Positions 1 through 64,000 of a stretch of 64,000 nucleotides of DNA are shown here, one piece after another. The notes under the pieces were generated by a model. That model had not been told where the DNA came from. It saw nothing but the letters and a program-made list of their open reading frames with translations, and ran no database searches. Each line of letters starts with the position of its first letter. Within the stretch, counting starts at the first letter, position 1. Position numbers and translations under genes: made by a program. The DNA comes from an uncultured Acidobacteriota bacterium (GTDB lineage Bacteria > Acidobacteriota > Vicinamibacteria > Vicinamibacterales > 2-12-FULL-66-21): positions 361,061 through 425,060 of the forward strand of contig CAVVOD010000004.1 of assembly GCA_963749835.1 (NCBI GenBank), given 5' to 3'.

Positions 1-1317
1 GGTCTTGGCGGCCCCCTTTTCGATCTGTTCGAAGATGTCGGTGAGCATGTCGCCAAGGAAGATCGAGAGGATCGCCGGAGGGGCCTCGTTCGCGCCCAGC
101 CGGTGGTCGTTGCCGGCGCTGGCGATGCTGAATCGCAGCAGGCCCTGGAACTTGTTCACCGCGCGGAGCACCGCGGCGCAGAACACGAGGAACTGCACGT
201 TGTCGTGCGGCGTCTCGCCGGGACTGAGGAGATTGTTGCCGAGCTCATCGCTCATGCTCCAGTTCAGATGCTTGCCGGAGCCGTTCACCCCCGCGAAGGG
301 CTTCTCGTGCAGGAGGCAGGCGAGCCCGTACTTCGGCGCCACGCGCTTCAGCATCTCCATCGTCATCATCTGGTGGTCGGTGGCGACATTGGCGTTCTCG
401 AAGATCGGCGCGACTTCGTACTGTCCGGGCGCGACTTCGTTGTGCCGTGTCTTGATCGGCACACCGACCTTGTACAGCTCGCGCTCGCATTCCTGCATGT
501 AGGCGAGGACACGGTCGGGAATCGATCCGAAGTAGTGATCCTCCATCTCCTGTCCCTTCGGCGGCTTGGCGCCGAAGAGCGTGCGGCCCGCATTGATCAA
601 GTCGGGACGCGTGAAATAGAACTGGCGGTCGATGAGGAAGTACTCCTGCTCGGGCCCGCAGGTCGCGTAGACACGCTGCGCCTTTCCTCCGAACAGCTTC
701 AGGATCCGGACCGCCTGCTTCGAGACCGCTTCCATCGAGCGGAGGAGCGGCGTCTTCTTGTCGAGGGCGTCGCCGGTCCAGCTGAGGAAGGCCGTCGGGA
801 TGACGAGTGTCGTGCCGTTCGGCGTCACGAGGAGCCAGGGCGGGCTCGTGGGGTCCCACGCGGTGTAGCCGCGCGCTTCGAAGGTCGATCGCATGCCGCC
901 GGAGGGGAAGCTCGAGGCGTCGGGCTCACCCTTGATGAGTTCCTTGCCGTTGAATTCGGCGACGCCGCGGCCGTCAGGCGTCTGCGAGAGGAAGCTGTCG
1001 TGCTTCTCCGCCGTGATGCCGGTCATCGGCTGGAACCAGTGGGTGTAGTGCGTGGCGCCGTGCTCGACGGCCCAGTCCTTCAGCGCGCTGGCGATGATGT
1101 CGGCGACCGACGAATCGAGCGCCTCACCCTGCGCGACCGCACGCCTCAGTGCGCGGTAGACATCCTTGGGAAGCCGGGCCCGCTGAACCGTGTCGTTGAA
1201 CGTGAGGGAGCCAAAATCGTCGCTCATTTTCTTGGCGGCGACGACCGGCCGCTGGCTGATGGTCGTACCCCATTCACTGATGCTTCGAATGGCCTGGCCG
1301 GAGGAGGCGGAACCCAT
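1..1317 (-). CDS. glnN: glutamine synthetase type III (GlnN), N-terminal ~439 codons; the C-terminus lies beyond the left window edge
   Basis: Absent from the ORF track because it has no stop in the window. My minus-strand translation from ATG ~1317 runs open to nt 1: [92 protein letters not shown]. These are GS-III type signatures. The + ORF 103..1350 is its antisense shadow. Confidence 0.85.
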
Positions 1318-1460
1318 TTTTGTGTCCTTTCGTATTCGGCGGCTGGATGATGGCGCGGATGAAAAAATCTCCGAATGCGTATTATCTGTGCGGGTGAGTT
1401 GCGCTTCAAGTGGTCTGATGCCGCCTGACGACTTTCGGCAAATGGCGCGTGCAAACAAGA

Positions 1461-1479
1461 CAAAATTGTCTGAATTTTG
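1461..1479. promoter_or_regulatory. AT-rich inverted repeat CAAAATT-N5-AATTTTG about 145 nt upstream of glnN; candidate regulator binding site
   Basis: Perfect 7-bp inverted repeat with a 5-bp spacer, read directly. It sits in an unusually AT-rich patch of a GC-rich spacer upstream of the glnN start. No known motif assigned. Confidence 0.3.
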
Positions 1480-1520
1480 CAACCGGCAATTTCGTCGTTT
1501 TGGGCGTCCGGACGACGCCC

Positions 1521-2489
1521 CTACCAGCGGATGGTGTGCGGCTCGTACGGATCTTCCAGCCTGCGGAGATCCTCGGCGGACAACGTCAGGTCGAGCGCGG
1601 CGACGGCCTGATCGAGCTGCTCCATTTTCGACGCGCCGACAATCGGCGCGGTGATCCCCGGTTTGTGGAGCACCCACGCGAGCGCGATCTGCGCCGACGA
1701 GACGCCGCGCTCGCGCGCCAGCGCGGCCACCTGATCGACAATGCGGAAGTCGGACTCCGCGTAGTAGAGCCTGTGTGCGATGTCGTCTGTCCGCGCGCGC
1801 TCGGTGTCCGCTTTGTCGCGCCGGTTCCCGGCGAGGAAGCCACGTGCGAGCGGGCTCCACGGAATGACGCCGATCCCTTCCGCCTCGCAGAGCGGCAGCA
1901 TCTCGCGCTCCTCCTCCCGATAGACGAGATTGTAGTGGTTCTGCATCGACACGAAACGCGTCCATCCGTGCCGCCCGGCGAGCTGGAGCGCGGTCGTAAA
2001 CTGCCAGGCCCACATGCTCGATGCGCCGATGTAGCGCGCCTTCCCGGCGCGCACGACGTCGTGGAGCGCGAGGAGCGTCTCCTCGATTGGCGTGTCCGGA
2101 TCCCACCGGTGGATTTGATAGAGGTCCACGTAGTCGGTGCCCAGCCTCCGGAGCGAGGCGTCGATCGCGGACAGGATGTGCTTCCTCGACAGCCCGCGAT
2201 CGTTCGGGTTGGTGGACATCGGGTAGAACACTTTTGTGGCGATGACCACATGGTCGCGAGTGGCGAAGTCGCGCACGGCGCGGCCAAGGATCTCTTCGGA
2301 GACGCCGTTCGAGTACATGTCCGCGGTATCGAAGAAGTTGATGCCGTACTCGAGCGCGCGCTTGATGAACGGACGTCCGGCGTCCTCAGTCAGCACCCAC
2401 GAGCGCCACGCCGGATCGCCGTACGTCATCGTCCCCAGGCAGAGTTTCGAGACCTTCAGGCCCGTCCGGCCGAGACTCACGTAGTCCAT
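1521..2489 (-). CDS. aldo/keto reductase family oxidoreductase
   Basis: 322-aa [27 protein letters not shown].., ..[11 protein letters not shown].., ..[11 protein letters not shown].. are the typical AKR N-terminal and active-site context. Confidence 0.9.
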
Positions 2490-2522
2490 CCCTCAGATGT
2501 TACTTCGGCCGGTACCTTCGCC

Positions 2523-2603
2523 GGGGTCAAACCCCGGTCGTCGCTTTACGTACTTCTGGTATCACGGCGGGTGGGGTCAGACCCCGGTCGTCGGATTACG
2601 CAC
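2523..2603. repeat. two copies, 50 nt apart, of a 31-nt repeat GGGGTCARACCCCGGTCGTCSSWTTACRYAC containing the palindrome GGGGTC-A-GACCCC
   Basis: Copies at 2523-2553 and 2573-2603. A third copy at 31872-31902 matches copy 2 at 29 of 31 positions. Confidence 0.8.
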
Positions 2604-2615
2604 TTTTTAGCGGGG

Positions 2616-2885
2616 CTATCGCTCGTGGAGGCGGTACGCGAGCTCGCCGGCTTCAATCCTGATCGGCAACTGGTTCTCGCGGGTCGGGAGCGGGCATGTC
2701 GCGAAATCGGTGAAGGCGCACGGAGGGTTGTACGCGTGGTCGAAGTCGAGGATGACGATGCCGTCCTGCGGGAGCGGCGTGTGGAGAAAACGGCCGGCGG
2801 GATTGGTGGCGTCCCGGCTGGTCAGATCCTTGAAAATGAAGAACAGATCCTTCCGCTCGTCGGTTTCGTAGATGAGAGCTGACAG
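2616..2885 (-). pseudogene. DUF1684 family protein, C-terminal remnant (~88 codons, no start codon)
   Basis: My minus-strand translation gives [86 protein letters not shown]. It carries the DUF1684 hallmark (LDFNxAYNPPCA..CP.P..EN.L). An in-frame TAG lies immediately upstream inside the heptamer array. There is no room for the N-terminal half before dinB. Confidence 0.6.
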
Positions 2886-2930
2886 CTAATAGCTGACAGC
2901 TGAGAGCTGAGAGCTGAGAGCTGAGAGCTG
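2874..2930. repeat. tandem heptamer array (NANAGCT)x8, mostly GAGAGCT
   Basis: gagagct gacagct aatagct gacagct gagagct gagagct gagagct gagagct, read directly. The same family in opposite orientation is at 8503-8573. Confidence 0.9.
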
Positions 2931-3025
2931 CCCCCCGTGCGTGTTACGCTCGTCGAACCCTGTCACCCGGACCGTGTGCCGTCGGCCTCGCGAACCGGCG
3001 CGCAACGGCTGTCCGTGCTGCGAAC

Positions 3026-4135
3026 ATGCTGAACGTGCGCCGCATCCTTCACATCGACATGGACGCGTTCTACGCCTCGGTGGAGCAGCGCGACAAACCG
3101 GAGCTGCGCGGCCTGCCTGTTGCTGTCGGCGGATCGCCGGAACATCGCGGGGTCGTGGCGGCCGCGAGTTACGAGGCGCGGGCATTCGGCGTGTACTCAG
3201 CGATTCCGATGTCTCGGGCGGTGCGACTGTGCCCGTCACTCGTGATTGTCCGGCCTGATTTCGCGCGCTACAAGGCGGCGTCGCAGGCCGTGTTCGACAT
3301 CTTCCGGTCGGTCACGCCGCTGGTCGAACCGCTGTCGCTCGACGAGGCCTACCTCGACGTCACCGACAACGCGTGGGGGGAGCCGCTTGGCCGGACGGTC
3401 GCCGGCCGGCTGAAAGTGGAAATCCGCGCGGCAACCGGTCTCACAGCGTCGGCGGGGGTCGCGCCCAACAAGTTTCTCGCGAAGATCGCGTCGGGATGGA
3501 AGAAGCCGGACGGCCTGACCGTCATCCCACCTGGGCGTGTCGAACAATTCCTGCACAGGTTGCCGGTGGACGCGCTGTGGGGCGTGGGGCCCGTCACTGC
3601 AAAGCGGCTTCGGGAGCGCGGCATCGAACGTCTCGTGGACGTTCGCGCGATCGATGAGACGGTCCTCCGGGAGGCCGTCGGCAGTAACGCCGACTGGCTG
3701 CGTCAACTGGCCGCGGGCATCGACGATCGGCCGGTCGTGCCCAACCGCTCGGCAAAGTCGTCCGGCACCGAGAACACGTTTTCGGACGACCTGACCGACC
3801 TGTCGCAGATTCGCGCGGAGGTCGATGAAATGGCCCGGGGGGGCGCCGCCTGGCTCGAGCGAAGGACGCTGACCTGCCGGACGGTGACGATCAAAGTCCG
3901 GTACTCAGATTTCACGACGATCACGCGCAGCCATTCGACGGTGCCCTCGACGCGAGATCCCGACGACATCGCCGCACGAGCGGTGGCGCTCCTCGAACGC
4001 ACCGAGGCCGGCCAGCGCCCGGTGCGGCTTCTGGGTGTGAGCGTGCACAACCTGATCGATCCGTCTGGAGCGCCGGAAGAGGAAGTCGCCGCGCTGCCGC
4101 TGTTCGACAACAGCAGCGCGGATGAAGAGGACTAG
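3026..4135 (+). CDS. dinB: DNA polymerase IV (Y-family translesion polymerase)
   Basis: 369-aa ORF. ILHIDMDAFYASVEQRD.., ..SLDEAYLDVT.., ..ASAGVAPNKFLAKIAS.. are canonical DinB motifs. Confidence 0.95.
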   Translation: MLNVRRILHIDMDAFYASVEQRDKPELRGLPVAVGGSPEHRGVVAAASYEARAFGVYSAIPMSRAVRLCPSLVIVRPDFARYKAASQAVFDIFRSVTPLVEPLSLDEAYLDVTDNAWGEPLGRTVAGRLKVEIRAATGLTASAGVAPNKFLAKIASGWKKPDGLTVIPPGRVEQFLHRLPVDALWGVGPVTAKRLRERGIERLVDVRAIDETVLREAVGSNADWLRQLAAGIDDRPVVPNRSAKSSGTENTFSDDLTDLSQIRAEVDEMARGGAAWLERRTLTCRTVTIKVRYSDFTTITRSHSTVPSTRDPDDIAARAVALLERTEAGQRPVRLLGVSVHNLIDPSGAPEEEVAALPLFDNSSADEED

Positions 4136-5739
4136 AGCGCCGGAGTTTCCTTGCGCGTCCGGGCACGGGGCGCGCGCGGCTTCGCGGGACCCTTCCGCGC
4201 CTTCGTGGCCGCACCATCCGCAGACTTGCGCCTGCCCTCCGACGATGCCGACGGAGATTTTGCCTGGGTCTTCGACCCTGATGCCGTCTTGCGGCCGCCA
4301 CGGCTCCGGGTCCTCGCCGGGGCAGCAACGGGCTCGGGCTGCGGCTCGGCGTTCTCGACACCGTCGACGATCGGCGGTGCGGCGTTCATTTCCTGAACCA
4401 CGTCTCCCTCGACGACTTCCGTCTCGACGGCCGCGACCGTTGCGGACCACTCCTCCACGGGCGACTCGTCGATGGGCTGCGGCTCCGCCACGTTCCCGCG
4501 GTTGTCGTCCTCGTCGCCCGCCGCCTGGGGACGGTCGGCGGCCTGCATGATGTTGCCGGGGAACACCCGCATCACACCCTGGCGATCCCGCTCGATTCGG
4601 AACAGCCCCTCGCGCTGACACGCGCGCAGCAGGTCCACGAGGCTGGCGAACCCGAACTTCCGCTCGTCGAACGTCGAATCGATATTGCGAAGGAACTGCT
4701 TGGCCTGCCGGATGTACATCGGCCAGCGCGGGGGAGTCTGCGCCGACTGGAACAGCCGCCGAACTTCGCGGATGCCGTCGGCCGTCCGCGGTTCGGGCTC
4801 GCCGTTGACCGGCATCGCGTCCGCCTGGACGCCATCCGCCTGCTCTCGCTTTGGCTGCGGTTGCGAGTATTGCTGCGGGGCGCGAGGCTCGCGCGATTCA
4901 CGCGGCTCTTCCACCGATGCCACGACGCCGCTGCCCTCGGCGAGCTCGACGAGCACATTCCGGCCGGACTCACGGAGGACGACATGCCCTGCCGACGCCA
5001 GCTTCTGCGCGAAGTCACGGAAGCTGCCGGCGCCGTACGTCCGCTCGGAGAAGGTGGAATCGAGCTGCAGCAACGTGCTCTTCAGCAGACCCAGCTGCGG
5101 AGAGACCTCGCGATCGCTCAGCACCTTCAGCGCGCGTCGCACCAGCGGCACGGCCACTTCGATCGACGTCTGCGAGACGGGACCGGCCTGCCGTCCGCGA
5201 TCGGCCGGCGAGCGTCTCGAACCCACGAGGTTTTCGTAGGCGATGAACTCGTGACAATTGCGCTGCATGACCATGCTGGTGAACGCGCGGCCGCCCACCA
5301 CGAAGATCTGCTTGTCGTACTGCTTCAGCTTTTCGACGAGCGTGATGAAATCGCTGTCGCCGCCGACGATCACATACGCGTTGATGTGACCGTGGGTGAA
5401 CGCCATTTCGAGCGCGTCGAGCGCAAGGTTGATGTCGGCGCCGTTCTTGTCGCCGCCCGGTGTGAGGTTCCGCTGGACCAGTTTCGTCGCATGCTGCGTG
5501 AGCGACCGGCTGTAGTCCCCCGCGCGTGTCCAGTCGCCGTAGGCGATCTTCGAGACGACGTCGCCGCGCTCTTTGAGAGCCTCGAGGACGACGCCGATGT
5601 CGAACTGCACACCCAGTGTGCTCTTGACGCCGATTTCGATGTTGTCGAAGTCGATAAAAACCGCGATCTTCAGTCGTGTGTCTGCCAAAACGTTCTGTCT
5701 TCCCTTCCGTACAGCCGCGTCCAATCGCGGCCCGGCCAA
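4132..5739 (-). CDS. NYN (LabA/limkain-b1 type) domain protein with two OST-HTH/LOTUS domains and a basic low-complexity tail
   Basis: KIAVFIDFDNIE..AYGDW..GADINLALDALE..VIVGGDSDFITLVEKL is the NYN core. Two OST-HTH-like segments follow (..LGLLKSTLLQLDSTFSERTYGAGSFRDFA.. and ..IRQAKQFLRNIDSTFDERKFGFASLVDLL..). The C-terminus is K/R/P/A-rich. The listed start is TTG; a start nearer ~5688 is possible. Confidence 0.85.
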   Translation of the reverse strand: MAGPRLDAAVRKGRQNVLADTRLKIAVFIDFDNIEIGVKSTLGVQFDIGVVLEALKERGDVVSKIAYGDWTRAGDYSRSLTQHATKLVQRNLTPGGDKNGADINLALDALEMAFTHGHINAYVIVGGDSDFITLVEKLKQYDKQIFVVGGRAFTSMVMQRNCHEFIAYENLVGSRRSPADRGRQAGPVSQTSIEVAVPLVRRALKVLSDREVSPQLGLLKSTLLQLDSTFSERTYGAGSFRDFAQKLASAGHVVLRESGRNVLVELAEGSGVVASVEEPRESREPRAPQQYSQPQPKREQADGVQADAMPVNGEPEPRTADGIREVRRLFQSAQTPPRWPMYIRQAKQFLRNIDSTFDERKFGFASLVDLLRACQREGLFRIERDRQGVMRVFPGNIMQAADRPQAAGDEDDNRGNVAEPQPIDESPVEEWSATVAAVETEVVEGDVVQEMNAAPPIVDGVENAEPQPEPVAAPARTRSRGGRKTASGSKTQAKSPSASSEGRRKSADGAATKARKGPAKPRAPRARTRKETPAL

Positions 5740-5774
5740 ATGGGCCGTCCGTCTATTATGGACTCATTCGAGGT

Positions 5775-5989
5775 GATCGACTCGGGATCCGGGACTCGGG
5801 ACTGGGGATTCGTGGCCGAGCTGGACTGCCAGAGATCGAGCCCGAATCCCGAGTCCGGTCCTATCGAGTCCCGAATCCCGACTGACCGAGTCCCGAATCC
5901 CGACTGACCGAATCCCGAATCCCGACCGACCGAATCCCAAATCCCCACTGACCGATCCCGAGTCCCGAGTCCCGGATCCCGAGTCGATC
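5775..5989. repeat. composite hairpin element: 29-bp perfect terminal inverted repeats (5775-5803 / 5961-5989) enclosing 4 tandem 22-bp units (5866-5953) built from CCCGARY heptamers
   Basis: gatcgactcgggatccgggactcgggact is the exact reverse complement of agtcccgagtcccggatcccgagtcgatc. The units are gagtcccgaatcccgactgacc x2, gaatcccgaatcccgaccgacc and gaatcccaaatccccactgacc. Confidence 0.9.
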
Positions 5990-7235
5990 ATTTCTGCCGG
6001 ACGTCGAACGCCGTCACATTGTCCTGATCGCGGATGAAGAGCTTGCCGTTCGAGACGACGGGATGGCTCCATGTCGGCAGGCTGCCGGTTGGAATCTGGA
6101 AGCGGCCGTGCTCCCGGTATCCGGCCGGGCTGGCCTCGGCGAGGCCGACGACTCCCTGCTCACTGTAGAGGTACAGCCGGTCGTCCGCGAAGACCACGGA
6201 TCCCTTGCCCACGCTGCGATCTCGCCACGCGACCTCGCCGCTGTCGAACTTCATGGCGGTCAGGATCGCGTCGGAGAACCCATAGAGATGATCGCCGATG
6301 AGCACCGAGCTCGCGTGATGGTTCCGCATCTCGCGCGTGAAGTAGACCTGCTTCGCGTCGATGCGGCCGCTCCCCGGCGTCAGCTCGAGGAGCGCGGCCC
6401 CTGTGCTGTAGCCCGACGAGAGGAACACGTGGTTCCCACGGACAATCGGCGTCGCGATGTTGGCCGTGCGGTTGGCGACCTGGGTGTAACTCCACTGCAG
6501 CTTCCCGGTTTCGATGTCGATGCCGAGCGCCCGTTCACCGGTGAAATAGATGGCTTCTCGGATGCCTCCGGCTTCGTGGAGCACGGCCGACGAGTACCCG
6601 GGCTCATCCGCGAGGCTCTTCCAGATAAGGGAACCGTCCGTCTTCTTGAGCGCCACGATGGAGGCTCCCTGGCCTCCGGGGCTGACGAGGATCCGATCGC
6701 TCAACACCAGCGGCGATTCGCTGAGCCCCCACTGAATGTTCCGGCCACCGAACTTCTCCAGGACGTTGACCTTCCAGAACACCTTGCCCGTGGCGGACTC
6801 CACGGCCGCGAGATCACCGCTGGCGCCGAACACATACAGGCGGTCGCCGTCCACCGTCGGCGTGGCCCTTGGACCGTCGCCCCGATCATTTCCGAACTGG
6901 CGGCCGTGCGGGACCTCCCACAGCTTCTTACCGGTCGCGGAATCGAACGCCATCACATATTCGGTCCCACCTCGTGCGCCGAGGGTATACAGGCGCCCGT
7001 TGCCGGTCGCGAAGGATGAGTAGCCCGCGCCGGCGCCCGCGGCGCGCCACGCGACGGGAGGTCCGGTCTTTGGCCAGTCCTTGAGAAGGCCCTTCTCGAC
7101 CGACACGCCGTCCCGCTTTGCGCCCCGCCACTGGGGCCAGTCGTCCAGCGAACGGTTCGAAACCGCCGCCGGGAGGGAGAGCATGGCAATTACGGCCAGG
7201 GCAGGACCCGCCGAACGGCGAAAGCGTGAATTCAT
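5988..7235 (-). CDS. secreted PQQ-like / BamB-type beta-propeller repeat protein
   Basis: ORF 5988..7322. I prefer the internal ATG at 7235 (MNSRFRRSAGPALAVIAMLSLPAAVS signal peptide, GGAG about 8 nt upstream). Repeated ..W....G......P.v.dg.vy.. blades are typical of PQQ-like propellers. Confidence 0.85.
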   Translation of the reverse strand: MNSRFRRSAGPALAVIAMLSLPAAVSNRSLDDWPQWRGAKRDGVSVEKGLLKDWPKTGPPVAWRAAGAGAGYSSFATGNGRLYTLGARGGTEYVMAFDSATGKKLWEVPHGRQFGNDRGDGPRATPTVDGDRLYVFGASGDLAAVESATGKVFWKVNVLEKFGGRNIQWGLSESPLVLSDRILVSPGGQGASIVALKKTDGSLIWKSLADEPGYSSAVLHEAGGIREAIYFTGERALGIDIETGKLQWSYTQVANRTANIATPIVRGNHVFLSSGYSTGAALLELTPGSGRIDAKQVYFTREMRNHHASSVLIGDHLYGFSDAILTAMKFDSGEVAWRDRSVGKGSVVFADDRLYLYSEQGVVGLAEASPAGYREHGRFQIPTGSLPTWSHPVVSNGKLFIRDQDNVTAFDVRQK

Positions 7236-7330
7236 TGAGACGCTCCAGATTGCAAAGTTTAGCTTTGGACGCCGCCGGTCCGTGATCGGACTGTCCGGTG
7301 CTCGCGTTGCGGATGAGGACAATCGTTCCG

Positions 7331-8476
7331 CTATTGGACGATCTTGATTCCTCGCAGGTCGATACGCGTAACCGGGGCCTCTCCGTTTACCGGCGCCTGG
7401 TCCATTGCGTCAACCGCCGGCATGCCGTCGACGACCCGGCCGAACACCGTGTACTTGCCGTCGAGCGAGCTCGCGTTGCCGGTCACGATGAAGAAGGATG
7501 TCATCGCGCTTCCCGGGTCGTCGCCCCGCGCCATCGAGATGATGCCTTTCACGTGCTTCGTCTCGTTGAACTCCGGCTGAATCCTGCGGACGTACTTCTG
7601 CTGGCGCTCCGAGAGCGGTCCGCGCGTATTCAGCGCGCCCCCCTGGATGACGAAGCCACGCACGACGCGGTGGAAGGCGGTGCCGTCGAACACACCCGAC
7701 TGCGCGAGCCGGAGGAAATTGCGGACGTGCTCGGGTGCGAGATCCGGGAAGAATTCGATCGTGATCGGTCCAACGCTCGTATCGAGCACCGCGCGGTACC
7801 TGGCCAGTTCCGCTGCGGTCTCGGTCGAAAACGGGTCCGGCTCGGGTGGCGGCGTGTCGCGGATCGTCACCGACTCGATGACGATGCGTTCGGCGGGAAG
7901 TCCGTCGGCTGACGCGGGGGCCTCGGAAATTTTCTGCACGACGTCCATCCCCTCGAGCACGCGGCCGAAAACGGTGTACTTGCCATCGAGAGCGGGCTGG
8001 TCCGTCACGCAGACGAAGAACTGCGCGCCGCCGCTGTCCGGACGACTGGGCTGCAGGACCGCGGCGACCGCACCGCGCGTGGCGCGCTCGGCGTTCGGTT
8101 CCGCCGCGAGAATTCCGAGGCCGCCGGTCCCATACAGCTTCACCTTCGAGGGATCCCTGGACAGCGGATCTCCGCCCTGAACGATCGCAAGCCGGATGAC
8201 GCGGTGGAAGATCGTCCCGTTGAACGCGCGCTCGCGCGCGAGCTTGATGAAATAGCCGACATGATTCGGCGCGAGGTCCGGTCGCAGGGCGACGACGAAC
8301 ACACCGGCGGACGTCGTGACGACCGCCTGCTTGCCCGTCATCTCCGCCATGCTCAGCGTCGTCGTATACGGCGCCGCCGGCCTGGCTGGTTTCTGAGTGC
8401 CGCGCTGGAGGGCAGCGTCCGGCGCCGCAGCGAGGGCGGCGATGATCGGAAGGAGGAGCGGCGCGAGCATGGGCAT
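7331..8476 (-). CDS. secreted peptidylprolyl isomerase with two tandem cyclophilin domains
   Basis: 381 aa with a signal peptide. Two copies of the cyclophilin core are present (..FHRVIRLAIVQGGDP.. and ..FHRVVRGFVIQGG.., each followed by ..LDGKYTVFGRV..GMD.V..I). Confidence 0.9.
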   Translation of the reverse strand: MPMLAPLLLPIIAALAAAPDAALQRGTQKPARPAAPYTTTLSMAEMTGKQAVVTTSAGVFVVALRPDLAPNHVGYFIKLARERAFNGTIFHRVIRLAIVQGGDPLSRDPSKVKLYGTGGLGILAAEPNAERATRGAVAAVLQPSRPDSGGAQFFVCVTDQPALDGKYTVFGRVLEGMDVVQKISEAPASADGLPAERIVIESVTIRDTPPPEPDPFSTETAAELARYRAVLDTSVGPITIEFFPDLAPEHVRNFLRLAQSGVFDGTAFHRVVRGFVIQGGALNTRGPLSERQQKYVRRIQPEFNETKHVKGIISMARGDDPGSAMTSFFIVTGNASSLDGKYTVFGRVVDGMPAVDAMDQAPVNGEAPVTRIDLRGIKIVQ

Positions 8477-8502
8477 GCGCGAATTATACGGGGCGGGCAG
8501 TT

Positions 8503-8612
8503 CTCAGCTATTCAGCTCTCAGCTCTCAGCTCTCAGCTCTCAGCTATCAGATCTCAGCTCTCGGCTAACAGGCTTTTCCGGCGAGCCCCGGGCCCCGAAT
8601 CCCGAGTCCCGA
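8503..8612. repeat. tandem heptamer array (CTCAGCT)n, about 10 units (8503-8573), followed by a short CCCGARY run (8590-8612)
   Basis: tcagcta ttcagct ctcagct x4 atcagat ctcagct ctcggct, then ccccgaatcccgagtcccgaac. Read directly. Confidence 0.85.
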
Positions 8613-8836
8613 ACTGGACCTCAGCCCTCGCCGCGAGAGCGCGACGACAGATCTACTCATCCGCGCAGTCTCAGCAATATACGGATCGTGCTCCCTGAAC
8701 ATCGAAACGCAGTTCTCAGCCCAGCTTTTTACATCCCAATTAAGATATTGCAAACAAAGCACTTATGTCATGCATGGATACTACGGTAGCGGATGAGGCG
8801 GTGTAATGCTGAGTTAGAGGAGTATAGTGTCCTACC

Positions 8837-11803
8837 ATGATTCAGGCACTTCGGCAACTCATCCGCATTTTCGTCATCGTTCTCGGCGTGCAAAGTCTCC
8901 TGCCGGGCGTTGCGTCCGCACAGCAGCCGCCATGGGTCAACGTGACGGGCAATCTGGCGAATATGCCGTCCGAGTGCGGAAACCTGACCATGGTTTCTGC
9001 GGTGCCTGGCGCCAGCACGGTGCTTGCGGGCGTCGCAACCAAAGGCCTGTGGGCGAACAGCACCGGAGATCAATGGGTTCAGCTCGGGACCGGGGCCTCG
9101 TCAGCGACCATCCTCAATCGACCCATCGGGATTGCTTACGATCCCGTCAATTCGGGCGTCTTCTGGGAGTCAGGTATTTACGGCACTGGCGGTGGGGTGT
9201 ACAAGACTACGGATGGCGGCAGTACGTTCGTCCAACTCGGGACCGTATTTCACAACGACTATATCAGCGTTGATTTTGCCGATCCTGCCCGTCAGACGTT
9301 GCTGACCAACGGTCACGAAACGCAGCAGCAGGTGTACCTGTCGACCAACGGCGGACAGGCGTGGACCAATATCGGTTTGAACCTTCCTGCCAATACTGCG
9401 GCCGGCTATCCCCTGCTCCTGGACTCTCAGACGTATCTGGCCGGCGCAGCCCAGGATTTCGGGACCCCTGGCATCCATCGAACAACGAACAGCGGGGCCA
9501 GCTGGCAAAAGGTCAGCGACGACGGACCTAACGCGGCACCGCTGGTGGCTTCAGACGGCATTATCTATTGGTCTCATGCCGACAAGGTTCTCAAATCCAC
9601 GAATTCCGGAGTGACCTGGACTCAAGTTGGAAGCGGCCTGCAGATTGGTCCGTCCGTTGCGATCATCGAGCTGCCCGATGGAACGCTGGTGGGCGTGGGG
9701 ACCACGACCCTGATGAGGTCCGCTGATGGCGGGTCCACGTGGTCTCCGATTGGCCCGACACTGCCGCTATTCAAACCCATATCGTTGACGTATTCGGCGG
9801 CCCGCAAGGCCTTCTTCATTTCGCATTTTGACTGCAACAACTTCGTGTTGCCCGATGCGGTCATGAGCCTTACCTTCGACCCCCTGGCGCAGCCACCGAC
9901 AATGACGCTGGACAGGACGGCGCTCAGTTTCGGCGCGACGAGCGCCGGAGCCGCGTTCAGCAGCAAGACCGGCGCGCAGACGGTGCGGCTGACGCAAACC
10001 ACCGCCGGCACGGTCACGTGGACGGCGACGTCGAATCAGCCGTGGCTCTCCGTGTCGCCCGCATCGGGCACCGGCTCAGCGACACTGACGATCAACGTGG
10101 CGTACTCGAGCAGCGTCGCCACGGCGGGAGTGCAAAGCGGCGCGATCACCCTCGCGTTCAACGGCGCCGCGAACAATCCCGGGCCGGTCAACGTTTCGCT
10201 CAGGACGCTCGTCAACGGCACGGGCCCCACCGGTGCGTTCGATACGCCGACCCACAATACGACGGGCGTGACCGGCTCGATCCCGGTGACCGGCTGGGCG
10301 ATTGACGACCTCGAGGTCACCCGCGTGCGGATCCTGCGCGATCCGGTCGCCGGCGAAGGGGCCGCGCCGGTCTTCATCGGCAACGCCGTCTTTGTCGACG
10401 GGGCTCGCGTGGACGTCGCAACGCGCTACCCGGGCGCGCCGCGCAATACGCGGGCGGGCTGGGGCTATCTGATGCTCACGAATTTCCTGCCCAACCAGGG
10501 GAACGGGACGTTCAAGCTCTATGCGTATGCCGACGATGCCGACGGGAATACGACCGTTCTGGGCACAAAGACAATCGTGTGCGACAACCTGCACGCCATT
10601 ACGCCATTCGGGGCAATCGACACGCCCCTGCAGGGGGCGGTCGTCAGCGGGGTCGTCAACAACTTCGGGTGGGTGCTGGCGCCCGGGACAGGGTCAGTCC
10701 GCGCCGATGTCCCCGGAGGCGGCACGGTGAATGTCGTGATTGACGGAGCGGTCGTGGGCGCGCCCGCTGGGTGGACGTCTCGCACGGATCTGACAACGCT
10801 GTTTCCGACCGGGTTCTCGTCCCTGGCCTCGACGCTTGCGGTGTTCCCCATCGATACGACCGGGCTCACCAACGGCGTCCACACGATCGCCTGGGGGGTC
10901 GTGGCGAACACCGGGCCGGCCTCCGGGGTCGGCAGTCGCTACTTCACGGTGAGCAACGGCAGCGGTCTGCAGGCAGGCGTCCAGGCGCCCCGGGTCAGCG
11001 GCGCGGGGCCGGCCTCGATGACCGCGGTGCGCTCGCACGCACGCGGGTCGGTCGCAGAGACGATCGCGCGTAGTACAGAGGTGAACGCCGCGCCACTGGA
11101 GCGCGCGTCGATCAGCGGGCGTCGTGGTTATGACATCGATGCGCCGTTCCAGCCGTTCCCGGTTGCGGCCAGCGGCCGGACCACAGTGCAAGGGGAGGAG
11201 CTGGACCGCTTCGAGCTGCGGTTGAGCGAAACGGACGGGGAGCGCTACACCGGCTACATGCGCGGCGGGGCCGAGTTGCACGCGCTGCCGATTGGATCGC
11301 GCATCGATCCCGCGACCGGTGTGTTCACGTGGGCGCCCGGAGTCGGTTTCGTTCGCAACTACGACCTCGTGTTCGTCCGATGGACCGATGGTCAGGCGGT
11401 AGCGCGACGGGAAGTGCGATTCGTCCTGCATCCCAGGGGCAGCAATCGGCTTGGGCCGCAGGTCACCATCGACACGCCGGCTGCGAAGGCGACGGTCGGT
11501 CGCGCGTTCTCAATCGGCGGCTGGGCGATCGACCTCGATGATCGCGTGGGCACCGGAATCGACACGCTGCATGTGTGGGCGTATCCGGCGCGCGGCGGCG
11601 ACCCGATCTTCCTCGGCGCGGCGGCGTACGGCGGTGCCCGCCCCGATGTGGCGGCGATCTACGGCGATCGGTTCAAGAACAGCGGCTACGGGATCCGCGT
11701 CGACTCGCTGCCACCGGGACAGTACGATGTAGCCGTGTTCGCGTGGAGCATCCTGAAGGACGGGTTCGTGCCCGCGAAAGTGGTGAGAGTGACGGTTCGA
11801 TAG
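8837..11803 (+). CDS. large secreted protein: BNR/Asp-box beta-propeller N-terminal half plus repeated Ig-like C-terminal domains
   Basis: 988 aa with a signal peptide (..LLPGVASAQQ). Five Asp-box-like motifs are present (TTDGGSTF, STNGGQAW, TTNSGASW, STNSGVTW, SADGGSTW). Three C-terminal repeats have the form ..IDTP....V.G.....GWA.D.. An AT-rich promoter-like island lies at ~8700-8836. Confidence 0.85.
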   Translation: MIQALRQLIRIFVIVLGVQSLLPGVASAQQPPWVNVTGNLANMPSECGNLTMVSAVPGASTVLAGVATKGLWANSTGDQWVQLGTGASSATILNRPIGIAYDPVNSGVFWESGIYGTGGGVYKTTDGGSTFVQLGTVFHNDYISVDFADPARQTLLTNGHETQQQVYLSTNGGQAWTNIGLNLPANTAAGYPLLLDSQTYLAGAAQDFGTPGIHRTTNSGASWQKVSDDGPNAAPLVASDGIIYWSHADKVLKSTNSGVTWTQVGSGLQIGPSVAIIELPDGTLVGVGTTTLMRSADGGSTWSPIGPTLPLFKPISLTYSAARKAFFISHFDCNNFVLPDAVMSLTFDPLAQPPTMTLDRTALSFGATSAGAAFSSKTGAQTVRLTQTTAGTVTWTATSNQPWLSVSPASGTGSATLTINVAYSSSVATAGVQSGAITLAFNGAANNPGPVNVSLRTLVNGTGPTGAFDTPTHNTTGVTGSIPVTGWAIDDLEVTRVRILRDPVAGEGAAPVFIGNAVFVDGARVDVATRYPGAPRNTRAGWGYLMLTNFLPNQGNGTFKLYAYADDADGNTTVLGTKTIVCDNLHAITPFGAIDTPLQGAVVSGVVNNFGWVLAPGTGSVRADVPGGGTVNVVIDGAVVGAPAGWTSRTDLTTLFPTGFSSLASTLAVFPIDTTGLTNGVHTIAWGVVANTGPASGVGSRYFTVSNGSGLQAGVQAPRVSGAGPASMTAVRSHARGSVAETIARSTEVNAAPLERASISGRRGYDIDAPFQPFPVAASGRTTVQGEELDRFELRLSETDGERYTGYMRGGAELHALPIGSRIDPATGVFTWAPGVGFVRNYDLVFVRWTDGQAVARREVRFVLHPRGSNRLGPQVTIDTPAAKATVGRAFSIGGWAIDLDDRVGTGIDTLHVWAYPARGGDPIFLGAAAYGGARPDVAAIYGDRFKNSGYGIRVDSLPPGQYDVAVFAWSILKDGFVPAKVVRVTVR

Positions 11804-11885
11804 CGTGGCGTCAAGAGAACGTACAGCTCTCAGCCGTCAGCTGCGAGTTGGCCGGAAGTGCTTCAGAGGTTTTGCGAAGAAGATC

Positions 11886-12233
11886 AAACACGGAGGCACG
11901 AAGACACGGAGTCCGGACGGAGGCCCCACGAAACGGGTGGTCGGGGCGCGCTCCGCGCGGTGCGGCGAGGACATCTCGCAAACACAAACTCCATCTCACT
12001 TACGGGGAGCTTGTGTTTGCGAGATCTCCTCGCTGCACTCGCCGGCCGAATGGCCGGCGCCCGACCACCCCGGACTCCCCGCAGTCCTATGGCGACAGCG
12101 ACAACAGCCACGGTTGGACACGGCCATCCTCCGAACGGCCCGTGCCTTCGGGTAACCCCCAATCTCTCCGTGCGTCCCCGTGTCTCAGTGGCTCCGTGGT
12201 GGAATTTTCCGTGCCCTCCGTCTCCTCCGTGCC
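11886..12233. mobile_element. MITE-like multi-hairpin element, copy D1 (CACGGAG-type inverted termini, central ~26-bp-stem hairpin 11966-12030)
   Basis: Left end is aacacggaggcacgaagacacggag. The right end ctctccgtgcgtccccgtgtctcagtggctccgtggtgg is the reverse complement of a sequence nearly identical to the left end of D2 (ccaccacggagtcactgagagcacggagacgcacggagag). Internal inverted pair: gggtggtcggggcgc / gcgcccgaccaccc. No ORF with protein character. Confidence 0.65.
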
Positions 12234-15200
12234 CTATCCCCCCGGCGCCACTGGGACAGGCGCCGGGTCGTACGCGAGGTTCGGCGCGAGCCAGCGCTCG
12301 ATGGTCTCGATGTCGGCATCCTTCCGCATGGCGTAGGACTCCACCTGATCCCGTGCAATCCGGCCGACGTTGAAGTACTTCGCCTCCGGATGTGAGAAGT
12401 ACAGCCCGCTCACCGAGGCCGCCGGCAGCATCGCAAAGCTCTCCGTCAGCGTGAGCCCCTGCCGGCCCGCGTCCAGCGCGTCGAACAGCTTGCCCTTCTC
12501 GGTGTGGTCCGGACACGCGGGATAGCCGTATGCCGGACGGATGCCACGATACTTCTCGGCGACGAGATCGTCGTTCGACAACTGTTCCTGGTCGCCGTAT
12601 CCCCAGTCCTTCCGCGCCTGCGCGTGGAGGTACTCCGCGAACGCCTCGGCGAGTCGGTCGGCCAGCGCCTTCACCATGATCGCGTTGTAGTCGTCGTGAT
12701 CCCGCTCGAAGCTCCGCGCCAGTTCGTCAGCGCCGAGTCCGGCCGTCACCGCGAACATCCCGATGTAGTCCGGCACGCCGGTGTCCAGCGGCGCGATGAA
12801 ATCCGCAAGCGATCGGTTCGGACGCTTGTCGGCAATCACTTCCTGCTGGCGCAGCATCGGCAGCCGCGTCAGCTCGACGCGACGCGTGTCGTCCGCGAAC
12901 ACGACGATGTCGTCGCCGACGCTGTTGGCGGGCCAGAAGCCATAGACACCACGGGCCGACAGCAGCTTCTCCTTGATGATCCGCTTGAGGAGTTCCTGCG
13001 CGTTCGCATACAGCTCGCGTGCGGCCGATCCGTAGGTCGGATGTTCCAGGATCGCGGGGAAGCGCCCCTTGAGCTCCCAGGCCGAGAAGAAGAACGTCCA
13101 GTCGATATACCTGGCAATATCCTCGAGCGCCACGTCATCCAGGTATCGGCGCCCGACGAACCACGGTGACGCAATGACGTGACCGTCCCAGTCGATCGTG
13201 AGGCGGTTCGCGCGCGCCTGCTCATACGTCAGCAGCGGTTTCTGCCGCCGCGTGGCGTAGCTCTCGCGAATCTCCGCCTGCGCCACACGGTTCACCCGGT
13301 CGAACTCCTCCCGCCTCTCGCCGATGACGCTTGACACCACGTCCACCGCCCGCGACGCGTCGAGCACGTGGATCACCGGGCCGGAGTATTCGTGCGCAAT
13401 CTTGACGGCCGTGTGCTGCCGGCTCGTCGTCGCTCCCCCAATCAGGAGCGGCGTCGTGAAGCCGCGGCGCTCCATCTCCCGCGCGACGAACGCCATCTCG
13501 TCGAGCGACGGCGTGATGAGCCCGCTCAGCCCGATGATGTCGGCCTTGTGTTCCACCGCCGCATCGAGGATCTTCGCCGCCGGGACCATCACCCCGAGGT
13601 CGATCACCTCGTAGTTGTTGCAGCCCAGCACGACCCCGACGATGTTCTTGCCGATATCGTGAACGTCTCCCTTCACCGTCGCCATCAGGACACGGCCCTG
13701 CGCCGACGCGGCGCCCGTGATGCGCTTACGCTCTTCCATGTACGGCAGCAGGTAGGCGACCGCCTTCTTCATCGCCCGCGCGCTCTTGACGACCTGCGGC
13801 AGGAACATCTTGCCCGCACCAAACAGATCGCCGACGACCTTCATCCCGTCCATCAGCGGGCCCTCGATGATGTGCAGCGGCTCTTCATACTTCTGCCGCG
13901 CCTCCTCGACGTCCACCTCGATGAAGTCCACGACGCCGTGCACGAGGGCGTGCGACAGCCTCGCCTCGACGGTGGCCTCGCGCCAGCCGAGATCGGCTTC
14001 CCGCTTCGTCCCGCTCCCCTTGACGCTGTCCGCGAACTGCACGAGCCGCTCCGTCGCGTCAGGACGACGGTTGAAGATGATGTCTTCGACGTGTTCCAGC
14101 AGGTCCTTCGGGATGTCTTCGTAGACGATCAGCTGTCCGGCGTTGACGATGCCCATGTCCATGCCGGCCTTGATGGCGTGATACAGGAACGCGGAATGGA
14201 TGGCCTCGCGGACGACGTCGTTGCCGCGGAACGAGAAGGACAGGTTGCTGACGCCGCCGCTGATCTTGGCCCCCGGACAGGTCGCCTTGATGATCTTCAG
14301 CGCCTCGATGTAGTTGACCGCATAGTTGTTGTGCTCCTCGAGCCCTGTCGCGATGGCGAGGATGTTCGGATCGAAAATGATGTCGGTCGGATCGAACCCC
14401 GCCTGCTGGATGAGGAGCGTGTAGGCGCGCTGGCAGATCTGCACCTTGCGCTCGACGGTGTCCGCCTGGCCTGTCTCGTCGAAGGCCATGACGACGACGC
14501 CGGCGCCGTACCGGCGGACCGTCCGCGCCTTGTGGAGGAAGTCCTCTTCCCCTTCCTTCAGGCTGATGGAGTTGACGACCCCCTTGCCCTGGACGCACTT
14601 GAGTCCGGCCTCGAGCACGGTCCACCGGGAGCTGTCGATCATCACCGGGACCCGCGCGATCTCCGGCTCCGTCGCGATGAAGTTCAGGAACGTCGTCATC
14701 GCCTGCTCGGAATCGAGCATGCCTTCGTCCATGTTGACGTCAATCATGTTGGCGCCGCCGCGCACCTGCTCGACCGCGACGCTGACGGCCTCGGTGTAGT
14801 TCCCGCTCTTGATCAGCCGCGCGAACTTCGCCGACCCCGTGACGTTGGTGCGCTCGCCAATCATCTGGAAGTTGCTCTCCGGACGGATCGTCAGCACTTC
14901 GAGCCCGGAGAACTGGGAATAGTGGACGGGATCGGGACTCGGGGCTCGAGACTCGGGATTCGGGGCTCGGGACTCGGGGCTCGGCTCGGATTCGGGACTC
15001 GGGATTCGCCCGCCCCCGCTCGCATCCACATCTGTGCGAGCTACGGCGAGGCCGCGCCGTAGCCGCGCCGCGGCGGAGGCGGGGGACTCGGGGCTCGCCG
15101 GATCGGGACTCGGCGACCCGGGCGCCGTAGCTTCCGCCTTCAGGCGGAAGGATGCTGCAGACACCCATGACGGCGACGGCAGCGGCCGCGGCGTCACGCG

Positions 15201-16190
15201 CTCGACGGCCCTGGCGATGGCCGCGATGTGTTCCGGCGTCGTGCCGCAGCAGCCCCCGAGAATGTTGGCGAAGCCGCTGGCGGCGAAATCCTCGAGCAGG
15301 ACGGCGGTTTCCTCGGGCTGCTCGTCGTACTCGCCGAACGCGTTCGGGAGCCCCGCGTTGGGATAGCTGCTGACGTAGCACTCGGATATCCGCGCGAGCT
15401 CCGCCATGTACGGCCGCATCTCGCGCGCACCGAGCGCGCAGTTGATGCCGACGCTGAACGGCTGCGCGTGCCGGATCGAGGTGTAGAACGCGTCCACTGT
15501 CTGGCCGGACAGGGTTCGGCCGCTCCGGTCCGTGATGGTGACCGAGATCATGACGGGCAGGCGCGTGCCCTTTTCCTCGAACACGTTCTCAATCGCGACG
15601 ATCGCGGCCTTGGCGCCCAGGGTGTCGAAGATGGTTTCGAGCAGGAGCAGGTCCGAGCCGCCGTCGATGAGGCCGCGGACCTGCACCTCGTAGGCCGCGC
15701 GCAGCTCGTCGAAGGTGATGGCGCGAAAGGCGGGGTTGTTGACGTCGGGTGAGATGGAGAGCGTGCGATTGGTCGGTCCGAGCGCGCCCGCGACAAAGCG
15801 CGGCCGGTCGGGCGTCCTGGCCGTCCAGGCGTCGGCCGCCTCGCGCGCAAGCCGCGCCCCTTCGACGTTGATCTCGTACGCGAACGGCTCCAGCTCGTAG
15901 TCGGCCTGTGCCACCGCGGTGCCGCCGAACGTATTGGTCTCGATGATGTCGGCGCCGGCCGCGAGGTACTCGAGGTGAATCGCGCTGATCACATCCGGGC
16001 GCGTCAGGACGAGGATGTCGCTGTCCCCCTTCAGATCCCGGGGATGCGTGGCGAACCGTTCGCCGCGGAAGTCCGCCTCCGTCAGTTTCGCGCGCTGGAT
16101 CATCGTGCCCATGGCGCCGTCGAGAATGAGGACGCGGCGTTCGAGGAGAGAGCGAAGCGTGTCGACGGCAGGACTCTTCATACTGGTCAT
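12234..16190 (-). CDS. metH: cobalamin-dependent methionine synthase
   Basis: 1318 aa. All MetH modules are recognisable: Hcy-binding (..[20 protein letters not shown]), pterin-binding (..GERTNVTGS..), B12-binding (..[13 protein letters not shown]..) and the AdoMet activation domain (..[12 protein letters not shown]..). About 90 aa longer than the 1227-aa E. coli enzyme because of the linker insertion annotated separately. Confidence 0.97.
14926..15172 (-). repeat. intergenic-type repeat cassette (heptamer run + GCGAGCTACGGCG + CTTCCGCC-TGAA-GGCGGAAG-CTACGG hairpin) embedded in-frame in metH
   Basis: + strand 14928-15008 reads gggatcgggactcggggctcgagactcgggattcggggctcgggactcggggctcggctcggattcgggactcgggattcg. 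Position 15044 has gcgagctacggcg, and 15125-15150 carries the hairpin module. It is translated as ..[86 protein letters not shown].. Confidence 0.85.
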
Positions 16191-17245
16191 CTCTTCTGTC
16201 CGGTCTCGTGCTGCGCCGGGACTCGCGCCTTCGACGCTCCGGTCGTCACGCGTTTTCGGGGCGCCGTCTTCTTCGAGGTGCCCGCCGGGCCGGCGCCGGC
16301 CACCGCGGCTTTCCGTCCGCTGGCGATCAGGACGGTGAACGGATCCCCGCTCTTTCTGGCTCCGATGGTCACCCTGACGTCCTCGAGGCCGGCATCGGTC
16401 ATGAGCGCCGCCAGGCGGCCGTCAGAGAACCCGAGCGCGTGGTCGCCCAGACGCTCACGCACCCATGTCTGAGCATGTTCCCGCAGGTCCAGCACCAGGA
16501 CGCGTCCGCCGGCGACGAGGATGCGGACCGCTTCGCGCATGGCGCGCGCCGGATCTTCGGCGTGATGCAGGGCCTGGGAAAACAGTGCGACGTCAACGCT
16601 GGCGTCTCGCAGCGGCAGCTTCTCGAGCTCGCCGCGCTTCCAGATGACGTTCGTGACCCTGCGGCGCGATGCCAGCGACCGTGCGCGCTTCAGGACCTCC
16701 GGCGACCGATCGACCGCCACGACGCGCGACGCCCAGCGGCTCGTCTCGACGGTCAGGTAGCCCTCGCCGCAACCCAGATCGGCCACGCGCAACGGCTGGA
16801 GCAGGTGGCCGAGCGCGCGCGCCCATGCGGCCCAGCTCCGGCCCGGCACCAGCTGACGCTCGTTCGTGTCCGGCCCGGCATGCGCCTCGAAGTTCTCCTT
16901 CCGGACGCGGCGCACTTCCTCCAGCCGCGCATCGTCCGCGCGGCCGGCCGGGGTGGCGCCGATGGCGCGAAAGTGGGCTTCGAGGAGGGGCCACAACGGG
17001 CCGAAGCCGTTCTGCGCCTCGCGGAGCGCGGCGGGAATGCGGTAGAACGTGAAGCCCGCCTCCCGCTCCTCGGCGATGATCGAGGCGTCCTTCAGGAGGC
17101 CGAGGTGACGGGACACCCCCGACTGCGCCAGCCCCAGGATGCCGGTCAGCTCGGTGACGTTCAGCCGCTCCTCCGCCAGCACCCTGAGGAGCCTGAGCCG
17201 CACGTCGTCGCCGAGCAGGCGGAAGAGCGCGGGCGCACCAACCAT
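16187..17245 (-). CDS. SahR-like regulator: ArsR-type winged HTH fused to a class I SAM-methyltransferase-fold domain
   Basis: The N-terminus ..[41 protein letters not shown].. is an ArsR HTH. The C-terminus ..[11 protein letters not shown].. plus ..[11 protein letters not shown].. gives MTase motifs I and post-I. Its stop overlaps the metH ATG (ATGA at 16187-16190). The track start 17281 is TTG; I prefer ATG at 17245. Confidence 0.85.
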
Positions 17246-17275
17246 ATCTACTAATCTACATGTATTGATGCGAGA
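17246..17275. promoter_or_regulatory. AT-rich island directly upstream of the SahR-like gene (direct repeat ATCTAC-N2-ATCTAC, palindrome TACATGTA); candidate promoter or operator
   Basis: atctactaatctacatgtattgatg, read directly. It is the only AT-rich stretch in this spacer and abuts the preferred ATG with no Shine-Dalgarno, so a leaderless transcript is possible. Confidence 0.3.
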
Positions 17276-17300
17276 TGGCAAGGGCGGTGTCGCTTCGAGC

Positions 17301-17373
17301 GGTCAGCTCTCAGGTCTCAGCTGTGAGCCATTGGTATCGGAGCTGAAAGCTGAGTGCTGAGAGCTGAGAGACC
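17301..17373. repeat. inverted pair of GAGAGCT-family heptamer runs forming an imperfect hairpin
   Basis: ggtcagctctcaggtctcagctgtgagcc .. ggagctgaaagctgagtgctgagagctgagagacc. It lies between the M13 peptidase stop and the SahR-like start. Confidence 0.75.
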
Positions 17374-17379
17374 GCGCGG

Positions 17380-19422
17380 TTACCAGACCCGGCAGACGGG
17401 TTGATTCACCATGGGCGAGCCGCTCGGGCAGGCGAAGGCCTTCTGGAACTCGGGGAAGTTCGACACCACGCCGTTCACGCGATACCGGCCCGGAGCGTGG
17501 GGGTTCGTGGTCGCGTACACGCGTGCGATTTCGTCGGTCTTGTTCTCGCACCACATCTGACCCCAGCCGATGAAGAACCGCTGCTCGGGTGAGAACCCGT
17601 CGGCCTGGCCGAGCGGCCTGGTGGCCAGCCTGTCCATCAGCGCCATCCAGCCCAGCCTGAGCCCGCCGTTGTCGGCGGCGTTCTCGCCCAGCGTCAGCTT
17701 GCCGTTGATCTTGACGTCGGCGACGGCGGTATAGCCCGAATACTGATTGGCGATGCAGGCGGCGCGCTCTTCGAATGCCTTCGCGTCGGCGGGCGTCCAC
17801 CAGTCGCGGAGGTTGCCCGACGCATCGAACTGGCGCCCCTGGTCGTCGAAGCCGTGGGTGAGCTCGTGCCCGACGACCGCCCCCGCGGCCCCGAAATTCA
17901 CCGCATCGTCGGCCGAGTTGTTGAAGAAGGGAGGCTGCAGGATGCCGGCCGGAAAGTTGATGTTGTTCTCGAGCGGGTTGTAGTACGCGTTCACCGTCGG
18001 CGGGGTCATCAGCCACTCGGTCTTGTCCACGGGCTTTCCGATCTTTCCCAGCTGCCGGGCGAACTCGAACGTGTTGGCCCGCTGCGAGTTGCCGAGCGCA
18101 TCACCGCGCACGATGCTGAGCGCCGAGTAGTCGCGCCACTTGTCGGGGTACCCGATCTTGTTGGCGACGGCCTTCAGCTTCTCGGCCGCCTGCTTTTTGG
18201 TGGCCTCGGACATCCACTCGACGCCGACGATGTCCCGGCCCATCGCCTGTTCGATGGCCTCGACCATCTCGAGCGTGCGGGCTTTCCCCTCGGCTCCAAA
18301 CGCCTGCGCGATGTAGGCCTGGCCGACGACCTCGCCGAGATCGCCGTTCGTGTAATCGACGCAGCGCTTCCAGCGGGGGCGCTGCTCCTTCGCGCCGGTG
18401 AGCGTGCGAGTAAATGCGAAGTTCTCCTCGACGAACGGCTTCGGCAGGAATTCGGCGTTGCCGTTCACCAGGTGCCAGCGCAGATACGTCTGCATGTCGC
18501 CAAGCGGGGTCGACGAGACGATCTGGTTGACCGCGCGCATGAACTCCGGCTCGCTCACGTTGATCGCGCTCACGGCTCCGGCCTGCACCTCCCGCAGATA
18601 GGCCGTCCAGTCGAAGGCCGGCGTGAGGGCTCGGAGCTCGTCGACGGGCATCTTGTGATAGACGTTGGCAGGCGTCCGGCGGCTCACGCGGTCGAGGGCG
18701 GCTTTGGCGAGCGCGGTCTCGATGCGCATGACGGCCTGGGCGCCGGCGTCCGCCTGGGCGGGCGCATCACCGGCGAGGCGAAGCACGCGGCCGACGTGCG
18801 CCACGTATTCCAGCTTCACCTTCTGTGAGCTCGCGTCCTCCTTCAGGTAGTAGTCGCGATCCGGCAGCCCCATGCCACCCTGCGCGAGGCCGGCAATCAC
18901 CGATGACGCATCCTTGAAATCCGGCGTGGACCCGAACCCGAAGAGGACGCCGGTTCCCTTTCGATGGAGTGCGGCGACAACCGGGGGCAGGTCAGCCGCG
19001 CTTCGGAGCGCCGCAATGCGATCGAAATCCTCCTTGAGTGGCGCCAGTCCCTTTGCCGCGATGCCGCTCTCGTCCATGCAGCTCGCGTAGTACGCGCCAA
19101 TCTTCGCCGTGTCACCATCGGCGCGCGACGAGGCGGCTGTTTCGAGAATCTGGTGGAGGATTTCGTTGTTGCGTTCCTGCAGCTCGTTGAAGCGGCCGTA
19201 GTTGGACTGGTCCGCGGGCAGCGGATGCTTCGTCATCCAGCCGCCGCACGCGAAGCGATAGAAATCGGTGCAGGCGTCCGCCGTGCGATCCATCGCCTCC
19301 GGATCGATGCCGGACACGCTGGAAGGAGCACCGGGTTGCTTCTGCGGTGCGGACGCGCGCTGAGCCGCGGCAGGCACGATTGCGAGTGCAATCAGGACGA
19401 GCGGGACAACTGTTTTTCGCAT
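17380..19422 (-). CDS. M13 family metallopeptidase (PepO / endothelin-converting-enzyme-like), secreted
   Basis: The track ORF extends to 19710. I prefer ATG 19422 (MRKTVVPLVLIALAIVPAAAQ signal peptide). Motifs: zinc motif VVGHELTHGFD and ENAADNGGL. Confidence 0.92.
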   Translation of the reverse strand: MRKTVVPLVLIALAIVPAAAQRASAPQKQPGAPSSVSGIDPEAMDRTADACTDFYRFACGGWMTKHPLPADQSNYGRFNELQERNNEILHQILETAASSRADGDTAKIGAYYASCMDESGIAAKGLAPLKEDFDRIAALRSAADLPPVVAALHRKGTGVLFGFGSTPDFKDASSVIAGLAQGGMGLPDRDYYLKEDASSQKVKLEYVAHVGRVLRLAGDAPAQADAGAQAVMRIETALAKAALDRVSRRTPANVYHKMPVDELRALTPAFDWTAYLREVQAGAVSAINVSEPEFMRAVNQIVSSTPLGDMQTYLRWHLVNGNAEFLPKPFVEENFAFTRTLTGAKEQRPRWKRCVDYTNGDLGEVVGQAYIAQAFGAEGKARTLEMVEAIEQAMGRDIVGVEWMSEATKKQAAEKLKAVANKIGYPDKWRDYSALSIVRGDALGNSQRANTFEFARQLGKIGKPVDKTEWLMTPPTVNAYYNPLENNINFPAGILQPPFFNNSADDAVNFGAAGAVVGHELTHGFDDQGRQFDASGNLRDWWTPADAKAFEERAACIANQYSGYTAVADVKINGKLTLGENAADNGGLRLGWMALMDRLATRPLGQADGFSPEQRFFIGWGQMWCENKTDEIARVYATTNPHAPGRYRVNGVVSNFPEFQKAFACPSGSPMVNQPVCRVW

Positions 19423-19448
19423 CTGGTGCTTTCTGGAAAGGCGAACGC

Positions 19449-22076
19449 CTACAACCCGGTCGGCAATGCGGCGGCGCGCCGCGCCCTGAGCCACTCGGTC
19501 AGCTTCGCGGGTTGCGTGGCGGCAAGCGAGGAGCACTCGTTGATCCGCTCGACCGCCTGCTGGAGTGTCCGCGTGGCATCCGGCACCTTGTGAAGGGTGA
19601 AGAACTGCTTCACGTTCACGGCTGTCCGCGCGTCGCAGAACGTGCCGAGCGCGGCAATCACCTGAGTATTGCCCCCGAACTGGCCGGTTTTCTTCTGCAC
19701 CTGCGCCCATCGTTCACGGAGGAGCGGCCAGGCGAGTTTCCGCGCGTCAGGGTTGCCCAGCAGATTCGCCAGGAAGACCTTGGCGTCCTGGCTGCGCACA
19801 TCCGGCCCGACGATGTAATCGATCGTCCTGCGCACCAGGGCGGGATCGGTGAAGCCGGCGAGCCCGTACAAATAGCGATAGTGCTCTTCGGGGTCCGTCG
19901 CGGCTTTGCTACGCTCGACATACTTGGCGTACAGCGCGGCGTCACCACGCCGGGCCGCCACTCTGACAGCGGCGTTCAGCAGGGTCGGCTCGACGGTGCC
20001 TGGTTTCGCAAGCTCCTCGAGGACCAGGCTGCGCGCCTTCGCGACGACGGCAGGATCGCCGGCGGCCTCGCCCAGTACCGAGACGAGCGACGCGCGAAGC
20101 GCGCGGGTCTCGTCGCTATCGGAGGCACCGGACGACCATCCGACCCGTTCGAGTGCCGGCCCCAGCAGCGAGCTGACCCACGCACTGTACGCCGGCCGCG
20201 AGCCGGGCGTGGTCAGGTTGTCGCCGATGGTTCCCAGCGAGGCCACCAGTGTGGCGACGACCGCCGCGTCCCGCTCCCCTTTGAATCCAGCGGCGAGGTC
20301 CATGAAGGAGCTGACATCATGCCGTCCCTGGAGCACAAGTGCCCACTCGTCGTCGAGGAGCGAGATCCGCTCGCCGGGCGTCAGTGACGTGATGCCTGCC
20401 GCAAGCTTCGGAAGCATCGCCGGCGGATTCACGACACGGTAATAGCCCCGCGCCCCTGCGTTGGCCATCACATATGCGGGGCACGACTCCAGCGGCACAT
20501 CCAGGGGCTCCTCGCCGACGACCTCGCATGCCGTCTTCCCGTCTGGCGTCTTTATGCAGACCGGAATGTCCCATGTGCGCGGCGGGGCGACGCGGCGGGG
20601 CCCCGAGGCGCCGGTCGGCGCCGTCTCCTGACTGACCGTCGCTGTGCCACGGCCGTCAGCGCACTTGACCGTCGCATCCACCATCGGCACGCCGGGCCGA
20701 TCCACGAAGCCGGCCATCACGCGATCGACGGGCTTCCCGGTGCTCGTCGCCAGCGTGCCCCAGAAGTCCTCTGCGGCGGCATTGCCGTACTTGAACCGTT
20801 CGATGTAGGCGTTGACGCCGGTCCTGAACGCCTCTTCGCCGACCCATGCCTCGATCATCCGGAGCACGGCTGCCCCTTTTCGTACGCGATCGCGTCGAAG
20901 AGCTCGCCGATCTCGTCGGGAGTCGATGCGCTGGTACGGATCGCGCGGGTCGTCTCGAGAGAGTCGAGCGCCATCGCTTTCTGGTTCGACTGAACCTCCT
21001 CGAGCTCCATGTTCCACTCGGGCTTCCATGCCTTGACCGGCTTGCTCGCCATCCACGTGGCGAACCCTTCGTTCAGCCAGATGTCGTCCCACCACCGCAT
21101 CGTCACGAGATCGCCGAACCACTGGTGGGCCATTTCGTGGGCGAGCACGCTGGCGATGTTCTTGCGGACCCTGACCGACGCGCCTTTCGGATCGGCGAGG
21201 AGGAGCGTCTCGCGGTAGAAGATCGCGGCGGTGTTCTCCATCGCTCCCGCGGCAAAGTCCGGGACGGCAACGATGTCGAGCTTCTTGAACGGATACTTCA
21301 CGGTGTAGTAGCGGTTGTAGTACCCGCAGGATCTCGGCGGCCGCCTCGAGCGCCAGGCCGGTCTGCCCCTTCTTGTCCGGTGTGGAGCAGATGCGAATCG
21401 GGATCCCGTCGGCGCTGCGTGACGAGCATTCGAAGTCCCCGACCGCCAGCGCCAGCAGGTACGTCGACATCTTCGGCGTGGTCTCGAATGTGACCGTGTG
21501 CTTCCCCGGCTTCGGGCTCGGCGTGTCGGACACGATCGCGCCGTTCGAGATCGCGTGGTCTCCCGTGTCGATCGTGGCGCTCAGCGCGAACGTCGCCTTG
21601 AACGCGGGCTCGTCGAACGACGGAAACATGCGTCGCGCGTCGGTCGCCTCGAGCTGCGTCACTGCGTAGCGGCGATTGTTGGCCTTGCTGAGATACAGCC
21701 CGCGCAACTGGTTGTTCAGGATGCCGGTGTATTTCACGGCGATCTCGGCGCGCCCCGCGGCAATGACCTGCGGCACCGTGAAGGTGGCCTGTTCGCGCTT
21801 CGGGTCCAGCGTGACGCGGGCGGTCTGCGTGCTGCCGCCGGCAGCGATGGTGACCGTGTCGAATGTGATCTCCGCAGCGTTCAGGGTGATCGTCCGCGAA
21901 GGCTTCTCGAGCGTCACGGTAATCCGCTCGGTGGCCGTAAAACTCGCCGCCGGGAGGTTCGGCTCGACGGCGATCTCGTAGTGCTCCGGGACGACGTTGC
22001 CAGGGAGCCGCTGGGCACGGGCGGGGGAGGCGAAGAGGATCAGCGCGGCACTGAGGACCAGAGGAAATTTACTCAT
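19449..22076 (-). pseudogene. pepN: M1 family aminopeptidase N, disrupted by two compensating 1-nt frameshifts (or sequencing errors) that scramble the catalytic core
   Basis: Begins MSKFPLVLSAALILFASPARAQ at ~22076 inside the 1401-aa track ORF. The catalytic segment ([22 protein letters not shown]) is only readable in another frame (track ORF 20855..21301). Frame switches are at ~21324-21326 (extra G: ctgcggGtactac) and ~20873-20876 (one G missing: gaaaagggg^cagcc, expected [10 protein letters not shown]). Confidence 0.85.
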
Positions 22077-22121
22077 GATGGCACCCGATGAAAGCTCCAA
22101 CTGACGGCCTATACTGGCCGG

Positions 22122-22742
22122 GTGAAAATGAAAGTGTACCCCAGCGCACGTCCTGTGGCCGCGCTCGTGCTGGCGCACGGCGCGGGCGCGGGGCAATCCA
22201 GCCCATTCATGGTTCGCGTCGCCACCGGACTGGCTGAGCGGGGACTCTCCACCGCGACCTTTGATTTCGGCTACATGAGCACGGGACGCAAGGTGCCTGA
22301 CCGCGCGCCCGTGCTCGAAGCCGCGTGGCGCGAGGCGATCGAGTCGGCCCGATCGGAGTTCAGGGGACTGGCGCTCTACATCGGCGGCAAATCCATGGGC
22401 GGACGCATCGCTTCCCACGTGGCCTCGCAGGGAGGAACCGGCCCGCTCGCCGGCCTGGTCTTCCTGGGTTATCCGCTGCATCCGCCGGGGCGTCCCGACC
22501 AGCGCCGCGACGCCCACCTGCCGGCCATCGCTGAACCGATGCTCTTCGTGCAGGGAAGCCGGGACGCCTTCGGCTCGGGGGATGAGATTCGTCAGCTGCT
22601 GCCGTCGCTGCAGCACGCGACGCTGGAGGAGATCCAGGGAGGCGACCACTCCTTCAAAGTCCCGGGCGGCGCCAGCCAGCAGGCGCCCGTCCTCACGGGC
22701 ATCATGGACGCGGTAGCCGCGTGGACACAGAGGACGGCCTGA
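22122..22742 (+). CDS. alpha/beta hydrolase (KANL3/Tex30-like predicted hydrolase family)
   Basis: 206 aa. ..LVLAHGAGAG.., nucleophile elbow ..GGKSMGGR.., ..FVQGSRDAFG.., ..GGDHSF. Confidence 0.8.
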   Translation: MKMKVYPSARPVAALVLAHGAGAGQSSPFMVRVATGLAERGLSTATFDFGYMSTGRKVPDRAPVLEAAWREAIESARSEFRGLALYIGGKSMGGRIASHVASQGGTGPLAGLVFLGYPLHPPGRPDQRRDAHLPAIAEPMLFVQGSRDAFGSGDEIRQLLPSLQHATLEEIQGGDHSFKVPGGASQQAPVLTGIMDAVAAWTQRTA

Positions 22743-22761
22743 CTTGCGCCTGCGCTCGATG

Positions 22762-22890
22762 CGGGAGCTACGGCGGGGCCAGGCCCCATTTCGGGATTCG
22801 GGACTCGGGACTCGGGGTTCGGAAATGCGGAAGCTGGAAGCCGGAAGCTGGAAGCCGGAAGCTGGAAGCTGGCAGCTGACAGCTGATGTC
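22762..22890. repeat. spacer holding three abutting heptamer families plus GGGAGCTACGGCGG and a GGGGCC-A-GGCCCC palindrome
   Basis: gggattc gggactc gggactc ggggttc, then cggaagc tggaagc x6, then tggcagc tgacagc tgatgtc. Read directly; all have a 7-nt period. Confidence 0.9.
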
Positions 22891-22898
22891 TGCCCCTG

Positions 22899-23555
22899 AT
22901 GTCTGAGTCTGACCTTCGCCTCATCGCTGCGACGACCCATGGCCGCGTCCTGGTGCGCGACGCGCGGGCGGCCGCCGCGCGGGGAGTCCTCGTGGGGTTC
23001 CATGGCTACATGGAACAGGCGGTCATCCAGATGGAGCGGCTGCAGGCGATTCCCGGAGCCGCGCGGTGGACGCTCGTGTCCATCCAGGCGCTCCACCGGT
23101 TCTACCGGGGGCGCAGCGAAGAGGTCGTGGCAAGCTGGATGACGAGCCAGGATCGCGAGGCCGCCATCGCCGACAACATCGAGTACGTCGATGCGGCGCT
23201 CGACACGGTCCCCCACGATGCGTCCACGAAGATCGTCTTTGCGGGTTTCTCGCAAGGCGTGGCCATGGCCTTCCGGGCCGCGGTCAGAGGACGTCGTCCC
23301 GCCGCGGGCGTCATTGCGGTTGGCGGCGACGTGCCGCCGGAACTGCTGCTGGATCAGGACGCGGCGTTCCCGTTCGTGCTGCTCGCACGGGGCGCGCGCG
23401 ACGAGTGGCTCACCGCACAGAAGTTCAGAGCGGACCTGAACGCTCTCGCGGAGCGCACGCCTGGACCGAGAGTTCGCGCCGTCGAATTCGAGGGCGGACA
23501 TGAATGGAACGACGCCGTGGCCGAGGCGGCGGGGGATTTTCTCGAGTCCGTCTAG
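22899..23555 (+). CDS. phospholipase/carboxylesterase-type alpha/beta hydrolase
   Basis: 218 aa. ..VLVGFHGY.., nucleophile elbow ..FAGFSQGVAMA.., C-terminal ..GGHEW. Confidence 0.8.
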   Translation: MSESDLRLIAATTHGRVLVRDARAAAARGVLVGFHGYMEQAVIQMERLQAIPGAARWTLVSIQALHRFYRGRSEEVVASWMTSQDREAAIADNIEYVDAALDTVPHDASTKIVFAGFSQGVAMAFRAAVRGRRPAAGVIAVGGDVPPELLLDQDAAFPFVLLARGARDEWLTAQKFRADLNALAERTPGPRVRAVEFEGGHEWNDAVAEAAGDFLESV

Positions 23556-23754
23556 TGTCCTGACCGCGTGGATCGTGCATAAGTCCCGGAGCGCGGCGCC
23601 CGGCTGGCTAGGCGCGACGACCGAGAATACTGGCCGTATTTGAGGGAGGAGCAACGCCGCCAGGCCGGGGCCCCCGCCGCGCGTGTTTTGCGCGGTGGGG
23701 TGGAGAAGGGATGCCCCGCCCGGGAATTATGTCGCGAACCACGCGGTCAGGACA

Positions 23755-24279
23755 CTAAGTCTCCGTCCTGGTCGCTGTGTTCGTGTTCGTCCCGGTGTCC
23801 GTCTTCGTTTCCGGCTTACTGCTCGGGGCTCCGGCCTTCCTCCTGTGCCGCACGCCGGCTTCTTCGACAGAGTGTGACTGCGTCAACGTGACATCGCGAG
23901 CCGCCATCGTCACGAGCTTGTGATAGTGCCGGCGAAGCAGGTTGAGCTCGTCCTCAGAAAGTGACTCCACTTCGATCAGGCGGTTGCTCGCGCCGTCCAG
24001 CGCGGCGACGATCTCGTTCAGCTTCAGGTGAATCGCGAGCGAGTCCTTGTTCTGCGAGCGCTGGATCAGGAACACCATCAGGAACGTCACGATGGTCGTG
24101 CCGGTGTTGATAATCAGCTGCCAGGTGTCCGAATATCCGAAGAGCGGTCCGGTGATCAGCCAGATGAGGATGGTGGCTGCTGCGATTGCGAACGCGGAGG
24201 TGCCGCCGGTCCAGTGCGTAACGCTCGTCGCGAGCCGCTCCAGCCCGCGGCCGAAAGAGTTGTGTGGTTTTCGCCCCAT
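23755..24279 (-). CDS. low-affinity iron permease family membrane protein
   Basis: I prefer the start at MGRKPHNSF (24279). ..HWTGGTSAFAIAAATILIWLITGPLFGYSDTWQLIINTGTTIVTFLMVFLIQRSQNKD..LHLKLNEI.. matches the family signature. Confidence 0.8.
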   Translation of the reverse strand: MGRKPHNSFGRGLERLATSVTHWTGGTSAFAIAAATILIWLITGPLFGYSDTWQLIINTGTTIVTFLMVFLIQRSQNKDSLAIHLKLNEIVAALDGASNRLIEVESLSEDELNLLRRHYHKLVTMAARDVTLTQSHSVEEAGVRHRRKAGAPSSKPETKTDTGTNTNTATRTET

Positions 24280-24392
24280 GACCCCGCCTCCTGGCTGAAA
24301 CTCTACCATCCGCGACTGAGGCATCCGCACCGGGCCGCACGTCCTCCGTCCACTCACCTTCGTGGGAAGCACGCTTCCGGTATAGTGATCGG

Positions 24393-26262
24393 ATGTCTTC
24401 TTCTGCGACCACTTCTTCGAACACCACTCCGGCTGAGCCGCCCGCCCGCAGCCGCCTGCGCGGAGAGATTCCCGAGCGATTCAAGTGGAACCTGGCCGAC
24501 ATCTTCCCGGATTGGCCGGCCTGGGAGGCAGGCTACAAGACGCTCGAAGGCATGATCGCGCACTACACGGCGCTGAAAGGCACGCTGGGGGGCGGCCCTG
24601 ACCGGCTGCTCGAGGCGTTCCGGCTCTCCGAGGAGATGGGACAACTCGCCTACCGGGTCTGGTACTACCCGTCGCTCCAGTACCGACGAAGACCAGCGCG
24701 ACAACCTCGTGAACGCAAAACGTCAGCAGGTCCAGATTCTGTTTGCTCGTATCGCGCAGGCGGAATCGTGGTTCAACCCGGAACTGCTCTCCATTCCGCT
24801 GGAAAGAGTCCGCGGCTGGATGGACGGCTCACCCGAGCTGACTGTCTACCGGTTCGTGATCGAGAACCTCTACCGACAGCAGGAACACGTGCTCGACGAG
24901 CACGGCGAGAAGCTGATGTCGCTGGCCAGCCGCCTGGCCTCCGCTCCGAACGACGCATACTGGGCGCTCTCCACGGCGGACGCCAGGTTCCCGAAGATCA
25001 CCCTGTCCACCGGCGAAGAGGTCACGGTTTCTTACGGACAGTATCGGGCGCTCCTCGCAACCCGGCGCGAGCAGTCGGATCGCAAGGCGGCGTTCGTGGC
25101 GCTGCACGAAACCTACAACGCGGCGCTCAACACCTACGCGACGCTGTACAACGGCGTCTGCCAGCGCGACTGGTTCCAGGCGCGCGCCCGCGGCTACGCC
25201 AGCACGCTCGATGCCGCCCTGCACGGCGACAACATTCCTCCGTCGGTCGTGGAAAACCTCATCTCCACGACCCGCGCCGGCGTCGAGCCCCTGCGCCGCT
25301 ATCATCGGCTGCGGCGCAAGGTTCTGGGAGTCGACTCGTACCAGGTGTACGACTTCTCGATTCCCCTCGTCACGTTCGACAAGAAATACCAGTACGACGA
25401 TGTGCTCGACTGGATCGTGGCCGCGGTGGAACCGCTGGGCGCCGAGTTCCAGGCGCGCATGCGCGAAGGTTTTCTCGGCCGCTGGATCGACGTCTACGAA
25501 AACGAGGGTAAACGCTCGGGCGCGTACTCGGCCCCGGTGTACGGCACGCATCCGTACATGCTGCTGAACTACAACGACACGCTCGACGACGTCTTTACGC
25601 TGGCGCACGAGATGGGGCACTCGATGCACACCATCCTGTCCCACGAGTCGCAGCCGTTCGTGTATTCGAACTACACGATCTTCGTCGCGGAGGTCCCTTC
25701 GACGCTCACGGAGGCGCTCCTGCTCGAGTACATGCTGAAGCACTCGACGGACCCGGTCGAGCGGATCGTCCTGCTGCAGCACGCCATCGACAACATCACC
25801 GGCACGTTCTTCACGCAGGTCATGTTCGCCGACTACGAGCTCCGCGCCCATCGTCTTGCGGAACAGGATCACCCGATCACGTCAGAGATCCTGACGGAGA
25901 CGTACAGCGCCCTGCTGAAGGACTACTACGGCGATGCGCTCGACATGAATCCCTTCACCGGCATCACGTGGGCGCGGATTCCGCACTTCTTCAACTCGCC
26001 GTACTACGTCTATCAGTACGCGACGTGCTTCGCGTCGGCCGCGCGCCTGTCGCGGGAAATCATGCACGGAAGCGGCGCCAGCGACTCGCGCGATCGCTAC
26101 CTGTCGCTTCTCAAGTCCGGCGGCAACGACTATCCGATGGAACAGCTGAAAAAGGCGGGGGTCGATCTCGCGCAGCCGGATACCGTCATGGCGGTCATCG
26201 AGCAGCTCGACGATCTGGTCACGCGGCTCGAACGGGAACTGGCGGCGCTCGAGCAGGAGTGA
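24393..26262 (+). pseudogene. pepF: oligoendopeptidase F (M3B), interrupted by a single 1-nt insertion (or sequencing error) at ~24684
   Basis: Two track ORFs (24393..25511 and 24709..26262) join as ..VWYYPSLQY|DEDQRDNLVNAKRQQVQILF.. if the extra C in cagtacCgacgaa is removed. The downstream part carries the zinc motif HEMGHSMH. Confidence 0.88.
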
Positions 26263-26269
26263 AGGGGGG

Positions 26270-27460
26270 TCACGCCCCCGAGAGGTCTTCCTGCTTCACA
26301 GGCGCGACGGCGGGGACCTTCGGGTCCGGGTGATACCGCAGCGCAAGAACCGCGGCGCCGACGAGCGCGATCGCTGCGGACCCATACGCGCTGCCTTCAC
26401 CGAAACGTTGCAGCGATCCGTTCCCCCACACCGGACCCATCGTCCTCCCGAGGCTTTCGAGCGCGCCGGCCGCCCCCTGCACCCGGCCCTGTTCGTGTGG
26501 ACCGGCGGCCTTGCTCACAAGGGCGCTGAGGGTCGCGTTGCACAAACCGATGCCGATGGCGCCCGGCACGAGCATGAAGACGAACACGGGGAGCGAATGC
26601 GTGAGGGCGCTGCCGCCCCAGCCGACGGCTGCGAACAGCAGCCCCGTGCTCAGCGTGCGGCGCTCTCCCAGCACGCGAACGATCGGACCGACCATTCCCC
26701 CCTGCACGACGACGCCGAGGACGCCGAAGGCGCTCAACAGATAGCCGATGTGGGCGGCGTCGAACCCGAATCGCCTGGCGCCGAAGAGCGCGAACGTCGT
26801 CTGGTACACCGCGAACGCCGTCCAGTACACGAAGTCGATGGTGAACAGCAGTCGAAGGTGCGGACGCCCCCAGAGCTCCCCGAGAGCCTGCCACGGTGAA
26901 CGGCCGGCCTCCGTCCGGTGCACAGTTTCGGGCAGCCAGAACCACGCCATCGCGACGGCGACGACCGTAATCGCCGCGGCGGCCCAGATCGGCGCCGTGT
27001 AGCTGATATGTGAAAACGCGGCTCCCAGTGCGGGGCCGACGATGAACCCGAGACCGAATGCCGCACCAAGCAGGCCGAACGCCTTCGCCCGGTTCTCCTC
27101 GGTCGAGACGTCCGCGATGTAGGCCCGCGCGGTCGTGATGTTGCCTCCGGAGAGTCCGTCCACAATCCGCGCCGCAAACAGCATCGCCAGGCTGTTCGCC
27201 ATCGCCATCATCACGAAGCTGACGACCGTTCCGAGCAGACTGAAGATGAGCACCGGACGCCGGCCCCAGCGATCTGAGAGATCGCCGAGAAGCGGCGACG
27301 CGATCAGCTGGCTCAGCGAAAACGAGGCGAACAGCAACCCGATGACGAGCGGAGACGCGCCGAACGTCTGGGCGTAGAACGGCAGCAGCGGAATGATGAT
27401 GCCGAAGCCGACGAGATTGACGAACGTCGTCAGAAAGATGATGAAGAGGGGGCGGGACAA
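26270..27460 (-). CDS. MFS transporter (TetA/DHA1-like)
   Basis: 396 aa with about 12 predicted hydrophobic helices. The motif ..GDLSDRWGRRPVL.. is MFS motif A. Confidence 0.88.
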   Translation of the reverse strand: MSRPLFIIFLTTFVNLVGFGIIIPLLPFYAQTFGASPLVIGLLFASFSLSQLIASPLLGDLSDRWGRRPVLIFSLLGTVVSFVMMAMANSLAMLFAARIVDGLSGGNITTARAYIADVSTEENRAKAFGLLGAAFGLGFIVGPALGAAFSHISYTAPIWAAAAITVVAVAMAWFWLPETVHRTEAGRSPWQALGELWGRPHLRLLFTIDFVYWTAFAVYQTTFALFGARRFGFDAAHIGYLLSAFGVLGVVVQGGMVGPIVRVLGERRTLSTGLLFAAVGWGGSALTHSLPVFVFMLVPGAIGIGLCNATLSALVSKAAGPHEQGRVQGAAGALESLGRTMGPVWGNGSLQRFGEGSAYGSAAIALVGAAVLALRYHPDPKVPAVAPVKQEDLSGA

Positions 27461-27517
27461 TGGAAATGCTGATTGCTGCTGATTGTGATCACCCGGGAGC
27501 TCGCGCGGCGGGCGGCC

Positions 27518-28249
27518 CTACATGCGCGGCTCCTTCTGGACGGCAACGCCCTTGATTATGACAGGCTCCACCGGCACATCGTCCATGCCTGCCGTCGACC
27601 GCGTCGGAACGGCGGCAATCCGGTCCACGACGTCCATGCCTGAGAGGACACGCCCGAAGACCGCGTACCCGAACTCGTCTGGAGCATAGCCTGTATGATC
27701 CAGCCGCCGATTATCGACGACGTTGATGTAGAACTGCGCGGTGGCGCTTCTGAGCGCCGCCAGTCGCGCCATCCCGACTGTCCCCCGGGCGTTCCGCAGC
27801 CCGTTGGTCGCTTCGTTCTGAATCGGCGGCCGCGTCGGTTTCTCGGCGAGCGACTCCGTGAATCCCCCTCCCTGAATCATGAACCCCGCCTTGACGCGAT
27901 GGAAGACCGTGTCCGCGTAGAACCCCTCGGTCGCGTATTGCAGGAAGTTCTCGACCGACACCGGTGCAAGCCCCTTGAACAGCTCGATTGTGATGTCGCC
28001 GAAGGAGGTGGAGACGGTGACCACGGGATTGCCGGGGGCGGGCGTCGGCGCGGGTGCCTGCAGCGGGGGGGCCTGAACGGCCTGATTGGGGTCTCGCGGG
28101 TCCGGCCGGTTCGGCGCCGAGGCCTGTCGAACGTCAGCCTCGACAACCGCTCCGCGTAAGACATTTACGGAACCCGGGAGCATTGGACTCCAACCGGCTG
28201 CGACAGAAAGAATGGCGATGAGCAGCCATAATCGATGGGAGGTCCGCAT
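27518..28249 (-). CDS. secreted peptidylprolyl isomerase (cyclophilin type)
   Basis: 243 aa with a signal peptide. ..FHRVKAGFMIQGGGF.., ..GTVGMAR.., ..YAVFGRVLSGMDVVDRI. Confidence 0.9.
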   Translation of the reverse strand: MRTSHRLWLLIAILSVAAGWSPMLPGSVNVLRGAVVEADVRQASAPNRPDPRDPNQAVQAPPLQAPAPTPAPGNPVVTVSTSFGDITIELFKGLAPVSVENFLQYATEGFYADTVFHRVKAGFMIQGGGFTESLAEKPTRPPIQNEATNGLRNARGTVGMARLAALRSATAQFYINVVDNRRLDHTGYAPDEFGYAVFGRVLSGMDVVDRIAAVPTRSTAGMDDVPVEPVIIKGVAVQKEPRM

Positions 28250-28399
28250 ACAACTCCATGGCGCGGGGATTCAACCCGATGGATCCGGCATGTTAGGCTG
28301 TCGCTGCGCCGCACGTCAATCCGGGCCTGAATTCAATCCCGGTCACGGCACGCAAATCGCATCATCACATGCGCATTCTCGCGCAGGGGGAGAACCGGC

Positions 28400-28744
28400 A
28401 TGGTCACAGACCTCCAGACCGAACAACGCGAGCTGGCCGATTTCATCAGGGCCGGGTCCTCGCGCGGGCCGCAGTGCTTCGGCAGTTACTTCGACGAGCA
28501 GGGGGGCTCGTGCGCCCTCGGGGCGGTTTACGAAGGCGTCTACCACCTGCCGCGCCAGCATGGAAAGTTGATCCCGGACCATCTCGAACGGCTGTTCCGT
28601 TGCCTGGATGAGATGACCAAGAAGTGCCCCGTGGGCTGCCCCAAGCGATTGCCCCTGGCCTCGATGATCGTGCATCTCAACGACGATCACCGGATGTCCC
28701 GCGAGGAAATCGCCGAGTGGCTCACCCAGGAATCCAGCGGTTAA
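28400..28744 (+). CDS. hypothetical small cysteine-containing protein (114 aa)
   Basis: Has protein-like composition, unlike the antisense ORFs. GGGGGAG lies about 8 nt upstream of the ATG. Features ..GGSCALGAVYEG.. and ..IVHLNDDHRMSREEIAEWL... No family recognised. Confidence 0.6.
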   Translation: MVTDLQTEQRELADFIRAGSSRGPQCFGSYFDEQGGSCALGAVYEGVYHLPRQHGKLIPDHLERLFRCLDEMTKKCPVGCPKRLPLASMIVHLNDDHRMSREEIAEWLTQESSG

Positions 28745-28847
28745 CGAAGTCGGAATCGTCGGTGGCCGGCAGGACCGTCTCGACGTCCTCGATGGACGCT
28801 CGGGAAACGGGAACGGCCAGATGCGGTTCGCGACTGCAGGGCTCGCG

Positions 28848-31836
28848 ATGTCTTTTCTAGACCGATTCAAGCCACAGCCGCGATGGAAGCATGCGGATGC
28901 CGCGATCCGGGCCGCGTCGATCCCTGAGGTGCCGGACGACGAGGAACACCGGGACGTCATTGCCGATCTGGCGCGTACCGACGAGGACGTGCGTGTCCGT
29001 CGCGCAGCCGTCGCGTATCTGTCGGACGCCGGAGTGCTGGCGACCCTCGCCCGCTCGGAAGTGGATGCCGATCTGCGCCGGGAGATCACCGACCGCCTCG
29101 TCGCGATTGCGACAGGGCCGTCGGACACGGACGCCTCCGCCGCACAGGCGCTCGAAGGACTCGACGATCCCAGGCAATTCGCGACGATTGCCAAATCCTC
29201 TCCCCACGACACGATCCGTGCGGCCGCGCTCGGCCGCGTGCACGAGCAGAAGATGCTCGGCAGCGTCGCACGTCACGCCGGCGACCCCCAAACGGCTCTC
29301 GACGCGGTAGCCCGCGTCAGCGAGGGGCCGGAACTGCTGAACATCGCCCTCAAGACCGATCACCGGGACGCCGGGCTTGCCGCGCTCGAGAAGTGCCTCG
29401 GGGACAGCGAAATGGACGAGGCCGCGGCTCGCGGCACGCTCGAAACCGTGCTGGCGAAGGCGAAGAACAAGGCGGTCTCGAAGCGCGCCCGCGCGATGTT
29501 GCAGGCGATGCAGGACGCGGAAATGGCCCGGCGAATGGCGATGGAACAATGGCAGCAGCGCGTCGCGTCGATCGTGGCACGCGTGGAGGCGATTGCGGCG
29601 AACCCGGCCCTGCCGAATGCGGCACGCGAGATCGGGGATGCCGAGGCTGAATGGAGCCAGGTGACGGCAAGCGCGACGTTCGAGCTCGATCCCGACACCG
29701 CCGGGCGCTTCGGCGCACTGGTCGAGACCGCGAGAACGGGGATCGCGGCGCATGAACGCGCCGAGGCCGAGCAGCGCGCCGCCGCGGAGCACGCCGCCGC
29801 CCTGCGCGCGGTGCGCGTGTCGCTCTGCGAACGGCTCGAGCATGCCGCGGCGGAGGCCGCGCTCGATGAGCTCGCCGCGGCGCGCGCCGAGTGGGAAGGC
29901 CTGCCGGAGCCGTCGGAGGACGCTGCGGATCAGCAGCTGCACTCGCGCTTCCTCGAGGCGTCGCGGCTGGCCGTCGAGCGCCATGACAATCATCTGAACG
30001 GCGCGCGCACCAATGCGCGGCTGGAGGAGTTGTCGCTCGAAGCGGAGCGGCTCTCCGCCGAAGATCAGGTACTCGGACGAAGCCTGGACCGCCGTGCAGA
30101 GTGAATGGGCGTCGCTGCAATCGAAGTGCGACGTCGTCGATCCGTCGACTGCCGAGCGCTACGCGTCGGCCGACGCGCGGGTCCGGCTCCGGGCCGAAGA
30201 AGGCCGGGCCGCAGCGGAGCGCACGCTCCGCCAGCAGGTCCAGCGCATCGAGCAGCTGATCGAGCGCGCCACGGCGCGGGCGGCGGCAGAAGATGTGACG
30301 CTCCGGGAGGCGGAACGCATCGCGCGCGAGCTCCGCGCGGCGATTGACGCGCCGCACCTCCCGGGCCGCGAACAGCAGGCCCTTATCGAGCGCCTCAAGG
30401 CCGCGCAGGGCGTGATTGCCCCGAAGGTCCACGAGCTTCGGGAGCTGGACGAGTGGAAGCGGTTCGGGAACGCAGCCGTCCAGGAAGAGCTCATCGCCAG
30501 GACCGAGGCGCTTCGCGCGAAGTACGGGTTCGACACGCCAGAGGGAGTGAAGCCGGAGGAGCTCGACAACGTGGCTCGCGAGCTCCATGAGGTCCAGGAG
30601 CGATGGAAGCAGGCGGCTGAAGCGCCGCGCGCCCAGGCGCAGGCCCTGTGGCATCGCTACCGTCAGGCCGCGGATCCGATCCAGGTCAAGGTCCGGGAGT
30701 TCTTTGCGCAGCGCGTGGAAGAGCGCAAGGGCAATCTCGCGCGGAAGATCGCGTTGATCGAGCGCGCCGAAGCGCTTGCGCCGTCGACCGACTGGATCAA
30801 GACCGCAGACGAGTTGAAAAAGCTCCAGGCCGAGTGGCAGGAAGTCGGCCCGGTGCCCAGGCAGGACACCCGCGCCACGTGGAAACGATTCCGTGAGGCG
30901 TGCGACGCCTTCTTCACGCGGCGGAACGAGGATCTCGCCCTGCGGAAGGCCACATGGGCGGCCAACCAGGCGCGCAAGGAGGCCCTCTGCGCGCGCGCCG
31001 AGGAGCTCGCAGCGTCCACCGAGTGGGACCGCGCCGCCATGGAGATTCGGCGCCTTCAGGCCGAATGGAAGAATGTCGGACCCGTGCGGCGCACGAAGTC
31101 CGAAGCGTTGTGGCAGCGGTTCCGCCTGGCATGCGACACGTTCTTCGACCGCTACAAGCGCCGGGATGAGATCGAGCTCGAGGTGCGGCAGGCCGATCGC
31201 GAAGCGCTCGTCACCGAGCTCGAGGCGCTGGTGTCCGCAGGCCGGAGCGACCAGTCGGAGCTGAGCATCCCCGAGGTCATGGGCGACATCGCGCCGCCGG
31301 CGCCGTCTCCCTTCGACAATGCGGCCCTCCTGGAGCGCGTTCGCTCGCTCCGCAACCGCTGGAACCAGTCGGCGGCCGCGGTACGCCAGGGGGCGGATCC
31401 ATTGAGCGCGCGCTTCATGGGAGCCCTCGAACGGTTGATTGCCGCCTATCCCGAGGCCTTCCGCGGCACCGAGCTCGACACGGATGCGAACCGCCGGAAG
31501 ATGGAGAAGCTCTGCGAGAAGGTCGAAGGCTTCCTCAAGGATGCCGCGGCCGCGCCCACGTCATCGCAGTCGCTCGCGGCGATGCTGCGCGAGGCGCTCG
31601 CGTCCAACACGATCGGCGGGCGGGCGGGAGAAGAGACCAAGTGGCGGGCGATGGCGGAGGAAGTACGCAACGCGCAGGCGGCGTGGACGCGCCTTGGGCC
31701 GGCGCCGGACGAAACCGGGCGTCAGCTGGGCGAGCGGTTCCACCGGGCCTGCAGCCGCTTCTTCGAGCAGTTCCGTCGCCATGTTCCGCAGAACGCCCCG
31801 CAGGTGCAGCGCGGAAGACCCGTCGGCGCGCGCTGA
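28848..31836 (+). pseudogene. DUF349 repeat protein, interrupted by a single 1-nt insertion (or sequencing error) at ~30069
   Basis: The track ORFs 28821..30104 and 30013..31836 join as ..LSLEAERLSAEDQ|YSDEAWTAVQSEWASLQ.. if one G in gatcagGtactcg is removed. Multiple DUF349 repeats are present (..W..VG.V.R....LW.RFR.ACD.FF.R..). The preferred start is MSFLDRFKPQ at 28848. Confidence 0.85.
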
Positions 31837-31871
31837 ACCCTTCAGACCCCAGCTGTCCGATTCCGGACACT

Positions 31872-31902
31872 GGGGTCAGACCCCGGTCGTCCGATTACAC
31901 AC
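31872..31902. repeat. third copy of the 31-nt GGGGTCAGACCCC-containing repeat
   Basis: ggggtcagaccccggtcgtccgattacacac. It lies in the 77-nt spacer between the convergent DUF349 and amidohydrolase genes. Confidence 0.8.
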
Positions 31903-31913
31903 TCTGACGGCGC

Positions 31914-33605
31914 TCAGCGCCGGTAGAGAATCTTCCCACCCACGATCGTGTACGCGACCTGCGCGGTACGGATCTGATCCTCCGGAACTGTCAGGATGTT
32001 TTTCGACAGGACCGTCATGTCCGCGAGCTTTCCGATCGCCAGCGACCCGCGCGTATCTTCCTGGAACGCCGCATACGCGCCATTGAGCGTGTAGGACTTC
32101 AGCGCTTCCATCCGGCTCATACGCTGGTCGGGATAAAACACCGTCCCCGCTTTCGTCTTCCGCGTGACGCTCGCGTAGTAGTTCGCAATCGGGTCGACAT
32201 CCTCGACGGGCGCGTCGGTGCCGTTCGCGACGACGGCCCCGCTCTTCATCAGTTTCTGCCAGACATACGCCCCCTCCTCCGCCCGCTTCGGCCCGAGCCG
32301 CTCCAGCACATATGGGGCGTCGGACGTGGCGTGGATGCCCTGCATCGAGGCGATCACGCCGAGCTGCCCGAAGCGTGGAATATCCTCTGGACTCAGGTGC
32401 TGTGCGTGCTCGACACGCCAGCGCACGTTCCGCTTCGAGGGGTTCGCCTTGAAGGCCCGCTCGAAGAGATTCAGCGTCTCGCGATTCGCGCGATCGCCGA
32501 TGGCGTGCACGCACAGCTGGTAGTCGTTGAGCAGCGCCAGGTGCGCGGTTTCGTCGATCGCTTCGATCGGCGTGGTGTTGAGCCCGACGCTGTCTGGCTT
32601 GTCGCTGTACGGCTCCAGCAGCCAGGCGCCGCGCGAGCCCAGTGCGCCGTCCATGACGCGCTTGATCGCCCGGACAGTCAGATGTCCCTCCCCATAGTCG
32701 ATCATCCGGTACTGCTTCAGCTTTTCCGCGAGCAACGCGTTGCGATCGCTGACCATCACCCAGAGCCTGACGCCGATGCGCCGTTCGTCGATCATCGCCT
32801 CCATCAGATCGATCGTCGCAAACGACGAACCTGCATCCTGGAATGAGGTCACTCCCTTCGACAGCACCTCCGCCGATGCGAGCTCCAGTCCTTTGCGGGC
32901 GCGAGCCGTGTCACGCCCGGTCATGCGGACCAGTCCTGCCGCGGTCTCGCGCAGGAGTCCGGTCGGCTCCCCGCTTCCATCCTTGAGGATCTCCCCGCCC
33001 GGCGGGTTGCGCGTCGCGCGTGTGATGCCAGAGATCGCCATCGCTTTCGCATTCACGAACGTCGCATGGCCGCTCGCATGCGTCAGCACGACAGGATTGT
33101 CCGGCGACACGGCGTCCAGCGAGGCGTGCGTCGGAAATCCTTCGACGGCGGGATCCGGACGCCTCGTCCACTTGTCCTGGTGCCATCCCCTTCCGACAAT
33201 CCACTCTCCGGGCTTTGACGTTTTGACCGCCGCCGCCACCTGCGCGACGATCTCGTCCCAGCTGGTCGTCTCCATCAGTTTCAGCTGCAGCTGCGCCTCT
33301 CCCACTCCTGAGAAGTGACCATGACTCTCGATGAAGCCGGGGATGACCAGCTGCCCGTGCAGGTCGATGACCTGAGTGGCCGGACCCGCGTATTTCCTGA
33401 GGTCCGCGCTGGTGCCAAGCGCAATGATCTTGTCGCCACGGACCGCAACGGCTTCGGCCTGCGGCGTCTGCTCGTCCACGGTGACGACCGTGGCATTCGT
33501 GAGCAGAAGATCCGCCGGCGCCGGCTGCTGCCGCGCCTGCGTGGCCACGACGAGAAGCGCAGCAGTGCCGAGCGAGAGGACCGACAGTCTGGATGTGAAA
33601 CGCAC
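31914..33605 (-). CDS. secreted amidohydrolase family protein (Amidohydro_3 / YtcJ-like metal-dependent hydrolase)
   Basis: The track ORF extends to 33881. I prefer the GTG at ~33605 (AGGAG 9 nt upstream; VRFTSRLSVLSLGTAALLVVATQA signal peptide). Motifs: ..VIPGFIESHGHF.., ..LCVHAIGD.., ..NGTDAPVE. Confidence 0.85.
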   Translation of the reverse strand: MRFTSRLSVLSLGTAALLVVATQARQQPAPADLLLTNATVVTVDEQTPQAEAVAVRGDKIIALGTSADLRKYAGPATQVIDLHGQLVIPGFIESHGHFSGVGEAQLQLKLMETTSWDEIVAQVAAAVKTSKPGEWIVGRGWHQDKWTRRPDPAVEGFPTHASLDAVSPDNPVVLTHASGHATFVNAKAMAISGITRATRNPPGGEILKDGSGEPTGLLRETAAGLVRMTGRDTARARKGLELASAEVLSKGVTSFQDAGSSFATIDLMEAMIDERRIGVRLWVMVSDRNALLAEKLKQYRMIDYGEGHLTVRAIKRVMDGALGSRGAWLLEPYSDKPDSVGLNTTPIEAIDETAHLALLNDYQLCVHAIGDRANRETLNLFERAFKANPSKRNVRWRVEHAQHLSPEDIPRFGQLGVIASMQGIHATSDAPYVLERLGPKRAEEGAYVWQKLMKSGAVVANGTDAPVEDVDPIANYYASVTRKTKAGTVFYPDQRMSRMEALKSYTLNGAYAAFQEDTRGSLAIGKLADMTVLSKNILTVPEDQIRTAQVAYTIVGGKILYRR

Positions 33606-33648
33606 GAGAAGAGACTCCTGTTTCGATGATGTCTGGGAGATGCCCGGC

Positions 33649-33692
33649 CGCCGTAGCTCGCACCGATCAGCGAACGGAGGCGAGCGAATCCC
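33649..33692. repeat. short repeat module: CGCCGTAGCTCGC (reverse of GCGAGCTACGGCG) plus GAATCCC x2
   Basis: ccgccgtagctcgcaccgatcagcgaacggaggcgagcgaatcccgaatcccg, read directly. Confidence 0.7.
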
Positions 33693-33702
33693 GAATCCCG
33701 TC

Positions 33703-34599
33703 CTAACGGAACAATCGGTCGAAATTGTCGCCGAAGATGAGCGCCCTGTCGGCGTCGGCGAGACCCGCTGCGCGCACCGCAGCATCCTGCGCCGCATACA
33801 CAGGCTCCAGCCATCCCCGTGGGAAGAACGACGAGTCCGTCCCGAAGACGACGCGCTCGGCTCCGACGACGGCGACGGCATGCTGGAACACGGCTTCGAG
33901 CGTCAGGCCCGGATGGTATTTCAACCACCGGTTCGAGCTGGAGGTATCCAGGTGGATGTTCGGGCACTGGTCCGCCGCCATGAGCACTTCGCGGAAGAGC
34001 CCCGCGCCGAAGTGCGGCACGATGACGGGGACATTCGGGAACCGTGCGGCGGTCGCGGCCAGCGCGAGCGGATCGCCCAGGCGCATGTCGAACGGCGAGA
34101 GCAGGCCCAGCTTCTTCCTGATACCCACGCTCAGCACGCCGCAGTGCGCGAACACCACCGCGCCGCCGGCCTGCGCCGCGGCAAAGACATCCCGCACGCG
34201 CTCGTCGTCCAGCCGGTACCCGTGCATCGCGGGGAAGAGGCAGACTCCGCTGAGGCCCTGCTCGCCGAGGACGCGCGACAGCCGGGTCCGCACATCTCCC
34301 TGCAGAGGGTTGAACATGAAGAAGCCGATGAACCTCGTGGGGTGCCTGCGGACGGCGGCGAAGACCGACTCTTCGTCGCCGGCGATGCTTCCAATCAGAG
34401 CGACCTTCGAAACGTTGTGCCTGTCCAGTTCGGCGACCCAGCGGTCAGCCAGCTCCTCGATTGTGCCCGGATCGTTCCATCCCACGCGGTGCGATACTGC
34501 GGTTGCGCGGCCGGTGTCCGGCAAGTCGCGAATGCCCTGAGTCAGCAGTTCGAGGAACCGGGACGAGAACAAGTGGCAATGAACGTCGCACAGGCGCAT
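33703..34599 (-). CDS. amidohydrolase family protein (Amidohydro_2 / TIM-barrel metal-dependent hydrolase)
   Basis: I prefer the start MRLCDVHCHLF (34599), which carries the HxH metal motif. ..VVFAHCG.. and ..VFGTDSSFFPRGW.. Confidence 0.8.
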   Translation of the reverse strand: MRLCDVHCHLFSSRFLELLTQGIRDLPDTGRATAVSHRVGWNDPGTIEELADRWVAELDRHNVSKVALIGSIAGDEESVFAAVRRHPTRFIGFFMFNPLQGDVRTRLSRVLGEQGLSGVCLFPAMHGYRLDDERVRDVFAAAQAGGAVVFAHCGVLSVGIRKKLGLLSPFDMRLGDPLALAATAARFPNVPVIVPHFGAGLFREVLMAADQCPNIHLDTSSSNRWLKYHPGLTLEAVFQHAVAVVGAERVVFGTDSSFFPRGWLEPVYAAQDAAVRAAGLADADRALIFGDNFDRLFR

Positions 34600-35076
34600 G
34601 GTGACGAGGTCATCATAATCGGGCTCGTCTCGGATACACACGGCCTTGTGCGTCCGGGCATCTTCGAGGCGCTGAACGGCGTCTCGCGGATCCTGCACGC
34701 AGGAGACGTGGGCGGCCGGTCAGTCCTGGACGAGCTGCAGGTGATTGCGCCCGTCCTCGCGGTCTACGGCAACGTCGATCCGCCGGGTCCGCCCCTCGAC
34801 GCGCAGCACATCGTCCGGGCCGGCGGTCTCACCGTTCATGTCTCGCACGGCCATGAGCTGGGGAGTCCGACCCCCGAGAAGCTGCTCGAGGCCTACTCGG
34901 CTGACGTCCTCGTCTACGGGCATACGCACAAGGCGCTCGTGCACCGCGCAGAGGGCCGGCTCGTGGTCAATCCAGGCGCCGCCGGGCCGCGACGGTTCAA
35001 CCTCATGCCGTCCATCGCAAGGTTGACGATTGCTGGTGGACGGGCGGATGTCGAGATCGTCGAGCTCCGCACGTAG
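34579..35076 (+). CDS. metallophosphoesterase (YfcE / MJ0936 family)
   Basis: C-terminal part of track ORF 33376..35076. ..IIIGLVSDTHG.., ..HAGDVG.., ..VYGNVD.., ..VSHGHE.., ..VYGHTH.. give the full phosphoesterase motif set. The start (ATG 34579) is uncertain and overlaps the divergent gene by about 20 nt. Confidence 0.8.
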   Translation: MNVAQAHGDEVIIIGLVSDTHGLVRPGIFEALNGVSRILHAGDVGGRSVLDELQVIAPVLAVYGNVDPPGPPLDAQHIVRAGGLTVHVSHGHELGSPTPEKLLEAYSADVLVYGHTHKALVHRAEGRLVVNPGAAGPRRFNLMPSIARLTIAGGRADVEIVELRT

Positions 35077-35204
35077 CGAGGCTCGAACTGCGAGCGAGTA
35101 ATGGTCTCGCTTTCGAACGACGTTCAGGACTCGCCTCCAAAAGAATCGTCAACAGGAGACCACGAGGTCAGGAGGAGTTGTGTGAAAAGGGTGGAGGAAA
35201 AGAT

Positions 35205-35555
35205 CCACCACGGAGTCACTGAGAGCACGGAGACGCACGGAGAGGCCCGGATGGCTTCGGGCGTTGTCTCAGAAATCAGCGTTCAGGCTTTGTTGCCGGA
35301 GTCCCGTTGGGAGGGTCGCGCGAAGCGCGGCCCGACCACCTCGATCTGGGACGGGTGGTCGGCCGCGCTTCGCGCGGTAGACCGGTAGGGGATCACTCAC
35401 ACACCAACTCGATAAGAGGGCATGCGCGAGCTTGTGTATGAGTGATCCCCTGCCGGTTCTGCGCCGGCCAAGGCCGGCGCCCGACCACCGACCAACAGCG
35501 GCAAGCCAGCCCGTTCCCTCCGTGCGCTCCGTGTCCCCGTGGTGATCTTCGTGAT
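35205..35555. mobile_element. MITE-like multi-hairpin element, copy D2 (central hairpin 35388-35450)
   Basis: Left end is ccaccacggagtcactgagagcacggagacgcacggagagg and right end ccctccgtgcgctccgtgtccccgtggtg, so the termini are inverted. Internal pairs: gcgaagcgcggcccgaccacc / gggtggtcggccgcgcttcgc and gcgccggccaaggccggcgc. Track ORF 35101..35388 is not protein-like. Confidence 0.65.
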
Positions 35556-35585
35556 CGCTCGTCTTTGCCGGTTTTGAGACGCCCC

Positions 35586-36740
35586 CTACTTTCCCCGCTT
35601 TCCGAAGCGTCGATCGGCCAGGAGAAAATACGGGAGTGCGAGGGCGGAAAGCGTTGCGGCGGCGCCGAACGCGCTTCGAAAACCGTAGTGCTGAATCATC
35701 CAGCCGATGCTCGTCGAGCCAGTGCCGACACCGGTATCGAACGCGGCGAGAATCGCCCCAAATGCGGCGCCCCGCCGGGCGGCGGTGACTTCACTCATCA
35801 CGTAGCCGACATAGACTGGGTATGCCGTACCGAAGCCGATTCCGAAAAACACCGCTGACGCAATCAGCAGCGGGCGCGTGCCGCCGATCGCGAGGCAACC
35901 CAGACCGACGGTGATGAGCACAAGGCACGGCAGGAACACCCGCCGGTATCCAAGTCGATCCCCCAGACGTCCGGCCATCGGCCGCGTGAGCAGCACGACA
36001 ATCGCCAGCGTCGTCAGGTAGATGGCCTGTGGCCTGACGTGATTGGCCTCCGCGTACATGGCCGTAAAGCTCGTGATGCCGCCGTACCCGAACGAATAGA
36101 GAAACAGCGTCCCCGAGATGATGAGGACGCGCCATTCGAGCACACTCTCCCGCGGGCCGGACGCGGGCCTCGGCGCGGGAGGGGTCGCGTGAAGCTGCGA
36201 CGCGATGATCGCCATCGTGATGTTCAGCGCCGCGGATACTCCGCAGAGCCACCACCAGCCGTGCCGGTAAATCCAGAACCCCAACGACGGTGCGACCGCC
36301 AGCGCGGCGACAGTTGACAGGCCCCAGTAGCCGATACCCTCGGCGCGCCGGCGCTCGGGGAGCATGTTCGTCATGTACGCCGCGGACGCCGAGAGCAGCC
36401 CGGACCAGAAGATGCCGTGGACGATGACGAGCGCGAACATCCATCGATAGTCCGTCAGCACTCCGTACAGAATCGAAAACACCGTAATCGCGATGCTGGA
36501 CGTGAGGAGCACTCGCCGCTGACCGACGCGGTCGGCGATGGCCCCCGTGAGCGGCGCGGACAACGCCGAGGAGTACGTCAGGAATCCGAGGAACAGACCC
36601 GACGCGAACGTGGATCCGCCGAGATCGCGGATGTGAAAAGGGGCGGTCGGCAGCAGCTGGAACAGCGAAAGAAACACCGTGAAGCTGAACCCGCACATCA
36701 CGAAGAAACGGGGTGTGAAGAGGCGATCGGGCGCGGACAT
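35586..36740 (-). CDS. MFS transporter
   Basis: 384 aa, about 12 hydrophobic helices. ..GAIADRVGQRRVLL.. and ..GRLGDRLGYRRVFL.. are MFS motif A in both halves. Confidence 0.88.
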   Translation of the reverse strand: MSAPDRLFTPRFFVMCGFSFTVFLSLFQLLPTAPFHIRDLGGSTFASGLFLGFLTYSSALSAPLTGAIADRVGQRRVLLTSSIAITVFSILYGVLTDYRWMFALVIVHGIFWSGLLSASAAYMTNMLPERRRAEGIGYWGLSTVAALAVAPSLGFWIYRHGWWWLCGVSAALNITMAIIASQLHATPPAPRPASGPRESVLEWRVLIISGTLFLYSFGYGGITSFTAMYAEANHVRPQAIYLTTLAIVVLLTRPMAGRLGDRLGYRRVFLPCLVLITVGLGCLAIGGTRPLLIASAVFFGIGFGTAYPVYVGYVMSEVTAARRGAAFGAILAAFDTGVGTGSTSIGWMIQHYGFRSAFGAAATLSALALPYFLLADRRFGKRGK

Positions 36741-36847
36741 CGGCCTCTCACTCTATCATTCGCACCTTGCGCCTCGTCCTCTGGCCCTTGGGCGGAGATC
36801 ACTCGAAGGCATGAGAAGGGCGGCAGAACTTACGTTAAGATCGACGC

Positions 36848-37342
36848 ATGACGCAGGATTTCACCGAGTTCAGACCCTCGAAGTTGTGGAAGCAGATGTC
36901 CTCCGAACGGCGGGTGGCCGCCGCGGAGCTCTTCTGGTCGGACGAGCAGTCGACCGAGCAGCAGCTCGAGGCAGTTGCCGCGCTCGCGTCGCACATGAAG
37001 TTCCGCGCGAAGAGCGTGATCGGATTGCCGCTGGAGAAGAAGGCGAAGTACCTGTCGACGCTGCCCGTCATCTCGGACGCCGTCGCGGCACGCGCGCTCG
37101 TGAACTACCACCTCGAACGCCAGCGTCCCATGATGGGCGCCTTTCTCGACAGCCTCGGCATCATCCACGAAGACGGGCTCATCAGCGAAGAGAACACCAC
37201 CAAGCCAGAGCCCGACAAGCTCCGCGCGGCCGCCGAGGAACTGGCGACCCAGTACCCGCAGCCTGACGTGTCGCTCTATCTCAGCACGCTGGTGTCGCAG
37301 GATCCCGAGACGTGGGGCAGCCTGGCAGAATCCATTCGCTGA
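36848..37342 (+). CDS. hypothetical protein (164 aa)
   Basis: Balanced, protein-like composition. It ends 17 nt before the next same-strand gene, so probably the same operon. No family recognised. Confidence 0.6.
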   Translation: MTQDFTEFRPSKLWKQMSSERRVAAAELFWSDEQSTEQQLEAVAALASHMKFRAKSVIGLPLEKKAKYLSTLPVISDAVAARALVNYHLERQRPMMGAFLDSLGIIHEDGLISEENTTKPEPDKLRAAAEELATQYPQPDVSLYLSTLVSQDPETWGSLAESIR

Positions 37343-37358
37343 TCGGCCGCGACCCCCC

Positions 37359-38225
37359 ATGCTCACGGCGCTCTTCACGGCGGCCTTGCTCGCGCAGGTG
37401 CGCAGTCTGCCGGCGTCCTCCCTCGAGACCACGCTGGCCCGGATCATTGCGGACAGCGGGGCCGAAGTCGCCGTCGCGTACCGGACGCTCGACGGACGCA
37501 CCGACGTGCGCATCAACGCGGACACTGCGTTTCATGCCGCGAGCACGATGAAAGTGCCCGTGATGATCGAGCTCTTCCGCCAGGCCCACGCAGGCACGCT
37601 CGCGCTCGGCGATCCTCTCCCCATCGTCAATGAATTCCACAGCATCGTGGATGGCAGCCGGTACGTCCTCGCCGAAGATGATCCGGCGGACAAGGACGTA
37701 GTCGCGGCTCTCGGCCGGACGCTGACACTCAGGCAGCTGTGCGAGGCGATGATCACCGTCAGCAGCAACTTCGCAACCAATCTCCTGATCGAGAAGCTTG
37801 GTGTCGAGAACATCCGACGCACGGTCACTGCCCTGGGGGCCGACGGCATGCACGTGCTGCGCGGCGTCGAGGACCAGAAGGCCTTCGACAAGGGACTGAA
37901 CAACACCACCACTGCCCGCGCGTTGCTGGTTCTCTTCGAACGTGTCGCGCAAGGCCGCGCGGTGGACAAGTCGTCTGACGCCGAGATGGTCCGCGTTCTC
38001 GAACGACAAAAGGCGTCCCCCAACGCGATCAAGGCGGGTGTCCCGGCCGGCACTGTCGTCGCGCACAAGACCGGCAACATTACACGCATTCATCACGATG
38101 CGGCCATCGTCTATGCGCCGAAGCCGTATGTGCTGGTGCTGCTCGTGCGCGGCATCGACGATCTCGACAAGAGCGCCGCGCTGATGGCAGCGCTGTCGAA
38201 GGCGATCTACGACTCACCGAGATAG
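37359..38225 (+). CDS. class A beta-lactamase-like serine hydrolase, secreted
   Basis: 288 aa with a signal peptide. SxxK motif (..FHAASTMKVPVM..), ..VSSNFATN.. (SxN-like) and ..HKTGN.. (KTG). Confidence 0.85.
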   Translation: MLTALFTAALLAQVRSLPASSLETTLARIIADSGAEVAVAYRTLDGRTDVRINADTAFHAASTMKVPVMIELFRQAHAGTLALGDPLPIVNEFHSIVDGSRYVLAEDDPADKDVVAALGRTLTLRQLCEAMITVSSNFATNLLIEKLGVENIRRTVTALGADGMHVLRGVEDQKAFDKGLNNTTTARALLVLFERVAQGRAVDKSSDAEMVRVLERQKASPNAIKAGVPAGTVVAHKTGNITRIHHDAAIVYAPKPYVLVLLVRGIDDLDKSAALMAALSKAIYDSPR

Positions 38226-38231
38226 GCCGCA

Positions 38232-38520
38232 GTCTTCCGGGACACGGATGCTACGGACGAGCACAGATGCACACGGATCGGACACGGCGTCCACAATCGG
38301 GATGGCCGCGGCGCTTCGCGCCGTGAGTGCGGCTGAGATCAAGAATGCGAGCACGTGAGGGAGCAGCAGTGTTCGCATTCTCGATCTCAGTCGCGCTCAC
38401 CCCGCAGGCCGGCGGCGGCCAGCACACTGCATATCGCACTGTATTAACAGTTGCCCACCCGCAGTGCTCTTGATCCGCGTTCTTCCGTGTTATCCGTTTT
38501 GTCCGTGTCCTGGTCTTTGT
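38232..38520. mobile_element. MITE-like multi-hairpin element, copy D3 (ACACGGA-type inverted termini; central 30-bp-stem hairpin 38325-38398)
   Basis: Left end is gggacacggatgctacggacgagcacagatgcacacggatcggacacgg; right end is gatccgcgttcttccgtgttatccgttttgtccgtgtcc. In the central stem gagtgcggctgagatcaagaatgcgagcac / gtgttcgcattctcgatctcagtcgcgctc, 26 of 30 pairs are Watson-Crick. Confidence 0.6.
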
Positions 38521-38541
38521 TGAACCGTCTACAGACCCGCA

Positions 38542-39399
38542 TCACTTGAACATGTAGACAAAGTTGATCATCGGGAAGGCGAACAGATCCTCAGCCCCTA
38601 TCGGGATGGCGATCGCGAGGTCTGCGGACAGCCGATCCCCGAAAAATCTGACGCCCCCGGACGCCATGCCTTTGCCGCCCTTCCAGATGTAGCTCTCCGT
38701 AATCAGCTTGAGACTGCGCTTGACCTGACGTTCTCCGCCAATCATCACCACCCCCGCCCGACCGCCTTCATTCCCATAGGCGAGCCCCGCTCCCACCGTA
38801 AAGGATCCGCCGCTGTCGCCGTGGGTGCCCACGACGTATCCGACGCCACCCCCGTCGCCGTGAGGATTCAAGACCTGGAAGGTCCCGACGGCGACCTGCG
38901 TCCGTGCTCGATTCAACAGCTGCAGCTTGGGCGTGATCCAGAATGGCCGATCCCCTTCGTCGTTGAGGCCGAACATGAGCGGCGTTCCACCGCCGATGGA
39001 CAAGCGGTCGGTGACGCCGACCTGGACGAAGGGCATCACGAACTCATAGACGCCGAAATAGGCCTGGCCTTTCGCGAGCGAGCGGCCGGTCGGGCCGAAG
39101 AACAGCCGCGTGGCGTTCGGATCCGGCGGCAGGAACTCGCCGTCCACGACCACGCCGGTCATCCTCTTGAGCGACGCGATCTCGACGCGCTGGGCGGTCA
39201 CGGTCGAGCCCGCCTCGGTCTGAAACACCACTTCGGATGCGTTCTCGCTGACGACGATCCCGAAGAGACGGGAGCCGTCGCGCAGCACGAGCTCGCACCG
39301 CGTCACCGGGCGGCGTGTTTCGGGCGTTTGTGCCAGCGCCCGACCCGGCTGCGAAAGGATCAGACAGACACTCAGAATCGCCATCAGTCGGGTCATCAT
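38542..39399 (-). CDS. hypothetical secreted / outer-membrane-type protein
   Basis: The track ORF extends to 39696. I prefer MMTRLMAILSVCLILSQPGRALAQ (39399), whose ATG overlaps the upstream gene's stop (ATGATGA). The C-terminal half is Gly-rich with alternating residues and ends ..NFVYMFK. Confidence 0.65.
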   Translation of the reverse strand: MMTRLMAILSVCLILSQPGRALAQTPETRRPVTRCELVLRDGSRLFGIVVSENASEVVFQTEAGSTVTAQRVEIASLKRMTGVVVDGEFLPPDPNATRLFFGPTGRSLAKGQAYFGVYEFVMPFVQVGVTDRLSIGGGTPLMFGLNDEGDRPFWITPKLQLLNRARTQVAVGTFQVLNPHGDGGGVGYVVGTHGDSGGSFTVGAGLAYGNEGGRAGVVMIGGERQVKRSLKLITESYIWKGGKGMASGGVRFFGDRLSADLAIAIPIGAEDLFAFPMINFVYMFK

Positions 39400-40877
39400 C
39401 GTTTCTCCGGGGCGGATTCGCCCAGCAGGCGGACGTGGTGGCCGTACCAGTCGCTCGTGAACACGGCGCGTGGATCGTGAGCCCGTTTCAGCGCGATAAA
39501 TTTCCGCATCCGCGGGTGGCACCGCTCGACCTGCCCGGCGGTCGCCCAGCGGTGGTAGGTCAGGTAGTAGCTGCCTCCGTGCTCCGCCGCGGCGTCGATC
39601 AGGCGGCGGAAATCCTCGGCCGCCTTGCGGAGGCCCTCCGGAGAGTGATCGACGTGAAGATTCACGACAACGCAGGCCCACGGTTGTCGGGCCCACGCGA
39701 GCACGCTCTCGTCATCCTGCTCGATGAGGCGAACCGTTCCGTAGATGATGTTCAGGGCGTGCGTTCGCGCCAGGTCGCGCGCCGCGGACATGAAGGCCGG
39801 AAGGACATCCCTCGGCACGTACAGCTCGGAGATCATCTCGCTGCCCTTGACCGTCGCGTTCAGCTGACGGTCGAGCGCGTCGTGATAGCCGTCCGTGTAT
39901 GACGCGAGCTGGTGCGTGTCCGACCAGTAATGCTGACCGTCGGTCGAGAGGTAGAAACGCGCGTATTCCTCGAATGCGCGGGATTTGTCGACGTGCGCGA
40001 GCAGGAGCAGCCGCTGCCAGTCAGCGGTCGACAGCGAACGATGATGATCCGGCGCCGGAGCGGGACTCTCGACCGGCTGGTAGCACGAGAAGACACCCGA
40101 GTGCATGAAACCGGCCGACGAGGGGTCGGTGGCGAACTGAAAATCACCGTACTCGAAGCCGTCGCGGATTCGGTCTTCGAACAGCGCGGGTAAGTCGTCG
40201 ATGCACGCGATCGACACCCTCCGCACCAGCCGTCGTCGGCGCGCAAGCCGCAGCGTGACCCGTGCGATGACGCCAAAGAGACCGTACCCGCCGATGGCCA
40301 GAGAGAACAACTCTGGATTGAGCGTTCGGCTGCAGGTGACGAGGGCGCCGGTGTGGTCCACGAGATCGAAGGCCTCGACGTCGGCGATGACGGGACGAAG
40401 GCGCAGTCCGCGGCCGTGAATGTTTGCCGAGAGCGCTCCGCCGATGGTCAGCCGGTCGGCGCCCGTCTGCTTCTGGATGATGCTCCAGGCGTCCTCCTCG
40501 CCGGCGCCGGCCCAGAGCAGGTGATTGATCAGTCTGGGCCAGTCGATTCCGGCTTCGACCGTCACCAGGCCACGCTCGACATCGAGATCGACGGGGCGGC
40601 AGAGGGCCCTCGTGTCAACGACGACGTCGTCGGTACGGAACTGCTGGCCTCCCATGGCGTGCCGTCCTCCAGCGATCGCGATGCCGAGGCCGGCGTCCGA
40701 GGCCTCCCGAACGACCTGCTGGAGGGCCTGGACGGAGCGCACCTGCTCGACCCGGCGGACGGTCGTGGGGTTCAGTTGGGAGTGGACGTCGTTGACGTCC
40801 AGGGGCAGCCGCGACGCCGCGCCATCGGCCTTCGGAAGCAGGGACGAGAACGGATATGCCGATGTGCCGCCAGCCAT
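39396..40877 (-). CDS. FAD-binding oxidoreductase (PCMH-type FAD_binding_4 family)
   Basis: 493 aa. ..GLGIAIAGGRHAMGGQQF.., ..ITVEAGIDW..L.., ..GGALSANIHGRG.. are typical of FAD-linked oxidases. Confidence 0.85.
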   Translation of the reverse strand: MAGGTSAYPFSSLLPKADGAASRLPLDVNDVHSQLNPTTVRRVEQVRSVQALQQVVREASDAGLGIAIAGGRHAMGGQQFRTDDVVVDTRALCRPVDLDVERGLVTVEAGIDWPRLINHLLWAGAGEEDAWSIIQKQTGADRLTIGGALSANIHGRGLRLRPVIADVEAFDLVDHTGALVTCSRTLNPELFSLAIGGYGLFGVIARVTLRLARRRRLVRRVSIACIDDLPALFEDRIRDGFEYGDFQFATDPSSAGFMHSGVFSCYQPVESPAPAPDHHRSLSTADWQRLLLLAHVDKSRAFEEYARFYLSTDGQHYWSDTHQLASYTDGYHDALDRQLNATVKGSEMISELYVPRDVLPAFMSAARDLARTHALNIIYGTVRLIEQDDESVLAWARQPWACVVVNLHVDHSPEGLRKAAEDFRRLIDAAAEHGGSYYLTYHRWATAGQVERCHPRMRKFIALKRAHDPRAVFTSDWYGHHVRLLGESAPEKR

Positions 40878-40938
40878 GGCAACACGATACGGCCCGGGTC
40901 AGTGAGGAGTCGTGAGGAGACGCTGAAGAAGCGTGAAT

Positions 40939-42864
40939 TCAGCGGGCGTGGGAGGCGAGGGTCGCCAGGACGGCCTTGAATTCGCGCCCTTTCGCGAGCG
41001 GTGCGAACAGGGGTTCTATAGGGATGGTCCACCCCGAAAACGGCAGTTCCGGCTGCGCCACGAGCCGTTTCAGGGCATCCACGGCTTCCGCCGGCCTGCC
41101 GCACACGGCGTGCTGAAAGGCCTCCGCGATTGTGGCCTCACCGTGGCGTCCGCCGAGACGCAGGGCCTCGATCGCGCCGGCGGCCTGCTTGAAGGCGGCG
41201 TCAGCCGCCCGTTTGTCGCCGTGGGCGGCGTGCGCGGCGCCGAGGCCGACGAGCGATCGGGCATGGGCGGGATAGAGCTCCAGCGCCCGACGGAACATGG
41301 GAACGGCGCCTGCCGGGTGATCGTCCGCGAGCGCGGCGAATCCGCTTCCGTCGTACGCGTTCATCGCGAATTCAGCGGCATAAAGCTGCGACGGACCGGC
41401 GACGACCTCCCGGTCGAACTCCGCGCGAGCCTCGTCGAGATCGCCTTGCGCGAGCCGGACGAGCCCGAGCAGCCAGTGCAGCCCCTTCGCCGGATATCGC
41501 TGGCGCAGGTGCGCCTGGCGATCCTGGACGATCGTGCCCTCCCGCAGGACGGATTCCGCGCGATCGAGCGCACCTCGAGCGATGTGGACCATCGCGGCCG
41601 AGAAGTGAGCAAACGGGAAGTCCGGGTTCAGCTCCATCGCGCGCGCGAGGGTGCGGAGCCGATCGCCGCCCCACTGCGCGTGTGCGAGACGGAAATGATG
41701 TCCCCAGTATCCCGGCTCGAGCGATACCGCACGTCGCGCCGCCGCGGCCGCCTCCTTGAAGCGCGCGGAGCTGACGAGAAGGAACGCGAGCGTTGCGTGC
41801 GCCTCCGCGAGATCCGGCTCCAGCTCGATCGCGCGACGGACATGGTCGACCCCGCGCGCGAGCAGCGCCGCATCAGGCTGGTTCCTGGGTCTCGACATCT
41901 GGTACTGGAAGAATCTCGCGTTTCCCAGGGCGACGTGCGCATGGGCGTAACGAGGATCGAGGGTGACCGCCCGCTCGAAGTCGCCGATCGCGCCCGTGAC
42001 GAGCGCCGCATCGAGCGACTCGAGCCTGACGCGTCCCTCGGTGAACGCCTGGTACGCTTCGAGATTGTCGGTCTCCCGGGTACGCCGCTGGGGGACGCCC
42101 AGTCCCGCGGTCGCGAGCGTCTCGGCAAACTGGGCGACGATGCGGTCCTGCAGTTCGAACACCTGCTCGAGGGCGCCGTCCGCTTTCGCGTCCGCGAGCG
42201 CGACCCCTGAACGGGCATCCACGATCCGCGCCGTAATCCGGAGACGATCGCCCGCACGCTGGAAACTGCCGACGACGGCGAGATCGATGTGCAGCTCGGT
42301 TCGGAGCGCCGACAGGTCCGTTCCCACTCGCCGCACAGCCTCGACAACACGGACGCGATCGATGATCCGCCCGGTGCCCGCGGCCCGGAGATCGTTCGTG
42401 ACGGTCTCAGCGATCCCGGACGAGAGCCAGGCAAATTCGCGGTCGGTGCTCACGTTCGAGAAATCCATCACCGCGATGGCCGGCGCCTCGCCGGCGGCGT
42501 GGCCCCGTTCGTCCTCCTCGCGCGGCTCCGGCTCGCGGGGGGATGCGGGCGTGACAGGGGCGATGAAGCGATAGCCCCGGCGCGCGACGGTCTGGATGTA
42601 GGTGGGGCTGGCTGGATCGTCGCCGAGCGCCTGGCGCAGCTCCGAGACCGCCTGCGTGAGCGCGTTGTCGGTGACGGCAACATCCGGCCACAGGGCGGTG
42701 AACAGCTCGTCCTTCGGCACGAGCGCGGACGGACGCGTCACCAGATACAGCAGCAGATCGATGATCTTCGGGGAGAGCGGGATCACCTCCGCGCCGCGGG
42801 ACAGACGGTACGAACCAGCATCCACGGTGAAAGCGCCGAAGCGATACGATCCAGCTGTTGTCAC
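40939..42864 (-). CDS. transcriptional regulator: OmpR/PhoB-type (CadC-like) winged-helix DNA-binding domain plus TPR repeats
   Basis: ..YRFGAFTVDAGSYRLSRGAEVIPLSPKIIDLLLYLVTRPSALVPKDELFTALWPDVAVTDNALTQAVSELRQAL..IQTVARRGYRF is the winged helix. The C-terminal half has TPR-like A/L-rich repeats. The start is uncertain: a GTG at ~42864 gives MTTAGSYRF, while the track ORF runs to 43188 across the divergent gene. Confidence 0.8.
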   Translation of the reverse strand: MTTAGSYRFGAFTVDAGSYRLSRGAEVIPLSPKIIDLLLYLVTRPSALVPKDELFTALWPDVAVTDNALTQAVSELRQALGDDPASPTYIQTVARRGYRFIAPVTPASPREPEPREEDERGHAAGEAPAIAVMDFSNVSTDREFAWLSSGIAETVTNDLRAAGTGRIIDRVRVVEAVRRVGTDLSALRTELHIDLAVVGSFQRAGDRLRITARIVDARSGVALADAKADGALEQVFELQDRIVAQFAETLATAGLGVPQRRTRETDNLEAYQAFTEGRVRLESLDAALVTGAIGDFERAVTLDPRYAHAHVALGNARFFQYQMSRPRNQPDAALLARGVDHVRRAIELEPDLAEAHATLAFLLVSSARFKEAAAAARRAVSLEPGYWGHHFRLAHAQWGGDRLRTLARAMELNPDFPFAHFSAAMVHIARGALDRAESVLREGTIVQDRQAHLRQRYPAKGLHWLLGLVRLAQGDLDEARAEFDREVVAGPSQLYAAEFAMNAYDGSGFAALADDHPAGAVPMFRRALELYPAHARSLVGLGAAHAAHGDKRAADAAFKQAAGAIEALRLGGRHGEATIAEAFQHAVCGRPAEAVDALKRLVAQPELPFSGWTIPIEPLFAPLAKGREFKAVLATLASHAR

Positions 42865-42973
42865 CCGGCCACAGCATAGCAGCCCCCGCCGATCGGTGTT
42901 CGATGACGCGCGCGCGGCGCGCGGCGAGGAGCCGGGTGGCTTAGTGGTCCCGTGACCACTTAGAATCGGTCGC

Positions 42974-44020
42974 ATGAATCGTCGACGCTTTCTCGGATCC
43001 GCGGCGGCGGCAGCAGCCGTTGCCGGCAGCATGCCCCGCGTGTGGGCGGGGGCCCAGCGGCTCACAGTCGTCAAACCGCGGCGGCTCGCTGCCGGCGACA
43101 CCGTGGGGCTCGTGGCCCCGGCGAATGCGACGTTCCAGTCCGTCGAGCTCGAGATCGCCAGGGAGTCGCTCCAGGCGCTGGGGTTCAAGGTGCTCGTGGG
43201 CGGGCACCTGCGCGACCGTCATGGCTACCTGGCGGGCCAGGACAAGGATCGCGCTGCGGACATCAATCGCTTCTTCGCCGACGCGTCCGTTCGCGCGGTG
43301 CTGCCCATCCGCGGCGGCTGGGGAAGCAGCCGCGTGCTTCCCTACCTGGACTTCGATGTCATTCGCCGCAACCCAAAGGTCGTGCTCGGGTTCAGCGACA
43401 TCTCGGCGCTGCTGCTGGCGATACACGCCAAGACCGGGCTCGTCACATTCCACGGCCCGAACGGTATGGGACGGTGGGATGCGTTCTCAGTGGACTGTTT
43501 CAGGCGCCTGCTGATCCAGGGGGAATCGATCCTCTTCGAGAACCCGCGTGAGCTCAACGAGCGAAACGTGCTGACCCCGATCGACAACCGCCCGATGACG
43601 ATCACGGGCGGCAAGGCGCGAGGCCGCCTGCTGGGCGGGAACCTGACCGTCCTCACGACGATTGGGGGATCGCCGTACCTGCCATCGTGGGACGGCGCGA
43701 TCTTCTTCTGCGAAGACGTCAACGAGGAGTACTACCGGATCGATCGGATGCTCACACAGCTGAAACTGGCCGGCGTGCTCTCCAGGCTGGCAGGGTTCGT
43801 CTTCGGCACGTGCTCCGAATGCGGCCCGGGGGACGGCGCCTTCGGCGCGCTGACGCTCGAGGAGATCTTCGCCGACCACATCAAGCCGCTTGGGATCCCG
43901 GCGTGGTCCGGCGCGATGATCGGACACGACATGTCGCAATGGACGCTGGCCCAGGGCATCGACGTCGAGGCGGATGCCGACGCCGGCACGCTCAGGATGC
44001 TGGAGCCGGGCGTGATCTAA
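42974..44020 (+). CDS. ldcA: LD-carboxypeptidase (S66 family, LdcA-like) with a Tat-type signal
   Basis: MNRRRFLGSAAAAAAVAGS is a twin-arginine signal. ..VGLVAPA.., ..IRGGWGS.., nucleophile context ..GFSDISALLLA.., ..GHD.. Confidence 0.85.
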   Translation: MNRRRFLGSAAAAAAVAGSMPRVWAGAQRLTVVKPRRLAAGDTVGLVAPANATFQSVELEIARESLQALGFKVLVGGHLRDRHGYLAGQDKDRAADINRFFADASVRAVLPIRGGWGSSRVLPYLDFDVIRRNPKVVLGFSDISALLLAIHAKTGLVTFHGPNGMGRWDAFSVDCFRRLLIQGESILFENPRELNERNVLTPIDNRPMTITGGKARGRLLGGNLTVLTTIGGSPYLPSWDGAIFFCEDVNEEYYRIDRMLTQLKLAGVLSRLAGFVFGTCSECGPGDGAFGALTLEEIFADHIKPLGIPAWSGAMIGHDMSQWTLAQGIDVEADADAGTLRMLEPGVI

Positions 44021-44030
44021 GCGCTGAATC

Positions 44031-44080
44031 CTTCCGCCTAAAGGCGGAAGCTACGGAGTCCCGATCCCCGATCCCCGATC
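44031..44080. terminator. hairpin module CTTCCGCC-TAAA-GGCGGAAG-CTACGG followed by CCCGATC heptamers, filling the 59-nt spacer between convergent ldcA and the M49 peptidase gene; candidate bidirectional terminator
   Basis: cttccgcctaaaggcggaagctacggagtcccgatccccgatccccgatc, read directly. It has an 8-bp GC-rich stem and a 4-nt loop. The terminator function is inferred only from its position. Confidence 0.5.
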
Positions 44081-46077
44081 TATCCTCGCCCCGAATATTC
44101 GAGCATCTGTCTCTTCAAGTCGCGCGGATAGGAGATCGTCACATCGGTGATGATCCCGTCCGGTCCCGTGACCGGTTCGAGCCTGGGCTGGACGAAGCCT
44201 GTGTAGGACGGCATGTTCAGGTGATCCACTCGCGCGACGACTTCGTCGCGCAGCGACGCCTCGAAATGCACACCGTACGTCTCGAACATCGTCTTTGCGG
44301 TCTCGTAGTCGCCTTCCGCCTTGATCCGTTGAACTTCGCCGAGCAGCCGTCCGACGCTCTCCTGGAAGTCTGTCGCGTTGACCATGACGTAGTACGTCTT
44401 GCCCTCGCGCTGCCGCACCTCGATCGCGTTCGAGTTGGCCAGGAGCCACCGCACGATCATCTGGCGGTTCCGCATGTGGTCTTCCTCGATCTGCGTCCCT
44501 TCGCGCACGCGCCGGAGCTGAACGAGGGCGTTGCGGGCATAGCCCTCATACTCGGCCTGGATGACTTCGGCGTGGTCGGCGGCCTTCACCAGGCCGAGCT
44601 CCACCATCCGCGGGCTCGGCAGGAAGTACAGCGCGACCAGATCCGCGCGCGATTCTTCCAGCGCGGAGTATTGCTCCTTCAGCACCGACTGCGGATTGCC
44701 CTTCAAGTGCTCGCCGATCTTCCCGGAGCCGTGGCCAATCACTTCGTGGAGATCGGTCGTCAATTCCCCCGCAAGGCTGCTCCATTTCTCGGCTCTCGCG
44801 GCCTCCTCGGGCGACCACGCGAACTCACGCCGGAACTCGGCCGACGTCGACTTGTCGTACGCCTCGTTGACGTTGGCCAGAGAGACGGACTTGCTGCCGT
44901 ACGTCTCGCGGATATCCTGATCGTTCGGCAGGTTGATGCCCACCGGCGTAATCGGCGAGGACTCACCCGATTCGACGACGACGTCGATGGCGTTGGCGGT
45001 GATGCCTCGCACACCCTGCTTCCGATACTGCGGCGCCCAGGGCATCCGATCTTCGAACCACTGCGCATCGGCAGCGAGCTTGCGGATGCCGGCGGTCTTC
45101 TCGCGGTTGACGTAGAAGACCAGCGCTTCCCATGCCCCCTTCATCCCCCGCGGGTCCATGTAGACCTCGACGAACCCGTTGATCGTGTCGACGGGAGACT
45201 CCTTGTCGTGGACCCAGGCGATGTCGTACGCCGCGCGGTCGGCCGTCTCACCGGTCGTGTAGAACCTGATGAGCGCGCGCAGCGCGGCGGCCATCGATTC
45301 GGTGGCGTACGGAATCGCCGCCTCCAGATGGCCGATGATGGCGCGGATCTCTTTGTCGTATCGTTCACCGACGCGGTACACCTCCTCCAGGACCCTGCCG
45401 CCGCGCTTCACGAGGCGTGAATTGAGGGGATATCGCTCTTCGAATCCTTCGAGGTCGTGCATCGATACGCCGACGTACAGGTTGTTCGCGCTGCCGGTCA
45501 GGATGTCCAGGCCCGGCCCAGGCGTCTTGTGCGTAACGGTCGGATCCACCGTGAGGTCGAAGAAGATCGGCCGAAGCCTGGTGAGCAGGGCATCGAGCGT
45601 CTCGCCCGGCTGGACGGGGAAGCTGGCTCCAGCGGCCGCCGCCGCCTGCGCGGCCGCCGCAAACGCCTCCGGCGTGCATTTGGGCACGAACTTACGCGCG
45701 GTCAGGTTGTTGAAAGGGCCCACGTTCAGCCAGAACAGCTTCGTGTAGGTTTCAATCTCACCGAGCGTCTGCGGGTCCACCCCGGCCGGGTGCGTGATGA
45801 TTTCCTCGAGCACGTCACGCATCTCGAGGTTGTGCGCGTACCGCTGGTCGTAGAAGATGTCGCGGCCCGCCAGCGCCGCCTGGTACAGGTGCCAGATGAG
45901 GATCTTCTGATCGACGGGGAGCGCCGCGAACCCGTCGGCGGACAGCTGTACAACGGCAGCTTCCTCCACGCGCTCCAGCAGATACGTGCGTTCCGCAGGA
46001 GCGTCCGTATTCTGCGCCGGGACCACCGGCGTCTCGGGCGCTGGCGTATTGCTGTTCCTGCTGTTTGCTTCGCTCAT
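44080..46077 (-). CDS. M49 family peptidase (dipeptidyl-peptidase III-like)
   Basis: 665 aa. It has the HExxGH zinc motif (..DLHEVIGHGSGK..) and the second motif EExRAD (..ALEESRADLVALYF..). Confidence 0.85.
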   Translation of the reverse strand: MSEANSRNSNTPAPETPVVPAQNTDAPAERTYLLERVEEAAVVQLSADGFAALPVDQKILIWHLYQAALAGRDIFYDQRYAHNLEMRDVLEEIITHPAGVDPQTLGEIETYTKLFWLNVGPFNNLTARKFVPKCTPEAFAAAAQAAAAAGASFPVQPGETLDALLTRLRPIFFDLTVDPTVTHKTPGPGLDILTGSANNLYVGVSMHDLEGFEERYPLNSRLVKRGGRVLEEVYRVGERYDKEIRAIIGHLEAAIPYATESMAAALRALIRFYTTGETADRAAYDIAWVHDKESPVDTINGFVEVYMDPRGMKGAWEALVFYVNREKTAGIRKLAADAQWFEDRMPWAPQYRKQGVRGITANAIDVVVESGESSPITPVGINLPNDQDIRETYGSKSVSLANVNEAYDKSTSAEFRREFAWSPEEAARAEKWSSLAGELTTDLHEVIGHGSGKIGEHLKGNPQSVLKEQYSALEESRADLVALYFLPSPRMVELGLVKAADHAEVIQAEYEGYARNALVQLRRVREGTQIEEDHMRNRQMIVRWLLANSNAIEVRQREGKTYYVMVNATDFQESVGRLLGEVQRIKAEGDYETAKTMFETYGVHFEASLRDEVVARVDHLNMPSYTGFVQPRLEPVTGPDGIITDVTISYPRDLKRQMLEYSGRG

Positions 46078-46098
46078 GCGTCCTGCTTTCCCGGTTTC

Positions 46099-46172
46099 TT
46101 CCTTCCGCCTGACCAGCCTGCGCCAAACCCCGAACCCCGAGTCCCGAATCCCGATCCCCCGAGTCCCGAATC
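46099..46172. repeat. half hairpin module (CCTTCCGCCTGA..) plus a CCCGARY heptamer run with six C-tracts
   Basis: ccttccgcctgaccagcctgcgccaaaccccgaaccccgagtcccgaatcccgatcccccgagtcccgaatc. It abuts the beta-CASP gene stop. Confidence 0.8.
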
Positions 46173-47626
46173 TAGTCCAACTCTACGGTCTCGCGGTGCT
46201 GCGGCATCATCGTCTTCCAGCCGAGCTTCGCGGTGATGGATGCGCCAAGTGCTTCCATCGATGCCGGCTCTCCATGCACCAGGAAGGTCGTGCGCGGTGG
46301 ACGGCTGAAGCCGCCGAGCCAGCGCAGGATCTCGGTGGAGTCTGCGTGGGCCGACATCGATTCAATCAGCTCGACCCGGCAGTTGACGGGAATCGTCTGG
46401 CCGTGGATACGGACCGTCTTCTGGCCGTCCACGAGTTGCCGGCCGCGCGTACCGACGGCCTGGTATCCGGCAAAGAGCACCGTGTTGCGGGCGTCGGGCA
46501 GGCATGCCTTGAGGTGATGCAACACCCGGCCGCCCGTCGCCATCCCGCTGGCGGAAATGATGATCGCCGGCGTTTTCGACTGCGTCAGCTGTTTGGATTC
46601 CGCCGCGGTCGAGATGGTCTTGAACCGCTCCGTGCAGAACGCACAAATCTGGCGCTCGCGCTGCGCGTGGCGGCGGCGGGTCTCCGGCGGGTCGAGCCGG
46701 GCCGCGGGCCCGTGCGGCGCCTTGTCGTCGTGCGCCTCCGGCTGCATGTCTGGATCGAGCTCGCGAAGCCGCTCGGTGTATCGGGCCAGCGCCTCGACGG
46801 CCATGGGGCTGTCGACAAACACTGGAAGCATCGGGATACGCCGCTCTTCCTCAAGCCGCTTCACCCAGTAGATCAGCTCTTCGACGCGCCCGATGGCGAA
46901 TGCGGGGATGATCACCCGGCCGCCGCGTCCTTCTGCCGCCGTGATCGCCTGCGCCAGCGCCGAGCCGCTGTCGTCTGCGTCGTGCACCCGATTGCCGTAC
47001 GTGGACTCGACGAGCAGGTAGTCGGCCTCCGGGACGAGCGTGGGATCGGGCAGCACCGGACGGTCGAAGCGTCCGAGGTCGCCGCCGAACAGAATCGTGC
47101 GTCCCCCTGTCTTGACGCGCGCATACGAGGAGCCGAGCAGATGCCCGGCGTTGATGAACTCGACCTCGACGTCGGCCGCCACCGGCATGGGGCGCTCGTA
47201 CCCGACGGGTTGCAGCAGCGAGACGGCGCGGAACGCGTCGGCCTCGCCATACAGCGGCAGCGCGGGGGCATGCTTCGAGTATCCGTGACGATTCGCGTTC
47301 GCCGCGTCTTCTTCCTGGATGCGGCCCGAGTCCGGGAGGACGATCCGGCACAGATCCTGGGTGCCGGCCGTGCAGAACACCCGTCCCCTGAAACCCTGCG
47401 CCACGAGCCGCGGCAGATACCCGCAATGATCCAGGTGCGCGTGCGTGAGGACGATCGCGTCGATTTCCCGGGGCGGTACGGGGAACTCCTGCCAGTTCCG
47501 CTCGCGCAGCTCCTTGAGCCCCTGGAAAAGACCCGCGTCGATGAGGACCTTGGCGGTGCCGGTGTCGAGCAGGTATTTGGAGCCCGTGACCGTCCGGGCT
47601 GCGCCGAGGAAGGTGATGGAAGGCAT
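46172..47626 (-). CDS. MBL-fold metallo-hydrolase of the beta-CASP RNA-metabolising family
   Basis: 484 aa. ..ITFLGAARTVTGSKYLL..VLIDAGLFQG.., ..VLTHAHLDHCGYLP.. (HxHxDH), ..ESTYG.., ..SMSAHAD.. Confidence 0.88.
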   Translation of the reverse strand: MPSITFLGAARTVTGSKYLLDTGTAKVLIDAGLFQGLKELRERNWQEFPVPPREIDAIVLTHAHLDHCGYLPRLVAQGFRGRVFCTAGTQDLCRIVLPDSGRIQEEDAANANRHGYSKHAPALPLYGEADAFRAVSLLQPVGYERPMPVAADVEVEFINAGHLLGSSYARVKTGGRTILFGGDLGRFDRPVLPDPTLVPEADYLLVESTYGNRVHDADDSGSALAQAITAAEGRGGRVIIPAFAIGRVEELIYWVKRLEEERRIPMLPVFVDSPMAVEALARYTERLRELDPDMQPEAHDDKAPHGPAARLDPPETRRRHAQRERQICAFCTERFKTISTAAESKQLTQSKTPAIIISASGMATGGRVLHHLKACLPDARNTVLFAGYQAVGTRGRQLVDGQKTVRIHGQTIPVNCRVELIESMSAHADSTEILRWLGGFSRPPRTTFLVHGEPASMEALGASITAKLGWKTMMPQHRETVELD

Positions 47627-47666
47627 GGAGGTTCAGTATAATCGTGGGCGGCAGGCAATCCGCTCG

Positions 47667-48530
47667 ATGCAACCCCTCCTCGACAATCTGCGTTCGGGAC
47701 GTCCGGTGATTGCGGCGGAGCTCCGGCCGCCGCGGGCCGAGCTGGAGACGTCCGCGAGCATGGATGCCTGGATCGACACATATCATGCCGTGCGGAACCT
47801 CACTCGCACCGGCACATTCGTCTTCCTGACCGACAGCGCCGTCGGCTCGAAGGAGGAAGACAATCTCCGGCATCTGGTGATCAATCTCGGGAGCGACGTC
47901 CCTCGCGCCGGTGTCGTGCCGTTCCTGACGTGCAAGCACCCGCTCGACTATTGCCTGGCCTACGCGGATCGCGCACGGGATCAGGGATTCGAGGCACTGG
48001 TCGTCCTCGGCGGCGACACGAGCGTCGGTGCCCCGCGGTGCCTCGAGCACGCCTGGCAGCTCCGCGGCGAGATCCGCCAGCGCGTGCCTGGCCTTACGCT
48101 CGGCGGGTGGGCCAATCCGCACAGGAATGCCGCCACGCAGGTCGGACACCTGCTCTCGGAGCACGCGAACGCCGAGTTCTACCTGACGCAGATCGTCTCG
48201 CATCACAGCCGCGCGCACGTCGAAGGGTTCCTCGAAGAGTCGGACAGGCGCGCCCTGTCACTTCCCGGCATGTTCGGCGTGTTCTACTACCGCTCGGCCA
48301 ATGCCAAGACCCTCGCCGCGCTCAGCGGCTTCCTGCCCGTTCCCGCCAGGGAACTGACAGCGGAGTTCGCGGCGGGAGCGACGCCGGAAGAGATCTGCGC
48401 GCTCTCGATCCGCAGCCTCACCGCCGCAGGCGTGCGGCATTTCTATGTGAGCAACCTCCCGATCAATCGCGCCGCGCAAACGCTCCAGCGCATCATGGAC
48501 CTGGCCGGGGCGGTGACCGCCATTCCCTAG
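47667..48530 (+). CDS. methylenetetrahydrofolate reductase-like protein
   Basis: In track ORF 47445..48530. Its segments are collinear with MetF (ELRPP, PFLTCKH, ALVVLGGD, GGWANP, FYLTQIV, PGMFGVF, VRHFYVSNL). The start is uncertain (ATG 47667 preferred; 47616 or 47625 possible). Confidence 0.7.
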   Translation: MQPLLDNLRSGRPVIAAELRPPRAELETSASMDAWIDTYHAVRNLTRTGTFVFLTDSAVGSKEEDNLRHLVINLGSDVPRAGVVPFLTCKHPLDYCLAYADRARDQGFEALVVLGGDTSVGAPRCLEHAWQLRGEIRQRVPGLTLGGWANPHRNAATQVGHLLSEHANAEFYLTQIVSHHSRAHVEGFLEESDRRALSLPGMFGVFYYRSANAKTLAALSGFLPVPARELTAEFAAGATPEEICALSIRSLTAAGVRHFYVSNLPINRAAQTLQRIMDLAGAVTAIP

Positions 48531-48542
48531 CCGCTTCGCGGC

Positions 48543-48646
48543 CGGATCGGGATTCGGGATTCGAGTCCCGAGTCGTCTTCCGGCTAAAGCCGGAAGCTAC
48601 GTGGTGCAGGTCCCGATCCCCGAACCCCGAATCCCGAATCCCGAGT
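48543..48646. repeat. composite: G-orientation heptamers, hairpin module CTTCCGGC-TAAA-GCCGGAAG-CTACG (48577-48601), then C-orientation heptamers
   Basis: ggatcgggattcgggattcgagtcccgagtcgtcttccggctaaagccggaagctacgtggtgcaggtcccgatccccgaaccccgaatcccgaatcccgag, read directly. Confidence 0.9.
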
Positions 48647-48660
48647 GTTAACATGGCCCG

Positions 48661-49314
48661 ATGCCCCCACGTCAGTATCGGGCCGGCGAGTCGATCGAAG
48701 ACTTCTGCCGCGCGTGCAAGACCGATCGCATGCACACCGTCGTCGCGGCGGACGCCGAGGGCCGGGCGATACGGGTTGTCTGCGGCTACTGCCAGAGTGA
48801 GCACAACTATCGGGGCGGTCCCAGGGTCGGCCAGGAGTCGCGCGTGGCGAGCTGGGGAAGCGACATCACCGCGCCGACCAGGGAGCCCGCGAAGCGCGTG
48901 GCCAGGAACGACCGTGAGCCATTTCCCATCGTCAGCGAGCGGGAACGGACGGCTCCACCCGTGAGCGAGGAGTCCGGCATGGACATCGAGATGATCCTGC
49001 GGCGTGTGATTCGCGAGGAGGCCGGGATAACAGCCGCGGCGCCCGCGGAGAAGTGGCGCAACGGCCACCTGGTTCTCCGGCCGGGAAACGCGGCGCTGCA
49101 GGAGAAGAGCTGGCCCATTGAGACGTTCTTTCACAAGATCGTGATGGTGCGGAACCGGCTGCGGACGCTCGAGCAGCAGGTCAACGCCGCGGAGATGCCC
49201 GAAGACGTGAAGGTGAAGCTGCAGGCATACGTGAGCGGGTGTTACGGATCGCTGACGAGCTTCAATGTGCTCTTCGCGGACGAGGACGATCAGTTCAAGG
49301 GGGTTGGTGGGTAG
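48661..49314 (+). CDS. hypothetical protein with an N-terminal CxxC..CxxC zinc-ribbon-like motif
   Basis: 217 aa. ..DFCRACKTDRMHTVV..VVCGYCQSEHNY.. The C-terminal half is helical-looking and protein-like. No family recognised. Confidence 0.65.
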   Translation: MPPRQYRAGESIEDFCRACKTDRMHTVVAADAEGRAIRVVCGYCQSEHNYRGGPRVGQESRVASWGSDITAPTREPAKRVARNDREPFPIVSERERTAPPVSEESGMDIEMILRRVIREEAGITAAAPAEKWRNGHLVLRPGNAALQEKSWPIETFFHKIVMVRNRLRTLEQQVNAAEMPEDVKVKLQAYVSGCYGSLTSFNVLFADEDDQFKGVGG

Positions 49315-49319
49315 AGGCT

Positions 49320-49354
49320 CGAATCCCCAATCCCTGATCCCTCATCCCTGATCG
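49320..49354. repeat. heptamer array (NNATCCC)x4-5 directly upstream of the aminotransferase ATG
   Basis: gaatccc caatccc tgatccc tcatccc tgatcgg, followed by tATG. It fills the whole 42-nt spacer. Confidence 0.85.
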
Positions 49355-49356
49355 GT

Positions 49357-50556
49357 ATGGGTAAGCACCTCGACTCCGTGCCCTTCTCCGGCATCATTCG
49401 CATCCGCGACATGATGTACACCATCAAGGATCCCTTCCGCCTCGATCAGGGAGACGTCAGCTTCGACGCGCCGGAGACCGTCACGCGCGCGATGCACCGC
49501 GCCATTGAGGACAACCGCAGTCACTATCTGCCGACGACCGGTGTCCCGCGGCTGCTCGAGCTCCTTACCGACAAGCTGCGACGCGTGAACGGGATCCCGG
49601 TGCGCACGCCCGACGAGCTGATGGTCACGACGGGCGGGATTCACGGTCTCTATCTGATCTTCCAGGCGCTGCTGGAGCCCGGTGACGAAGTGATCGTCCC
49701 CGATCCGACCTGGCCTCCTGCCATGGGCAACATCGTCGCCGCGCGCGGCGTCCCGGTCCCGTGCCGGCTGCACGAGACGAGCGGCTGGCGGTTCGACCTG
49801 CGTGAGCTCGAAACGACCATCACGACGCGGACGCGCGCCCTCTACATCAACTCACCCCACAATCCGACCGGCGGCGTATTGACGCGCCAGGACCTCGAGG
49901 CAATTGCCGCGATCTGCCGCGAGCGGAAGATCTGGCTGGTCTCCGACGAAGCGTACGAAGACGTCGTGTTCGACGACGCGGAACACGTCAGTCCCGCGTC
50001 GCTCCCGGACATGTATGAGCGGACGATCTCCCTCTTCACGTTCAGCAAGTCCTACGCAATGACCGGGCTGCGGCTCGGGTATTTGGCCGCAGCCGATCCA
50101 CAGTTGCGCGAGCGCATGAAGAAGGCACTCTTCTATACCGCGGGCAACGTCGCCTCGGTTGTGCAGTACGGCGGGATTGGTGCGCTCGAGGGACCGCAGG
50201 ATCGCGTGGGTGAGTTCCGCAACGAGCTGCAGGCGAGACGTGATCTGTTCTATGCGGGCATCCGGGAACATGCCGCGGACATCTTCAGCGGGTCCCCTCC
50301 CCGTGGTGCGTTCTACGCATTTCTCCGCATCGACGAGGGATGGCACCCCTCGCGAGAGGCTGCGAAGGGCTCACGCTCCTGGGCGATGGTCGAACACCTG
50401 ATCGCGCGCGGGCGCATCGGGTGCGTCCCCGGCGTGGACTTCGGCGTCAACGGCGAAGGCTACGTCCGATTCTGCTTCGCGAGAGATCGAGCCGAGCTCG
50501 CCGGCGCGATCGAGTCGATGCGCACGGTGTTTGCGGCGGCCTCGACAGATCACTGA
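49357..50556 (+). CDS. pyridoxal-phosphate-dependent aminotransferase, class I/II (aspartate aminotransferase-like)
   Basis: 399 aa. ..INSPHNPTGGV.., ..SDEAYEDVVFD.., PLP-lysine context ..FSKSYAMTGLRLGY.. Confidence 0.9.
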   Translation: MGKHLDSVPFSGIIRIRDMMYTIKDPFRLDQGDVSFDAPETVTRAMHRAIEDNRSHYLPTTGVPRLLELLTDKLRRVNGIPVRTPDELMVTTGGIHGLYLIFQALLEPGDEVIVPDPTWPPAMGNIVAARGVPVPCRLHETSGWRFDLRELETTITTRTRALYINSPHNPTGGVLTRQDLEAIAAICRERKIWLVSDEAYEDVVFDDAEHVSPASLPDMYERTISLFTFSKSYAMTGLRLGYLAAADPQLRERMKKALFYTAGNVASVVQYGGIGALEGPQDRVGEFRNELQARRDLFYAGIREHAADIFSGSPPRGAFYAFLRIDEGWHPSREAAKGSRSWAMVEHLIARGRIGCVPGVDFGVNGEGYVRFCFARDRAELAGAIESMRTVFAAASTDH

Positions 50557-50602
50557 CCCGCACTCTGTCAGCGAACGAGACGCGGTCGAACCGCCGGCTC
50601 CA

Positions 50603-51394
50603 TCAGAGGGACTGGCCCAGCCGCTCCTCGAGCTGCGCACGGTAAGTCCGGCTGATCCGCGGCCGCGATCCGTTCTTCAGCACCACTTCGAACTCCCCAT
50701 GTGAAATCGCCTCGAGCTGCTGGATGCTCTCGATGTTGACGATGGCGGATCGGTGCACGCGCACGAATCGCATGGGGTCGAGCCGCTCGGCTAGATCGTT
50801 CAGTGAGGCGCGATACAGCAGGTCCTTCCCCCCGACGTGGAGGTTCACGTAGACGCCCGCAGCCTCGATCCAGTCGATGTCCGCGGCTTTCACGAAGCGG
50901 GTTGTGCCGGCGGACTTCACGACGAATCGATCCAGTCGACGCTCGGGCCCGGGTGCGCTCGAGACAATGTTCAGCATCCGCTGTCCGAACTCGCGGATGC
51001 TCTGCGCGACCAGCAGGGCCTTCACGCGCGCCATCGCTGCCTCGTGCCGCTGATCGCTGAACGGCTTCAGGAGATAGTCCAGGGCGTTGGCTTCGAACGC
51101 ACGAATGGCGTGTTGATCGAACGCGGTGACGAAGATCGTGGGTGGCATCCGCTCGGCGCCGACCGCCTCGATGACACCAAAACCACCAACCTCGGGCATC
51201 TGGACGTCAAGAAAGATCAGATCGGGGCGCTGATCCTGAATCGAGACGATCGCCGCCTTCCCGTTCTCCGCTTCGAGAATGCTGCCGACCTCGGGATCGC
51301 GGCCGAGCAGATCGACAAGGCGCTGTCGTGCGGGAGCTTCGTCATCGACCACCAGCACGCGAATGCGATCATGCCTGGGAAGGACCATCGGCAT
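50603..51394 (-). CDS. two-component response regulator, LytTR DNA-binding family
   Basis: The receiver domain is ..IRVLVVDDE..PDLIFLDVQMP.. The LytTR domain is ..FVRVHRSAIVNIESI.. It overlaps the upstream kinase gene end. Confidence 0.92.
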   Translation of the reverse strand: MPMVLPRHDRIRVLVVDDEAPARQRLVDLLGRDPEVGSILEAENGKAAIVSIQDQRPDLIFLDVQMPEVGGFGVIEAVGAERMPPTIFVTAFDQHAIRAFEANALDYLLKPFSDQRHEAAMARVKALLVAQSIREFGQRMLNIVSSAPGPERRLDRFVVKSAGTTRFVKAADIDWIEAAGVYVNLHVGGKDLLYRASLNDLAERLDPMRFVRVHRSAIVNIESIQQLEAISHGEFEVVLKNGSRPRISRTYRAQLEERLGQSL

Positions 51395-52437
51395 ACTCTC
51401 CCATGAAGGTCAGCGGCAATGATATGCGCACTTCGGTGCCGCCGGACGCGCGGCGCCGCACCACAAGGCCGCTCGCGCCATCGTGGTAAAGGGCGGCGAG
51501 GCGGTCTCGCGTGACGGAAAGCCCCAGGCCCGTCGAGGTTTCGAGGCTCCACCCCGGCGGCAGTCCCACGCCATCGTCCAGGACCTCGAGCTCCAGGCGA
51601 CCCTCCCTCCGTTGCGCCGACACGATGACCGTACCGCCGGCCGCGCGGCGGGAGATTCCGTGCCGGATCGCGTTCTCCACCAGCGGCTGGACGAACAGGC
51701 ACGGCACGGATGCGTACTTGACCTCGGGCGCGATGCGAATCTCGATCTGCAGGTGTTCACCGAATCGGACCTTCTGGATGGCAAGGTAGTGATCGAGAAA
51801 TGCCATCTCTTCAGCGAGCGGAATCTCCTGCTTGTCTCGACTCTCGAGTGACAGCCGCAGGAGGTTGCCGAGATCCTCAATCATGCCCCGCGCCAGCCTG
51901 GGGTCCCGCTCGACCTGCGAAGAGATCGTATTCAAGGCGTTGAAGAGGAAGTGCGGATCGAGTTGCATCCGCAGGGCATTGAGCCGTGCCTCGGAGAACT
52001 GTCTCTCCAATCTCTCCATTCGGAGCTCGCTCGAAAGATAGCGCTGGGAGTAATGGTGCGCCTGCCAGACACCTCCGATCAGCCAGTAAACCAGCCAGCT
52101 CCAGAAAAACATCCCGCGCAGCGCGCCTGCGAGGAGCTCCGCGTCGAGCACGCCGCTCCAGGTCCCCATACCAAACAGCGCACGAACAGCGGCCAAGACG
52201 TAGATATAGCCGGCGGTGACGAAGAAGCTGAGGACAACATGCGCCATGACCCGCCGGTGCAGCTGCCTGGCGGAAAACGGCAGGCGACGGTCGGCTGCGA
52301 CGATCAACGGGGCCACCAGGCCCCATGACCACCACTGCGTGAGCGAGGACAACAGCGACCGCCGCCAGTTCCCCCCGCTCAGCCCGGGAAGCGCAAACAC
52401 GCAGCCAATCAGGGTCCAGCCCAGGGCCGCGAGCACG
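51369..52437 (-). CDS. sensor histidine kinase, LytS/YehU family
   Basis: N-terminus with about 5 hydrophobic helices. ..LRMQLDPHFLFNALNTI.. is the His_kinase domain. ..ENAIRHG.., ..DDGVGL.., ..GLGL.. form the HATPase domain. The track start 52646 would overlap the upstream gene by 95 nt, so I prefer the GTG at ~52437. The start is uncertain. Confidence 0.85.
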
Positions 52438-52551
52438 ATCCGGCCAGGCCGGCTTCCGGTTAGCAGATCCGCAGGACTGGATGTACTGCCGATGTGTGCG
52501 CCGGGCGCCCGGGTCGTCTTGTAGTCACTCGCTACCGATAAGGGCAGCGTC

Positions 52552-53667
52552 TCACTTGCGCGCAAACCGAATACCCTCGATGTCGTCGAGATGGAGGATG
52601 AGCGCCCATCCGTAAAAATTGTTCGCCACCGCGACCGCGATCTCATTCTCGCCGGTTTTCAACGGCAGCGCGAAGGAACCGTTCTCGAGTGAGATGCGCC
52701 CGTCCGGCGGTTTCCTTGCCGACGGAGGCTGATATAAATTCGCGTCCTTGAACACCTGCTGTCCATTCACGAACACCCACACCTCCCGGCCCCATCCGAT
52801 CGTCGCCTTTTTCGTCTGATCCTTTTCTGACCTGACGGTCGTCTTCAGCCACGCGATAGCGCGCCGGGGTCTGGCGAGCGGCAGGCCGTACTGCCGGCTG
52901 ATGTTCACCAGGCCGCCGCGCTCGGCTGCAATCGGCTGCCAACCCGTCCCGGAACCGGATCGCTCGGTGACATTGGGCTCCGTATCAGGTGGCAGCTCGT
53001 GAAACGGCGCGATCTGCCAGTCTCGAACGAAGCGGCGATCGTCCGCCGTCTGGTCCTTCTCCGGTTTCGGATCGAGTCCCTCGACTGCGCCCTCGGCGAA
53101 TACCAGATTCGCAAAATATCCTGGTCCCTGGAGCAGGAATCCTCCCTCCAGCGCGTCACCTTCAAGGCTGCCGACTTTCAGCGTCGGCGTCGTCGCTCCG
53201 TTGATGAACACATTCATCCGCCGGCCGGACACGACGACCTTGACGTGGTTCCAGTCACCCTCCCGCAATGGCGCGGGCGCCTGATATCCGGGAAACAGAT
53301 CCCAGAGCAGGACCCCGCGCGAGTACGGCGCGTACTGCACGCAATCGACGGCCTCCGAGCACTTCGGTCTGGGCCTGAGGTAGACGTCTTCGTAAGTGTC
53401 TTTGTCGCGCCGGCGGAATCCAATGCCGGCTCCCATCCCCAGGGGATCGACGTCAAACTCGATAGTTCCGTTCCGAAACGTGAGATCGTTCAGTACCGCG
53501 ACGCCTCCCTTCAGGTGCATCGCGTCCGCACCCTTGTGGCTCAGGTACTCCGCGTTGTCGATTGTCTGCCATCGGTCGGCGGTCATCGGCACTTTGATCG
53601 GTTGAGCGCCCGATGTCTCGTGTGCCGGCGCGAGGCACAGGCAGAGACCGAAGACGAACGAGGTCAT
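52552..53667 (-). CDS. secreted protein, possibly with a concanavalin-A-like lectin/glucanase fold (family call weak)
   Basis: I prefer the start MTSFVFGLCLCLAPAHE (53667), a signal peptide. ..LTFRNGTIEFDV..GIGFRR..WNHVKVVVSGRRMNVFING.. resembles DUF1080/LamG-type jelly rolls. The coding call is solid; the product call is not. Confidence 0.6.
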   Translation of the reverse strand: MTSFVFGLCLCLAPAHETSGAQPIKVPMTADRWQTIDNAEYLSHKGADAMHLKGGVAVLNDLTFRNGTIEFDVDPLGMGAGIGFRRRDKDTYEDVYLRPRPKCSEAVDCVQYAPYSRGVLLWDLFPGYQAPAPLREGDWNHVKVVVSGRRMNVFINGATTPTLKVGSLEGDALEGGFLLQGPGYFANLVFAEGAVEGLDPKPEKDQTADDRRFVRDWQIAPFHELPPDTEPNVTERSGSGTGWQPIAAERGGLVNISRQYGLPLARPRRAIAWLKTTVRSEKDQTKKATIGWGREVWVFVNGQQVFKDANLYQPPSARKPPDGRISLENGSFALPLKTGENEIAVAVANNFYGWALILHLDDIEGIRFARK

Positions 53668-53855
53668 GATGCGTACGGCGGACGTCAGCGTGGGCCGCCG
53701 CGGGTCTGGTGTGAGAGCAATCGTGGGCTGGATCATTCCCGGATCGTCAACCCTCGACCTGGATTCGGCGAGTCAAGTGTGGCGGCCCGGATTGTGATGT
53801 TGCGGAACGGCATCCCGCGGCCATGACACGGAGGGGATCAGCGAACAGGGGACCG

Positions 53856-54596
53856 CTACCGCACGTGACGTCCGCCGTCCACCCGCATGGTTTCGCCGGT
53901 GACGAAGTTCGATGCGATCAGGAACGCGACGGCCTTGGCGATCTCGGCTTCACCGCCCCAGCGGCCGAGTGGAGTGGAGGCCTCCACGGCCGCGAACTCC
54001 TCGGTGGACGTTCCGGGCGGCGCGAGGATCGGACCCGGAGCGATGGAGTTCACCAGAATCTGGTCGCCGGCCAGTTCGAGCGCCAGCGCCTCGCTCAGCC
54101 CGATGATCCCGCGCTTGGCGACGTAGTACGGCAGGTAGCCTTTGTACCGCGGTCTGCCGCTGACCGCGACCCAGTCGGAGAAATTGATGATGCGGCCGCC
54201 GCCCGCCGCGCGCATGTGAGGCACCGCGGCTCGCGCGCACAGGAACGATGCCTTGAGATCGATGTCGATGACGGCGTCCCACATCGCTTCATCGGTCTCG
54301 TCGAACGGCTTCTCGGTGTAGACCGACGCCATGTTGATGAGGATGTCGAGGCGGCCGAGCGCGGCGGCGGCTTCGTTCACCAGCCGCAGACACGCGCCGG
54401 CGTCGGACAGATCCGCACGGATCACCACCGCGCGTCGTCCCGCCAAACGCACAGCGGCCGCGGCGTCCTCGGCCTCCCGGCTGGATCGGTTGTAAGCGAG
54501 GGCGACGTCCAGCCCGCGCCCCGCGAGATCGGCGGCGACGACCGCCCCGATGCGCTTACCGCCGGTGATCAGTACGGCGCGATCGTGAAATTCCAT
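53856..54596 (-). CDS. SDR family oxidoreductase
   Basis: 246 aa. ..VLITGGKRIG.. (TGxxxxG-type), ..NMAS.., catalytic YxxxK (..YYVAKRG..). Confidence 0.9.
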   Translation of the reverse strand: MEFHDRAVLITGGKRIGAVVAADLAGRGLDVALAYNRSSREAEDAAAAVRLAGRRAVVIRADLSDAGACLRLVNEAAAALGRLDILINMASVYTEKPFDETDEAMWDAVIDIDLKASFLCARAAVPHMRAAGGGRIINFSDWVAVSGRPRYKGYLPYYVAKRGIIGLSEALALELAGDQILVNSIAPGPILAPPGTSTEEFAAVEASTPLGRWGGEAEIAKAVAFLIASNFVTGETMRVDGGRHVR

Positions 54597-54630
54597 GGCT
54601 GGGCATCGGGGAAAGTATGACGCCGAAAAG

Positions 54631-55506
54631 TCATACGCGTGGAAGGGTCTGACGGTGACCGAAGAAGCTTGACCATGGCGCCTTGGCCCCCATCCGCCGC
54701 TCCGCGGTCTTGATCGTGAAGACGTTGGGATCCAGGCGCGGACTCACTTCGTCCCAGTCGAGCGGCATCGAGACCGGAGCGCGGGGACGCCAGCGCACGG
54801 AAAACGGCGGGACGATCGTCTGGCCGGCGGCGTTGCGCATGACATCCAGATACACCGGGGCGCGACGCTGTGCCTTGCGTGCCTGCACCGTCACGAGCGC
54901 CGGGTGCTCCGCCGCCATTTCGGCGGCGATCGCCGCCGCGTATGCGCGGACGCGATCCTGGGGTGCGCCGCGCCGGAGCGGGACGAATACATGGAGGCCT
55001 CGTCCCCCCGAGGTCTTCACGTAGGGCTCCAGGCCATGATCCTCGAGCTTGTCGCGAAGCAACAGCGCCACGCGCGCGGCCGACGCGAAGCCATCCGCAG
55101 GGTCCAGATCGAAGGCCAGCCAGTCAGGCTTGTCGAGCTGATCGACGCGGCTGTCCATCACGTGCATGGCGATGCAGCCCAGGTTCACGAGCGTGAGCAG
55201 CGTCTTCCGTGTGCCGCCCACGATCCAGTCGATGTTGCGGCCAGCCGTCGGGGCAGGAATCGAAACCGTCGGGATGTCGGCAGGCAGGTTGGCGGGCGCC
55301 TGCTTCTGGAAGAAGCAGGTCTTTCGCACGCCGTCGGGGCATCGCTCGAGAGCGACGGCGCGACCTTTCATCCACGGAACGATCTGACCCGCAATCCTCG
55401 AATAGAACTGGGCCAGATCGAGCTTGGTCACGCCTTCGTCCGGCCAGAACGGCTTCGACGGGTTGGTGATGAGGGTACCGCCAAGCCTGACGCTGGATGT
55501 GGTCAC
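54631..55506 (-). CDS. stand-alone LigD polymerase/primase (NHEJ polymerase) domain protein
   Basis: 291 aa. ..TNPSKPFWPDEGVTKLDLAQFY.., ..FFQK.., ..DWLAFDLDP.., ..YVKTSGGRGLHVFVPL.. are LigD-Pol (AEP primase) signatures. No ligase or nuclease domain is attached. Confidence 0.9.
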   Translation of the reverse strand: MTTSSVRLGGTLITNPSKPFWPDEGVTKLDLAQFYSRIAGQIVPWMKGRAVALERCPDGVRKTCFFQKQAPANLPADIPTVSIPAPTAGRNIDWIVGGTRKTLLTLVNLGCIAMHVMDSRVDQLDKPDWLAFDLDPADGFASAARVALLLRDKLEDHGLEPYVKTSGGRGLHVFVPLRRGAPQDRVRAYAAAIAAEMAAEHPALVTVQARKAQRRAPVYLDVMRNAAGQTIVPPFSVRWRPRAPVSMPLDWDEVSPRLDPNVFTIKTAERRMGAKAPWSSFFGHRQTLPRV

Positions 55507-55976
55507 ACGCTTCCAGTCCGGACTCTCGCGCGGCCGTAGGCCCTCGCTTCCGCCGAGCGCGCGCGCCGTCCGTCAATCGACAGCACACCGGGGCCGGTCA
55601 GCATCAGCGAGACGAGCGCCCCGAGGAGCACCAGGTTGAACTCATAGCCGTGACCCTGCCCCGGCACCAGGTTCCAATTGAGAAAAAAACCGTTGACCAG
55701 ATGGACTTTCCAGACCGCGACTCCCGTCGAGACCGACAGCGCGAACGCGGCAAACAGCGTCAACGCACCGAGGAGCAGCATGATGCCGCCACCGAGCTCG
55801 ACGAGTGCGAGCAGAATCGCCAGCGGGTAGGCAGGCGTGAGACCCAGCTGCGTCAGAAACGCGGCGGTGCCGGCAATGCCCCCGCCCCCCCAGACGCCGA
55901 ACAGCTTCTGCGCGCCGTGCGCGACGAAGACCGATCCGACGACCAGTCGAAGCGCGGCAGGCCCGTACGGCTGCAT
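55503..55976 (-). CDS. DoxX family membrane protein
   Basis: 157 aa, four hydrophobic helices. ..LRLVVGSVFVAHGAQKLFG... Its stop overlaps the LigD-Pol ATG by 4 nt. Confidence 0.85.
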   Translation of the reverse strand: MQPYGPAALRLVVGSVFVAHGAQKLFGVWGGGGIAGTAAFLTQLGLTPAYPLAILLALVELGGGIMLLLGALTLFAAFALSVSTGVAVWKVHLVNGFFLNWNLVPGQGHGYEFNLVLLGALVSLMLTGPGVLSIDGRRARSAEARAYGRARVRTGSV

Positions 55977-56340
55977 CCAAACCTCCCGCGGGGGTCAATC
56001 CCGCCAGTAATCCGCGTATTGTGCCACCGAATCAAAGGGAAAAGACAGAAACTCCGTCACAACTTCACCGAGGCCGCGACGACGATGAGCACCGCTCAGC
56101 CGAAGACACGTGTCCGAACACCAGTGCCGCCGCCGCCATGAAGCGAAGGCGGGGGCGTTCGAGACCGAAGCGTCAACAGGCAAGTGGATGACGGGGATCG
56201 AAGGAAGGTCAAGGGGCTGAACGATCGACCGGAAGCGGAACGCGAAGCACCCTGCGAAAGTGCTGACGTTAGCCGCGGATGTCTTCACCGGACTATTCCG
56301 GCGGGACCTCCTGCGCTCCGCTCCCGGTCCACCGGGCCGC

Positions 56341-56371
56341 CGCGGATCCGCGCGCGTCGCGCGGATCCGCG
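56341..56371 (-). terminator. 14-bp perfect GC-rich hairpin 10 nt downstream of the OmpA-family gene stop
   Basis: cgcggatccgcgcg-cgt-cgcgcggatccgcg, read directly. There is no clear U-tract, so intrinsic-terminator function is only plausible. Confidence 0.5.
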
Positions 56372-56380
56372 AGGGGCATT

Positions 56381-57046
56381 CTAGGTCAGGACCTTGATGA
56401 CGACGCGGCGGTTCTGCGCGCGGCCGTCCTTGGTCTTGTTCGGCGCGATCGGCTTCTCTTCGCCGTAGCTGATCACGTTGATCTTGTGGAGAGGTACCTG
56501 ATGCTGGTCATAGAGATACCGCTTGACCGCCTCGGCACGCTCCATCCCCAGCTTGTAGTTGATCTCCGTGGGGCCCGCGTTGTCCGTGTGCCCTTCGATT
56601 TCGATGTAGGCGCCGTTCGGCTCGGACTTGAGCTTCTGCACGAGCGCGTCGAGGTCCGCCTTCGCCTGGTCGGGCATGGCGGCCTTGCCGAACTTGAAGC
56701 CGCCCTTGTCTTCGCTGAGCGTCACTTCGTAGACGAGCCGCTTCGACGCGCGCTCGATCTCGTCGGCGCGGGTGTTGACGGCCGCCGCCGCCGCGCGGGC
56801 TTCGGATGCACTCTTGTTGGCGGCGTCCGCGCGCTGCCCGGCGGCGACTGCGCGGCCGTCCACTTCGGTAATCTTGCCTTCGTTGGTGCGGGTACGCTCC
56901 TGGGTCTCTTCGACCGTCTTAGAGAGCGTTTCCACTTTGCCGTTCACTTCTCCGACCTGCGTCTTGACCATCTTCTTGGTCGCGCAGGCGGTGGTACCGC
57001 CGAGCGCGAGCGCAAGAACCGGTACGGCGAGCACGAGTTTCTTCAT
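56381..57046 (-). CDS. OmpA-family lipoprotein with a coiled-coil N-terminal region
   Basis: I prefer the start MKKLVLAVPVLALALGGTTAC (57046), a lipobox-like signal. The C-terminal OmpA-like domain is ..IEIEGHTDNAGPTEINYKLGMERAEAV..NRRVVIKVL. Confidence 0.88.
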   Translation of the reverse strand: MKKLVLAVPVLALALGGTTACATKKMVKTQVGEVNGKVETLSKTVEETQERTRTNEGKITEVDGRAVAAGQRADAANKSASEARAAAAAVNTRADEIERASKRLVYEVTLSEDKGGFKFGKAAMPDQAKADLDALVQKLKSEPNGAYIEIEGHTDNAGPTEINYKLGMERAEAVKRYLYDQHQVPLHKINVISYGEEKPIAPNKTKDGRAQNRRVVIKVLT

Positions 57047-57115
57047 CTTTGTCCTCCGGGGAGCCATGTTTCCGACGAGTGATTTAAGTGCGAATTCACG
57101 ATTGGTGCTCAGCAA

Positions 57116-58102
57116 TCAACGTTCCGCCATCCCGACTGTTCCCGCTACGGTGTACCCGGCGCGCGCGCGGACGGTCAGGTCGCGATCACGAGCGCGCACT
57201 TCGAGCGGACGCCAGCCTGGCGACGTCGACGCCTCGAAGGCGAGGACGTACTGGTGCCGCAATTCCTCGACAATCCGTCGTGCCGCCACGCTCGCGTGCG
57301 CAGGAGCGCTGGCCGAAAAGAACTCTCCACCGGTCCAGTGCGCCAGGTGGGACAACGGGCCGGCCGGCTCGGTCCGGCTTCCCTCTTCCCGGGTGTCGTC
57401 AATCGGCGACATGACGGCGATGATGTAGACCGGCACGTCGATCCCGCTCGCGATGCCCGCGACCTGCTCGGACGTCAGACGGCTGCGGGTGTCGATGCCG
57501 TCCGTCAGCACGACGACCGCGCTCCGCTGAGGAAGATGACCGGCGCTCGAGCCCGCGGCCGCGACCACCCGCGCCGTCTCGGCCACCGCGTCGTACATCG
57601 ACGTCTGACCGAACGGCGGCTCGACATGATCGAGCGCCTTTTCCAGCGCGCTGATGTCCGAGGTGAACCCGGTGACCCGATCCAGGCGCGTGTCGAACGC
57701 AAAGACCGCGGCCTGGTCGGTGGCCCGCAGCGCGCCAAACACGTGACGCGCCGCCTGCCGCGCGTCGTCCGCCTTCGACCCGACGCGCATGCTGCCGCTG
57801 ATGTCGAACAGCACCGCCACCTTGACCGGACCATCCGCCTCAGCGCGGAAATCCAGGATCTCCCGGGGCTTGCCCGCTTCCGCGACGATGAAATCCTTCT
57901 GCACCATGTTCGGGACGAATCGTCCCTTACGATCCCGTACCACCGCGCTCACCGACACCACATCCACCGCGGAGCGGAACGTCGAGGGAGCGCGTGGTGT
58001 GTCTGTCTGAGCGGGCGATTTGACCTGGGCCTCCGTCGGCCCATTCAACGGCAGGAGCCATAGTGCGATGACCCCGCCGATGCCGACGTAACGTCCGTTC
58101 AT
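57116..58102 (-). CDS. VWA domain protein of the 'VWFA-related acidobacterial domain' type
   Basis: 328 aa with a signal peptide. ..FRSAVDVVSVSAVVRDRKGRFV..L...DF.V.E.G.. is the N-terminal part, followed by the MIDAS motif ..VAVLFDISGSM.. Confidence 0.85.
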   Translation of the reverse strand: MNGRYVGIGGVIALWLLPLNGPTEAQVKSPAQTDTPRAPSTFRSAVDVVSVSAVVRDRKGRFVPNMVQKDFIVAEAGKPREILDFRAEADGPVKVAVLFDISGSMRVGSKADDARQAARHVFGALRATDQAAVFAFDTRLDRVTGFTSDISALEKALDHVEPPFGQTSMYDAVAETARVVAAAGSSAGHLPQRSAVVVLTDGIDTRSRLTSEQVAGIASGIDVPVYIIAVMSPIDDTREEGSRTEPAGPLSHLAHWTGGEFFSASAPAHASVAARRIVEELRHQYVLAFEASTSPGWRPLEVRARDRDLTVRARAGYTVAGTVGMAER

Positions 58103-58333
58103 GACGACTCTATCCCTCCAAAGAACTTGCCAAGTGGCTAAGCCGCTGGAACGGCGGAGGTTAAGTGCTGAGGTGGATTCCAGCAGGGAGGAAAACCCGG
58201 CAAAAACAGTGTAAAAATTTCCAACTTAGCGAATTCTCGACACATTTTCTACACGAGTTGGCTGGATGCGAGGTGAAGCCGGCGTTCCCGAGGACGCTGC
58301 CGCAATCGGCCGCGGTCGCGATAAAATTCGCCG

Positions 58334-59557
58334 ATGCCATCACGAACCGTCGCAAGTATCCGCGTCAATCCCCGGATCAGCGGCTTCGTCTACGCCATCC
58401 GAAACATCGTGGCTGAGGCGCGCAAGGTCGAAGCGTCCGGACGGAAGGTCCGGTACCTCAACATCGGCGATCCGATTATCTTCGGATTTCGGACGCCGCT
58501 CCATATGGTGGAAGCCGTCGAGCGGGCCATGCGGGACGGCGAGAACGGCTATGCGCCGTCGGTTGGCATCCCCGCAGCGCGCGAGGCCGTCGCCGCCGAG
58601 TGCAATCAACGCGGCATGCCCATGTCGCCCGATCGCGTCGTCATCACCTCCGGCACGTCCGAGGGGATCGAGCTTGCCCTCACGGCGATGGCCGGGCCCG
58701 GCGACGATGTGCTCATTCCGGTGCCGACGTATCCGCTGTACACGGCCGTGCTCGCGAAGATTGGCGCCCGCGCGGTGTTCTACCGGACCGATCCAGCCAG
58801 GGGATGGCAGCCGGACATCGATCACGTCCGCAGCCTGATCGGCCCGGCGACGCGGGCGCTGGTGGTCATTGACCCGAACAACCCGACCGGTGCGACGTAT
58901 TCGACCGAGGCCCGGCGTGCGCTGGTGCAGCTGGCCGAGGAACACAACTTTCCGCTCCTGGCGGACGAGGTGTACGCCGATCTCGCGTTCGACGGCCCCG
59001 TCGGCGCGCTTGCGGCCTTCAACCCCGAGGCGCCGGTCATCACCTTCTCTTCGCTCTCGAAGGCCTACCTCGCCCCTGGCTGGCGGGCCGGCTGGATGGC
59101 TGTCTCGGGCACCGGGCGACTCGATGATCTGTTGTCCGGAATCAAGAAGCTGGCGGACGGACGGCTGTGCAGCACGGGCCCCATGGAACATGCGATCGTG
59201 GCGGCGCTCAACGGCGACCGTTCCCATCAGCAGATCTTCCGCGATGCGCTCCGCGAACGCGCCGAGCTCACCCATTCCCGCCTGAATGCCATCGACGGCG
59301 TCTCCGTCGTCATGCCGACGGCGGCGTTCTATGCGCTGCCGAAAGTCGAGCTGCCACCCGGCGTCACCGACGAGGACTATGTGCTGGCGCTCCTGCGCGA
59401 GACCGGGGTGTTGTGCGTGCACGGCTCCGGATTCGGCGCGGCTCCCGAGGAGGGCTACTTCCGCGTGGTCTTCCTGGCCTCACCGGCAGAACTGGCCGGC
59501 ATTTACGATCTCGTCGCGGACTTCACGCGCGACTTTCTTTCGAGACAACCTCAGTAA
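58334..59557 (+). CDS. pyridoxal-phosphate-dependent aminotransferase, class I (alanine aminotransferase AlaA-like)
   Basis: 407 aa. ..YLNIGDP.., ..IDPNNPTGA.., PLP-lysine context ..FSSLSKAYLAPGWRAGW.. Confidence 0.9.
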   Translation: MPSRTVASIRVNPRISGFVYAIRNIVAEARKVEASGRKVRYLNIGDPIIFGFRTPLHMVEAVERAMRDGENGYAPSVGIPAAREAVAAECNQRGMPMSPDRVVITSGTSEGIELALTAMAGPGDDVLIPVPTYPLYTAVLAKIGARAVFYRTDPARGWQPDIDHVRSLIGPATRALVVIDPNNPTGATYSTEARRALVQLAEEHNFPLLADEVYADLAFDGPVGALAAFNPEAPVITFSSLSKAYLAPGWRAGWMAVSGTGRLDDLLSGIKKLADGRLCSTGPMEHAIVAALNGDRSHQQIFRDALRERAELTHSRLNAIDGVSVVMPTAAFYALPKVELPPGVTDEDYVLALLRETGVLCVHGSGFGAAPEEGYFRVVFLASPAELAGIYDLVADFTRDFLSRQPQ

Positions 59558-59569
59558 AGGCAGCACACA

Positions 59570-60622
59570 GTGACCATGGACCCGGCGGCGCAGAAGGCGA
59601 TCGTGGGATGGGGCATCGCGATGACGGCGCTGGCCGTCGTCATTCTCTGGTGCGCCTATCTGGTGCGCGAGGTGCTGCTCCTCATCTACGTCAGCGGGCT
59701 GCTGGCGATCGGGTTCAGTCCGATCGTGCGCCTGATCGAGCGGCAGAAAGCGCTGCCCATCGGGACGCGGCGGTTCCCGCGCTGGCTTGCCATCCTGACG
59801 CTCTACCTGTTCATCCTGGGGACGCTGACGGGCATCGGATTCATGATCGTGCCGCCCGTGGTCCATCAGGGGCAGCAGCTCTGGACGGCGTTCCCCGACA
59901 TGTTCGATCGCGGTCAGGAGTTCCTGATCCAGAAGGGCATTCTCAAAGAGCACCTGACGCTGCGGGAAGCGGTCGCGCGCGCTCCCAAAACAGGAAGCAG
60001 CGAGGCGGTCGGCACGGTGATGGGGGCCGTCGTCGGGGTGGTGGGCGGGCTCTTTGGTCTCCTCACGATCCTGATTCTCACCTTCTACCTCCTCGTCGAG
60101 GCGGACAACCTGCGCGAGACGATGCTCCGGCTGTTTCCCCGGCGGAATCGGACGCGCGTCGCCGCGGCGAGCCGGGACATCACGGTGAAGGTGAGTGCGT
60201 GGCTCGGGGGCCAGCTGCTGCTGGGCGCTATCATCGGCGGCTCATCGGCGCTTGCACTCTGGCTGCTCGGCATCCCGTTCTTCTACGTGCTGGCACTCAT
60301 TTCCGGGATTGGAGAGCTCATCCCGGTCGTCGGTCCCATCCTGGCGGCGATTCCCGCGATCATCGTCGCGTCCACGGTTTCGCTGAACAAGGCGATCCTG
60401 GTGATCGTGTTCTTCATCGTCCAGCAGCAGTTCGAGAATCACGTCCTCGTTCCCAAGATCATGGAGCGCCAGGTGGGTGTGAGCGCGGTGACCGTGATCA
60501 TTGCGCTGCTCATCGGCGGGAAACTCCTTGGCATCCCGGGAGCCATTCTCGCCGTGCCGAGCGCCGCGATCCTGCAGGTCCTCTTCACGGAATTCACCAC
60601 GCAGCGGGACAGGCAGAGCTGA
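59570..60622 (+). CDS. AI-2E family transporter (PerM/YhhT-like)
   Basis: 350 aa, about 8 hydrophobic helices. ..ELIPVVGPILAAIPAI.. and ..QQFENHVLVPKIM.. are family signatures. Confidence 0.88.
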   Translation: MTMDPAAQKAIVGWGIAMTALAVVILWCAYLVREVLLLIYVSGLLAIGFSPIVRLIERQKALPIGTRRFPRWLAILTLYLFILGTLTGIGFMIVPPVVHQGQQLWTAFPDMFDRGQEFLIQKGILKEHLTLREAVARAPKTGSSEAVGTVMGAVVGVVGGLFGLLTILILTFYLLVEADNLRETMLRLFPRRNRTRVAAASRDITVKVSAWLGGQLLLGAIIGGSSALALWLLGIPFFYVLALISGIGELIPVVGPILAAIPAIIVASTVSLNKAILVIVFFIVQQQFENHVLVPKIMERQVGVSAVTVIIALLIGGKLLGIPGAILAVPSAAILQVLFTEFTTQRDRQS

Positions 60623-60623
60623 A

Positions 60624-60754
60624 GGGGACTCTGGATCGGGGATCGGGGATCAGGGATTGGGGACTGGGGACTGGGGATAAGGGATTGGGACGTTCGAGTC
60701 CTCGAATCCTGAATCCCGAGTCCCCGATCCCTGATCCCCGATCCCCGATCCCGG
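60624..60754. repeat. long hairpin of opposed heptamer runs: 24-bp perfect inverted repeat (60634-60657 / 60727-60750); the G-rich arm has >=8 G-tracts
   Basis: gatcggggatcggggatcagggat is the exact reverse complement of atccctgatccccgatccccgatc. The sequence between the arms is also partly self-complementary (ggggactggggactggggataagggattggga / tcctcgaatcctgaatcccgagtcccc). Confidence 0.9.
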
Positions 60755-60840
60755 CCCGGTTGGCACCCGCATTGATGGGCGCCATCGCGACGGCGACTTC
60801 CTGGCCGGAATAGGCAGGCCGCGGGAGACTTGGCGGAAGG

Positions 60841-61176
60841 GTGAGTGGTGAAATGAGCACCGCCGGTGGTACCCGCCGGAACCTGTTCGGCGATGTCGCA
60901 CTCGTCGCGTTCCTGCTGGCGCAGGCATCGGACGGTGTGCTGACCTACATCGGCGTGCGCACTTTCGGGGTGCGCATCGAAGGCAACCCTCTCATCGCGT
61001 GGCTGATGACCGCCATGGGCGAAGTCCCCGCGCTCGCCACAGCCAAGCTGACGGCCGGGTTCTTCGGCGTCGCCCTCCACATGTCATCCGTTCACCGGGC
61101 TGTCGCGCTGCTGGCGGCTTTTTATGTCGCCGTCGCGGTCGTCCCGTGGATCGCGATCCTTTTCTACCTCAACTGA
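60841..61176 (+). CDS. small membrane protein, DUF5658-like
   Basis: 111 aa (GTG start in the track; ATG 12 nt downstream). Three hydrophobic helices. ..LAQASDGVLTYIGV...EGNPL..W... Confidence 0.65.
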   Translation: MSGEMSTAGGTRRNLFGDVALVAFLLAQASDGVLTYIGVRTFGVRIEGNPLIAWLMTAMGEVPALATAKLTAGFFGVALHMSSVHRAVALLAAFYVAVAVVPWIAILFYLN

Positions 61177-61278
61177 CAGACTGGTTGTCGATGAGCTCCG
61201 TTCGCGGGGCTCACGAAGGGTCGCGCCCGCGGTTCGGGCGCCGCCGGCCGCCGCTGGCCGAGGATATACTCGCCTCGT

Positions 61279-62460
61279 ATGCGAAGAGATCCGCTTGCGT
61301 ACCTCGGTGACGAGCTCGAGTCCCTCAAACAGCAGAATCTCTACCGCCATCTGCGCGTGCTCGAAGACGAGCAGAAGGCACACACGACGTTCGATCAGCG
61401 TTCGGTCGTCAACCTGTCCTCGAACAACTATCTGGGCCTGACGACCCACCCGCGCCTGCGCGCGGCGGCCCTCGGAGCGATCGAGAAATACGGGGTGGGC
61501 TCGGGATCGGTGCGCACGATTGCCGGCACGATGGATCTTCACGTCGAGCTCGAGCGAAAACTGGCCGCCTTCAAAAAAGTCGAAGCGGTGGTCGTTTTTC
61601 AGAGCGGCTTCACGGCAAACGCCGGCGCCGTCTCCGCGATCCTCACGAAAGAGGACGTGGTCATTTCAGACGAGCTGAACCACGCCAGCATCATCGACGG
61701 CTGCCGTCTCAGCCGGGCAGCCATCAAGGTATTTCCGCACAAGGACGCAGACGCCGCGCGCCGGATCATCGACGGCCTTCCCGCCGGTCAGCGCCGGCTC
61801 CTCATCACCGACGGCGTGTTCAGCATGGACGGCGACCTCGGCCCGCTCCCCGCGTTGTGTGACGTCGCAGAGCAGACGGGCTGCATCATGATGGTGGACG
61901 ACGCCCATGCGAGCGGGGTGTTTGGTGCGAACGGTCGTGGAACCATCGACCATTTCGGCGTGCACGGCCGGGTCGATGTGCAGGTGGGCACGCTGTCGAA
62001 AGCCATCGGCGCGCTCGGGGGCTACGTCGCCGGCACCCGCAACCTGATCGAGTTCCTGCAGCACCGGGCGCGGCCGTTCCTGTTCTCGACGTCGCACCCA
62101 CCGTCTGTCACGGCCGCGTGTATCGCGGCGCTGGACGTGCTGACGGAAGAGCCGGAGATCATCGACCGCCTGTGGGCGAACACGCGCTTTTTCAAGGCTG
62201 GGCTCGAGTGTCTGGGGTTCAACACGGGGCTCAGCGAGAGCCCCATTACGCCGGTCATCACAGGGGACAGCGCCAGGGCCAACGCGCTGTCGGACCGTCT
62301 GTTCCAGCAGGGGGTCTTTGCGCAGGCGATCGCGTTTCCGACGGTGGCCAAAGACAAGGCGCGCGTGCGGACGATCGTCACCGCGACCCATACCGTCGAG
62401 GACCTGCAATATGCCCTGGACATGTTCGAGTTGGTCGGTCGCGAGCTGAATCTCGTCTAA
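61279..62460 (+). CDS. kbl: glycine C-acetyltransferase (2-amino-3-ketobutyrate CoA ligase)
   Basis: 393 aa. ..NLSSNNYLGL.., ..FQSGFTANAG.., ..SDELNHASIIDG.., ..DDAHASG.., PLP-lysine ..GTLSKA.. Confidence 0.93.
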   Translation: MRRDPLAYLGDELESLKQQNLYRHLRVLEDEQKAHTTFDQRSVVNLSSNNYLGLTTHPRLRAAALGAIEKYGVGSGSVRTIAGTMDLHVELERKLAAFKKVEAVVVFQSGFTANAGAVSAILTKEDVVISDELNHASIIDGCRLSRAAIKVFPHKDADAARRIIDGLPAGQRRLLITDGVFSMDGDLGPLPALCDVAEQTGCIMMVDDAHASGVFGANGRGTIDHFGVHGRVDVQVGTLSKAIGALGGYVAGTRNLIEFLQHRARPFLFSTSHPPSVTAACIAALDVLTEEPEIIDRLWANTRFFKAGLECLGFNTGLSESPITPVITGDSARANALSDRLFQQGVFAQAIAFPTVAKDKARVRTIVTATHTVEDLQYALDMFELVGRELNLV

Positions 62461-62514
62461 TCTGAGCTAGGGGGATTCCTTGCGCATTTCTGTCGTGTTT
62501 CCGGGCCGACGTCA

Positions 62515-63732
62515 TTGAAAGGTTCCAGATCCGACCGGGCGCGCTCGCTGTTCGAGATCTACACCCGCGATCTGTCGCGCGAGGACCTGCAGCGCCTGTT
62601 CACCCACGACACGCGCGACGCTTACCGGTTCTTCGCCAGGGGGATCGACGAGGAAGAGTTCACCGGGCTCCCCTTGTGGAAGGGGCTGCCGCTCCGCGTC
62701 CGCCGGATCTTCATGGCGTTCACGCTCAAACTCCCCCCAGCACGGCGGGCGCTCTACCTGGTGGCCCTCTTCGTCGCGCTCCTCGGGGTTTTCCGGCTGT
62801 TCCGGGGGTTTGGGTCGGTCGAGATTCCATTCGGCCTGCCGTTCATGCAGGTCATGGTGCTGACCCCGATCTGGGCGGACGGCACGTTCGCATTGCTCCT
62901 CAGCCTGTTTCTCGTCAACCTGCTGGTCCTCCTCGAAGTGGCCGACCGCCTGTCGCTCAAGGGAGAGCTCGAGGTCGCACGCGAGATCCAGCTCGCCATG
63001 CTGCCAAGCGGCACGTACCGCGCGGGAGACATCGAAATCTGCGGCGTGACGCGTCCGGCAAATACCGTCGGCGGAGATTTCTACGACGTGCTGCCGCTTC
63101 GTGACGGGCGTGTGATCGTGACGCTTGGAGACGTCGCGGGAAAAGGCAGCCCCGCCGCATTGCTGATGGCCCTGCTGCTCGCGGTCCTGAGGACGCTGGT
63201 GGACGAGGAGCTCGAGGCGCCCGCGCTGGTGGAGCGTCTCAACGCGCAGATCTGCCGGCACAGCCCGTCGTCGCGCTTCATCACGCTCTTCTACGGCGTT
63301 TACACCCCGGCCACGGGCGCGCTCACATACGTCAATGCCGGACACCTTCCGCCTCTCATCCGCCGGCTGGATGGACACTACGAGCGTCTGGGGGGCACCG
63401 GCGTCGCCCTCGGCATGTTCGAAGGATCCAAGTTCGGTTCGGTCGAGACGAGGCTCGAGGCCGGCGAAACCCTGGTGCTGTACAGCGACGGAATCACGGA
63501 AGCGGAAGATCCCTCGGGCCAACCGTTCGAGGAAGCCGGCCTCGAAATGATCATGGAGCGCACGGCGGCCACACAACCGGCTGAAATGTGCGCGCACATT
63601 CTCAGCGGAGTCGCCGTCCATGCACAGGAGTCGCGGTTCGCGGACGACCTCACCATCCTCGTGCTCAAACGCGCGGAGGGTGTGCCGGAGAGTGATTCAG
63701 CGTTCGAACCCGTACACGCGCACGCCGGCTGA
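62515..63732 (+). CDS. membrane-anchored PP2C-family (SpoIIE/RsbU-like) serine phosphatase
   Basis: 405 aa (TTG start in the track, uncertain). Two or three N-terminal hydrophobic helices, then ..AREIQLAMLP..VGGDFYDV..LGDVAGKG..LYSDGITEA..DDLTILVLK. Confidence 0.88.
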   Translation: MKGSRSDRARSLFEIYTRDLSREDLQRLFTHDTRDAYRFFARGIDEEEFTGLPLWKGLPLRVRRIFMAFTLKLPPARRALYLVALFVALLGVFRLFRGFGSVEIPFGLPFMQVMVLTPIWADGTFALLLSLFLVNLLVLLEVADRLSLKGELEVAREIQLAMLPSGTYRAGDIEICGVTRPANTVGGDFYDVLPLRDGRVIVTLGDVAGKGSPAALLMALLLAVLRTLVDEELEAPALVERLNAQICRHSPSSRFITLFYGVYTPATGALTYVNAGHLPPLIRRLDGHYERLGGTGVALGMFEGSKFGSVETRLEAGETLVLYSDGITEAEDPSGQPFEEAGLEMIMERTAATQPAEMCAHILSGVAVHAQESRFADDLTILVLKRAEGVPESDSAFEPVHAHAG

Positions 63733-64000
63733 CACCCCCAGCGGCACGAGCCGGGCTGCGGCGCGCTGACCCGCCGCGCTGAACTTGCGGCGGAACTCCA
63801 CGTCCTCATCGCCGTCGAGCACCGCAAACGGCTCGTAGCCTTCCGCGCGCAGATTCGCGATTGCCTGATCGAGCGCCCCTCCACCGAGCAGATCCCAACG
63901 GAGCGTCGGCAGGTTCGCGTAGTAGCGCAGGCTTCCACTGTGCTGCGCCGCGAGCATGAACGCGGTCGCCGGCAGGTGCTCCCGCGCAAACGCGCCGGCG
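63697..64000 (-). CDS. hypothetical protein, C-terminal part only (continues beyond the right window edge)
   Basis: Track ORF 63697..63957, but the frame stays open upstream to nt 64000 (..AGAFAREHLPATAFMLAAQHSGSLRYYANLPTLRWDLL..). It overlaps the convergent phosphatase gene end by about 36 nt. Confidence 0.55.
   Translation of the reverse strand, partial: AGAFAREHLPATAFMLAAQHSGSLRYYANLPTLRWDLLGGGALDQAIANLRAEGYEPFAVLDGDEDVEFRRKFSAAGQRAAARLVPLGVSAGVRVYGFER

Follow-up and report, generated by a model that had tools for sequence, protein, structure and literature searches.

Non-coding repeat DNA, very probably captured in frame, in the Hcy:Fol linker of methionine synthase from an uncultured Acidobacteriota bacterium

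The window, by which we mean the whole 64,000-nucleotide stretch of DNA analysed, carries an intact metH gene for a cobalamin-dependent methionine synthase on its minus strand. The 1318-residue open reading frame begins with ATG and was identified by Pfam, by alignment with human MTR and by synteny; it is 72-94% identical to 120 annotated MetH proteins. Homologues place the source organism in the Vicinamibacterales or elsewhere in the Acidobacteriota. A single chain carries the Hcy, Fol, Cap, Cob and Act modules, with all five Pfam modules located (S-methyl_trans 21-329, Pterin_bind 445-683, B12-binding_2 742-814, B12-binding 832-923 and Met_synt_B12 1022-1290; E-values 2e-19 to 3e-121). The human MTR structures 4ccz and 9ssp were aligned to the window protein. 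In 4ccz, chain residues 6-337 correspond to residues 9-341 of the window MetH and chain residues 344-580 to residues 427-663. The Hcy-Fol junction comprises 85 residues (342-426, nt 14913-15167) in the window MetH and 6 in the human enzyme. Counted between W342 and H423, both of which the clade conserves, the insert in this junction (Linker I) is 80 residues long. The spacing from GGCCGxxP to GERxNxxGS is 125 aa, as against the 44 aa of the fixed, short form of Linker I. The insert peptide of ~80 residues is of disordered type, rich in Pro, Ser, Ala and Glu; the coding frame crosses it without a stop and the gene is not split. The original prediction had put a cassette at 14926-15172 of an intact 1318-aa metH, very close to the insert as re-measured here. 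The cassette peptide it quoted matches the translation exactly, and its placement between the homocysteine-binding and pterin-binding modules is borne out by Pfam and the human MTR alignment. The gene, the insert and its elements are as follows.

12234-16190, minus strand: metH, intact ATG open reading frame of 1318 aa
14925-15164, minus strand: Linker I (Hcy:Fol) insert, residues 343-422, with ..PLPSPSW and HYSQFSGLE.. on either side
14927-15008, minus strand: main heptamer array (TRF: period 7, 12.3 copies, 78% matches), with a 26-residue translation
14955-14979, plus strand: canonical G-quadruplex motif from a regex scan, with four G3-4 tracts separated by loops of 3-4 nt, carried by the metH template strand
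15018-15044, minus strand: REP-B, GTAG-CTCGCA-(10-nt loop)-TGCGAG, from the alignment with four close orthologues and from intergenic homologues
15040-15064, minus strand: palindrome GGCTACGGCG-CGGCCT-CGCCGTAGC with two inverted GTAG tags, translated RLRRGLAV; stem predicted
15081-15111, minus strand: short heptamer run GAGTCCC/GATCCGG/GAGCCCC, translated as a 10-residue peptide
15099-15155, minus strand: window-specific 57-nt insertion made up of REP-A with its flanking sequence and one or two heptamers, from MAFFT alignment with the four orthologues; boundaries approximate
15127-15150, minus strand: REP-A, a hairpin of GTAG-tagged REP form reading CTTCCGCC-TGAA-GGCGGAAG-CTAC, translated FRLKAEAT

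The cassette is thus made up of two GTAG-tagged REP-type hairpins and two runs of GGGAYTC-type heptamers, the longer of 12.3 copies; the heptamer run, motif and hairpin described earlier were all located inside it. Both hairpins are short stem-loop palindromes with an unpaired GTAG at one end. REP-A has an 8-bp stem (CTTCCGCC/GGCGGAAG) and a TGAA loop; on the plus strand it reads GTAG-CTTCCGCC-TTCA-GGCGGAAG, with CC ahead of the tag. The stem of REP-B is 6-7 bp, (G)CTCGCA/TGCGAG(C), and its minus strand reads CGCC-GTAG-CTCGCA. The GCTACGGCG..CGCCGTAGC palindrome at 15040-15064 is a pair of inverted tags. The unit of the main array is CGGGACT on the plus strand and CCCGAnn in the mRNA. Heptamer units in the window are GGGAYTC, GGGGCTC and GGGGATC, arranged as tandem heptamers with at least four G3-4 tracts; the heptamers of cyanobacterial STRRs are a related class. 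We note GGGATTCGGGGCTCGGGACTCGGGG as a G-rich heptamer oligonucleotide of the G4-candidate type. A G-quadruplex-type motif and a hairpin had been proposed to lie within the coding region. Both are present, with the refinement that the G-rich strand is the metH template, and the metH mRNA is therefore C-rich.

Homologues of these elements and related heptamer arrays are found in the spacers of the same window.

5774-5990, no strand assigned: 22-nt-period array flanked by inverted heptamer arms (36 nt, 97% complementary), intergenic spacer
22763-22824, plus strand: GAGCTACGGCG motif then G-heptamer array, intergenic, with REP-B homology at 22763-22775
33643-33708, plus strand: REP-B homologue then heptamers, probably intergenic, with REP-B homology at 33649-33708 (exact 13-mer)
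44023-44087, plus strand: REP-A, then CTACGG, then CCCGATC heptamers, intergenic between convergent genes (58 nt, 83%)
46097-46176, plus strand: half REP-A then C-heptamer array, intergenic homologue
48541-48648, plus strand: G-heptamers, REP-A variant (CTTCCGGC..), C-heptamers, intergenic homologue
60624-60757, no strand assigned: inverted G-arm and C-arm heptamer arrays, intergenic spacer

The hairpin pattern matches three times in the window (15126, 44033 and 48579) and not once in 100 shuffles; the intergenic REP-A copies occupy 44031-44054 and 48577-48600. The FRLK[AP]EAT peptide said to recur at ~44030 and ~48580 is encoded there, as TTC CGC CTA AAG GCG GAA GCT ACG and TTC CGG CTA AAG CCG GAA GCT ACG. 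The suggested blastn search of the cassette, run against the 64-kb window, gave intergenic matches at 44028-44056 (E=1.6e-8) and 22791-22822 (6e-8). The similarity to the first of these spacers is extensive, 15101-15158 (58 nt) being complementary at 83% to 44023-44080. The motif CGCCGTAGCTCGC occurs four times against 0.4 expected. G-tract heptamer arrays or G4 motifs, identified by regex, number ten in the window, where Markov-1 simulations give ~0.1; nine fall in spacers and that in metH is the sole genic one. The REP-A copies in the window are singletons and not inverted dimers. Two further candidates were rejected. The repeats at 33643-33708 were considered as a second in-frame case, but they follow the stop of the 33703-34698 gene and precede a start of signal-peptide type in the next gene, and are probably intergenic. 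A minus-strand open reading frame (19449-23654) running over the 22.8-kb repeats is without a coding GC3 signature and overlaps plus-strand genes that have one.

The insert also differs from its host gene in codon composition. GC at the three codon positions is 0.73/0.72/0.73 in the insert versus 0.65/0.43/0.89 in the rest of the window metH, and the linkers of the window and seven orthologues have the same flat profile (~0.7/0.7/0.7 versus 0.65/0.42/0.89). The original prediction saw a paradox in the frame, in that a 7-nt period should break it. We find none: stops are absent from three of the six cassette frames, two of them among the three in the coding orientation. The heptamers alone contain no stops in any frame of either strand, and a 7-residue repeat results from every three units. 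Since half of the cassette frames are open, the heptamer repeat poses no threat to the frame per se, and a filter that passes only stop-free changes in multiples of three would be mild.

We compared the linker with those of four syntenic orthologues (L001-L004), 91-94% identical to the window MetH, using MAFFT. The proposed alignment with related orthologues gave the predicted outcome, Linker I being variable. The 57-nt REP-A module is confined to the window, which is represented by one assembly, and is missing in all four of these closest orthologues. REP-B is common to all of L001-L004, with its stem kept and its loop variable. Heptamer copy number differs among the orthologues by +66, +36 and +6 nt, and L003 has a 33-nt indel and lacks one arm of the palindrome. 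Neither a target-site duplication nor a clean insertion boundary is visible in the alignment of the window with L001-L004, and the hairpin pattern has no match in the ~67 kb around metH of these four relatives. The cassette, as read from the alignment, is layered and not the product of a single capture: the older REP and heptamers are shared, the 57-nt module is window-specific and copy number has changed. The alignment further shows that the ancestor shared by the window and its 91-94% identical relatives already had REP-B and some heptamers, the REP-A module having been added later in the window lineage only.

The linker was then placed in a wider setting. In 41 of 63 diverse MetH loci exactly 44 aa separate the anchors, which we take as the baseline. 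Among 121 clade proteins (the window and its 120 closest homologues) the separation is 49-150 aa, with a median of 73. These linkers show a 7-aa periodicity of 0.20 over a background of ~0.08 and are rich in Pro (16.8% versus 4.6%) and Ser (14.1% versus 5.2%); inside the insert there is no clade-wide conservation across the 121 proteins. Different elements occupy the same site in different relatives: three REP hairpins with a duplicated flank (L127), a CTCCGT/ACGGAG palindrome (L128), CGCGAAC heptamers (L126) and G-arm plus C-arm heptamers (L125). When loci with clade-type flanks were read at the DNA level, ignoring gene calls, all 11 were in frame and without stops. When the linkers of seven relatives were searched by blastn against the surrounding ±10 kb of each, the one significant match was an internal duplication in L127; the linker is thus shown to mirror the spacers of its own genome for the window alone. 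Judged from these sequences, a hypervariable Linker I is a clade-wide feature of Vicinamibacterales and related Acidobacteriota, involves several element types and is not peculiar to the window genome. The same process has run repeatedly in the clade with different element types, giving the hypervariable linker.

The hairpin family is dispersed over at least 120 stretches, nearly all from Vicinamibacterales or other Acidobacteriota MAGs. Because the search pattern included the GTAG tag, the sampled copies conserve it by construction. Inverted pairs are frequent, with plus and minus copies 30-60 nt apart (e.g. L007, L019, L046, L051, L085 and L099). Most sampled copies (156/161) lie outside open reading frames with a coding signature. 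At least 5 of the 161 continue the reading frame of another gene, and Pfam places three of these clearly between domains. The figure is a lower bound, since the conservative in-frame detector overlooked even metH, whose flat-GC linker weakens the signal from the flanks. The frame in which the hairpin is read varies from gene to gene, and a UvrD-type helicase is among the hosts (L047). Taking the window and the sampled copies together, the hairpins are multi-copy, dispersed, mostly intergenic and frequently arranged as inverted dimers. At the REP-rich locus L070, the sole locus inspected for a RAYT/REPtron transposase, none was found; a response regulator and a histidine kinase are located there.

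The structure prediction that had been suggested was carried out with AlphaFold (pTM 0.80). Both barrels are predicted with confidence, and the insert is modelled as disordered, with pLDDT below 50 for residues 347-421 and values of 28-36 in the insert. The Linker I site tolerates extra sequence, as seen from a model in which the insert loops out of two barrels predicted to be intact, and from the splitting of the gene at the same junction in other lineages. Linker I has been described from solved structures as an ordered ‘zip’ holding the two barrels locked together (PMC10567725), so a functional cost of the insert is possible. Two stable local stems are predicted in the cassette RNA. A special global mRNA structure was considered and rejected, the cassette folding no better than shuffled sequence (MFE -110.2 versus -108.8, z=-0.29). 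Searches of the whole window with Rfam (gathering thresholds) and ARAGORN gave no matches.

We consider it very probable that non-coding, selfish repeat DNA entered the metH frame in the middle of Linker I and is translated as an unstructured loop of ~80 residues. The core of the original prediction, a mobile or expanding non-coding repeat captured as a disordered linker, agrees with the nucleotide homology, the codon statistics, the orthologues and the AlphaFold model. That the insert is translated is inferred from the conservation of its frame among the sequences compared. The heptamer arrays would change by replication slippage, with selection keeping the stop-free outcomes of 3n nt. REP-A may have arrived by RAYT-type REP transposition, a process that leaves no target duplication. 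It may also have come from a spacer containing a REP next to heptamers, such as 44023-44087, through gene conversion or template switching, for which heptamers already in the linker would have supplied the homology. The peptide sequence itself would be free of selection, only an open frame and flexibility being selected.

Other origins of the insert were weighed against this reading. The gene could be a re-fused one, in which an ancestral Hcy|Fol split left a spacer that gathered REPs and heptamers before loss of a stop joined the halves. Stops or frame changes do occur between the anchors in 15 of 63 DNA-level loci, in several of which the gene looks cleanly split at the Hcy|Fol junction, and the peptide from at least one split spacer (L135) looks, by eye, REP-derived. 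Linkers of near-baseline length (45-51 aa) with homologous flanks are found in the same clade, however (L164, L166, L175, L130 and L162; 49 aa in P0092), for which a short fused ancestor and later insertions is the simpler account. The 57-nt module was moreover added recently to an already fused frame, and none of the relatives with clade-type flanks has stops; re-fusion is accordingly judged unlikely to a high degree. An assembly artefact, with a misjoin or collapse at repeats placing spacer sequence inside metH, was also considered. Short, dispersed, GC-rich repeats are of the kind that confuse assemblers, the exact protein is absent from other public assemblies and the REP-A module is unique to the window. 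Against this, the sequence on either side lines up collinearly with four independent assemblies, in which REP-B, the palindrome and heptamers occupy the same position. The insert is in frame without stops, comparable in-frame REP linkers occur in many independent metagenomes, and we regard an artefact as extremely improbable.

The remaining two alternatives assign the insert a function. It might be an adaptive Pro/Ser/Glu-rich spacer or interaction region that resembles intergenic DNA through compositional convergence, a view consistent with the Pro and Ser enrichment and with linkers that exceed the 44-aa baseline in every clade member. Convergence sits poorly with nucleotide-level similarity reaching past the palindromes and with the flat codon-position GC. 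Length and sequence differ among orthologues that are 91-94% identical, unrelated elements are found in different lineages and conservation within the insert is lacking clade-wide, all of which makes a selected linker highly improbable. Alternatively the cassette could be a regulatory element, its mRNA hairpins or template-strand G4 pausing transcription or translation between the barrels or controlling mRNA stability. The four-tract G4 motif on the template and the two predicted local hairpins fit such a role; G4s form in vitro from related heptamers and REPs act as RNA elements elsewhere (PMC4692102, PMC3733652). The cassette as a whole nonetheless folds like shuffled sequence and has no Rfam match. 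The position, type and orientation of its elements are not conserved among orthologues, some close relatives lacking REP-A or a palindrome arm, and we give a regulatory role very little credence.

Capture of repeat DNA in the linker provides a natural example of the passage from repeats to protein, in which donor-type copies, a recipient gene, an empty site in near-identical relatives and later slippage are visible in the nucleotides. For MetH enzymology, it shows that a Linker I regarded as a structural zip has room for additional disordered residues, whether only a few or over 100, and the insertion site is the junction at which other lineages split metH. In practical terms the linkers are strain-level length markers for soil bacteria of an abundant but uncultured group. 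Annotation and the placing of domain boundaries can be led astray by translated REP peptides such as DPGSRIPDP. More speculatively, a REP hairpin and its flanking heptamer array might form one composite mobile unit in Vicinamibacterales with its own propagation mechanism, the heptamers providing dispersed homology for copying into tolerant sites and MetH Linker I acting as a recurrent landing pad. We hold this to be possible but unlikely; if true, an essential enzyme would carry a strain-specific, fast-evolving, length-polymorphic peptide drawn from at least four unrelated non-coding families.

The hairpins resemble the GTAG-tagged REPs of Di Nocera, De Gregorio and Rocco (2013, PMC3733652), for which intragenic copies are on record, including clusters encoding 43-82 aa. 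Shared features are a palindrome of ~24-30 nt with an unpaired GTAG end, a high-copy, dispersed, mostly intergenic distribution, often as inverted dimers, and occasional in-frame copies in open reading frames, single or clustered; a UvrD-type helicase is a host in both. Here, unlike there, the REPs are joined with long heptamer microsatellites, and the same linker of the same gene has been colonised repeatedly within a clade. That paper mentions Acidobacteria once; the parts of it consulted describe no Acidobacteriota REP family.

The RPEs of Rickettsia (Ogata et al. 2000, via PMC10969869 and PMC3733652) are ~100-150 bp long and encode a conserved peptide; Di Nocera gives their tag as CGTC. 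They too are selfish palindromic repeats lying in frame in unrelated housekeeping genes at fold-compatible positions, adding a peptide to a functional protein. The window insert is likewise in frame with the fold apparently intact, going by the open reading frame, the Pfam domains and the AlphaFold model. Its units differ from RPEs in size, peptide and tag, being 24-30 nt long, GTAG-tagged and mixed with tandem heptamers. The hosts also differ, a free-living, GC-rich soil bacterium here and a reduced intracellular genome for RPEs.

G-rich heptamer SSRs of the GGGNATC type are known in Xanthomonas and Nostoc (Rehm et al. 2015, PMC4692102). In common with the window arrays these are tandem heptamers with G3-4 tracts, of variable copy number, rich in spacers and poor in open reading frames, with inverted arrangements and a G4-capable motif. 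Those SSRs avoid having the G-rich strand as the coding one, and in metH it is the template. The units differ (GGGAYTC, GGGGCTC and GGGGATC here versus GGGAATC and GGGGAYT), as does the phylum. Here a 12-copy array is predicted to be translated in an essential gene, and the G4 is a sequence motif. Split MetH (Price et al., cited in PMC7857596) shares with our data the Hcy|Fol junction as a natural breakpoint, several of the sampled metagenome lineages ending and restarting the reading frame there, whereas the window metH is continuous. Intragenic REPs and the RPEs of Rickettsia make this type of event one that is already known, and the window metH is a new and clear example of it.

Cobalamin-dependent methionine synthase (MetH) is encoded here by one intact ATG ORF in which all five MetH modules are present:

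12234..16190, minus strand: metH, 1318 aa
MetH residues 21-329: Hcy S-methyltransferase
MetH residues 445-683: pterin-binding
MetH residues 742-814: B12-binding_2
MetH residues 832-923: B12-binding
MetH residues 1022-1290: activation domain

The protein shares 72-94% identity with 120 metagenome and Vicinamibacterales/other Acidobacteriota MAG proteins that carry a methionine synthase annotation, and the gene order M13 peptidase, ArsR-type HTH/methyltransferase gene, metH is kept in four close relatives. In an alignment with human MTR (4ccz), residues 9-341 match chain residues 6-337 and residues 427-663 match 344-580, thus 85 MetH residues stand where the human enzyme has 6. Delimited by the residues W342 and H423, which are conserved in the clade, the insert comprises 80 aa (nt 14925-15164). 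It sits in the middle of Linker I, which joins the Hcy and Fol barrels, with ..PLPSPSW and HYSQFSGLE.. remaining on either side. The original prediction placed an intergenic repeat cassette here; its coordinates and quoted peptide are correct, its location between the homocysteine and pterin modules is borne out by the domains and the 4ccz alignment, and the cassette itself is confirmed by the intact ORF, the modules present and the spacer matches. In coding orientation, 5′ to 3′, the insert contains:

15150 to 15127, minus strand: REP-A, a GTAG-tagged REP-type hairpin, CTTCCGCC-TGAA-GGCGGAAG-CTAC
15111 to 15081, minus strand: short run of GGGAYTC-type heptamers
15064 to 15040, minus strand: palindrome, GGCTACGGCG-CGGCCT-CGCCGTAGC
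15044 to 15018, minus strand: REP-B, a second such hairpin, GTAG-CTCGCA-(10-nt loop)-TGCGAG, overlapping the palindrome
15008 to 14927, minus strand: heptamer array, 12.3 copies (TRF: period 7, 78% matches)

On the opposite strand REP-A reads GTAG and then an 8-bp stem-loop. The predicted G-quadruplex-type motif is present within metH; its G-rich strand serves as the template, which leaves the mRNA C-rich.

The cassette repeats exceed chance and are related to the spacers of the window. The hairpin pattern occurs three times (metH, 44033 and 48579) against none in 100 shuffles, and blastn matches the cassette to 44028-44056 (E=1.6e-8) and 22791-22822 (E=6e-8). The segment 44023-44080 is 83% complementary to a 58-nt cassette stretch, the match extending past the palindrome to include flank and heptamers. 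REP-B and its downstream heptamers align to 33643-33708 and, more weakly, to 22763-22790. Four-tract G-heptamer arrays number 10 against ~0.1 expected, nine in spacers and one in metH. The sharing of modules between metH and intergenic spacers is therefore upheld by the blastn and hairpin pattern matches, and the peptide FRLK[AP]EAT was correctly read in the spacer hairpins at ~44030 and ~48580. We note that the minus-strand TAG stops of the genes at 44080-46077 (44080-44082) and 46172-47626 (46172-46174) fall within heptamer arrays or at their margins, recalling the published point that REP termini often supply stop codons.

Other repeat families are also found in the window. Arrays of a second intergenic heptamer, AGCTGAG/CTCAGCT (variant AGCTGGA), fill spacers in both orientations at 2873-2930, 8498-8566, 17298-17370 and 22829-22885; those at 2869-2924 and 8512-8567 are 89% complementary over 56 nt. 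In one orientation the unit has a TGA in every frame, which may be why this family is unseen in ORFs here. The 430-nt spacer just 3′ of metH (11804-12233) is packed with CACGGAG/CTCCGTG motifs and holds a 33-nt inverted repeat (11960-11992 and 12006-12038, 91% complementary); this type of motif is translated in metH linkers elsewhere (protein P0100, locus L128; locus L165, HHGGHRGH..SVSPVSSV). A 33-nt unit, GGGGTCAGACCCCGGTCGTCGGATTACGCACT, with a GGGGTC/GACCCC hairpin is a further small dispersed repeat family, its three copies (2522-2554, 2572-2604 and 31871-31903) being 85-94% identical.

Base composition and close orthologues support the interpretation of the insert as captured non-coding repeats, with corrections. 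GC by codon position is flat in the linker (0.73/0.72/0.73), as it also is in seven orthologues, whereas the rest of metH (0.65/0.43/0.89) has the usual high-GC coding signature. When aligned as nucleotides with its four closest orthologues (L001-L004, 91-94% protein identity), the insert has gap-free flanks. A 57-nt block with REP-A is found in the window only, a 33-nt block corresponding to one palindrome arm is lost in L003, and, relative to L001/L002, the heptamers are longer by 66 nt in the window, 36 in L004 and 6 in L003. The expected linker variability among orthologues is thus seen as discrete indels and heptamer copy differences. All five sequences carry REP-B, its stem kept and its loop diverged, which marks it as the older layer.

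The argument that a 7-nt period should break the frame did not hold. The cassette has no stops in three of its six frames, two of them in the coding orientation, and three heptamers make 21 nt or seven codons, so that translation turns an array into a repeat of 7 residues. Over the 121 linkers, self-identity of residues is 0.20 at lag 7 against ~0.08 at other lags. Selection need only purge indels whose length is not divisible by 3. From published structures, Linker I has been described as an ordered ‘zip’ through which Hcy:Fol becomes a rigid body (PMC10567725). AlphaFold2 (51-sequence alignment, pTM 0.80) predicts both barrels confidently and gives residues 347-421 pLDDT <50 (block means 28-36), which fits a looped-out, disordered segment, as had been anticipated.

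Linker length, measured between the anchors GGCCGxxP and GERTNVTGS, is variable across all 120 homologues (49-150 aa; median 73, window 125). Clade linker peptides are readable as translated repeats, and the DNA of more distant members confirms that differing elements occupy this one site:

DPGSRIPDPD and GSGIRDPGS: heptamers in two orientations
LPPEGGSH and a further 16 residues of peptide: one hairpin in differing variants and frames
REPRTAN and GERTAES: other heptamers
An 11-residue peptide: the GCTACGGCG palindrome
L125 linker: G-arm and C-arm heptamers
L126 linker: CGCGAAC heptamers
L127 linker: three REP hairpins, a duplicated coding flank and heptamers
L128 linker: CTCCGT/ACGGAG palindrome

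The L127 linker (5695-6018, protein P0090) is the longest seen, at 150 aa between anchors. A ~120-nt tandem duplication, which includes 33 nt of conserved coding flank (97% identical) and a REP hairpin, is followed by a third hairpin in opposite orientation, heptamers and a GCGCTACGGCGCGGCGCC palindrome.

Among 63 phylogenetically diverse metagenome metH loci sampled at the DNA level, independently of gene calls, the GGCCGxxP-GERxNxxGS distance is exactly 44 aa in 41 (among L137-L208); against this rigid spacing the Acidobacteriota variability stands out. Clade-type flanks occur at 11 loci, and in every one the linker stays in frame, without stops, at 45-79 aa. A stop or frame change between the Hcy and Fol anchors occurs in 15 of the 63, all from other lineages (L132, L134, L135, L167-L169, L173, L176, L179, L185, L186, L188, L190, L197 and L202). 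From their sequences, several can be read as clean two-ORF metH splits at this junction (..PRxLPxxExxLA* then M..LRLSGLEP); split MetH is already known (PMC7857596). The spacer between the halves holds an extra ORF in L188, and in L135 a peptide that looks REP-derived. The 44-aa norm, the in-frame variable clade linkers and the splits together indicate a junction that is permissive by nature. A more distant MetH (L141) has a ~42-aa in-frame insert elsewhere, after SGLDALTIR at the start of the folate barrel, whose peptides TGVSPVQRALQ..GETPALL look REP-like; this suggests other insertion points in other lineages.

What is observed, then, is lineage-specific, layered, in-frame indels of repeat modules at a junction tolerating extra sequence. 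The heptamer arrays would reflect slippage, with selection retaining those outcomes that keep the frame open. REP-A may have been gained by REP transposition of the RAYT type, in which the target is not duplicated, or through a template switch from a spacer where heptamers adjoin a REP, resident linker heptamers providing homology. No RAYT was found at the sole REP-rich locus inspected, and no target duplication is visible at the insert in the alignment with L001-L004.

It is possible that an ancestrally split metH was re-fused and its spacer became the linker; this is disfavoured by clade members whose fused genes have short linkers, and by the gain of the 57-nt module, which is clearly recent. 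Misassembly of repeats into metH is unlikely since independent assemblies also carry most of the cassette, although for the 57-nt module this assembly is the single source. The flat codon statistics and rapid turnover disfavour a selected, adaptive linker. Retention of the embedded nucleic-acid structures for a regulatory role is not supported: the global fold of the cassette RNA shows no gain over shuffles (z=-0.29), the elements vary among orthologues and none has an Rfam match. The 64-kb window has no tRNA genes and no Rfam families at the gathering threshold.

Captured repeats of this kind are not confined to metH. A hairpin scan of the genome collection returned at least 120 stretches; among the matches listed, nearly all hosts are Vicinamibacterales/other Acidobacteriota MAGs, with a few Gemmatimonadales, Acidimicrobiia and Bifidobacterium-labelled bins, copies are often inverted pairs, and short tandem repeats, including CCCGAnT heptamers (L024, L094), sometimes follow. 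Judged by sequence, the hairpin consensus, GTAC-GTAG-TG-TCCGSC-TTYA-GSCGGA-CC, takes the form of a GTAG-tagged REP as described by Di Nocera et al. (PMC3733652). Of 161 copies sampled, a conservative test places 5 in frame within other real genes of other Acidobacteriota MAGs, three of them in interdomain gaps:

L025 5541-7100, minus strand: REP hairpin between ThiS and ThiF domains
L059 2759-4225, plus strand: inverted REP doublet in the domain I/II gap of a phosphoglucomutase-family protein, GPAEAGHY..VVSGFSRT
L082 1237-3969, minus strand: REP hairpin between Fer2_4 and Fer4_20
L047 2304-5699, plus strand: REP hairpin in a UvrD-like helicase
L033 5786-7999, minus strand: REP hairpin in a spermidine-synthase-like protein, within its N-terminal membrane region

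In MetH, an essential enzyme, a single linker that is supposedly rigid is a recurrent landing site across the clade. The insert belongs to an already-known class, that of intragenic REPs and RPE-like in-frame selfish DNA, the new case being metH with a translated heptamer microsatellite. Intragenic REP clusters encoding 43-82 aa, with a bias towards repair genes, are documented in PMC3733652. The window heptamers resemble the G4-forming GGGNATC-type repeats known from Xanthomonas and Nostoc, likewise enriched in spacers and depleted in ORFs (PMC4692102).

Follow-up and report, generated by a model that had tools for sequence, protein, structure and literature searches.

Four frameshifts beside GTAC sites in an uncultured acidobacterium are most likely consensus errors of a long-read-only assembly

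Single-base frame breaks beside a short palindrome, as found in an uncultured Vicinamibacterales acidobacterium, raise the question of whether they are mutations of the organism or errors of its assembly. In the stretch of DNA that we analysed (64 kb, hereafter the window), the original prediction had placed four frameshifts at or next to GTAC. Three approaches agreed on exactly four breaks, two in pepN and one each in pepF and a DUF349 gene, all of them no more than 2 bases from a GTAC. A hidden Markov model of codon-position GC, run over all 64 kb, found just four same-strand frame switches that coincide with no gene boundary, at 20868/9, 21321/2, 24683/4 and 30061/2. Searching with the ORFs of relatives (tblastn) placed the breaks at 20873-20879 (−1), 21323 (+1), 24684 (+1) and 30069 (+1). 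Lastly, the same four were the only frame-changing 1-nt indels in a base-level alignment with a 96%-identical short-read contig (L081/L087), which spans 16.0-59.3 kb of the window minus a 3.3-kb window-specific insert. This alignment also holds a compensating pair of 1-nt gaps at 39309/39316, lying 7 nt apart in a divergent patch, with zero net effect on the frame. Several other candidates were rejected: a fifth junction at 31038-31043 vanished with short-read queries only, its source being frameshifts within the long-read query ORFs; the overlapping same-strand ORFs at 16.2, 33.7, 39.4, 51.4, 52.5, 54.6 and 55.5 kb are ordinary gene boundaries; and a DUF1684 remnant (2619-2885) is a truncation beside a repeat array rather than a 1-nt frameshift.

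The gene pepN (M1 aminopeptidase N; 19449-22076, minus strand) carries two of the breaks. Its +1 event is an extra C at 21323, where a GTAC occupies 21320-21323 (plus strand, GTACC→GTACCC; sense strand, CGGTAC→CGGGTAC); the tblastn HSPs stop at 21324 and restart at 21322, and the position is a gap against L081. The −1 event lies at 20877-20880, where the plus strand reads TTTT versus TTTTT in the same-species short-read contig, followed by C and then by GTAC at 20882-20885 (GTAC-G-AAAA(A)-GGGG on the pepN sense strand). Here too a gap opens against L081, the HSPs overlap over 20873-20879, and both L081 and L023 have A5G4; the two relatives with the A/G-run context of this site read GTACGAAAAAGGGG. 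Judged from these runs, the event would most parsimoniously be a contraction from T5 to T4, with a single base between the run and GTAC, and it may alternatively be read as G5→G4. The original prediction of a missing G, 5-6 nt from the motif, is thus probably to be replaced by the loss of one A/T from an A5/T5 run. In pepF (M3 oligoendopeptidase F; 24393-26262, plus strand), an extra C at 24684, immediately 3' of the GTAC at 24680-24683 (plus strand, GTAC→GTACC), splits the gene at ...SLQY|DEDQRDN into two ORFs; in 42 short-read relatives the HSPs stop at 24683 and restart at 24685, and L081 shows a gap. The gene for the DUF349-repeat protein (28848-31836, plus strand) has an extra G at 30069, immediately 5' of TAC (CAGTAC→CAGGTAC; plus strand, GTAC→GGTAC), with HSPs stopping at 30068 and restarting at 30070 and again a gap against L081. 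The claim that three of the indels are one and the same event, GTAC→GTACC or equivalently GGTAC, therefore holds, with positions fixed to the base by L081. Two of the four strings quoted (cggGGTACtac and cagGGTACtcg) are absent from the window, which has CGGGTACTAC and CAGGTACTCG instead, each of them shorter by one G.

Four single-base edits regained full-length ORFs of 875 codons for pepN, 622 for pepF and 995 for the DUF349 gene. The repaired pepN aligns end to end with the 875-aa gene of L081 (Peptidase_M1_N/M1/ERAP1_C), and its catalytic core, GAMEN plus HEMAH-X18-E (20876-21322), lies between both indels, intact but out of frame as assembled. In close relatives with 91-92% identity, pepF is intact at 623 aa. 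The dN/dS values of the three repaired genes against L081 (0.126, 0.057 and 0.113, respectively) compare with 0.04-0.28 for 13 intact neighbours. This normal purifying selection supports an assembly artefact, and the three genes are almost certainly intact in the organism.

The contig used for these comparisons, MEGAHIT contig k141_6887655, represents the same species (96% nucleotide identity over about 40 kb) and was assembled from short reads; its pepN (875 aa), pepF (622 aa) and DUF349 gene (995 aa) are all whole, without the four indels. A frameshift census with ORFs from short-read loci as queries found 0 junctions in 66 of 66 short-read loci and four in the window. In contrast, 13 of 14 loci from Microflora Danica Nanopore-only MAGs had 1-16 junctions per 21 kb, and a second long-read set (L082-L086, five error-rich Flye contigs) had 3-23 each. 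Junctions were of the +1 type in 68 of 83 cases at the long-read loci and in 60 of 73 in the second set, with which the three insertions and one deletion of the window agree. Among the relatives, frameshifts thus occur only in Nanopore-only assemblies, which further supports the artefact reading. The window's proteins are encoded on an 814,121-bp contig (NCBI and ENA), a long-read scale for soil, and its platform was probably Nanopore, as in the Microflora Danica MAGs, its nearest long-read relatives. MFD-LR is Nanopore only: FLO-PRO114M flow cells were combined with super-accurate Guppy base-calling, Flye assembly and a single Medaka 1.8.0 round; its authors themselves checked their catalogue for Nanopore-associated errors (PMC12313526).

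How strong is the link to GTAC? Contrary to the original prediction, GTAC is no rare word here: the window has 155 sites (1 per 413 bp) versus 75.5 expected from dinucleotide shuffles, with enrichment in coding DNA as NNG-TAC. The co-location argument is independent of this false premise. Positions within 1 nt of a GTAC make up 1.45% of the window, so the probability of at least three of four indels falling there is 1.2e-5, or 3e-4 after look-elsewhere correction over 136 canonical 4-mers, in keeping with the earlier claim that chance was unlikely. When insertions are confined to G/C runs, 72 of 8504 of which abut GTA/TAC, three of three gives 6e-7. Moreover, the three insertions are identical events that share an A on their other flank (P = 0.008). 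The association between indels and GTAC in the window is therefore non-random, and the remaining GTAC sites, about 150 in all, are free of such errors, as had also been noted. Outside the window, the pre-specified GGTAC came out as the most enriched 5-mer at junctions, a modest excess with 6 observed at 12 other Nanopore loci versus 0.98 expected (P = 5e-4), and two of the three junctions of the low-error loci L008 and L012 were +1 events at GGTAC.

These statistics have limits. Most frameshifts of the related Nanopore loci lie away from GTAC, and GGTAC enrichment in the second set (L082-L086) was in the same direction but not significant (2 versus 0.66 expected, P = 0.14). An unbiased k-mer scan of junctions at the other Nanopore loci found nothing past correction except the pre-specified GGTAC; GATC showed a mild excess there (15 observed versus 8 expected), and GANTC-like contexts were noticed by eye. 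The error excess per GTAC site was about 2.5% in the window versus about 0.6% at the other Nanopore loci, a difference with a Fisher P of 0.002-0.004 for the aligned region only and marginal over the whole window. Substitution errors at GTAC were not in excess against L081, with 43 of the 50 sites conserved both ways; gain and loss were symmetric at 7 each way, and two of the seven window-only sites are gap artefacts. A systematic mis-calling of GTAC in L082, suggested by two garbled orthologous sites in pepF (GTCA and GTCCA), was dropped, as 13 GTAC occur in 6.7 kb of this locus. In addition, a stretch of 9.2 kb out of the 64 kb holds all four events (P≈0.009), a clustering for which a pure motif model does not account; this suggests an extra local factor, e.g., a coverage dip or strain mixture.

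Overall, the four indels very probably arose as consensus errors when long reads alone were assembled, rather than as mutations; the assembly was most likely made from Nanopore R10.4.1 reads with Flye and one Medaka round. In such a process, the base-caller or polisher would double the final C of GTAC in three of the four events, giving 5'-A·GTAC(+C), and in the fourth a 5-base homopolymer lying a single base away from GTAC would have shrunk. Random errors would be scarce in this contig, leaving a residue of sequence-context-specific error, which would explain the position of all four frameshifts at GTAC. Nanopore assembly errors are known to cluster inside methylated motifs or at most ±5 bp away, with only some copies of a motif affected (PMC12392509). 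The window's errors share with motif- or methylation-linked R10.4.1 errors (PMC12392509, PMC11610573, PMC11610603) a distance of at most a few bases from a short palindromic motif, a minority of motif copies hit, probable survival through Medaka polishing, and a largely coding location with broken genes. However, the published errors are chiefly substitutions at GATC, GANTC, CCWGG and type I motifs, whereas the recurrent error of the window is a +1 duplication of the terminal C of GTAC, the methylation of which is only hypothetical here. Compared with Nanopore homopolymer indels (PMC9262707, PMC11649196), the T5→T4 event at 20877-20880 is of the classic type, and two intergenic differences from L081, G5→G6 at 26269 and G4→G5 at 28390, fit this class as well. 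The three GTAC events, however, lengthen runs of only 1-2 bases, unlike the usual failure at long homopolymers.

Methylation of GTAC is a plausible cause of the base-calling bias. We consider it about equally likely that a GTAC-specific modification disturbs the signal and that a modification-independent k-mer bias is at work, which would belong to that generation of base-caller and polisher. Candidate modifications would be GTA-m4C, GTA-m5C or GT-m6A-C, all known specificities, so that GTAC is an established target of each of the three methylation types of bacteria and archaea: M.MjaV and M.MhuII make GTA-m4C and M.PabI makes GT-m6A-C, and GTAC m5C enzymes are predicted in Nitrososphaera (PMC11033074). 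The m4C/m5C target base of these enzymes is the base doubled in this window, which serves as a lead only and not as a claim of membership. No such gene, nor any DNA methyltransferase domain, was found among 40 window ORFs scanned against Pfam, which says little for 64 kb of a multi-Mb genome. Methyltransferase-like matches among these ORFs were limited to MetH and a small-molecule SAM methyltransferase fused to ArsR. GTAC avoidance as a sign of restriction-modification was not seen in the window (Markov ratio 0.87), the sole strongly avoided palindrome being CTAG. The main text of the Nanomotif preprint mentions neither GTAC nor Acidobacteriota.

Could the same breaks be real? The original prediction had offered a mutational hotspot as the alternative. 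On this reading, recent +1/−1 mutations linked to GTAC, e.g., where the target of a restriction enzyme or glycosylase is damaged or repaired, would have left pepN, pepF and the DUF349 gene as fresh pseudogenes. The non-random co-location fits this idea, error-prone repair is on hand in the window in the form of DinB (2918-4132) and a LigD primase-polymerase (54634-55572), and a 4% divergence is too small for very recent inactivation to lift dN/dS. Nevertheless, dN/dS is normal for the affected genes, a hotspot would have to spare all 66 short-read relatives, the same species included, while like +1 indels are rampant specifically in Nanopore-only assemblies, and in pepN it would require two independent hits, 446 nt apart, with the frame restored by chance. 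Known GTAC enzymes cleave at GT^AC or G^TAC (RsaI and Csp6I), and the insertion falls outside these cut points and preserves the site. We therefore regard a hotspot as very unlikely, and its specific form, in which GTAC lesions made by a PabI-like glycosylase or restriction enzyme would gain one base upon repair by DinB or LigD, as highly improbable. If true, genes would be inactivated again and again at a motif of 4 bp.

Ordinary random long-read errors, with the GTAC adjacency an after-the-fact coincidence, are another candidate, in favour of which speak the commonness of GTAC and its enrichment in coding DNA, the mainly GTAC-distant frameshifts of related Nanopore loci and the generic 5-mer homopolymer contraction of the fourth event. 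The corrected probability, the identity of the three insertions including their opposite flank and the separate GGTAC enrichment at other loci weigh against it, making coincidence very unlikely. Finally, G-GTAC/TAC sites might be suspected of programmed +1 ribosomal frameshifting or of transcriptional slippage, since at two of the three sites the extra G comes immediately before a sense-strand TAC (Tyr) codon. However, every short-read orthologue has a single unbroken ORF, almost identical flanks in the same-species short-read contig enclose no extra base, the third site is oriented opposite to its gene, and pepN further requires a −1 event. Such recoding seems extremely improbable and, judged by the alignment with L081, is effectively refuted. 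The artefact part of the original prediction is strongly supported by the absence of the indels from same-species short reads, the restriction of frameshifts among relatives to Nanopore-only assemblies and the purifying selection, and its methylation part is plausible.

The value of the GTAC-frameshift finding lies in quality control, and its biological interest is low. In this clade, public soil MAGs built from Nanopore reads alone are rich in +1 frameshifts, with some bins reaching 16 per 21 kb. These break genes apart and swell the tally of "novel" or hypothetical proteins held in the large databases, and out-of-frame pepF tails indeed group together in protein clustering. Where contigs are better covered, the errors that remain seem to depend on sequence context (GTAC→GTACC) and could be removed by motif-aware polishing or a simple rule-based check. 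If the bias is methylation-driven, error footprints could hint at the methylation motifs of uncultured lineages, with assemblies alone sufficing. As for this acidobacterium, annotation of pepN, pepF and the DUF349 gene as intact is warranted, and the breaks carry no biological significance.

The frameshifts lie in a region that encodes, in order, an M13 peptidase, the M1 aminopeptidase PepN (minus strand), two α/β-hydrolases, a low-affinity iron permease, the M3 oligoendopeptidase F PepF, an MFS transporter, a cyclophilin, a small ORF and a long DUF349-repeat protein. The gene order of the window (G+C, 65%) is common to dozens of Vicinamibacterales (Acidobacteriota) MAGs, whose loci were fetched with the pepF C-terminal ORF. 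The frame breaks were placed by three independent lines of analysis, namely a codon-position G+C Viterbi model, tblastn, and queries with short-read-derived ORFs only. Across the 64 kb, the Viterbi model gave same-strand frame switches without a gene boundary only at 20868/9, 21321/2, 24683/4 and 30061/2. When relatives' ORFs were used in tblastn, the query coordinates were contiguous and the subject skipped a single base at each of 21323, 24684 and 30069, with a subject overlap at 20873–20879. All four junctions persisted with short-read-derived queries only; a spurious fifth junction disappeared under the same limit. The frameshifts are real features of the assembled sequence.

A same-species short-read reference, the ENA contig ERZ27310924:k141_6887655 (a MEGAHIT-style name), was reached by an exact-sequence protein cluster match and shows 96% identity to the window at 16.0–59.3 kb. 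Its pepN (875 aa), pepF (622 aa) and DUF349 (995 aa) genes are all intact. The base-level gaps were TTTT in the window vs TTTTT (then C-GTAC) in the reference at 20877, GTACCC vs GTACC at 21323, GTACC vs GTAC at 24684, and GGTAC vs GTAC at 30069. These gaps show that three events are identical, each adding a second copy of the last base of GTAC, a C (read as G on the opposite strand), as the original prediction had held, although two of the strings it quoted were one G too long and are absent from the window. The fourth event, previously read as a G lost 5–6 nt from the motif, is most parsimoniously an A/T lost from a five-base run one base from GTAC; GTACGAAAAAGGGG occurs at this site in both the same-species contig (L081) and a relative's locus (L023), and the lost G is less likely. 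The remaining 1-nt indels relative to the reference are non-coding or, at 39309/39316, form a pair separated by 7 nt whose effects cancel, and none in this alignment is near a GTAC. Judging from the aligned sequences, the intergenic G runs at 26269 (G6 in the window, G5 in the short-read contig) and 28390 (G5 and G4) probably result from additional over-calling of homopolymers, which disrupts no gene.

The choice between artefact and mutation is settled in kind by a frameshift census of the relatives. No supported junction was found across 66 short-read loci (MEGAHIT, SPAdes or curated scaffolds), whereas 13 of 14 Microflora Danica long-read MAG loci had 1–16 junctions per ~21 kb; the window had four in the same census. 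Insertions (+1) accounted for 68 of 83 junctions in the long-read loci and 60 of 73 in another five Flye contigs from ENA (named "contig_N"). The Microflora Danica MAGs are Nanopore-only (FLO-PRO114M, Guppy SUP, Flye, one Medaka round), and their authors explicitly checked the catalogue for Nanopore-associated errors (PMC12313526). The window's proteins are carried by one 814-kb contig (NCBI, ENA), which is of long-read scale for soil.

Deleting three bases and adding one regained full-length ORFs whose codons align one to one with those of the reference genes. Their dN/dS values (0.126 for pepN, 0.057 for pepF and 0.113 for DUF349) are all inside the range of 13 intact neighbours (0.04–0.28), and the stretch of 149 codons that the two pepN indels enclose perfectly encodes GAMEN and HEMAH-X18-E in the "wrong" frame. 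When the N-terminal pepF ORF, with the 275 aa of its out-of-frame tail, was searched against the protein database, intact 623-aa relatives at 91–92% identity were returned, while the tail matched only other frameshifted pepF genes. All but one of these come from long ENA assemblies (5/5 examined were Flye-named contigs), and the break positions differ in all but one. In seven public Nanopore-only loci (L050, L044, L004 and L038 from Microflora Danica; L083, L084 and L086 from ENA Flye contigs), 12–23 frameshifts per ~21 kb were seen, overwhelmingly +1 insertions. Gene fragments from these assemblies have been deposited as individual proteins, and out-of-frame translations of them match one another in protein searches.

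GTAC had been called rare, which is wrong: the window contains 155 copies (about one per 413 bp) vs 75.5 expected from dinucleotide-preserving shuffles, with a trinucleotide-Markov ratio of 0.87. Its abundance reflects the frequency of NNG-TAC (Tyr) in coding DNA rich in G+C. Positions within 1 nt of a GTAC make up 1.45% of the window, and therefore the probability of at least three of four events falling there is 1.2e-5. After correction for the look-elsewhere effect, in which random quadruples were simulated and each was scored by its lowest binomial P among the 136 canonical 4-mers, P was 3e-4. On the assumption that insertions extend G/C runs only, 72 of the 8504 runs abut GTA/TAC, and P for three of three is 6e-7. 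In all three the opposite flank is A, 5'-A·GTAC(+C) (P = 0.008, post hoc). Pure coincidence is very unlikely, given the P value after correction and the recurrence of one identical event; the link between frameshifts and GTAC looks real, and the co-location first reported is statistically sound, with three factual slips. The four events also fall within 9.2 kb (P≈0.009), a clustering that the motif model alone does not explain.

A real GTAC-linked mutational hotspot, the alternative first offered, is very unlikely, as it needs three genes to be hit in 9 kb, with two compensating hits within pepN, and has left no trace in any short-read relative. The insertion position is also not known to fit any GTAC cleavage pattern. 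Programmed frameshifting is excluded because the orthologues are uninterrupted and the same-species short-read contig, near-identical in its flanks, does not have the extra base. The indels are an assembly artefact, as originally interpreted, and there is no biological feature at these sites.

Other features of the window were also recorded. Many period-7 tandem-repeat arrays with differing units (TGAGAGC, CGAATCC, CAGCTCT, CGGGACT and others) occupy intergenic spacers, and resemble cyanobacterial STRR heptamers. The arrays are at 2873–2930, 5779–5982, 8498–8566, 14927–15008, 17340–17370, 22790–22885, 44060–44080, 46126–46159, 48612–48644, 49330–49353 and 60624–60752; that at 14927–15008 (12 copies) is inside the ORF of metH, where it lies in the linker that joins the homocysteine-binding domain to the pterin-binding domain. 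Relative to the same-species short-read contig, the heptamer arrays of the window vary in steps of a whole unit. A DUF1684 gene remnant (2619–2885, minus strand) adjoins the 2873–2930 array and the divergently oriented dinB; a single-base frameshift was rejected here, the gene being truncated (Pfam positions 62–138 of 139 matched). The same-species short-read contig lacks a 3.3-kb segment (50562–53852) that encodes a histidine kinase, a LytTR response regulator and a protein with a 3-keto-disaccharide-hydrolase domain; the aminotransferase and short-chain dehydrogenase genes that flank this segment in the window stand side by side in the contig. The non-coding stretch 34991–35586, very indel-rich relative to that contig, holds 10-nt repeats (CACGGAGAG) and G+C-rich palindromes.

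A question raised by these findings is why the errors favour GTAC. In an unbiased k-mer scan of 12 other Nanopore loci, GGTAC was the top 5-mer near junctions (6 observed vs 0.98 expected; P = 5e-4, pre-specified test), GTAC lay within 5 nt of 10 junctions vs 3.2 expected (P = 0.0014), and in L008 and L012, the cleanest pair of loci, 2 of 3 junctions were +1 at GGTAC. A second set, of five very error-rich contigs, showed the same direction for GGTAC, which was non-significant (2 vs 0.66 expected, P = 0.14). Per GTAC site, the excess in the window (~4/155) is only marginally above the pooled ~0.6% elsewhere, with Fisher P = 0.002–0.004 only when it is restricted to 50 aligned GTAC sites. No DNA methyltransferase was found among the 40 window ORFs scanned, GTAC avoidance was not seen in the window, and the comparison with the reference gave no substitution excess at GTAC. 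GTAC-specific m4C, m5C and m6A methyltransferases are known (PMC11033074), and Nanopore assembly errors are documented inside methylated motifs or up to 5 bp from them, at some occurrences only (PMC12392509; see also PMC11610573 and PMC11610603). Methylation of GTAC gains no more than plausibility from this evidence, and it is therefore rated about as likely a cause as a modification-independent k-mer bias. Overall, the finding can be used for quality control of Nanopore-only MAGs, and it is a reasonable hypothesis that this organism may have an active GTAC methyltransferase.

Follow-up and report, generated by a model that had tools for sequence, protein, structure and literature searches.

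The hairpin module CTTCCGSC-TRAA-GSCGGAAG-CTACG is very probably a REP family of the GTAG-tagged superfamily that is specific to Vicinamibacterales-type Acidobacteriota. This superfamily is defined by short palindromes whose GT[AG]G foot does not pair (PMC3733652; PMC6006769), and the module shows the features by which such REPs are recognized: the unpaired foot, the size of the unit, a high number of dispersed and mostly extragenic copies, inverted dimers and clusters, and subfamilies that differ by complementary residues. The initial annotation of this DNA had proposed a REP-like element, and the foot, the copy number, the dimers, the clusters and the subfamilies support that proposal. The kind of element is well known. 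The family itself, with its stem CTTCCGSC and loop TRAA, seems not to have been described before; no description of it was found in the literature searched or in Rfam.

Three exact copies are present in the window, the whole 64-kb stretch of DNA that was analysed (65.6% G+C), at the coordinates originally reported and with the loop T[AG]AA and the tail CTACG as originally written. Copy 1 (44031-44056, plus strand; conserved unit 44031-44055) reads cttccgcctaaaggcggaagctacgg, that is CTTCCGCC-TAAA-GGCGGAAG-CTACGG, with the hairpin at 44031-44050 and the tag CTACG at 44051-44055. It takes up most of the 59 bp that separate two convergent genes, one for an LD-carboxypeptidase (42974-44020, plus strand, stop at 44020) and one for an M49/DPP3 peptidase (44080-46077, minus strand, stop at 44080). 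Copy 2 (48577-48601, plus strand) is cttccggctaaagccggaagctacg, or CTTCCGGC-TAAA-GCCGGAAG-CTACG, and carries the G-C variant at stem pair 7; its neighbours are an MTHFR-like gene with its stop at 48530 and an ORF of 217 aa that starts at 48661. Copy 3 (15125-15150, minus strand; unit 15126-15150) is cttccgcctgaaggcggaagctacgg, or CTTCCGCC-TGAA-GGCGGAAG-CTACGG, and is located inside metH. Also present is a decayed half copy, which had been noted near 46109 and was found at 46102-46112 (plus strand) as CTTCCGCCTGA, equivalent to CTTCCGCC-TGA. It retains the 5' arm and the start of the loop, and the 3' arm is gone. The density is therefore three copies and one half copy per 64 kb, and all three copies are singletons, not REPIN-like doublets. 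The degenerate 20-mer hairpin pattern matches three times in the window, compared with 0.26 matches expected.

The core AGCTACGG occurs six times in the window (15039, 15125 on the minus strand, 22766, 33651 on the minus strand, 44049, and 56463 on the minus strand), compared with 0.75 occurrences expected, and none of 100 shuffles reached six. Cores that stand without a hairpin, as the initial annotation had described, are among these sites. The orphan core at 22766-22773 (plus strand) is part of tGCGGGAGCTACGG, in which 12 of 14 bases are identical to the 3' arm and tag, and CCCGA-type and GGAAGCT heptamer arrays follow downstream (22790-22886). The orphan core at 33651-33658 (minus strand) adjoins CGAATCC heptamers and has GTGCGAGCTACGGCG in common with 15034-15048. 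This 15-mer, found at two unrelated sites (15034-15048, plus strand, and 33651-33665, minus strand), may be a piece of some other repeat that contains GTAG. A minus-strand ORF of 1401 codons (19449-23654) overlaps a repeat-filled gap and the better-supported plus-strand ORFs at 22122-22742 and 22899-23555. This is probably a shadow ORF of the kind typical of high-G+C DNA.

About 180 copies that deviate from the stem by at most two substitutions were collected from the retrieved loci. The outer stem and the tag were part of the pattern by which most of these loci were found, so counts at those positions carry a bias, from which only the inner pairs, the non-seed copies and the flanks are free. 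The aligned copies are highly informative at exactly 25 positions (the 20-nt hairpin, C[T/C]AC and a G), and information content is zero in the flanks. Thus, there are no terminal inverted repeats and there is no longer element. The unit consists of a G+C-rich stem of 8 bp, a 4-nt loop (T[G/A]AA) and the unpaired tag C[T/C]AC-G. Read on the opposite strand, it is C-GT[A/G]G followed by the hairpin, and the invariant 3' tail CTACG of the initial annotation is the reverse complement of C-GTAG. GTAG or GTGG flanks 154 of 181 copies (GTAG in 130 occurrences, GTGG in 39), and 46 of the 75 copies that were found without a tag requirement (61%) carry the tag. Over all loci, a perfect hairpin of at least 7 bp precedes 4.8% of CTAC sites and about 0.2% of sites of control tetramers, an enrichment of approximately 20-fold; the value for GTAG in that position is 0.03%. 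When the loop is read in the orientation of the tag, it is TGAA in 85 and TAAA in 38 copies, together 123 of the 141 singly tagged copies. The orientation of the loop is thus locked to that of the tag, and the unit as a whole is asymmetric.

The compensatory change that had been reported at stem position 7 (C to G, with G to C in its partner) is real and holds across the family. Of 181 copies, 135 have C-G at this pair, 34 have G-C and 12 have no pairing there, so mismatches are far from being as frequent as compensated changes. With the 3' arm and tag anchored and the 5' arm left free, the two bases of pair 7 agree in 156 of 157 copies; exact 3' arms were used, as a loose pattern with one substitution proved too noisy in G+C-rich DNA. 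The search pattern placed no constraint on the inner two pairs, yet they are intact in every member of the family but about three. A sister subfamily, GGTCCGSC-TRAA-GSCGGACA-CTACG, has G-C at pair 2 where the main family has T-A, and it occurs with both states of pair 7. Among 81 distinct sequences, both sides vary at two of the eight pairs. Covariation scored 0.150, compared with 0.081 in shuffles; none of 500 shuffles reached 0.150, and slid controls scored lower. The constraint on pairing is real. The initial annotation went further and took covariation as an indication of selection on the structure. The covariation was confirmed, but it does not amount to proof of selection: the two changing pairs define subfamilies and so represent few independent compensatory events, and covariation alone does not separate structural selection from descent from palindromic master copies.

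The distribution of the family was determined by a scan of one genome per species (185,579 species) with the pattern CTTCCG-N8-CGGAAGCTACG, in which two inner pairs and the loop are free. At least 100 loci were recovered, and at least 86 of these have fully paired copies, so the family extends far beyond the three copies of the window. Among the matches listed, all paired copies are in MAGs labelled Acidobacteriota, Vicinamibacterales or "uncultured bacterium", and a single MAG (CAVOHG01) contributes more than 25 loci. Fourteen of the loci have unpaired inner positions, and the nine of these with titles are from Gemmatimonadaceae, Verrucomicrobia, Haliangiales, Terriglobales, Arthrobacter and other MAGs. 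Every match checked in an unrelated group was unpaired, and we treat these fourteen matches as chance. Dozens of MAGs contain the 25-mer between flanks that are unrelated, and viral contigs gave no match to the REP pattern. Homologues of the MetH and DPP3 of the window have Vicinamibacterales as their source labels. Related MAGs also contain further families of GTAG-tagged hairpins, GGTCCGSC...GSCGGACA-CTACG and GSCGGGT...ACCCGSC-CTAC (for example, in locus L003 near 4930, L099, and L102 at 11060-11085), and both again include complementary variants with C and G swapped.

Gene calls were made with our own self-trained codon log-odds caller, and by these calls about 80% of the copies fall between genes. 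Of these intergenic copies, 32% are in convergent gaps (18% in the background) and 9% are in divergent gaps (20% in the background). Many copies in the related loci form inverted pairs, both (-,+) and (+,-), with members 40-90 bp apart, and others form direct tandem clusters of 2-5 units. Tandem arrays that consist of the 3' arm and tag and lack the 5' arm, (GGCGGAAGCTAC-N)n, were also identified (L028 at 7453-7560, L005 at 314-350, and in L032, L066 and L088), and about 18% of exact GGCGGAAGCTAC sites have no hairpin partner.

Copies are not maintained at orthologous sites. Two related loci, L104 and L105, are syntenic with the window (their DPP3 is approximately 82-84% identical), and their orthologous gaps are without copies 1 and 2; those that correspond to the site of copy 2 are just 44 and 22 bp long, respectively. 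At the orthologous position of the half copy, L104, a related metagenome contig, has an intact hairpin, TCCGCC-TGAA-GGCGGA-GCCAC. The linker of MetH is equally variable. The metH ORF of the window (12234-16190, minus strand) has 1318 codons and encodes all five MetH domains in one frame, and Pfam coverage of the protein stops at aa 329 and resumes at aa 445, so residues 330-444 are skipped. This region links the homocysteine domain to the pterin domain and contains approximately 80 aa inserted in frame (14927-15166, minus strand); copy 3, which had been reported as lying inside metH, is indeed part of this insertion. The insertion is made of copy 3, a second palindrome and CCCGAnn heptamers, all of them in the metH reading frame; copy 3 is on the coding strand of metH, with the conceptual translation ...SFRLKAEAT.... 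The second palindrome (15040-15063) is GCTACGGCG-aggccg-CGCCGTAGC, in which the GTAG/CTAC motif is paired in the stem, and a homologous sequence, ...CGGCGGACCGCCGTAGC..., occurs in the metH linker of L102. Many Vicinamibacterales orthologs have a linker of about 10 aa; at the other extreme are orthologs whose inserts are of similar length to that of the window. The closest relative, L103, has three heptamers only, and L102 has another long insert with a GGTCCGGC-type REP at the same place. The in-frame insert in MetH neatly illustrates something that earlier work on REPs had already described. The differences at orthologous sites and in the metH linker mark a turning-over, insertion-prone repeat, not a conserved regulatory site.

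These observations bear directly on the possibility that the module is a host-selected RNA hairpin at the 3' ends of mRNAs, where it would serve as a terminator or as a barrier to 3'-5' exonucleases. The bare hairpin of copy 1 folds strongly (-13.2 kcal/mol, z -5.1), copies 1 and 2 begin 10 and 46 nt past stop codons, and the copies lie preferentially in convergent and co-directional gaps and are scarce in divergent ones, all in line with this explanation. However, in co-directional gaps 40 copies are oriented opposite to transcription and 21 along it, and mismatches of the G-T type (7) are no commoner than those of the A-C type (8). There is thus no strand-specific wobble signature, and nothing indicates RNA-level selection on one strand. 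Nor does a host-selected RNA explain why the orthologous gaps of close relatives are without copies, why copies occur in frame within coding sequence and in tandem clusters, or what role the unpaired, orientation-locked GTAG tag would have. No Rfam family matches the element: the whole window gave no match at gathering thresholds, and a search of 43900-48800 in E-value mode gave a single sub-threshold chance hit (E 0.98). We therefore regard an RNA function as unlikely to be the reason for the conservation of the module. A terminator, one of the alternatives offered in the initial annotation, can be set aside in its intrinsic form, as CTACGG and not a T-run comes after the stem, no copy has a T-run behind it, a terminator scan finds nothing at the copies, both orientations relative to the flanking genes occur, and copies are missing at orthologous sites.

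The way in which a REP of this type may be mobilised is inferred from characterised REPs, primarily those of the E. coli TnpA-REP/RAYT system. By analogy, the hairpin and its GTAG foot would be recognized as single-stranded DNA by a HUH/Y1 nuclease (RAYT/TnpA-REP), and the putative single-stranded target of the cognate enzyme is 5'-CGTAGCTTCCGCCTTCAGGCGGAAG-3'. The nuclease could cleave and rejoin DNA next to the foot, so that copies are spread or reshuffled, probably during replication. Where it is transcribed, the hairpin would end up at the 3' end of an mRNA and may stabilise the transcript. Such stabilisation would be a by-product and not the reason for conservation of the sequence.

The initial annotation had suggested looking for a RAYT gene. 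A tblastn search that used E. coli RayT as the query detected none in the window and 105 related loci, which amount to about 0.8 Mb, and two scans for HUH and Y motifs, including the class-3 signature, identified no Y1 HUH gene in the same loci. ORFs between REP pairs were inspected by eye; none has RAYT-like HUH/Y motifs, and one resembles a Mug-type glycosylase. We also scanned metagenomes with an alignment of five RAYT sequences from plasmid hits as the query, and none of the 80 metagenomic RAYT loci carries the CTTCCGSC REP. RAYT is typically a single-copy gene, and the DNA sampled, from some 30 genomes, comes to well below 1 Mb; the failure to find one is uninformative rather than negative. 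On one metagenome contig with 67% G+C (L161), a RAYT gene (1501-2034) is preceded by an inverted pair of a different CTAC-tagged motif, GGCGCACGCTAC (1307-1380). This arrangement looks like the REPtron of another organism, and the presence of a GTAG-type inverted pair beside RAYT indicates that the search approach can detect REPtrons.

Heptamer repeats are a prominent feature of the window. The initial annotation had stated that each copy is followed by a heptamer run. This is correct within the window, where a CCCGAnn run begins approximately 3-18 nt after each copy, but it is not a trait of the family, as a CCCGA-type run occurs within 70 nt of only 7 of 185 copies; for comparison, 39 of 457 intergenic gaps carry one. 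Probably, heptamers and REPs share the few permissive spacers in this genome. Copy 1 adjoins a run of three CCCGATC units (44060-44080, plus strand), which is outside the conserved unit. Copy 2 is surrounded by inverted arrays (48544-48646), with GGATCGG/GATTCGG... on the left and CCCGATC/CCCGAAC/CCCGAAT... on the right, and the 130-nt gap that contains it (48531-48660) can fold into a single long stem that carries the REP at the tip (-62.9 and -69.2 kcal/mol on the two strands, z -4.4 and -5.2). Intergenic CCCGAnn / nnTCGGG arrays are abundant (5779-5982, 48537-48650 and 60624-60752, with more at 8594-8613, 22790-22822, 33685-33700 and 46126-46169). Heptamer arrays often occur as two inverted arrays that could form very long stems, and are reminiscent of cyanobacterial STRR heptamers. 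Other heptamer families in the window include TGAGAGC (eight units), CAGCTCT (ten units) and the inverted pair TCAGCTC/GAGCTGA (2873-2930, 8498-8566 and 17303-17370). Arrays of the form "cagctatcagc...", which are similar to these other families, flank REPs in related MAGs.

In some arrays, the repeated unit is part of the REP arm. These include (GGAAGCT/GGAAGCC)n at 22829-22886 of the window, with (GGAAGCT)n at 22829-22878, and (CTTCCGG)n in relatives (L061 near 5900 and L008 near 2970). The identity of the heptamer unit with part of the arm suggests amplification in a 7-nt register that acts on REP sequence. Conceivably, then, the family spreads without a classical RAYT, either by slippage or template switching in a 7-nt register or through an unrecognised nuclease. 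The (GGCGGAAGCTAC)n arrays, the (CTTCCGG)n and (GGAAGCT)n microsatellites and, in this genome, the REPs at the tips of inverted-heptamer stems hint at such copying, which we nonetheless consider quite improbable. If it does occur, the REPs and the abundant heptamers of this lineage would constitute one composite, self-propagating class of intergenic element.

The same arrays might be taken to mean that no autonomous 25-nt unit exists and that the module is a by-product of heptamer microsatellites or a fragment of a longer MITE or IS. Every copy in the window adjoins CCCGAnn runs, and arrays of REP-arm sequence exist both at 22829-22878 and in L061. This reading is nevertheless very unlikely, given how rarely copies lie near a heptamer run across the family, the sharp end of conservation at the borders of the 25-nt unit, and the recurrence of the 25-mer among unrelated flanks. 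A heptamer-dependent element was rejected on the first of these grounds; a MITE was rejected because conservation is limited to 25 nt and there are no conserved flanks.

We give just as little credence to a palindromic double-stranded operator to which a dimeric regulator or a nucleoid-associated protein binds. The inverted repeat formed by the 8+8 stem is perfect and compensated changes also preserve its dyad symmetry, but the element is asymmetric, with a one-sided tag and a loop locked to it, its copies are mostly at the 3' ends of genes and not in promoter regions, the half-copy arrays and intragenic copies do not suit a regulon, and orthologous sites do not keep their copies. A CRISPR array was rejected because the intervening sequence between tandem copies (L036, L096, L077) is repeated too.

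The identification as a GTAG-tagged REP reveals no new kind of system. It does provide a searchable 25-nt signature for Vicinamibacterales, which are abundant and little-studied soil Acidobacteria. REPs lead to surplus ORF calls, interrupt assemblies and give rise to in-frame inserts such as that in MetH, so the signature should be of help in annotation; it could also serve as a lineage marker for the binning of metagenomes. The GTAG-REP superfamily is extended to another phylum-level lineage, and, if a cognate RAYT were found, the family would be a test case for long-term vertical coexistence of REPINs and RAYTs outside Proteobacteria.

Several known systems resemble this REP in part. Like Rho-independent terminators, it is a G+C-rich hairpin that can occur just after stop codons. 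Unlike them, it is without a U-tract, occurs in both orientations, has a conserved unpaired tag and is in some cases intragenic. Rickettsia palindromic elements and CGTC-tagged REPs are also palindromic and inserted in frame in coding genes, as seen here in the metH linker, but the former are 100-150 bp long and the latter have a CGTC tag, whereas the Vicinamibacterales element has 25 nt and a GTAG tag. Within Acidobacteria, high-copy hairpin repeats have been tied to Y1 HUH proteins in the form of class 3 TnpA-Y1 structures, of which Solibacter usitatus, for example, has about 600 copies (PMC6006769). Those structures have a CnGA foot and weak, atypical folds, in contrast to the GT[AG]G foot and perfect stem of the Vicinamibacterales REP.

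The REPs of E. coli share with this family the combination of hairpin and GTAG foot. They are imperfect, bulged and about 35 nt long, whereas the Vicinamibacterales REP has a perfect 8-bp stem and a 4-nt loop. E. coli RayT (PDB 4ER8) has no homologue in the window and the 105 loci, and the cognate enzyme of the Vicinamibacterales REP is only putative. In E. coli, TnpA-REP (RayT) reads the hairpin and its 5' GTAG guide as single-stranded DNA (PMC6006769).

The closest comparison is with the GTAG-tagged REPs as a whole, from which the present family differs in three respects. Its stem and loop (CTTCCGSC / TRAA) and its Vicinamibacterales host are not among the described families that we found; a RAYT flanked by its REPs (a REPtron) was not located in the window and 105 loci; and (GGCGGAAGCTAC)n tandem arrays of the 3' arm and tag occur in Vicinamibacterales relatives. 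GTAG-tagged REPs are reportedly also the subject of work by Nunvar in 2010. These GTAG REPs, which include REP, BIME and REPIN elements (Di Nocera et al., 2013, PMC3733652; Bertels & Rainey, 2011, PMC3116915), measure 20-40 nt and have 5-13 bp in the stem, 2-20 nt in the loop and a GTAG that stays unpaired. Their subfamilies carry alternative complementary residues, their dimers are head-to-head or tail-to-tail, and clusters occur, as do units inside genes that encode up to about 80 aa (PMC3733652). The Vicinamibacterales family has the same short palindrome and unpaired GT[A/G]G, tens to hundreds of copies, subfamilies, dimers and clusters, the same preference for convergent and co-directional gaps, and the same occasional in-frame intragenic copies.

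Follow-up and report, generated by a model that had tools for sequence, protein, structure and literature searches.

Within the window, the stretch of 64,000 nucleotides analysed here from a Vicinamibacterales acidobacterium, a gene for an AI-2E family transporter is followed on the same strand by a gene for a small DUF5658 membrane protein. From the TGA stop codon of the transporter gene (60620-60622) to a sigma-54-type promoter, the whole spacer is occupied by a G-rich heptamer array opposite its C-rich complement (60624-60757, Table 1). The G-rich arm starts 1 nt past the stop codon and contains, at 60633-60689, 8.1 copies of the units GGGGATC, AGGGATT and GGGGACT (TRF). Its sequence, with multiple G-tracts, reads exactly as described in an earlier sequence-only reading of this DNA, and the 24-bp perfect inverted repeat named there consists indeed of exact reverse complements, both of which contain the variant unit ATCAGGGAT. 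The longest inverted pair at the locus spans 46 nt at 89% complementarity (60633-60678 versus 60706-60751), and the stem of the hairpin is about 46 bp long. Within the window there are no other copies of the 60624-60757 sequence, and the heptamer hairpins all differ from one another.

Table 1. Coordinates of the main locus, of its neighbouring genes and of further heptamer arrays and REP cores in the 64,000-nt window
Feature	Position	Strand	Remarks
AI-2E family transporter gene (PerM-like), upstream	59570..60622	+	Pfam PF01594, E = 7e-61
G-rich arm	60624..60692	+	~9 heptamer units (GGGGATC, AGGGATT, GGGGACT and others), 10 G-tracts
Outer stem, left half of perfect 24-bp inverted repeat	60634..60657		exact reverse complement of 60727-60750
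C-rich arm	60694..60757	+	inverted heptamer array (CGAGTCC, TGAATCC, CCCGATC and others)
Outer stem, right half of perfect 24-bp inverted repeat	60727..60750		
Sigma-54-type promoter element TGGCAC-N5-TTGA	60761..60775	+	abuts array; sole match in window
Small DUF5658 membrane protein gene, downstream	60841..61176	+	Pfam PF18902
Non-G4 heptamer array (TGAGAGC)8	2873..2930		
Second G-type heptamer hairpin	5774..5990		outer inverted repeat 36 nt, 97% complementary (5774-5809/5955-5990)
Non-G4 array (CAGCTCT)10 (8498-8566) and short CCCGAAT array	8498..8613		divergent spacer
Heptamer array in MetH homocysteine/pterin interdomain linker	14927..15008	-	translated in frame; mRNA carries C-rich strand
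Non-G4 heptamer hairpin TCAGCTC / GAGCTGA	17303..17370		9 nt past M13 peptidase stop codon; z = -6.9
Single-orientation arrays (GGGATTC)n then (GGAAGCT/GGAAGCC)n	22790..22886	+	47 nt past Abhydrolase_11 stop codon
GTAG-type REP core (44031-44054) then (CCCGATC)3	44031..44080	+	between convergent genes
Single-arm array, G-rich on sense strand	46126..46169	-	2 nt past beta-CASP RNase gene stop codon
Composite: short G-type arm, GTAG-type REP hairpin core (48577-48600), C-type heptamer arm	48547..48644	+	starts 16 nt past stop codon
Single-arm C-type array	49325..49353	+	fills 42-nt spacer between two + strand genes
G3+N1-7 motifs at the other sites of the sequence-only reading	5784-5807, 14955-14979, 22793-22817, 46128-46167, 48612-48642, 49325-49348		

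By sequence rules, the G-type heptamer arrays are competent to form G-quadruplexes (G4) and i-motifs. G3+N1-7 motifs with at least four tracts lie on both strands of the main locus (60638-60689 on the plus strand, 60715-60757 on the minus strand), and one is present at every other site for which G4-type spacing had been proposed. With G4Hunter (25-nt window), the scoring that had been suggested as a check, the two top scores of the window belong to the main locus (2.20 at 60630-60692; 2.16, from -2.16 in the C-rich arm, at 60719-60760). Dinucleotide shuffles of the window (200) gave 3.3 +/- 1.9 G4 motifs (maximum 9); the real sequence has 11, an excess of about threefold, and 10 of the 11 fall within heptamer arrays. 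The pairing potential is likewise non-random: the hairpin predicted at the main locus has a folding energy of -113.4 kcal/mol as RNA (z = -9.5) and -54.2 kcal/mol as DNA (z = -8.3). In the G4 energy model of ViennaRNA, the full locus folds as a hairpin (-108 kcal/mol) with or without G4 energies, and the G arm folded alone with G4 energies forms a G4 (-30.7 versus -13.3 kcal/mol as RNA). The proposal that each listed locus can adopt either a hairpin or cruciform or a G4 stands, by sequence rules, for its second half at all sites; its first half fails at 14928-15008, 22792-22825, 46125-46172 and 49320-49350, which have no inverted partner among the 25 longest of 110 inverted pairs or in a 300-nt partner search and thus, as far as tested, cannot form the proposed hairpin.

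Further arrays are scattered over the window, 0-47 nt from stop codons. The hairpin at 5774-5990 encloses an array of a 22-mer (CCGAATCCCGAATCCCGACTGA) and overlaps the stop codon of a PQQ_2/BamB-like gene on the minus strand, and the (CCCGATC)3 array of the element at 44031-44080 overlaps the TAG stop codon of an M49 peptidase gene. The composite element contains an inverted pair (48547/48612), and the GGAAGCT array behind the Abhydrolase_11 gene covers 22828-22886. Arrays without G-tracts, i.e., those built of TGAGAGC, CAGCTCT, TCAGCTC/GAGCTGA and GGAAGCT, had not been mentioned in the earlier description. Many heptamer units contain GATC, GANTC or AGCT and could be read as clusters of methylation sites; by estimate, a 4-bp palindrome is expected in about one third of random heptamers. 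Three true GTAG-hairpin cores of the form CTTCCGSCTRAAGSCGGAAG-CTAC (15127-15150, 44031-44054 and 48577-48600) are present in the window, and the family of such cores occurs in more than 120 soil metagenome contigs. Rfam families gave no match anywhere in the window, and a sigma-70 scan of the window was not above chance (0 versus 2.3). A frameshift in the M1 peptidase gene, suspected from a GC3 anomaly, was rejected: in a tblastn comparison, the L158 orthologue matches over 876 aa without a change of frame (22076-19449). ORF 19449-23654 has a spurious 5' part, which overlaps genuine plus-strand genes.

Across the lineage, arrays occur in 24 convergent, 45 tandem and 9 divergent contexts, and prefer spacers that contain a gene 3' end. 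Strong hairpins (z < -5) are found in 8 intergenic regions, none of them divergent. The location at gene boundaries postulated for the arrays holds in the form of a position at gene 3' ends, with the exception of the metH array, which is read in frame as part of the interdomain linker. Within tandem spacers of the lineage the asymmetry toward the stop codon is weak (median distance 26 versus 74 nt, yet only 24 of 45 arrays lie nearer the stop codon). An orientation bias of the G-rich strand is apparent in the window, where 7 of 8 intergenic loci have it as the sense strand beside the stop codon (0-47 nt). Since hairpin loci are symmetric, only the five single arms inform on such a bias, at 4 versus 1, the exception being the array at 49325-49353, whose sense strand is the C-rich one. 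The G arm lies 5' of the C arm in all three G-type hairpins of the window; as a rule of the lineage this polarity was rejected, with 11 G-first and 9 C-first hairpins.

Orthologous sites in relatives revealed a rapid turnover of the repeats (AI-2E transporter orthologues at 97%, 95% and 90% identity). The window allele at the AI-2E/DUF5658 spacer measures 138 nt and consists of GGGGAYY units (z = -12.6). The relative L162, with a 95% identical AI-2E protein and DUF5658 likewise as the next gene, carries 79 nt of GGGATC/CCCGAAT units (z = -8.5), and the nearest relative, L161, with a 97% identical AI-2E protein, carries a 133-nt hairpin of CCAGTTT/AACTGG heptamers (z = -8.2) that has a single G-tract and no G4 motif. 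These orthologous alleles cannot be aligned. What recurs at the site is the hairpin and the 7-base period, not the quadruplex, and the non-G4 unit in the nearest relative makes G4 formation unlikely as the common denominator. No repeat array was found at this spacer in the 90% identical relatives. TGGCAY-N5-TTG is kept 5' of the DUF5658 gene in L001, L008, L009, L012, L014, L017, L018, L021, L028, L161 and L162; L001, L009, L012, L014 and L028 have no hairpin despite the same gene pair and promoter, so that any function must be dispensable. A DNA pattern taken from the end of the AI-2E gene had no match in metagenomes.

Similar changes affect other loci, with unit replacement, copy-number change and presence/absence in three further spacers near metH. 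The 5774-5990 site has different heptamer units and different lengths in relatives, and copy numbers at 22790-22886 differ in four of four close relatives. The methyltransferase/M13 peptidase spacer shows a presence/absence polymorphism; the 17303-17370 hairpin is missing in L158 and L159, and L160 has a different insert. In metH, the array length differs among proteins 90-94% identical, and a REP that is inserted in frame in the linker is missing from the closest relatives. Even where the flanking proteins are 93-97% identical, genomes thus differ in which arrays they have, in the units of these arrays and in copy number.

In about 0.93 Mb of related DNA, tandem repeats are dominated by period 7 irrespective of unit sequence. 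The period is 7 for 14 of the 16 arrays of the window, for 13 of 36 at orthologue loci and for 87 of 173 at REP loci, and a strict scan of lags 5-15 detected arrays at lag 7 only. The related DNA contains more than 60 heptamer unit classes, and 26 of its 114 heptamer arrays are G4-capable (77% incapable). Units with GGG or CCC make up 41% there versus 32% expected at random; this genome has an excess of G-tract units (10 of 14 versus 32% expected). About one third of arrays (49 of 152) have an inverted partner within 300 nt, including those of the units AATGCTG, CGATATC and GAGGTCG.

The G-type units have a close precedent. Heptamer repeats of the GGGNATC / GGGGA(C/T)T type are known in Xanthomonas and Nostoc (Rehm, Wurmthaler, Li, Frickey and Hartig 2015, PMC4692102), where they are intergenic, lie mostly at most 50 nt from the upstream stop codon with the G-rich strand as the coding strand, frequently occur as convergent inverted pairs able to form stem-loops, are rare between divergent genes and vary greatly in length and sequence among close relatives. 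In vitro, (GGGGACT)4 and (GGGGATT)4 form K+-dependent G4s by circular dichroism and their complements form i-motifs; competition between hairpin and G4 was already discussed in that work (PMC4692102). The locus described here is the acidobacterial (Vicinamibacterales) counterpart of these repeats: it shares 7-bp units with a tract of three or four G followed by A-N-T/C (GGGGACT and GGGGATT being identical), the position at most 50 nt past a stop codon, the sense-side G strand, inverted pairs, variation among relatives and, here predicted from sequence rules and an energy model, the competence for G4 and i-motifs. It differs in its host, an Acidobacteriota member rather than a gammaproteobacterium or cyanobacterium, in that G-type units are a subset of more than 60 heptamer classes, many of them also inverted pairs, and in the non-G4 unit at the orthologous site of the nearest relative.

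Other known repeats share fewer features. The TAACTGA repeats of Beggiatoaceae reportedly consist of one fixed unit, in direct orientation only and mostly just 5' of start codons; the units here are, by contrast, diverse, often inverted and located beside stop codons. Like the arrays here, they and the cyanobacterial STRRs are abundant intergenic tandem heptamers (PMC4679880); the prokaryotic period-7 excess has been attributed to polymerase slippage (Mrazek, cited in PMC4692102). GTAG-tagged REPs are short extragenic palindromes in gene-downstream clusters that sometimes supply or overlap a stop codon or sit in frame in ORFs, with mRNA stabilisation and termination as proposed roles (Di Nocera et al. 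2013, PMC3733652). Akin to REP/BIME/REPIN systems, the window holds its three GTAG-hairpin cores, separate from the main locus; unlike REPs, the main hairpin is built of tandem 7-mers with no repeated consensus, each locus being different, and neither GTAG nor CTAC occurs in or beside 60624-60757. As with intrinsic terminators and the U-tract-less 'I-shaped' hairpins of high-GC bacteria, a GC-rich stem-loop lies directly past a stop codon and before the next promoter. A role in termination is a prediction here, and the locus differs from intrinsic terminators by its stem of about 46 bp rather than 5-15 bp and its hypervariable sequence; it is not among the terminator-like sites of the window, and its 3' flank (CCCGGCCCGGTTGGCACCC) has no T run. 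Unlike contingency repeats of phase-variable genes, the array lies past a stop codon and upstream of a -24 element, and the flanking genes are of housekeeping types.

Taken together, we regard the locus, with moderate confidence, as a hypervariable heptanucleotide-repeat hairpin that is driven by slippage, tolerated and perhaps useful at transcript 3' ends, and G4-competent as a by-product. The two inverted arrays of 7-bp units that occupy this spacer would have arisen, and would keep changing, through replication slippage with a preference for 7-nt registers. Arm likeness may be maintained by duplication-inversion or by template switching within the palindrome, which would account for the perfect outer 24 bp and the variant unit common to both of its halves. 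With both arms transcribed, the upstream transcript would carry at its 3' end a long RNA hairpin (about 46 bp). By analogy to REP/BIME elements, this hairpin probably blocks 3' exonucleases or keeps read-through from reaching the sigma-54 promoter. The window has 12 canonical terminators versus 10.9 expected by chance, and this lack of an excess in the genome counts toward such a role; the missing U-tract at the main locus counts against it. A pure by-product model predicts neither the excess of G-tract units nor the sense-side position of the G-rich strand, counts that are perhaps not independent because the arrays may share descent.

Gradual slippage alone also hardly yields a complete replacement of units between relatives at 95-97% identity, for which insertion or allele replacement could be responsible. 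This replacement at one site is an argument for regarding the hairpins as non-autonomous mobile elements, MITE- or REPIN-like, with different cassettes inserting at the same hot spot beside stop codons. The presence/absence polymorphism in the M13 peptidase spacer, the outer inverted repeats of 24 bp (perfect) and 36 (97% complementary) and the in-frame REP insertion in metH point in the same direction, as does the co-occurrence with the GTAG-tagged REP family, which is abundant, occurs as dimers and tandems and has heptamer arrays beside it in several contigs, L110, L116, L124 and L146 among them. This proximity comes from loci chosen for carrying REPs, is hence no measure of association, and could reflect a common preference for 3' spacers. 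The main locus itself lacks the GTAG tag. Although an outer inverted repeat is present as in a MITE, neither 60624/60757 nor 5774/5990 shows a target-site duplication, homologous copies were not found within the window, and no two heptamer hairpins have termini or internal sequence in common. No Y1 transposase (RAYT) was detected among 20 of the approximately 50 window ORFs scanned against Pfam. Furthermore, the graded copy-number differences of homologous units in the Abhydrolase spacer are typical of slippage, not of transposition. Overall, we consider mobility an unlikely explanation.

More doubtful still is the model put forward from the sequence alone, by which selection acts on the arrays as structural switches: competition of a G4 or i-motif with the hairpin or cruciform would regulate events at gene boundaries. 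In one form of it, the G arm, transcribed first, would adopt an RNA G4 while the C arm is still to be made, and would leave the latter single-stranded, e.g., as a Rho loading site; otherwise the hairpin would form. Several of the above observations are in line with a switch: the top G4Hunter scores of the main locus and the threefold motif excess, the very stable K+-dependent G4s formed in vitro by identical units (PMC4692102), the preference of the isolated G arm for G4 in the energy model, the G-first order in all three G-type window hairpins, the G-rich strand in the transcript of four of five single arms, and the enrichment of G-tract units in this genome. As the reason for the elements, however, it is disfavoured by the nearest relative, whose hairpin at the same site has no G4 motif, by relatives without any array, by the large majority of lineage arrays that are G4-incapable, and by the inconsistent polarity across the lineage. 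With both arms present, the energy model favours the hairpin over the G4 alternative by about 75 kcal/mol. Several of the listed loci have one arm only, the metH array on that list is part of a coding region whose mRNA carries the C-rich strand, and Rehm et al. found no regulatory role (PMC4692102). We regard G4/i-motif competence as genuine in the G-rich unit family, which is frequent in this genome, and most likely as a by-product rather than a maintained feature.

That the arrays are neutral mutational debris without effect on RNA or DNA transactions, persisting as 3' spacers tolerate them, would fit their absence from many relatives with the same gene order, their extreme turnover and a depletion in divergent, promoter-bearing spacers such as purifying selection alone would cause, but is very improbable given the pairing of one third of arrays into hairpins, an arrangement that does not result from slippage alone, given that the three independent alleles of one site all form long hairpins (z of -8 or lower), and given that a -108 kcal/mol transcript hairpin is unlikely to be without consequence.

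Beyond the slippage-driven hairpin that we favour, we entertain as a speculative and unlikely extension that a sequence-independent process maintains period-7 inverted arrays at certain transcript ends, with units exchangeable and hairpin form, 7-nt register and position kept. If true, the arrays would be modular, quickly exchangeable terminator or insulator cassettes, or would point to a dedicated machinery for 7-nt registers. In their G-rich versions, a co-transcriptional RNA G4 in the 5' arm could then free the C-rich 3' arm, so that K+ would influence whether the hairpin forms or a Rho-loading tract is exposed.

For surveys of G4 motifs across genomes the window contains a warning, as a single repeat class supplies nearly all of its motifs. 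Three close relatives with different heptamer hairpins at one orthologous site, only some of them G4-capable, constitute a natural experiment that separates the properties of the hairpin and the 7-base period from G4 competence and supplies constructs for transcript-end tests. The locus extends the Xanthomonas/Nostoc phenomenon to soil Acidobacteriota, and bears on why unrelated phyla accumulate 7-bp tandem repeats beside genes.

The main heptamer array is the entire spacer between the coding end of the AI-2E family transporter gene and the promoter of the small DUF5658 gene, as it begins 1 nt past the stop codon of the former and ends 3 nt before TGGCACCCGCATTGA. This element carries TGGCAY-N5-TTG, which by the known -24/-12 consensus we take to be a sigma-54-type promoter signature, and TGGCAY-N5-TTG(A/C) is kept upstream of the DUF5658 gene in 11 related loci (L001, L008, L009, L012, L014, L017, L018, L021, L028, L161 and L162). 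The array sits where an enhancer-binding-protein site or IHF site would normally be, and among relatives heptamer arrays displace any site upstream of the element by 0-138 bp. GC content of the window is 65%, and the nearest matches of its proteins are in MAGs of Acidobacteriota, order Vicinamibacterales.

Positions of heptamer arrays, other repeat elements and neighboring genes in the window
Feature	Position	Strand	Remarks
AI-2E family transporter gene	59570-60622		Pfam PF01594; TGA stop
G-rich arm, main locus	60624-60692		reads GGGGACTCTGGATCGGGGATCGGGGATCAGGGATTGGGGACTGGGGACTGGGGATAAGGGATTGGG
C-rich inverted counterpart	60694-60757
Perfect inverted repeat, main locus	60634-60657 / 60727-60750		24 bp, exact reverse complements
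Putative sigma-54-type promoter element	60761-60775		single TGGCAC-N5-TTGM match within the window
TGAGAGC array	2873-2930		unable to form G4
CAGCTCT array	8498-8566		unable to form G4
GGAAGCT array	22828-22886		unable to form G4
TCAGCTC opposite GAGCTGA	17303-17370		hairpin, G4-incapable, z = -6.9
Array in MetH interdomain linker	14927-15008		in frame, translated (26 residues)
metH linker with three inserts	14927-15200	-
GTAG-tagged REP copies	15127-15150	-
	44031-44054	+
	48577-48600	+
Composite non-heptamer elements	11940-12060, 35360-35480, 38300-38420		~120 nt each
Inverted repeat between convergent genes	23553-23757		45-nt arms
Spacer of co-directional genes	49315-49356		42 nt
ORF upstream of heptamer/REP composite	47445-48530	+	no Pfam match
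M1 peptidase gene	22076-19449	-	one frame

Both arms of the main locus are period-7 arrays (TRF), and its longest inverted pair has 46-nt arms with 89% complementarity and 27 nt spacing. The variant unit ATCAGGGAT, common to both halves of the perfect outer 24 bp, shows the arms to be apparent copies of one another, not independently grown. The locus is most likely a slippage-prone heptamer repeat in which duplication-inversion, or else template switching in quasi-palindromes, would hold the two arms to one sequence; in work by Ripley and Lovett, template switching is reportedly a mutational process by which imperfect palindromes become perfect.

Syntenic loci of very close relatives provide alleles of the same spacer, measured from the AI-2E stop to the TGGCAC element. 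The window allele is a GGGGAYY hairpin of 138 nt with nine G-tracts (z -12.6) and a G4 motif; L162 (AI-2E 95% identity) has a 79-nt GGGATC/CCCGAAT hairpin (z -8.5), also with a G4 motif; and L161 (97% identity) has CCAGTTT facing AACTGGN heptamers over 133 nt (z -8.2), with one G-tract and no G4 motif. Neither array nor DUF5658 gene is present in L163-L166 (90-91% identity). More distant loci with the same gene pair and promoter have short spacers without repeats (L001, L009, L012, L014, L028), and in L004, L006 and L017 the arrays are built from CTGAATC, ATCACTG and ATCCTGA-type units. Near metH, in genomes with 93-94% identical MetH, the NYN/PQQ_2 spacer holds a 215 bp GGGACTC/CCGAATC hairpin in the window, a ~45 bp GGGGTTC hairpin in L158 and a ~270 bp GGTTCCG/GCGTTCC hairpin in L159, all heptamer-built and with nearly identical flanks. 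The methyltransferase/M13 peptidase spacer has an array in the window only, and the (GGGATTC)n(GGGAAGC)n array of the Abhydrolase spacer differs in copy number in all four genomes. In these alleles, the recurrent feature is a 7-mer hairpin in a 3' spacer, and G-tracts are non-recurrent. That the arrays are mobile cassettes is unlikely.

The sequence-only reading had proposed a hairpin/G4 switch at gene boundaries. Its description of the G-rich arm and the inverted repeat is exact, and the two highest G4Hunter scores of the window (2.20 and 2.16) both fall at the main locus. Folding of the single-stranded locus gives one long hairpin (RNA -113.4 kcal/mol, z = -9.5; DNA -54.2 kcal/mol, z = -8.3). 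With G-quadruplex energies enabled, ViennaRNA returned the hairpin for the full RNA of both strands (-108.2 and -96.7 kcal/mol) and no G4 on either; the DNA model placed a small G4 at the apex only. Folded alone, the G arm prefers a G4 (RNA -30.7 vs -13.3 kcal/mol; DNA -27.1 vs -1.2 kcal/mol). In these models the hairpin thus wins when both arms are present, so a G4 would be plausible only at loci with a single arm or, for kinetic reasons, in the interval before synthesis of the C arm.

This structural reading is physically reasonable and already published as a hypothesis. Rehm et al. 2015 described repeats of GGGAATC (Xanthomonas) and GGGGA(C/T)T (Nostoc), 89-93% intergenic, at a mean of 28 nt from the upstream ORF and under-represented between divergent genes, with ~70 convergent inverted pairs per genome as potential stem-loops or cruciforms and wide variation in length and sequence between Xcc and Xac (PMC4692102). 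By CD, (GGGGACT)4 and (GGGGATT)4 formed K+-dependent G4s, some with T1/2 above 95 C, and their complements formed i-motifs; the authors explicitly proposed stem-loop versus G4 competition and found no regulatory role (PMC4692102). The oligonucleotide test proposed for the arrays has thus in effect been done for identical units. The locus is a new member of a known repeat kind, in a new phylum. A literature search gave no report of heptamer repeats in Acidobacteria.

A lineage-wide census drew on 37 orthologous loci from GTDB genomes, 120 soil-metagenome loci with a REP core of the window, and the syntenic loci of very close relatives. Period 7 is dominant among tandem repeats (window 14/16, orthologous loci 13/36, REP loci 87/173). 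Among the 114 heptamer arrays of at least three copies there are more than 60 unit classes; a G4 is possible, on one strand or the other, in only 26 of these arrays. GGG or CCC is present in 41% of units, vs 32% for random heptamers of the same composition, with clear enrichment only in the genome of the window (10/14). For about a third of arrays (49/152) an inverted partner lies no more than 300 nt away, irrespective of unit (AATGCTG, CGATATC, GAGGTCG and others), and these pairs have no consistent G-first polarity across the lineage (11 vs 9). Contexts are tandem (45), convergent (24), intragenic (11) and divergent (9). The census argues against G4 competence as a maintained property, and the comparative data give no support to the switch as a selected function; a true G4/hairpin switch is quite improbable.

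Within the window, about a dozen heptamer-array loci were found (TRF), and a strict self-match scan of lags 5-15 detected arrays at lag 7 alone. G/C-tract units include GGGACTC, GGGATTC and GGGGATC. G3+N1-7 motifs number 11 vs 3.3 +/- 1.9 expected (200 dinucleotide shuffles), ten of them inside heptamer arrays. Every locus for which G4-type spacing had been claimed contains the motif; the accompanying claim that each could also form a hairpin did not hold for four loci, for which neither the 25 longest of 110 inverted pairs nor a 300-nt search gave a partner. Arrays lie 0-47 nt from stop codons. At 7/8 intergenic G-type loci the sense strand is G-rich; inverted pairs are identical from both strands, so bias is readable from five single arms only (4 vs 1). 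Strong hairpins (z < -5) occur in eight spacers, none divergent and only three heptamer-built. Most G-type units, also in L004, L006 and L017, have a core of GATC, AGCT or GANTC (GACTC, GATTC, GAATC, GAGTC), which makes each array a dense cluster of short palindromic sites at 7-bp spacing; these could be methylation or restriction sites. The spacer at 49315-49356 is nearly all C-type heptamer array, with no recognisable Shine-Dalgarno sequence before the ATG at 49357. The 1401-aa ORF 19449-23654 (-) is an artefact: the M1 peptidase aligns over 876 aa to its L158 orthologue in a single frame, and the 5' extension overlaps two genuine + strand hydrolase genes, reading through the stop-free arrays at 22790-22886.

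The placement at gene boundaries fails in metH, where an array is coding, between the homocysteine (aa 21-329) and pterin (aa 445-683) domains. Three in-frame inserts are translated in this linker: the heptamer array, a REP core read as FRLKAEAT, and another palindrome of 10 residues. In the closest proteins (P0001-P0005, 90-94% identical) the REP insert is missing and array length differs in each; in the more distant P0090 this linker contains two inserts of RLKADAT type, and MetH length across the clade ranges from 1236 to 1339 aa. The GTAG-tagged REP family, CTTCCGSCTRAAGSCGGAAG-CTAC, has three copies in the window vs 0 expected and occurs in at least 120 soil-metagenome contigs (L038-L157) as singletons, REPIN-like tail-to-tail dimers, tandem runs (L047, L144) and partial-unit tandems, flanked by heptamer arrays in several (L067, L071, L072, L110, L116, L124, L146). 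A composite heptamer/REP element starts 16 nt after the stop of ORF 47445-48530, whose real start lies downstream of 47626 and whose C-terminus (…GVRHFYVSNLPINRAAQTLQRIM…) resembles, by eye, a methylenetetrahydrofolate reductase-type protein.

The three non-heptamer composites are built alike: a small GCGCG hairpin is followed by a near-perfect hairpin of 31-37 bp, differing in sequence in each, and then by a GCCGGCC-RA-GGCCGGC hairpin. They each fold at ~-80 kcal/mol, lie in spacers with a gene 3' end and have no Rfam match; a second family of structured elements at 3' ends may be represented here. The inverted repeat at 23553-23757 is the entire spacer of two convergent genes, runs from the TAG stop of one to the CTA of the other and folds at -140 kcal/mol.

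Heptamer elements would be tolerated in spacers holding a 3' end and, once transcribed, would place a very stable 3' hairpin on the upstream mRNA. Given that canonical terminators were not detected above chance in the window and that other long 3' hairpins are common there, our best functional guess, by analogy with REPs, is that they act as 3' barriers or insulators, a role dispensable in many relatives; that the arrays are pure debris is the least probable reading. The useful novelty is a series of natural alleles in which the hairpin and the 7-nt period are uncoupled from G4 competence.
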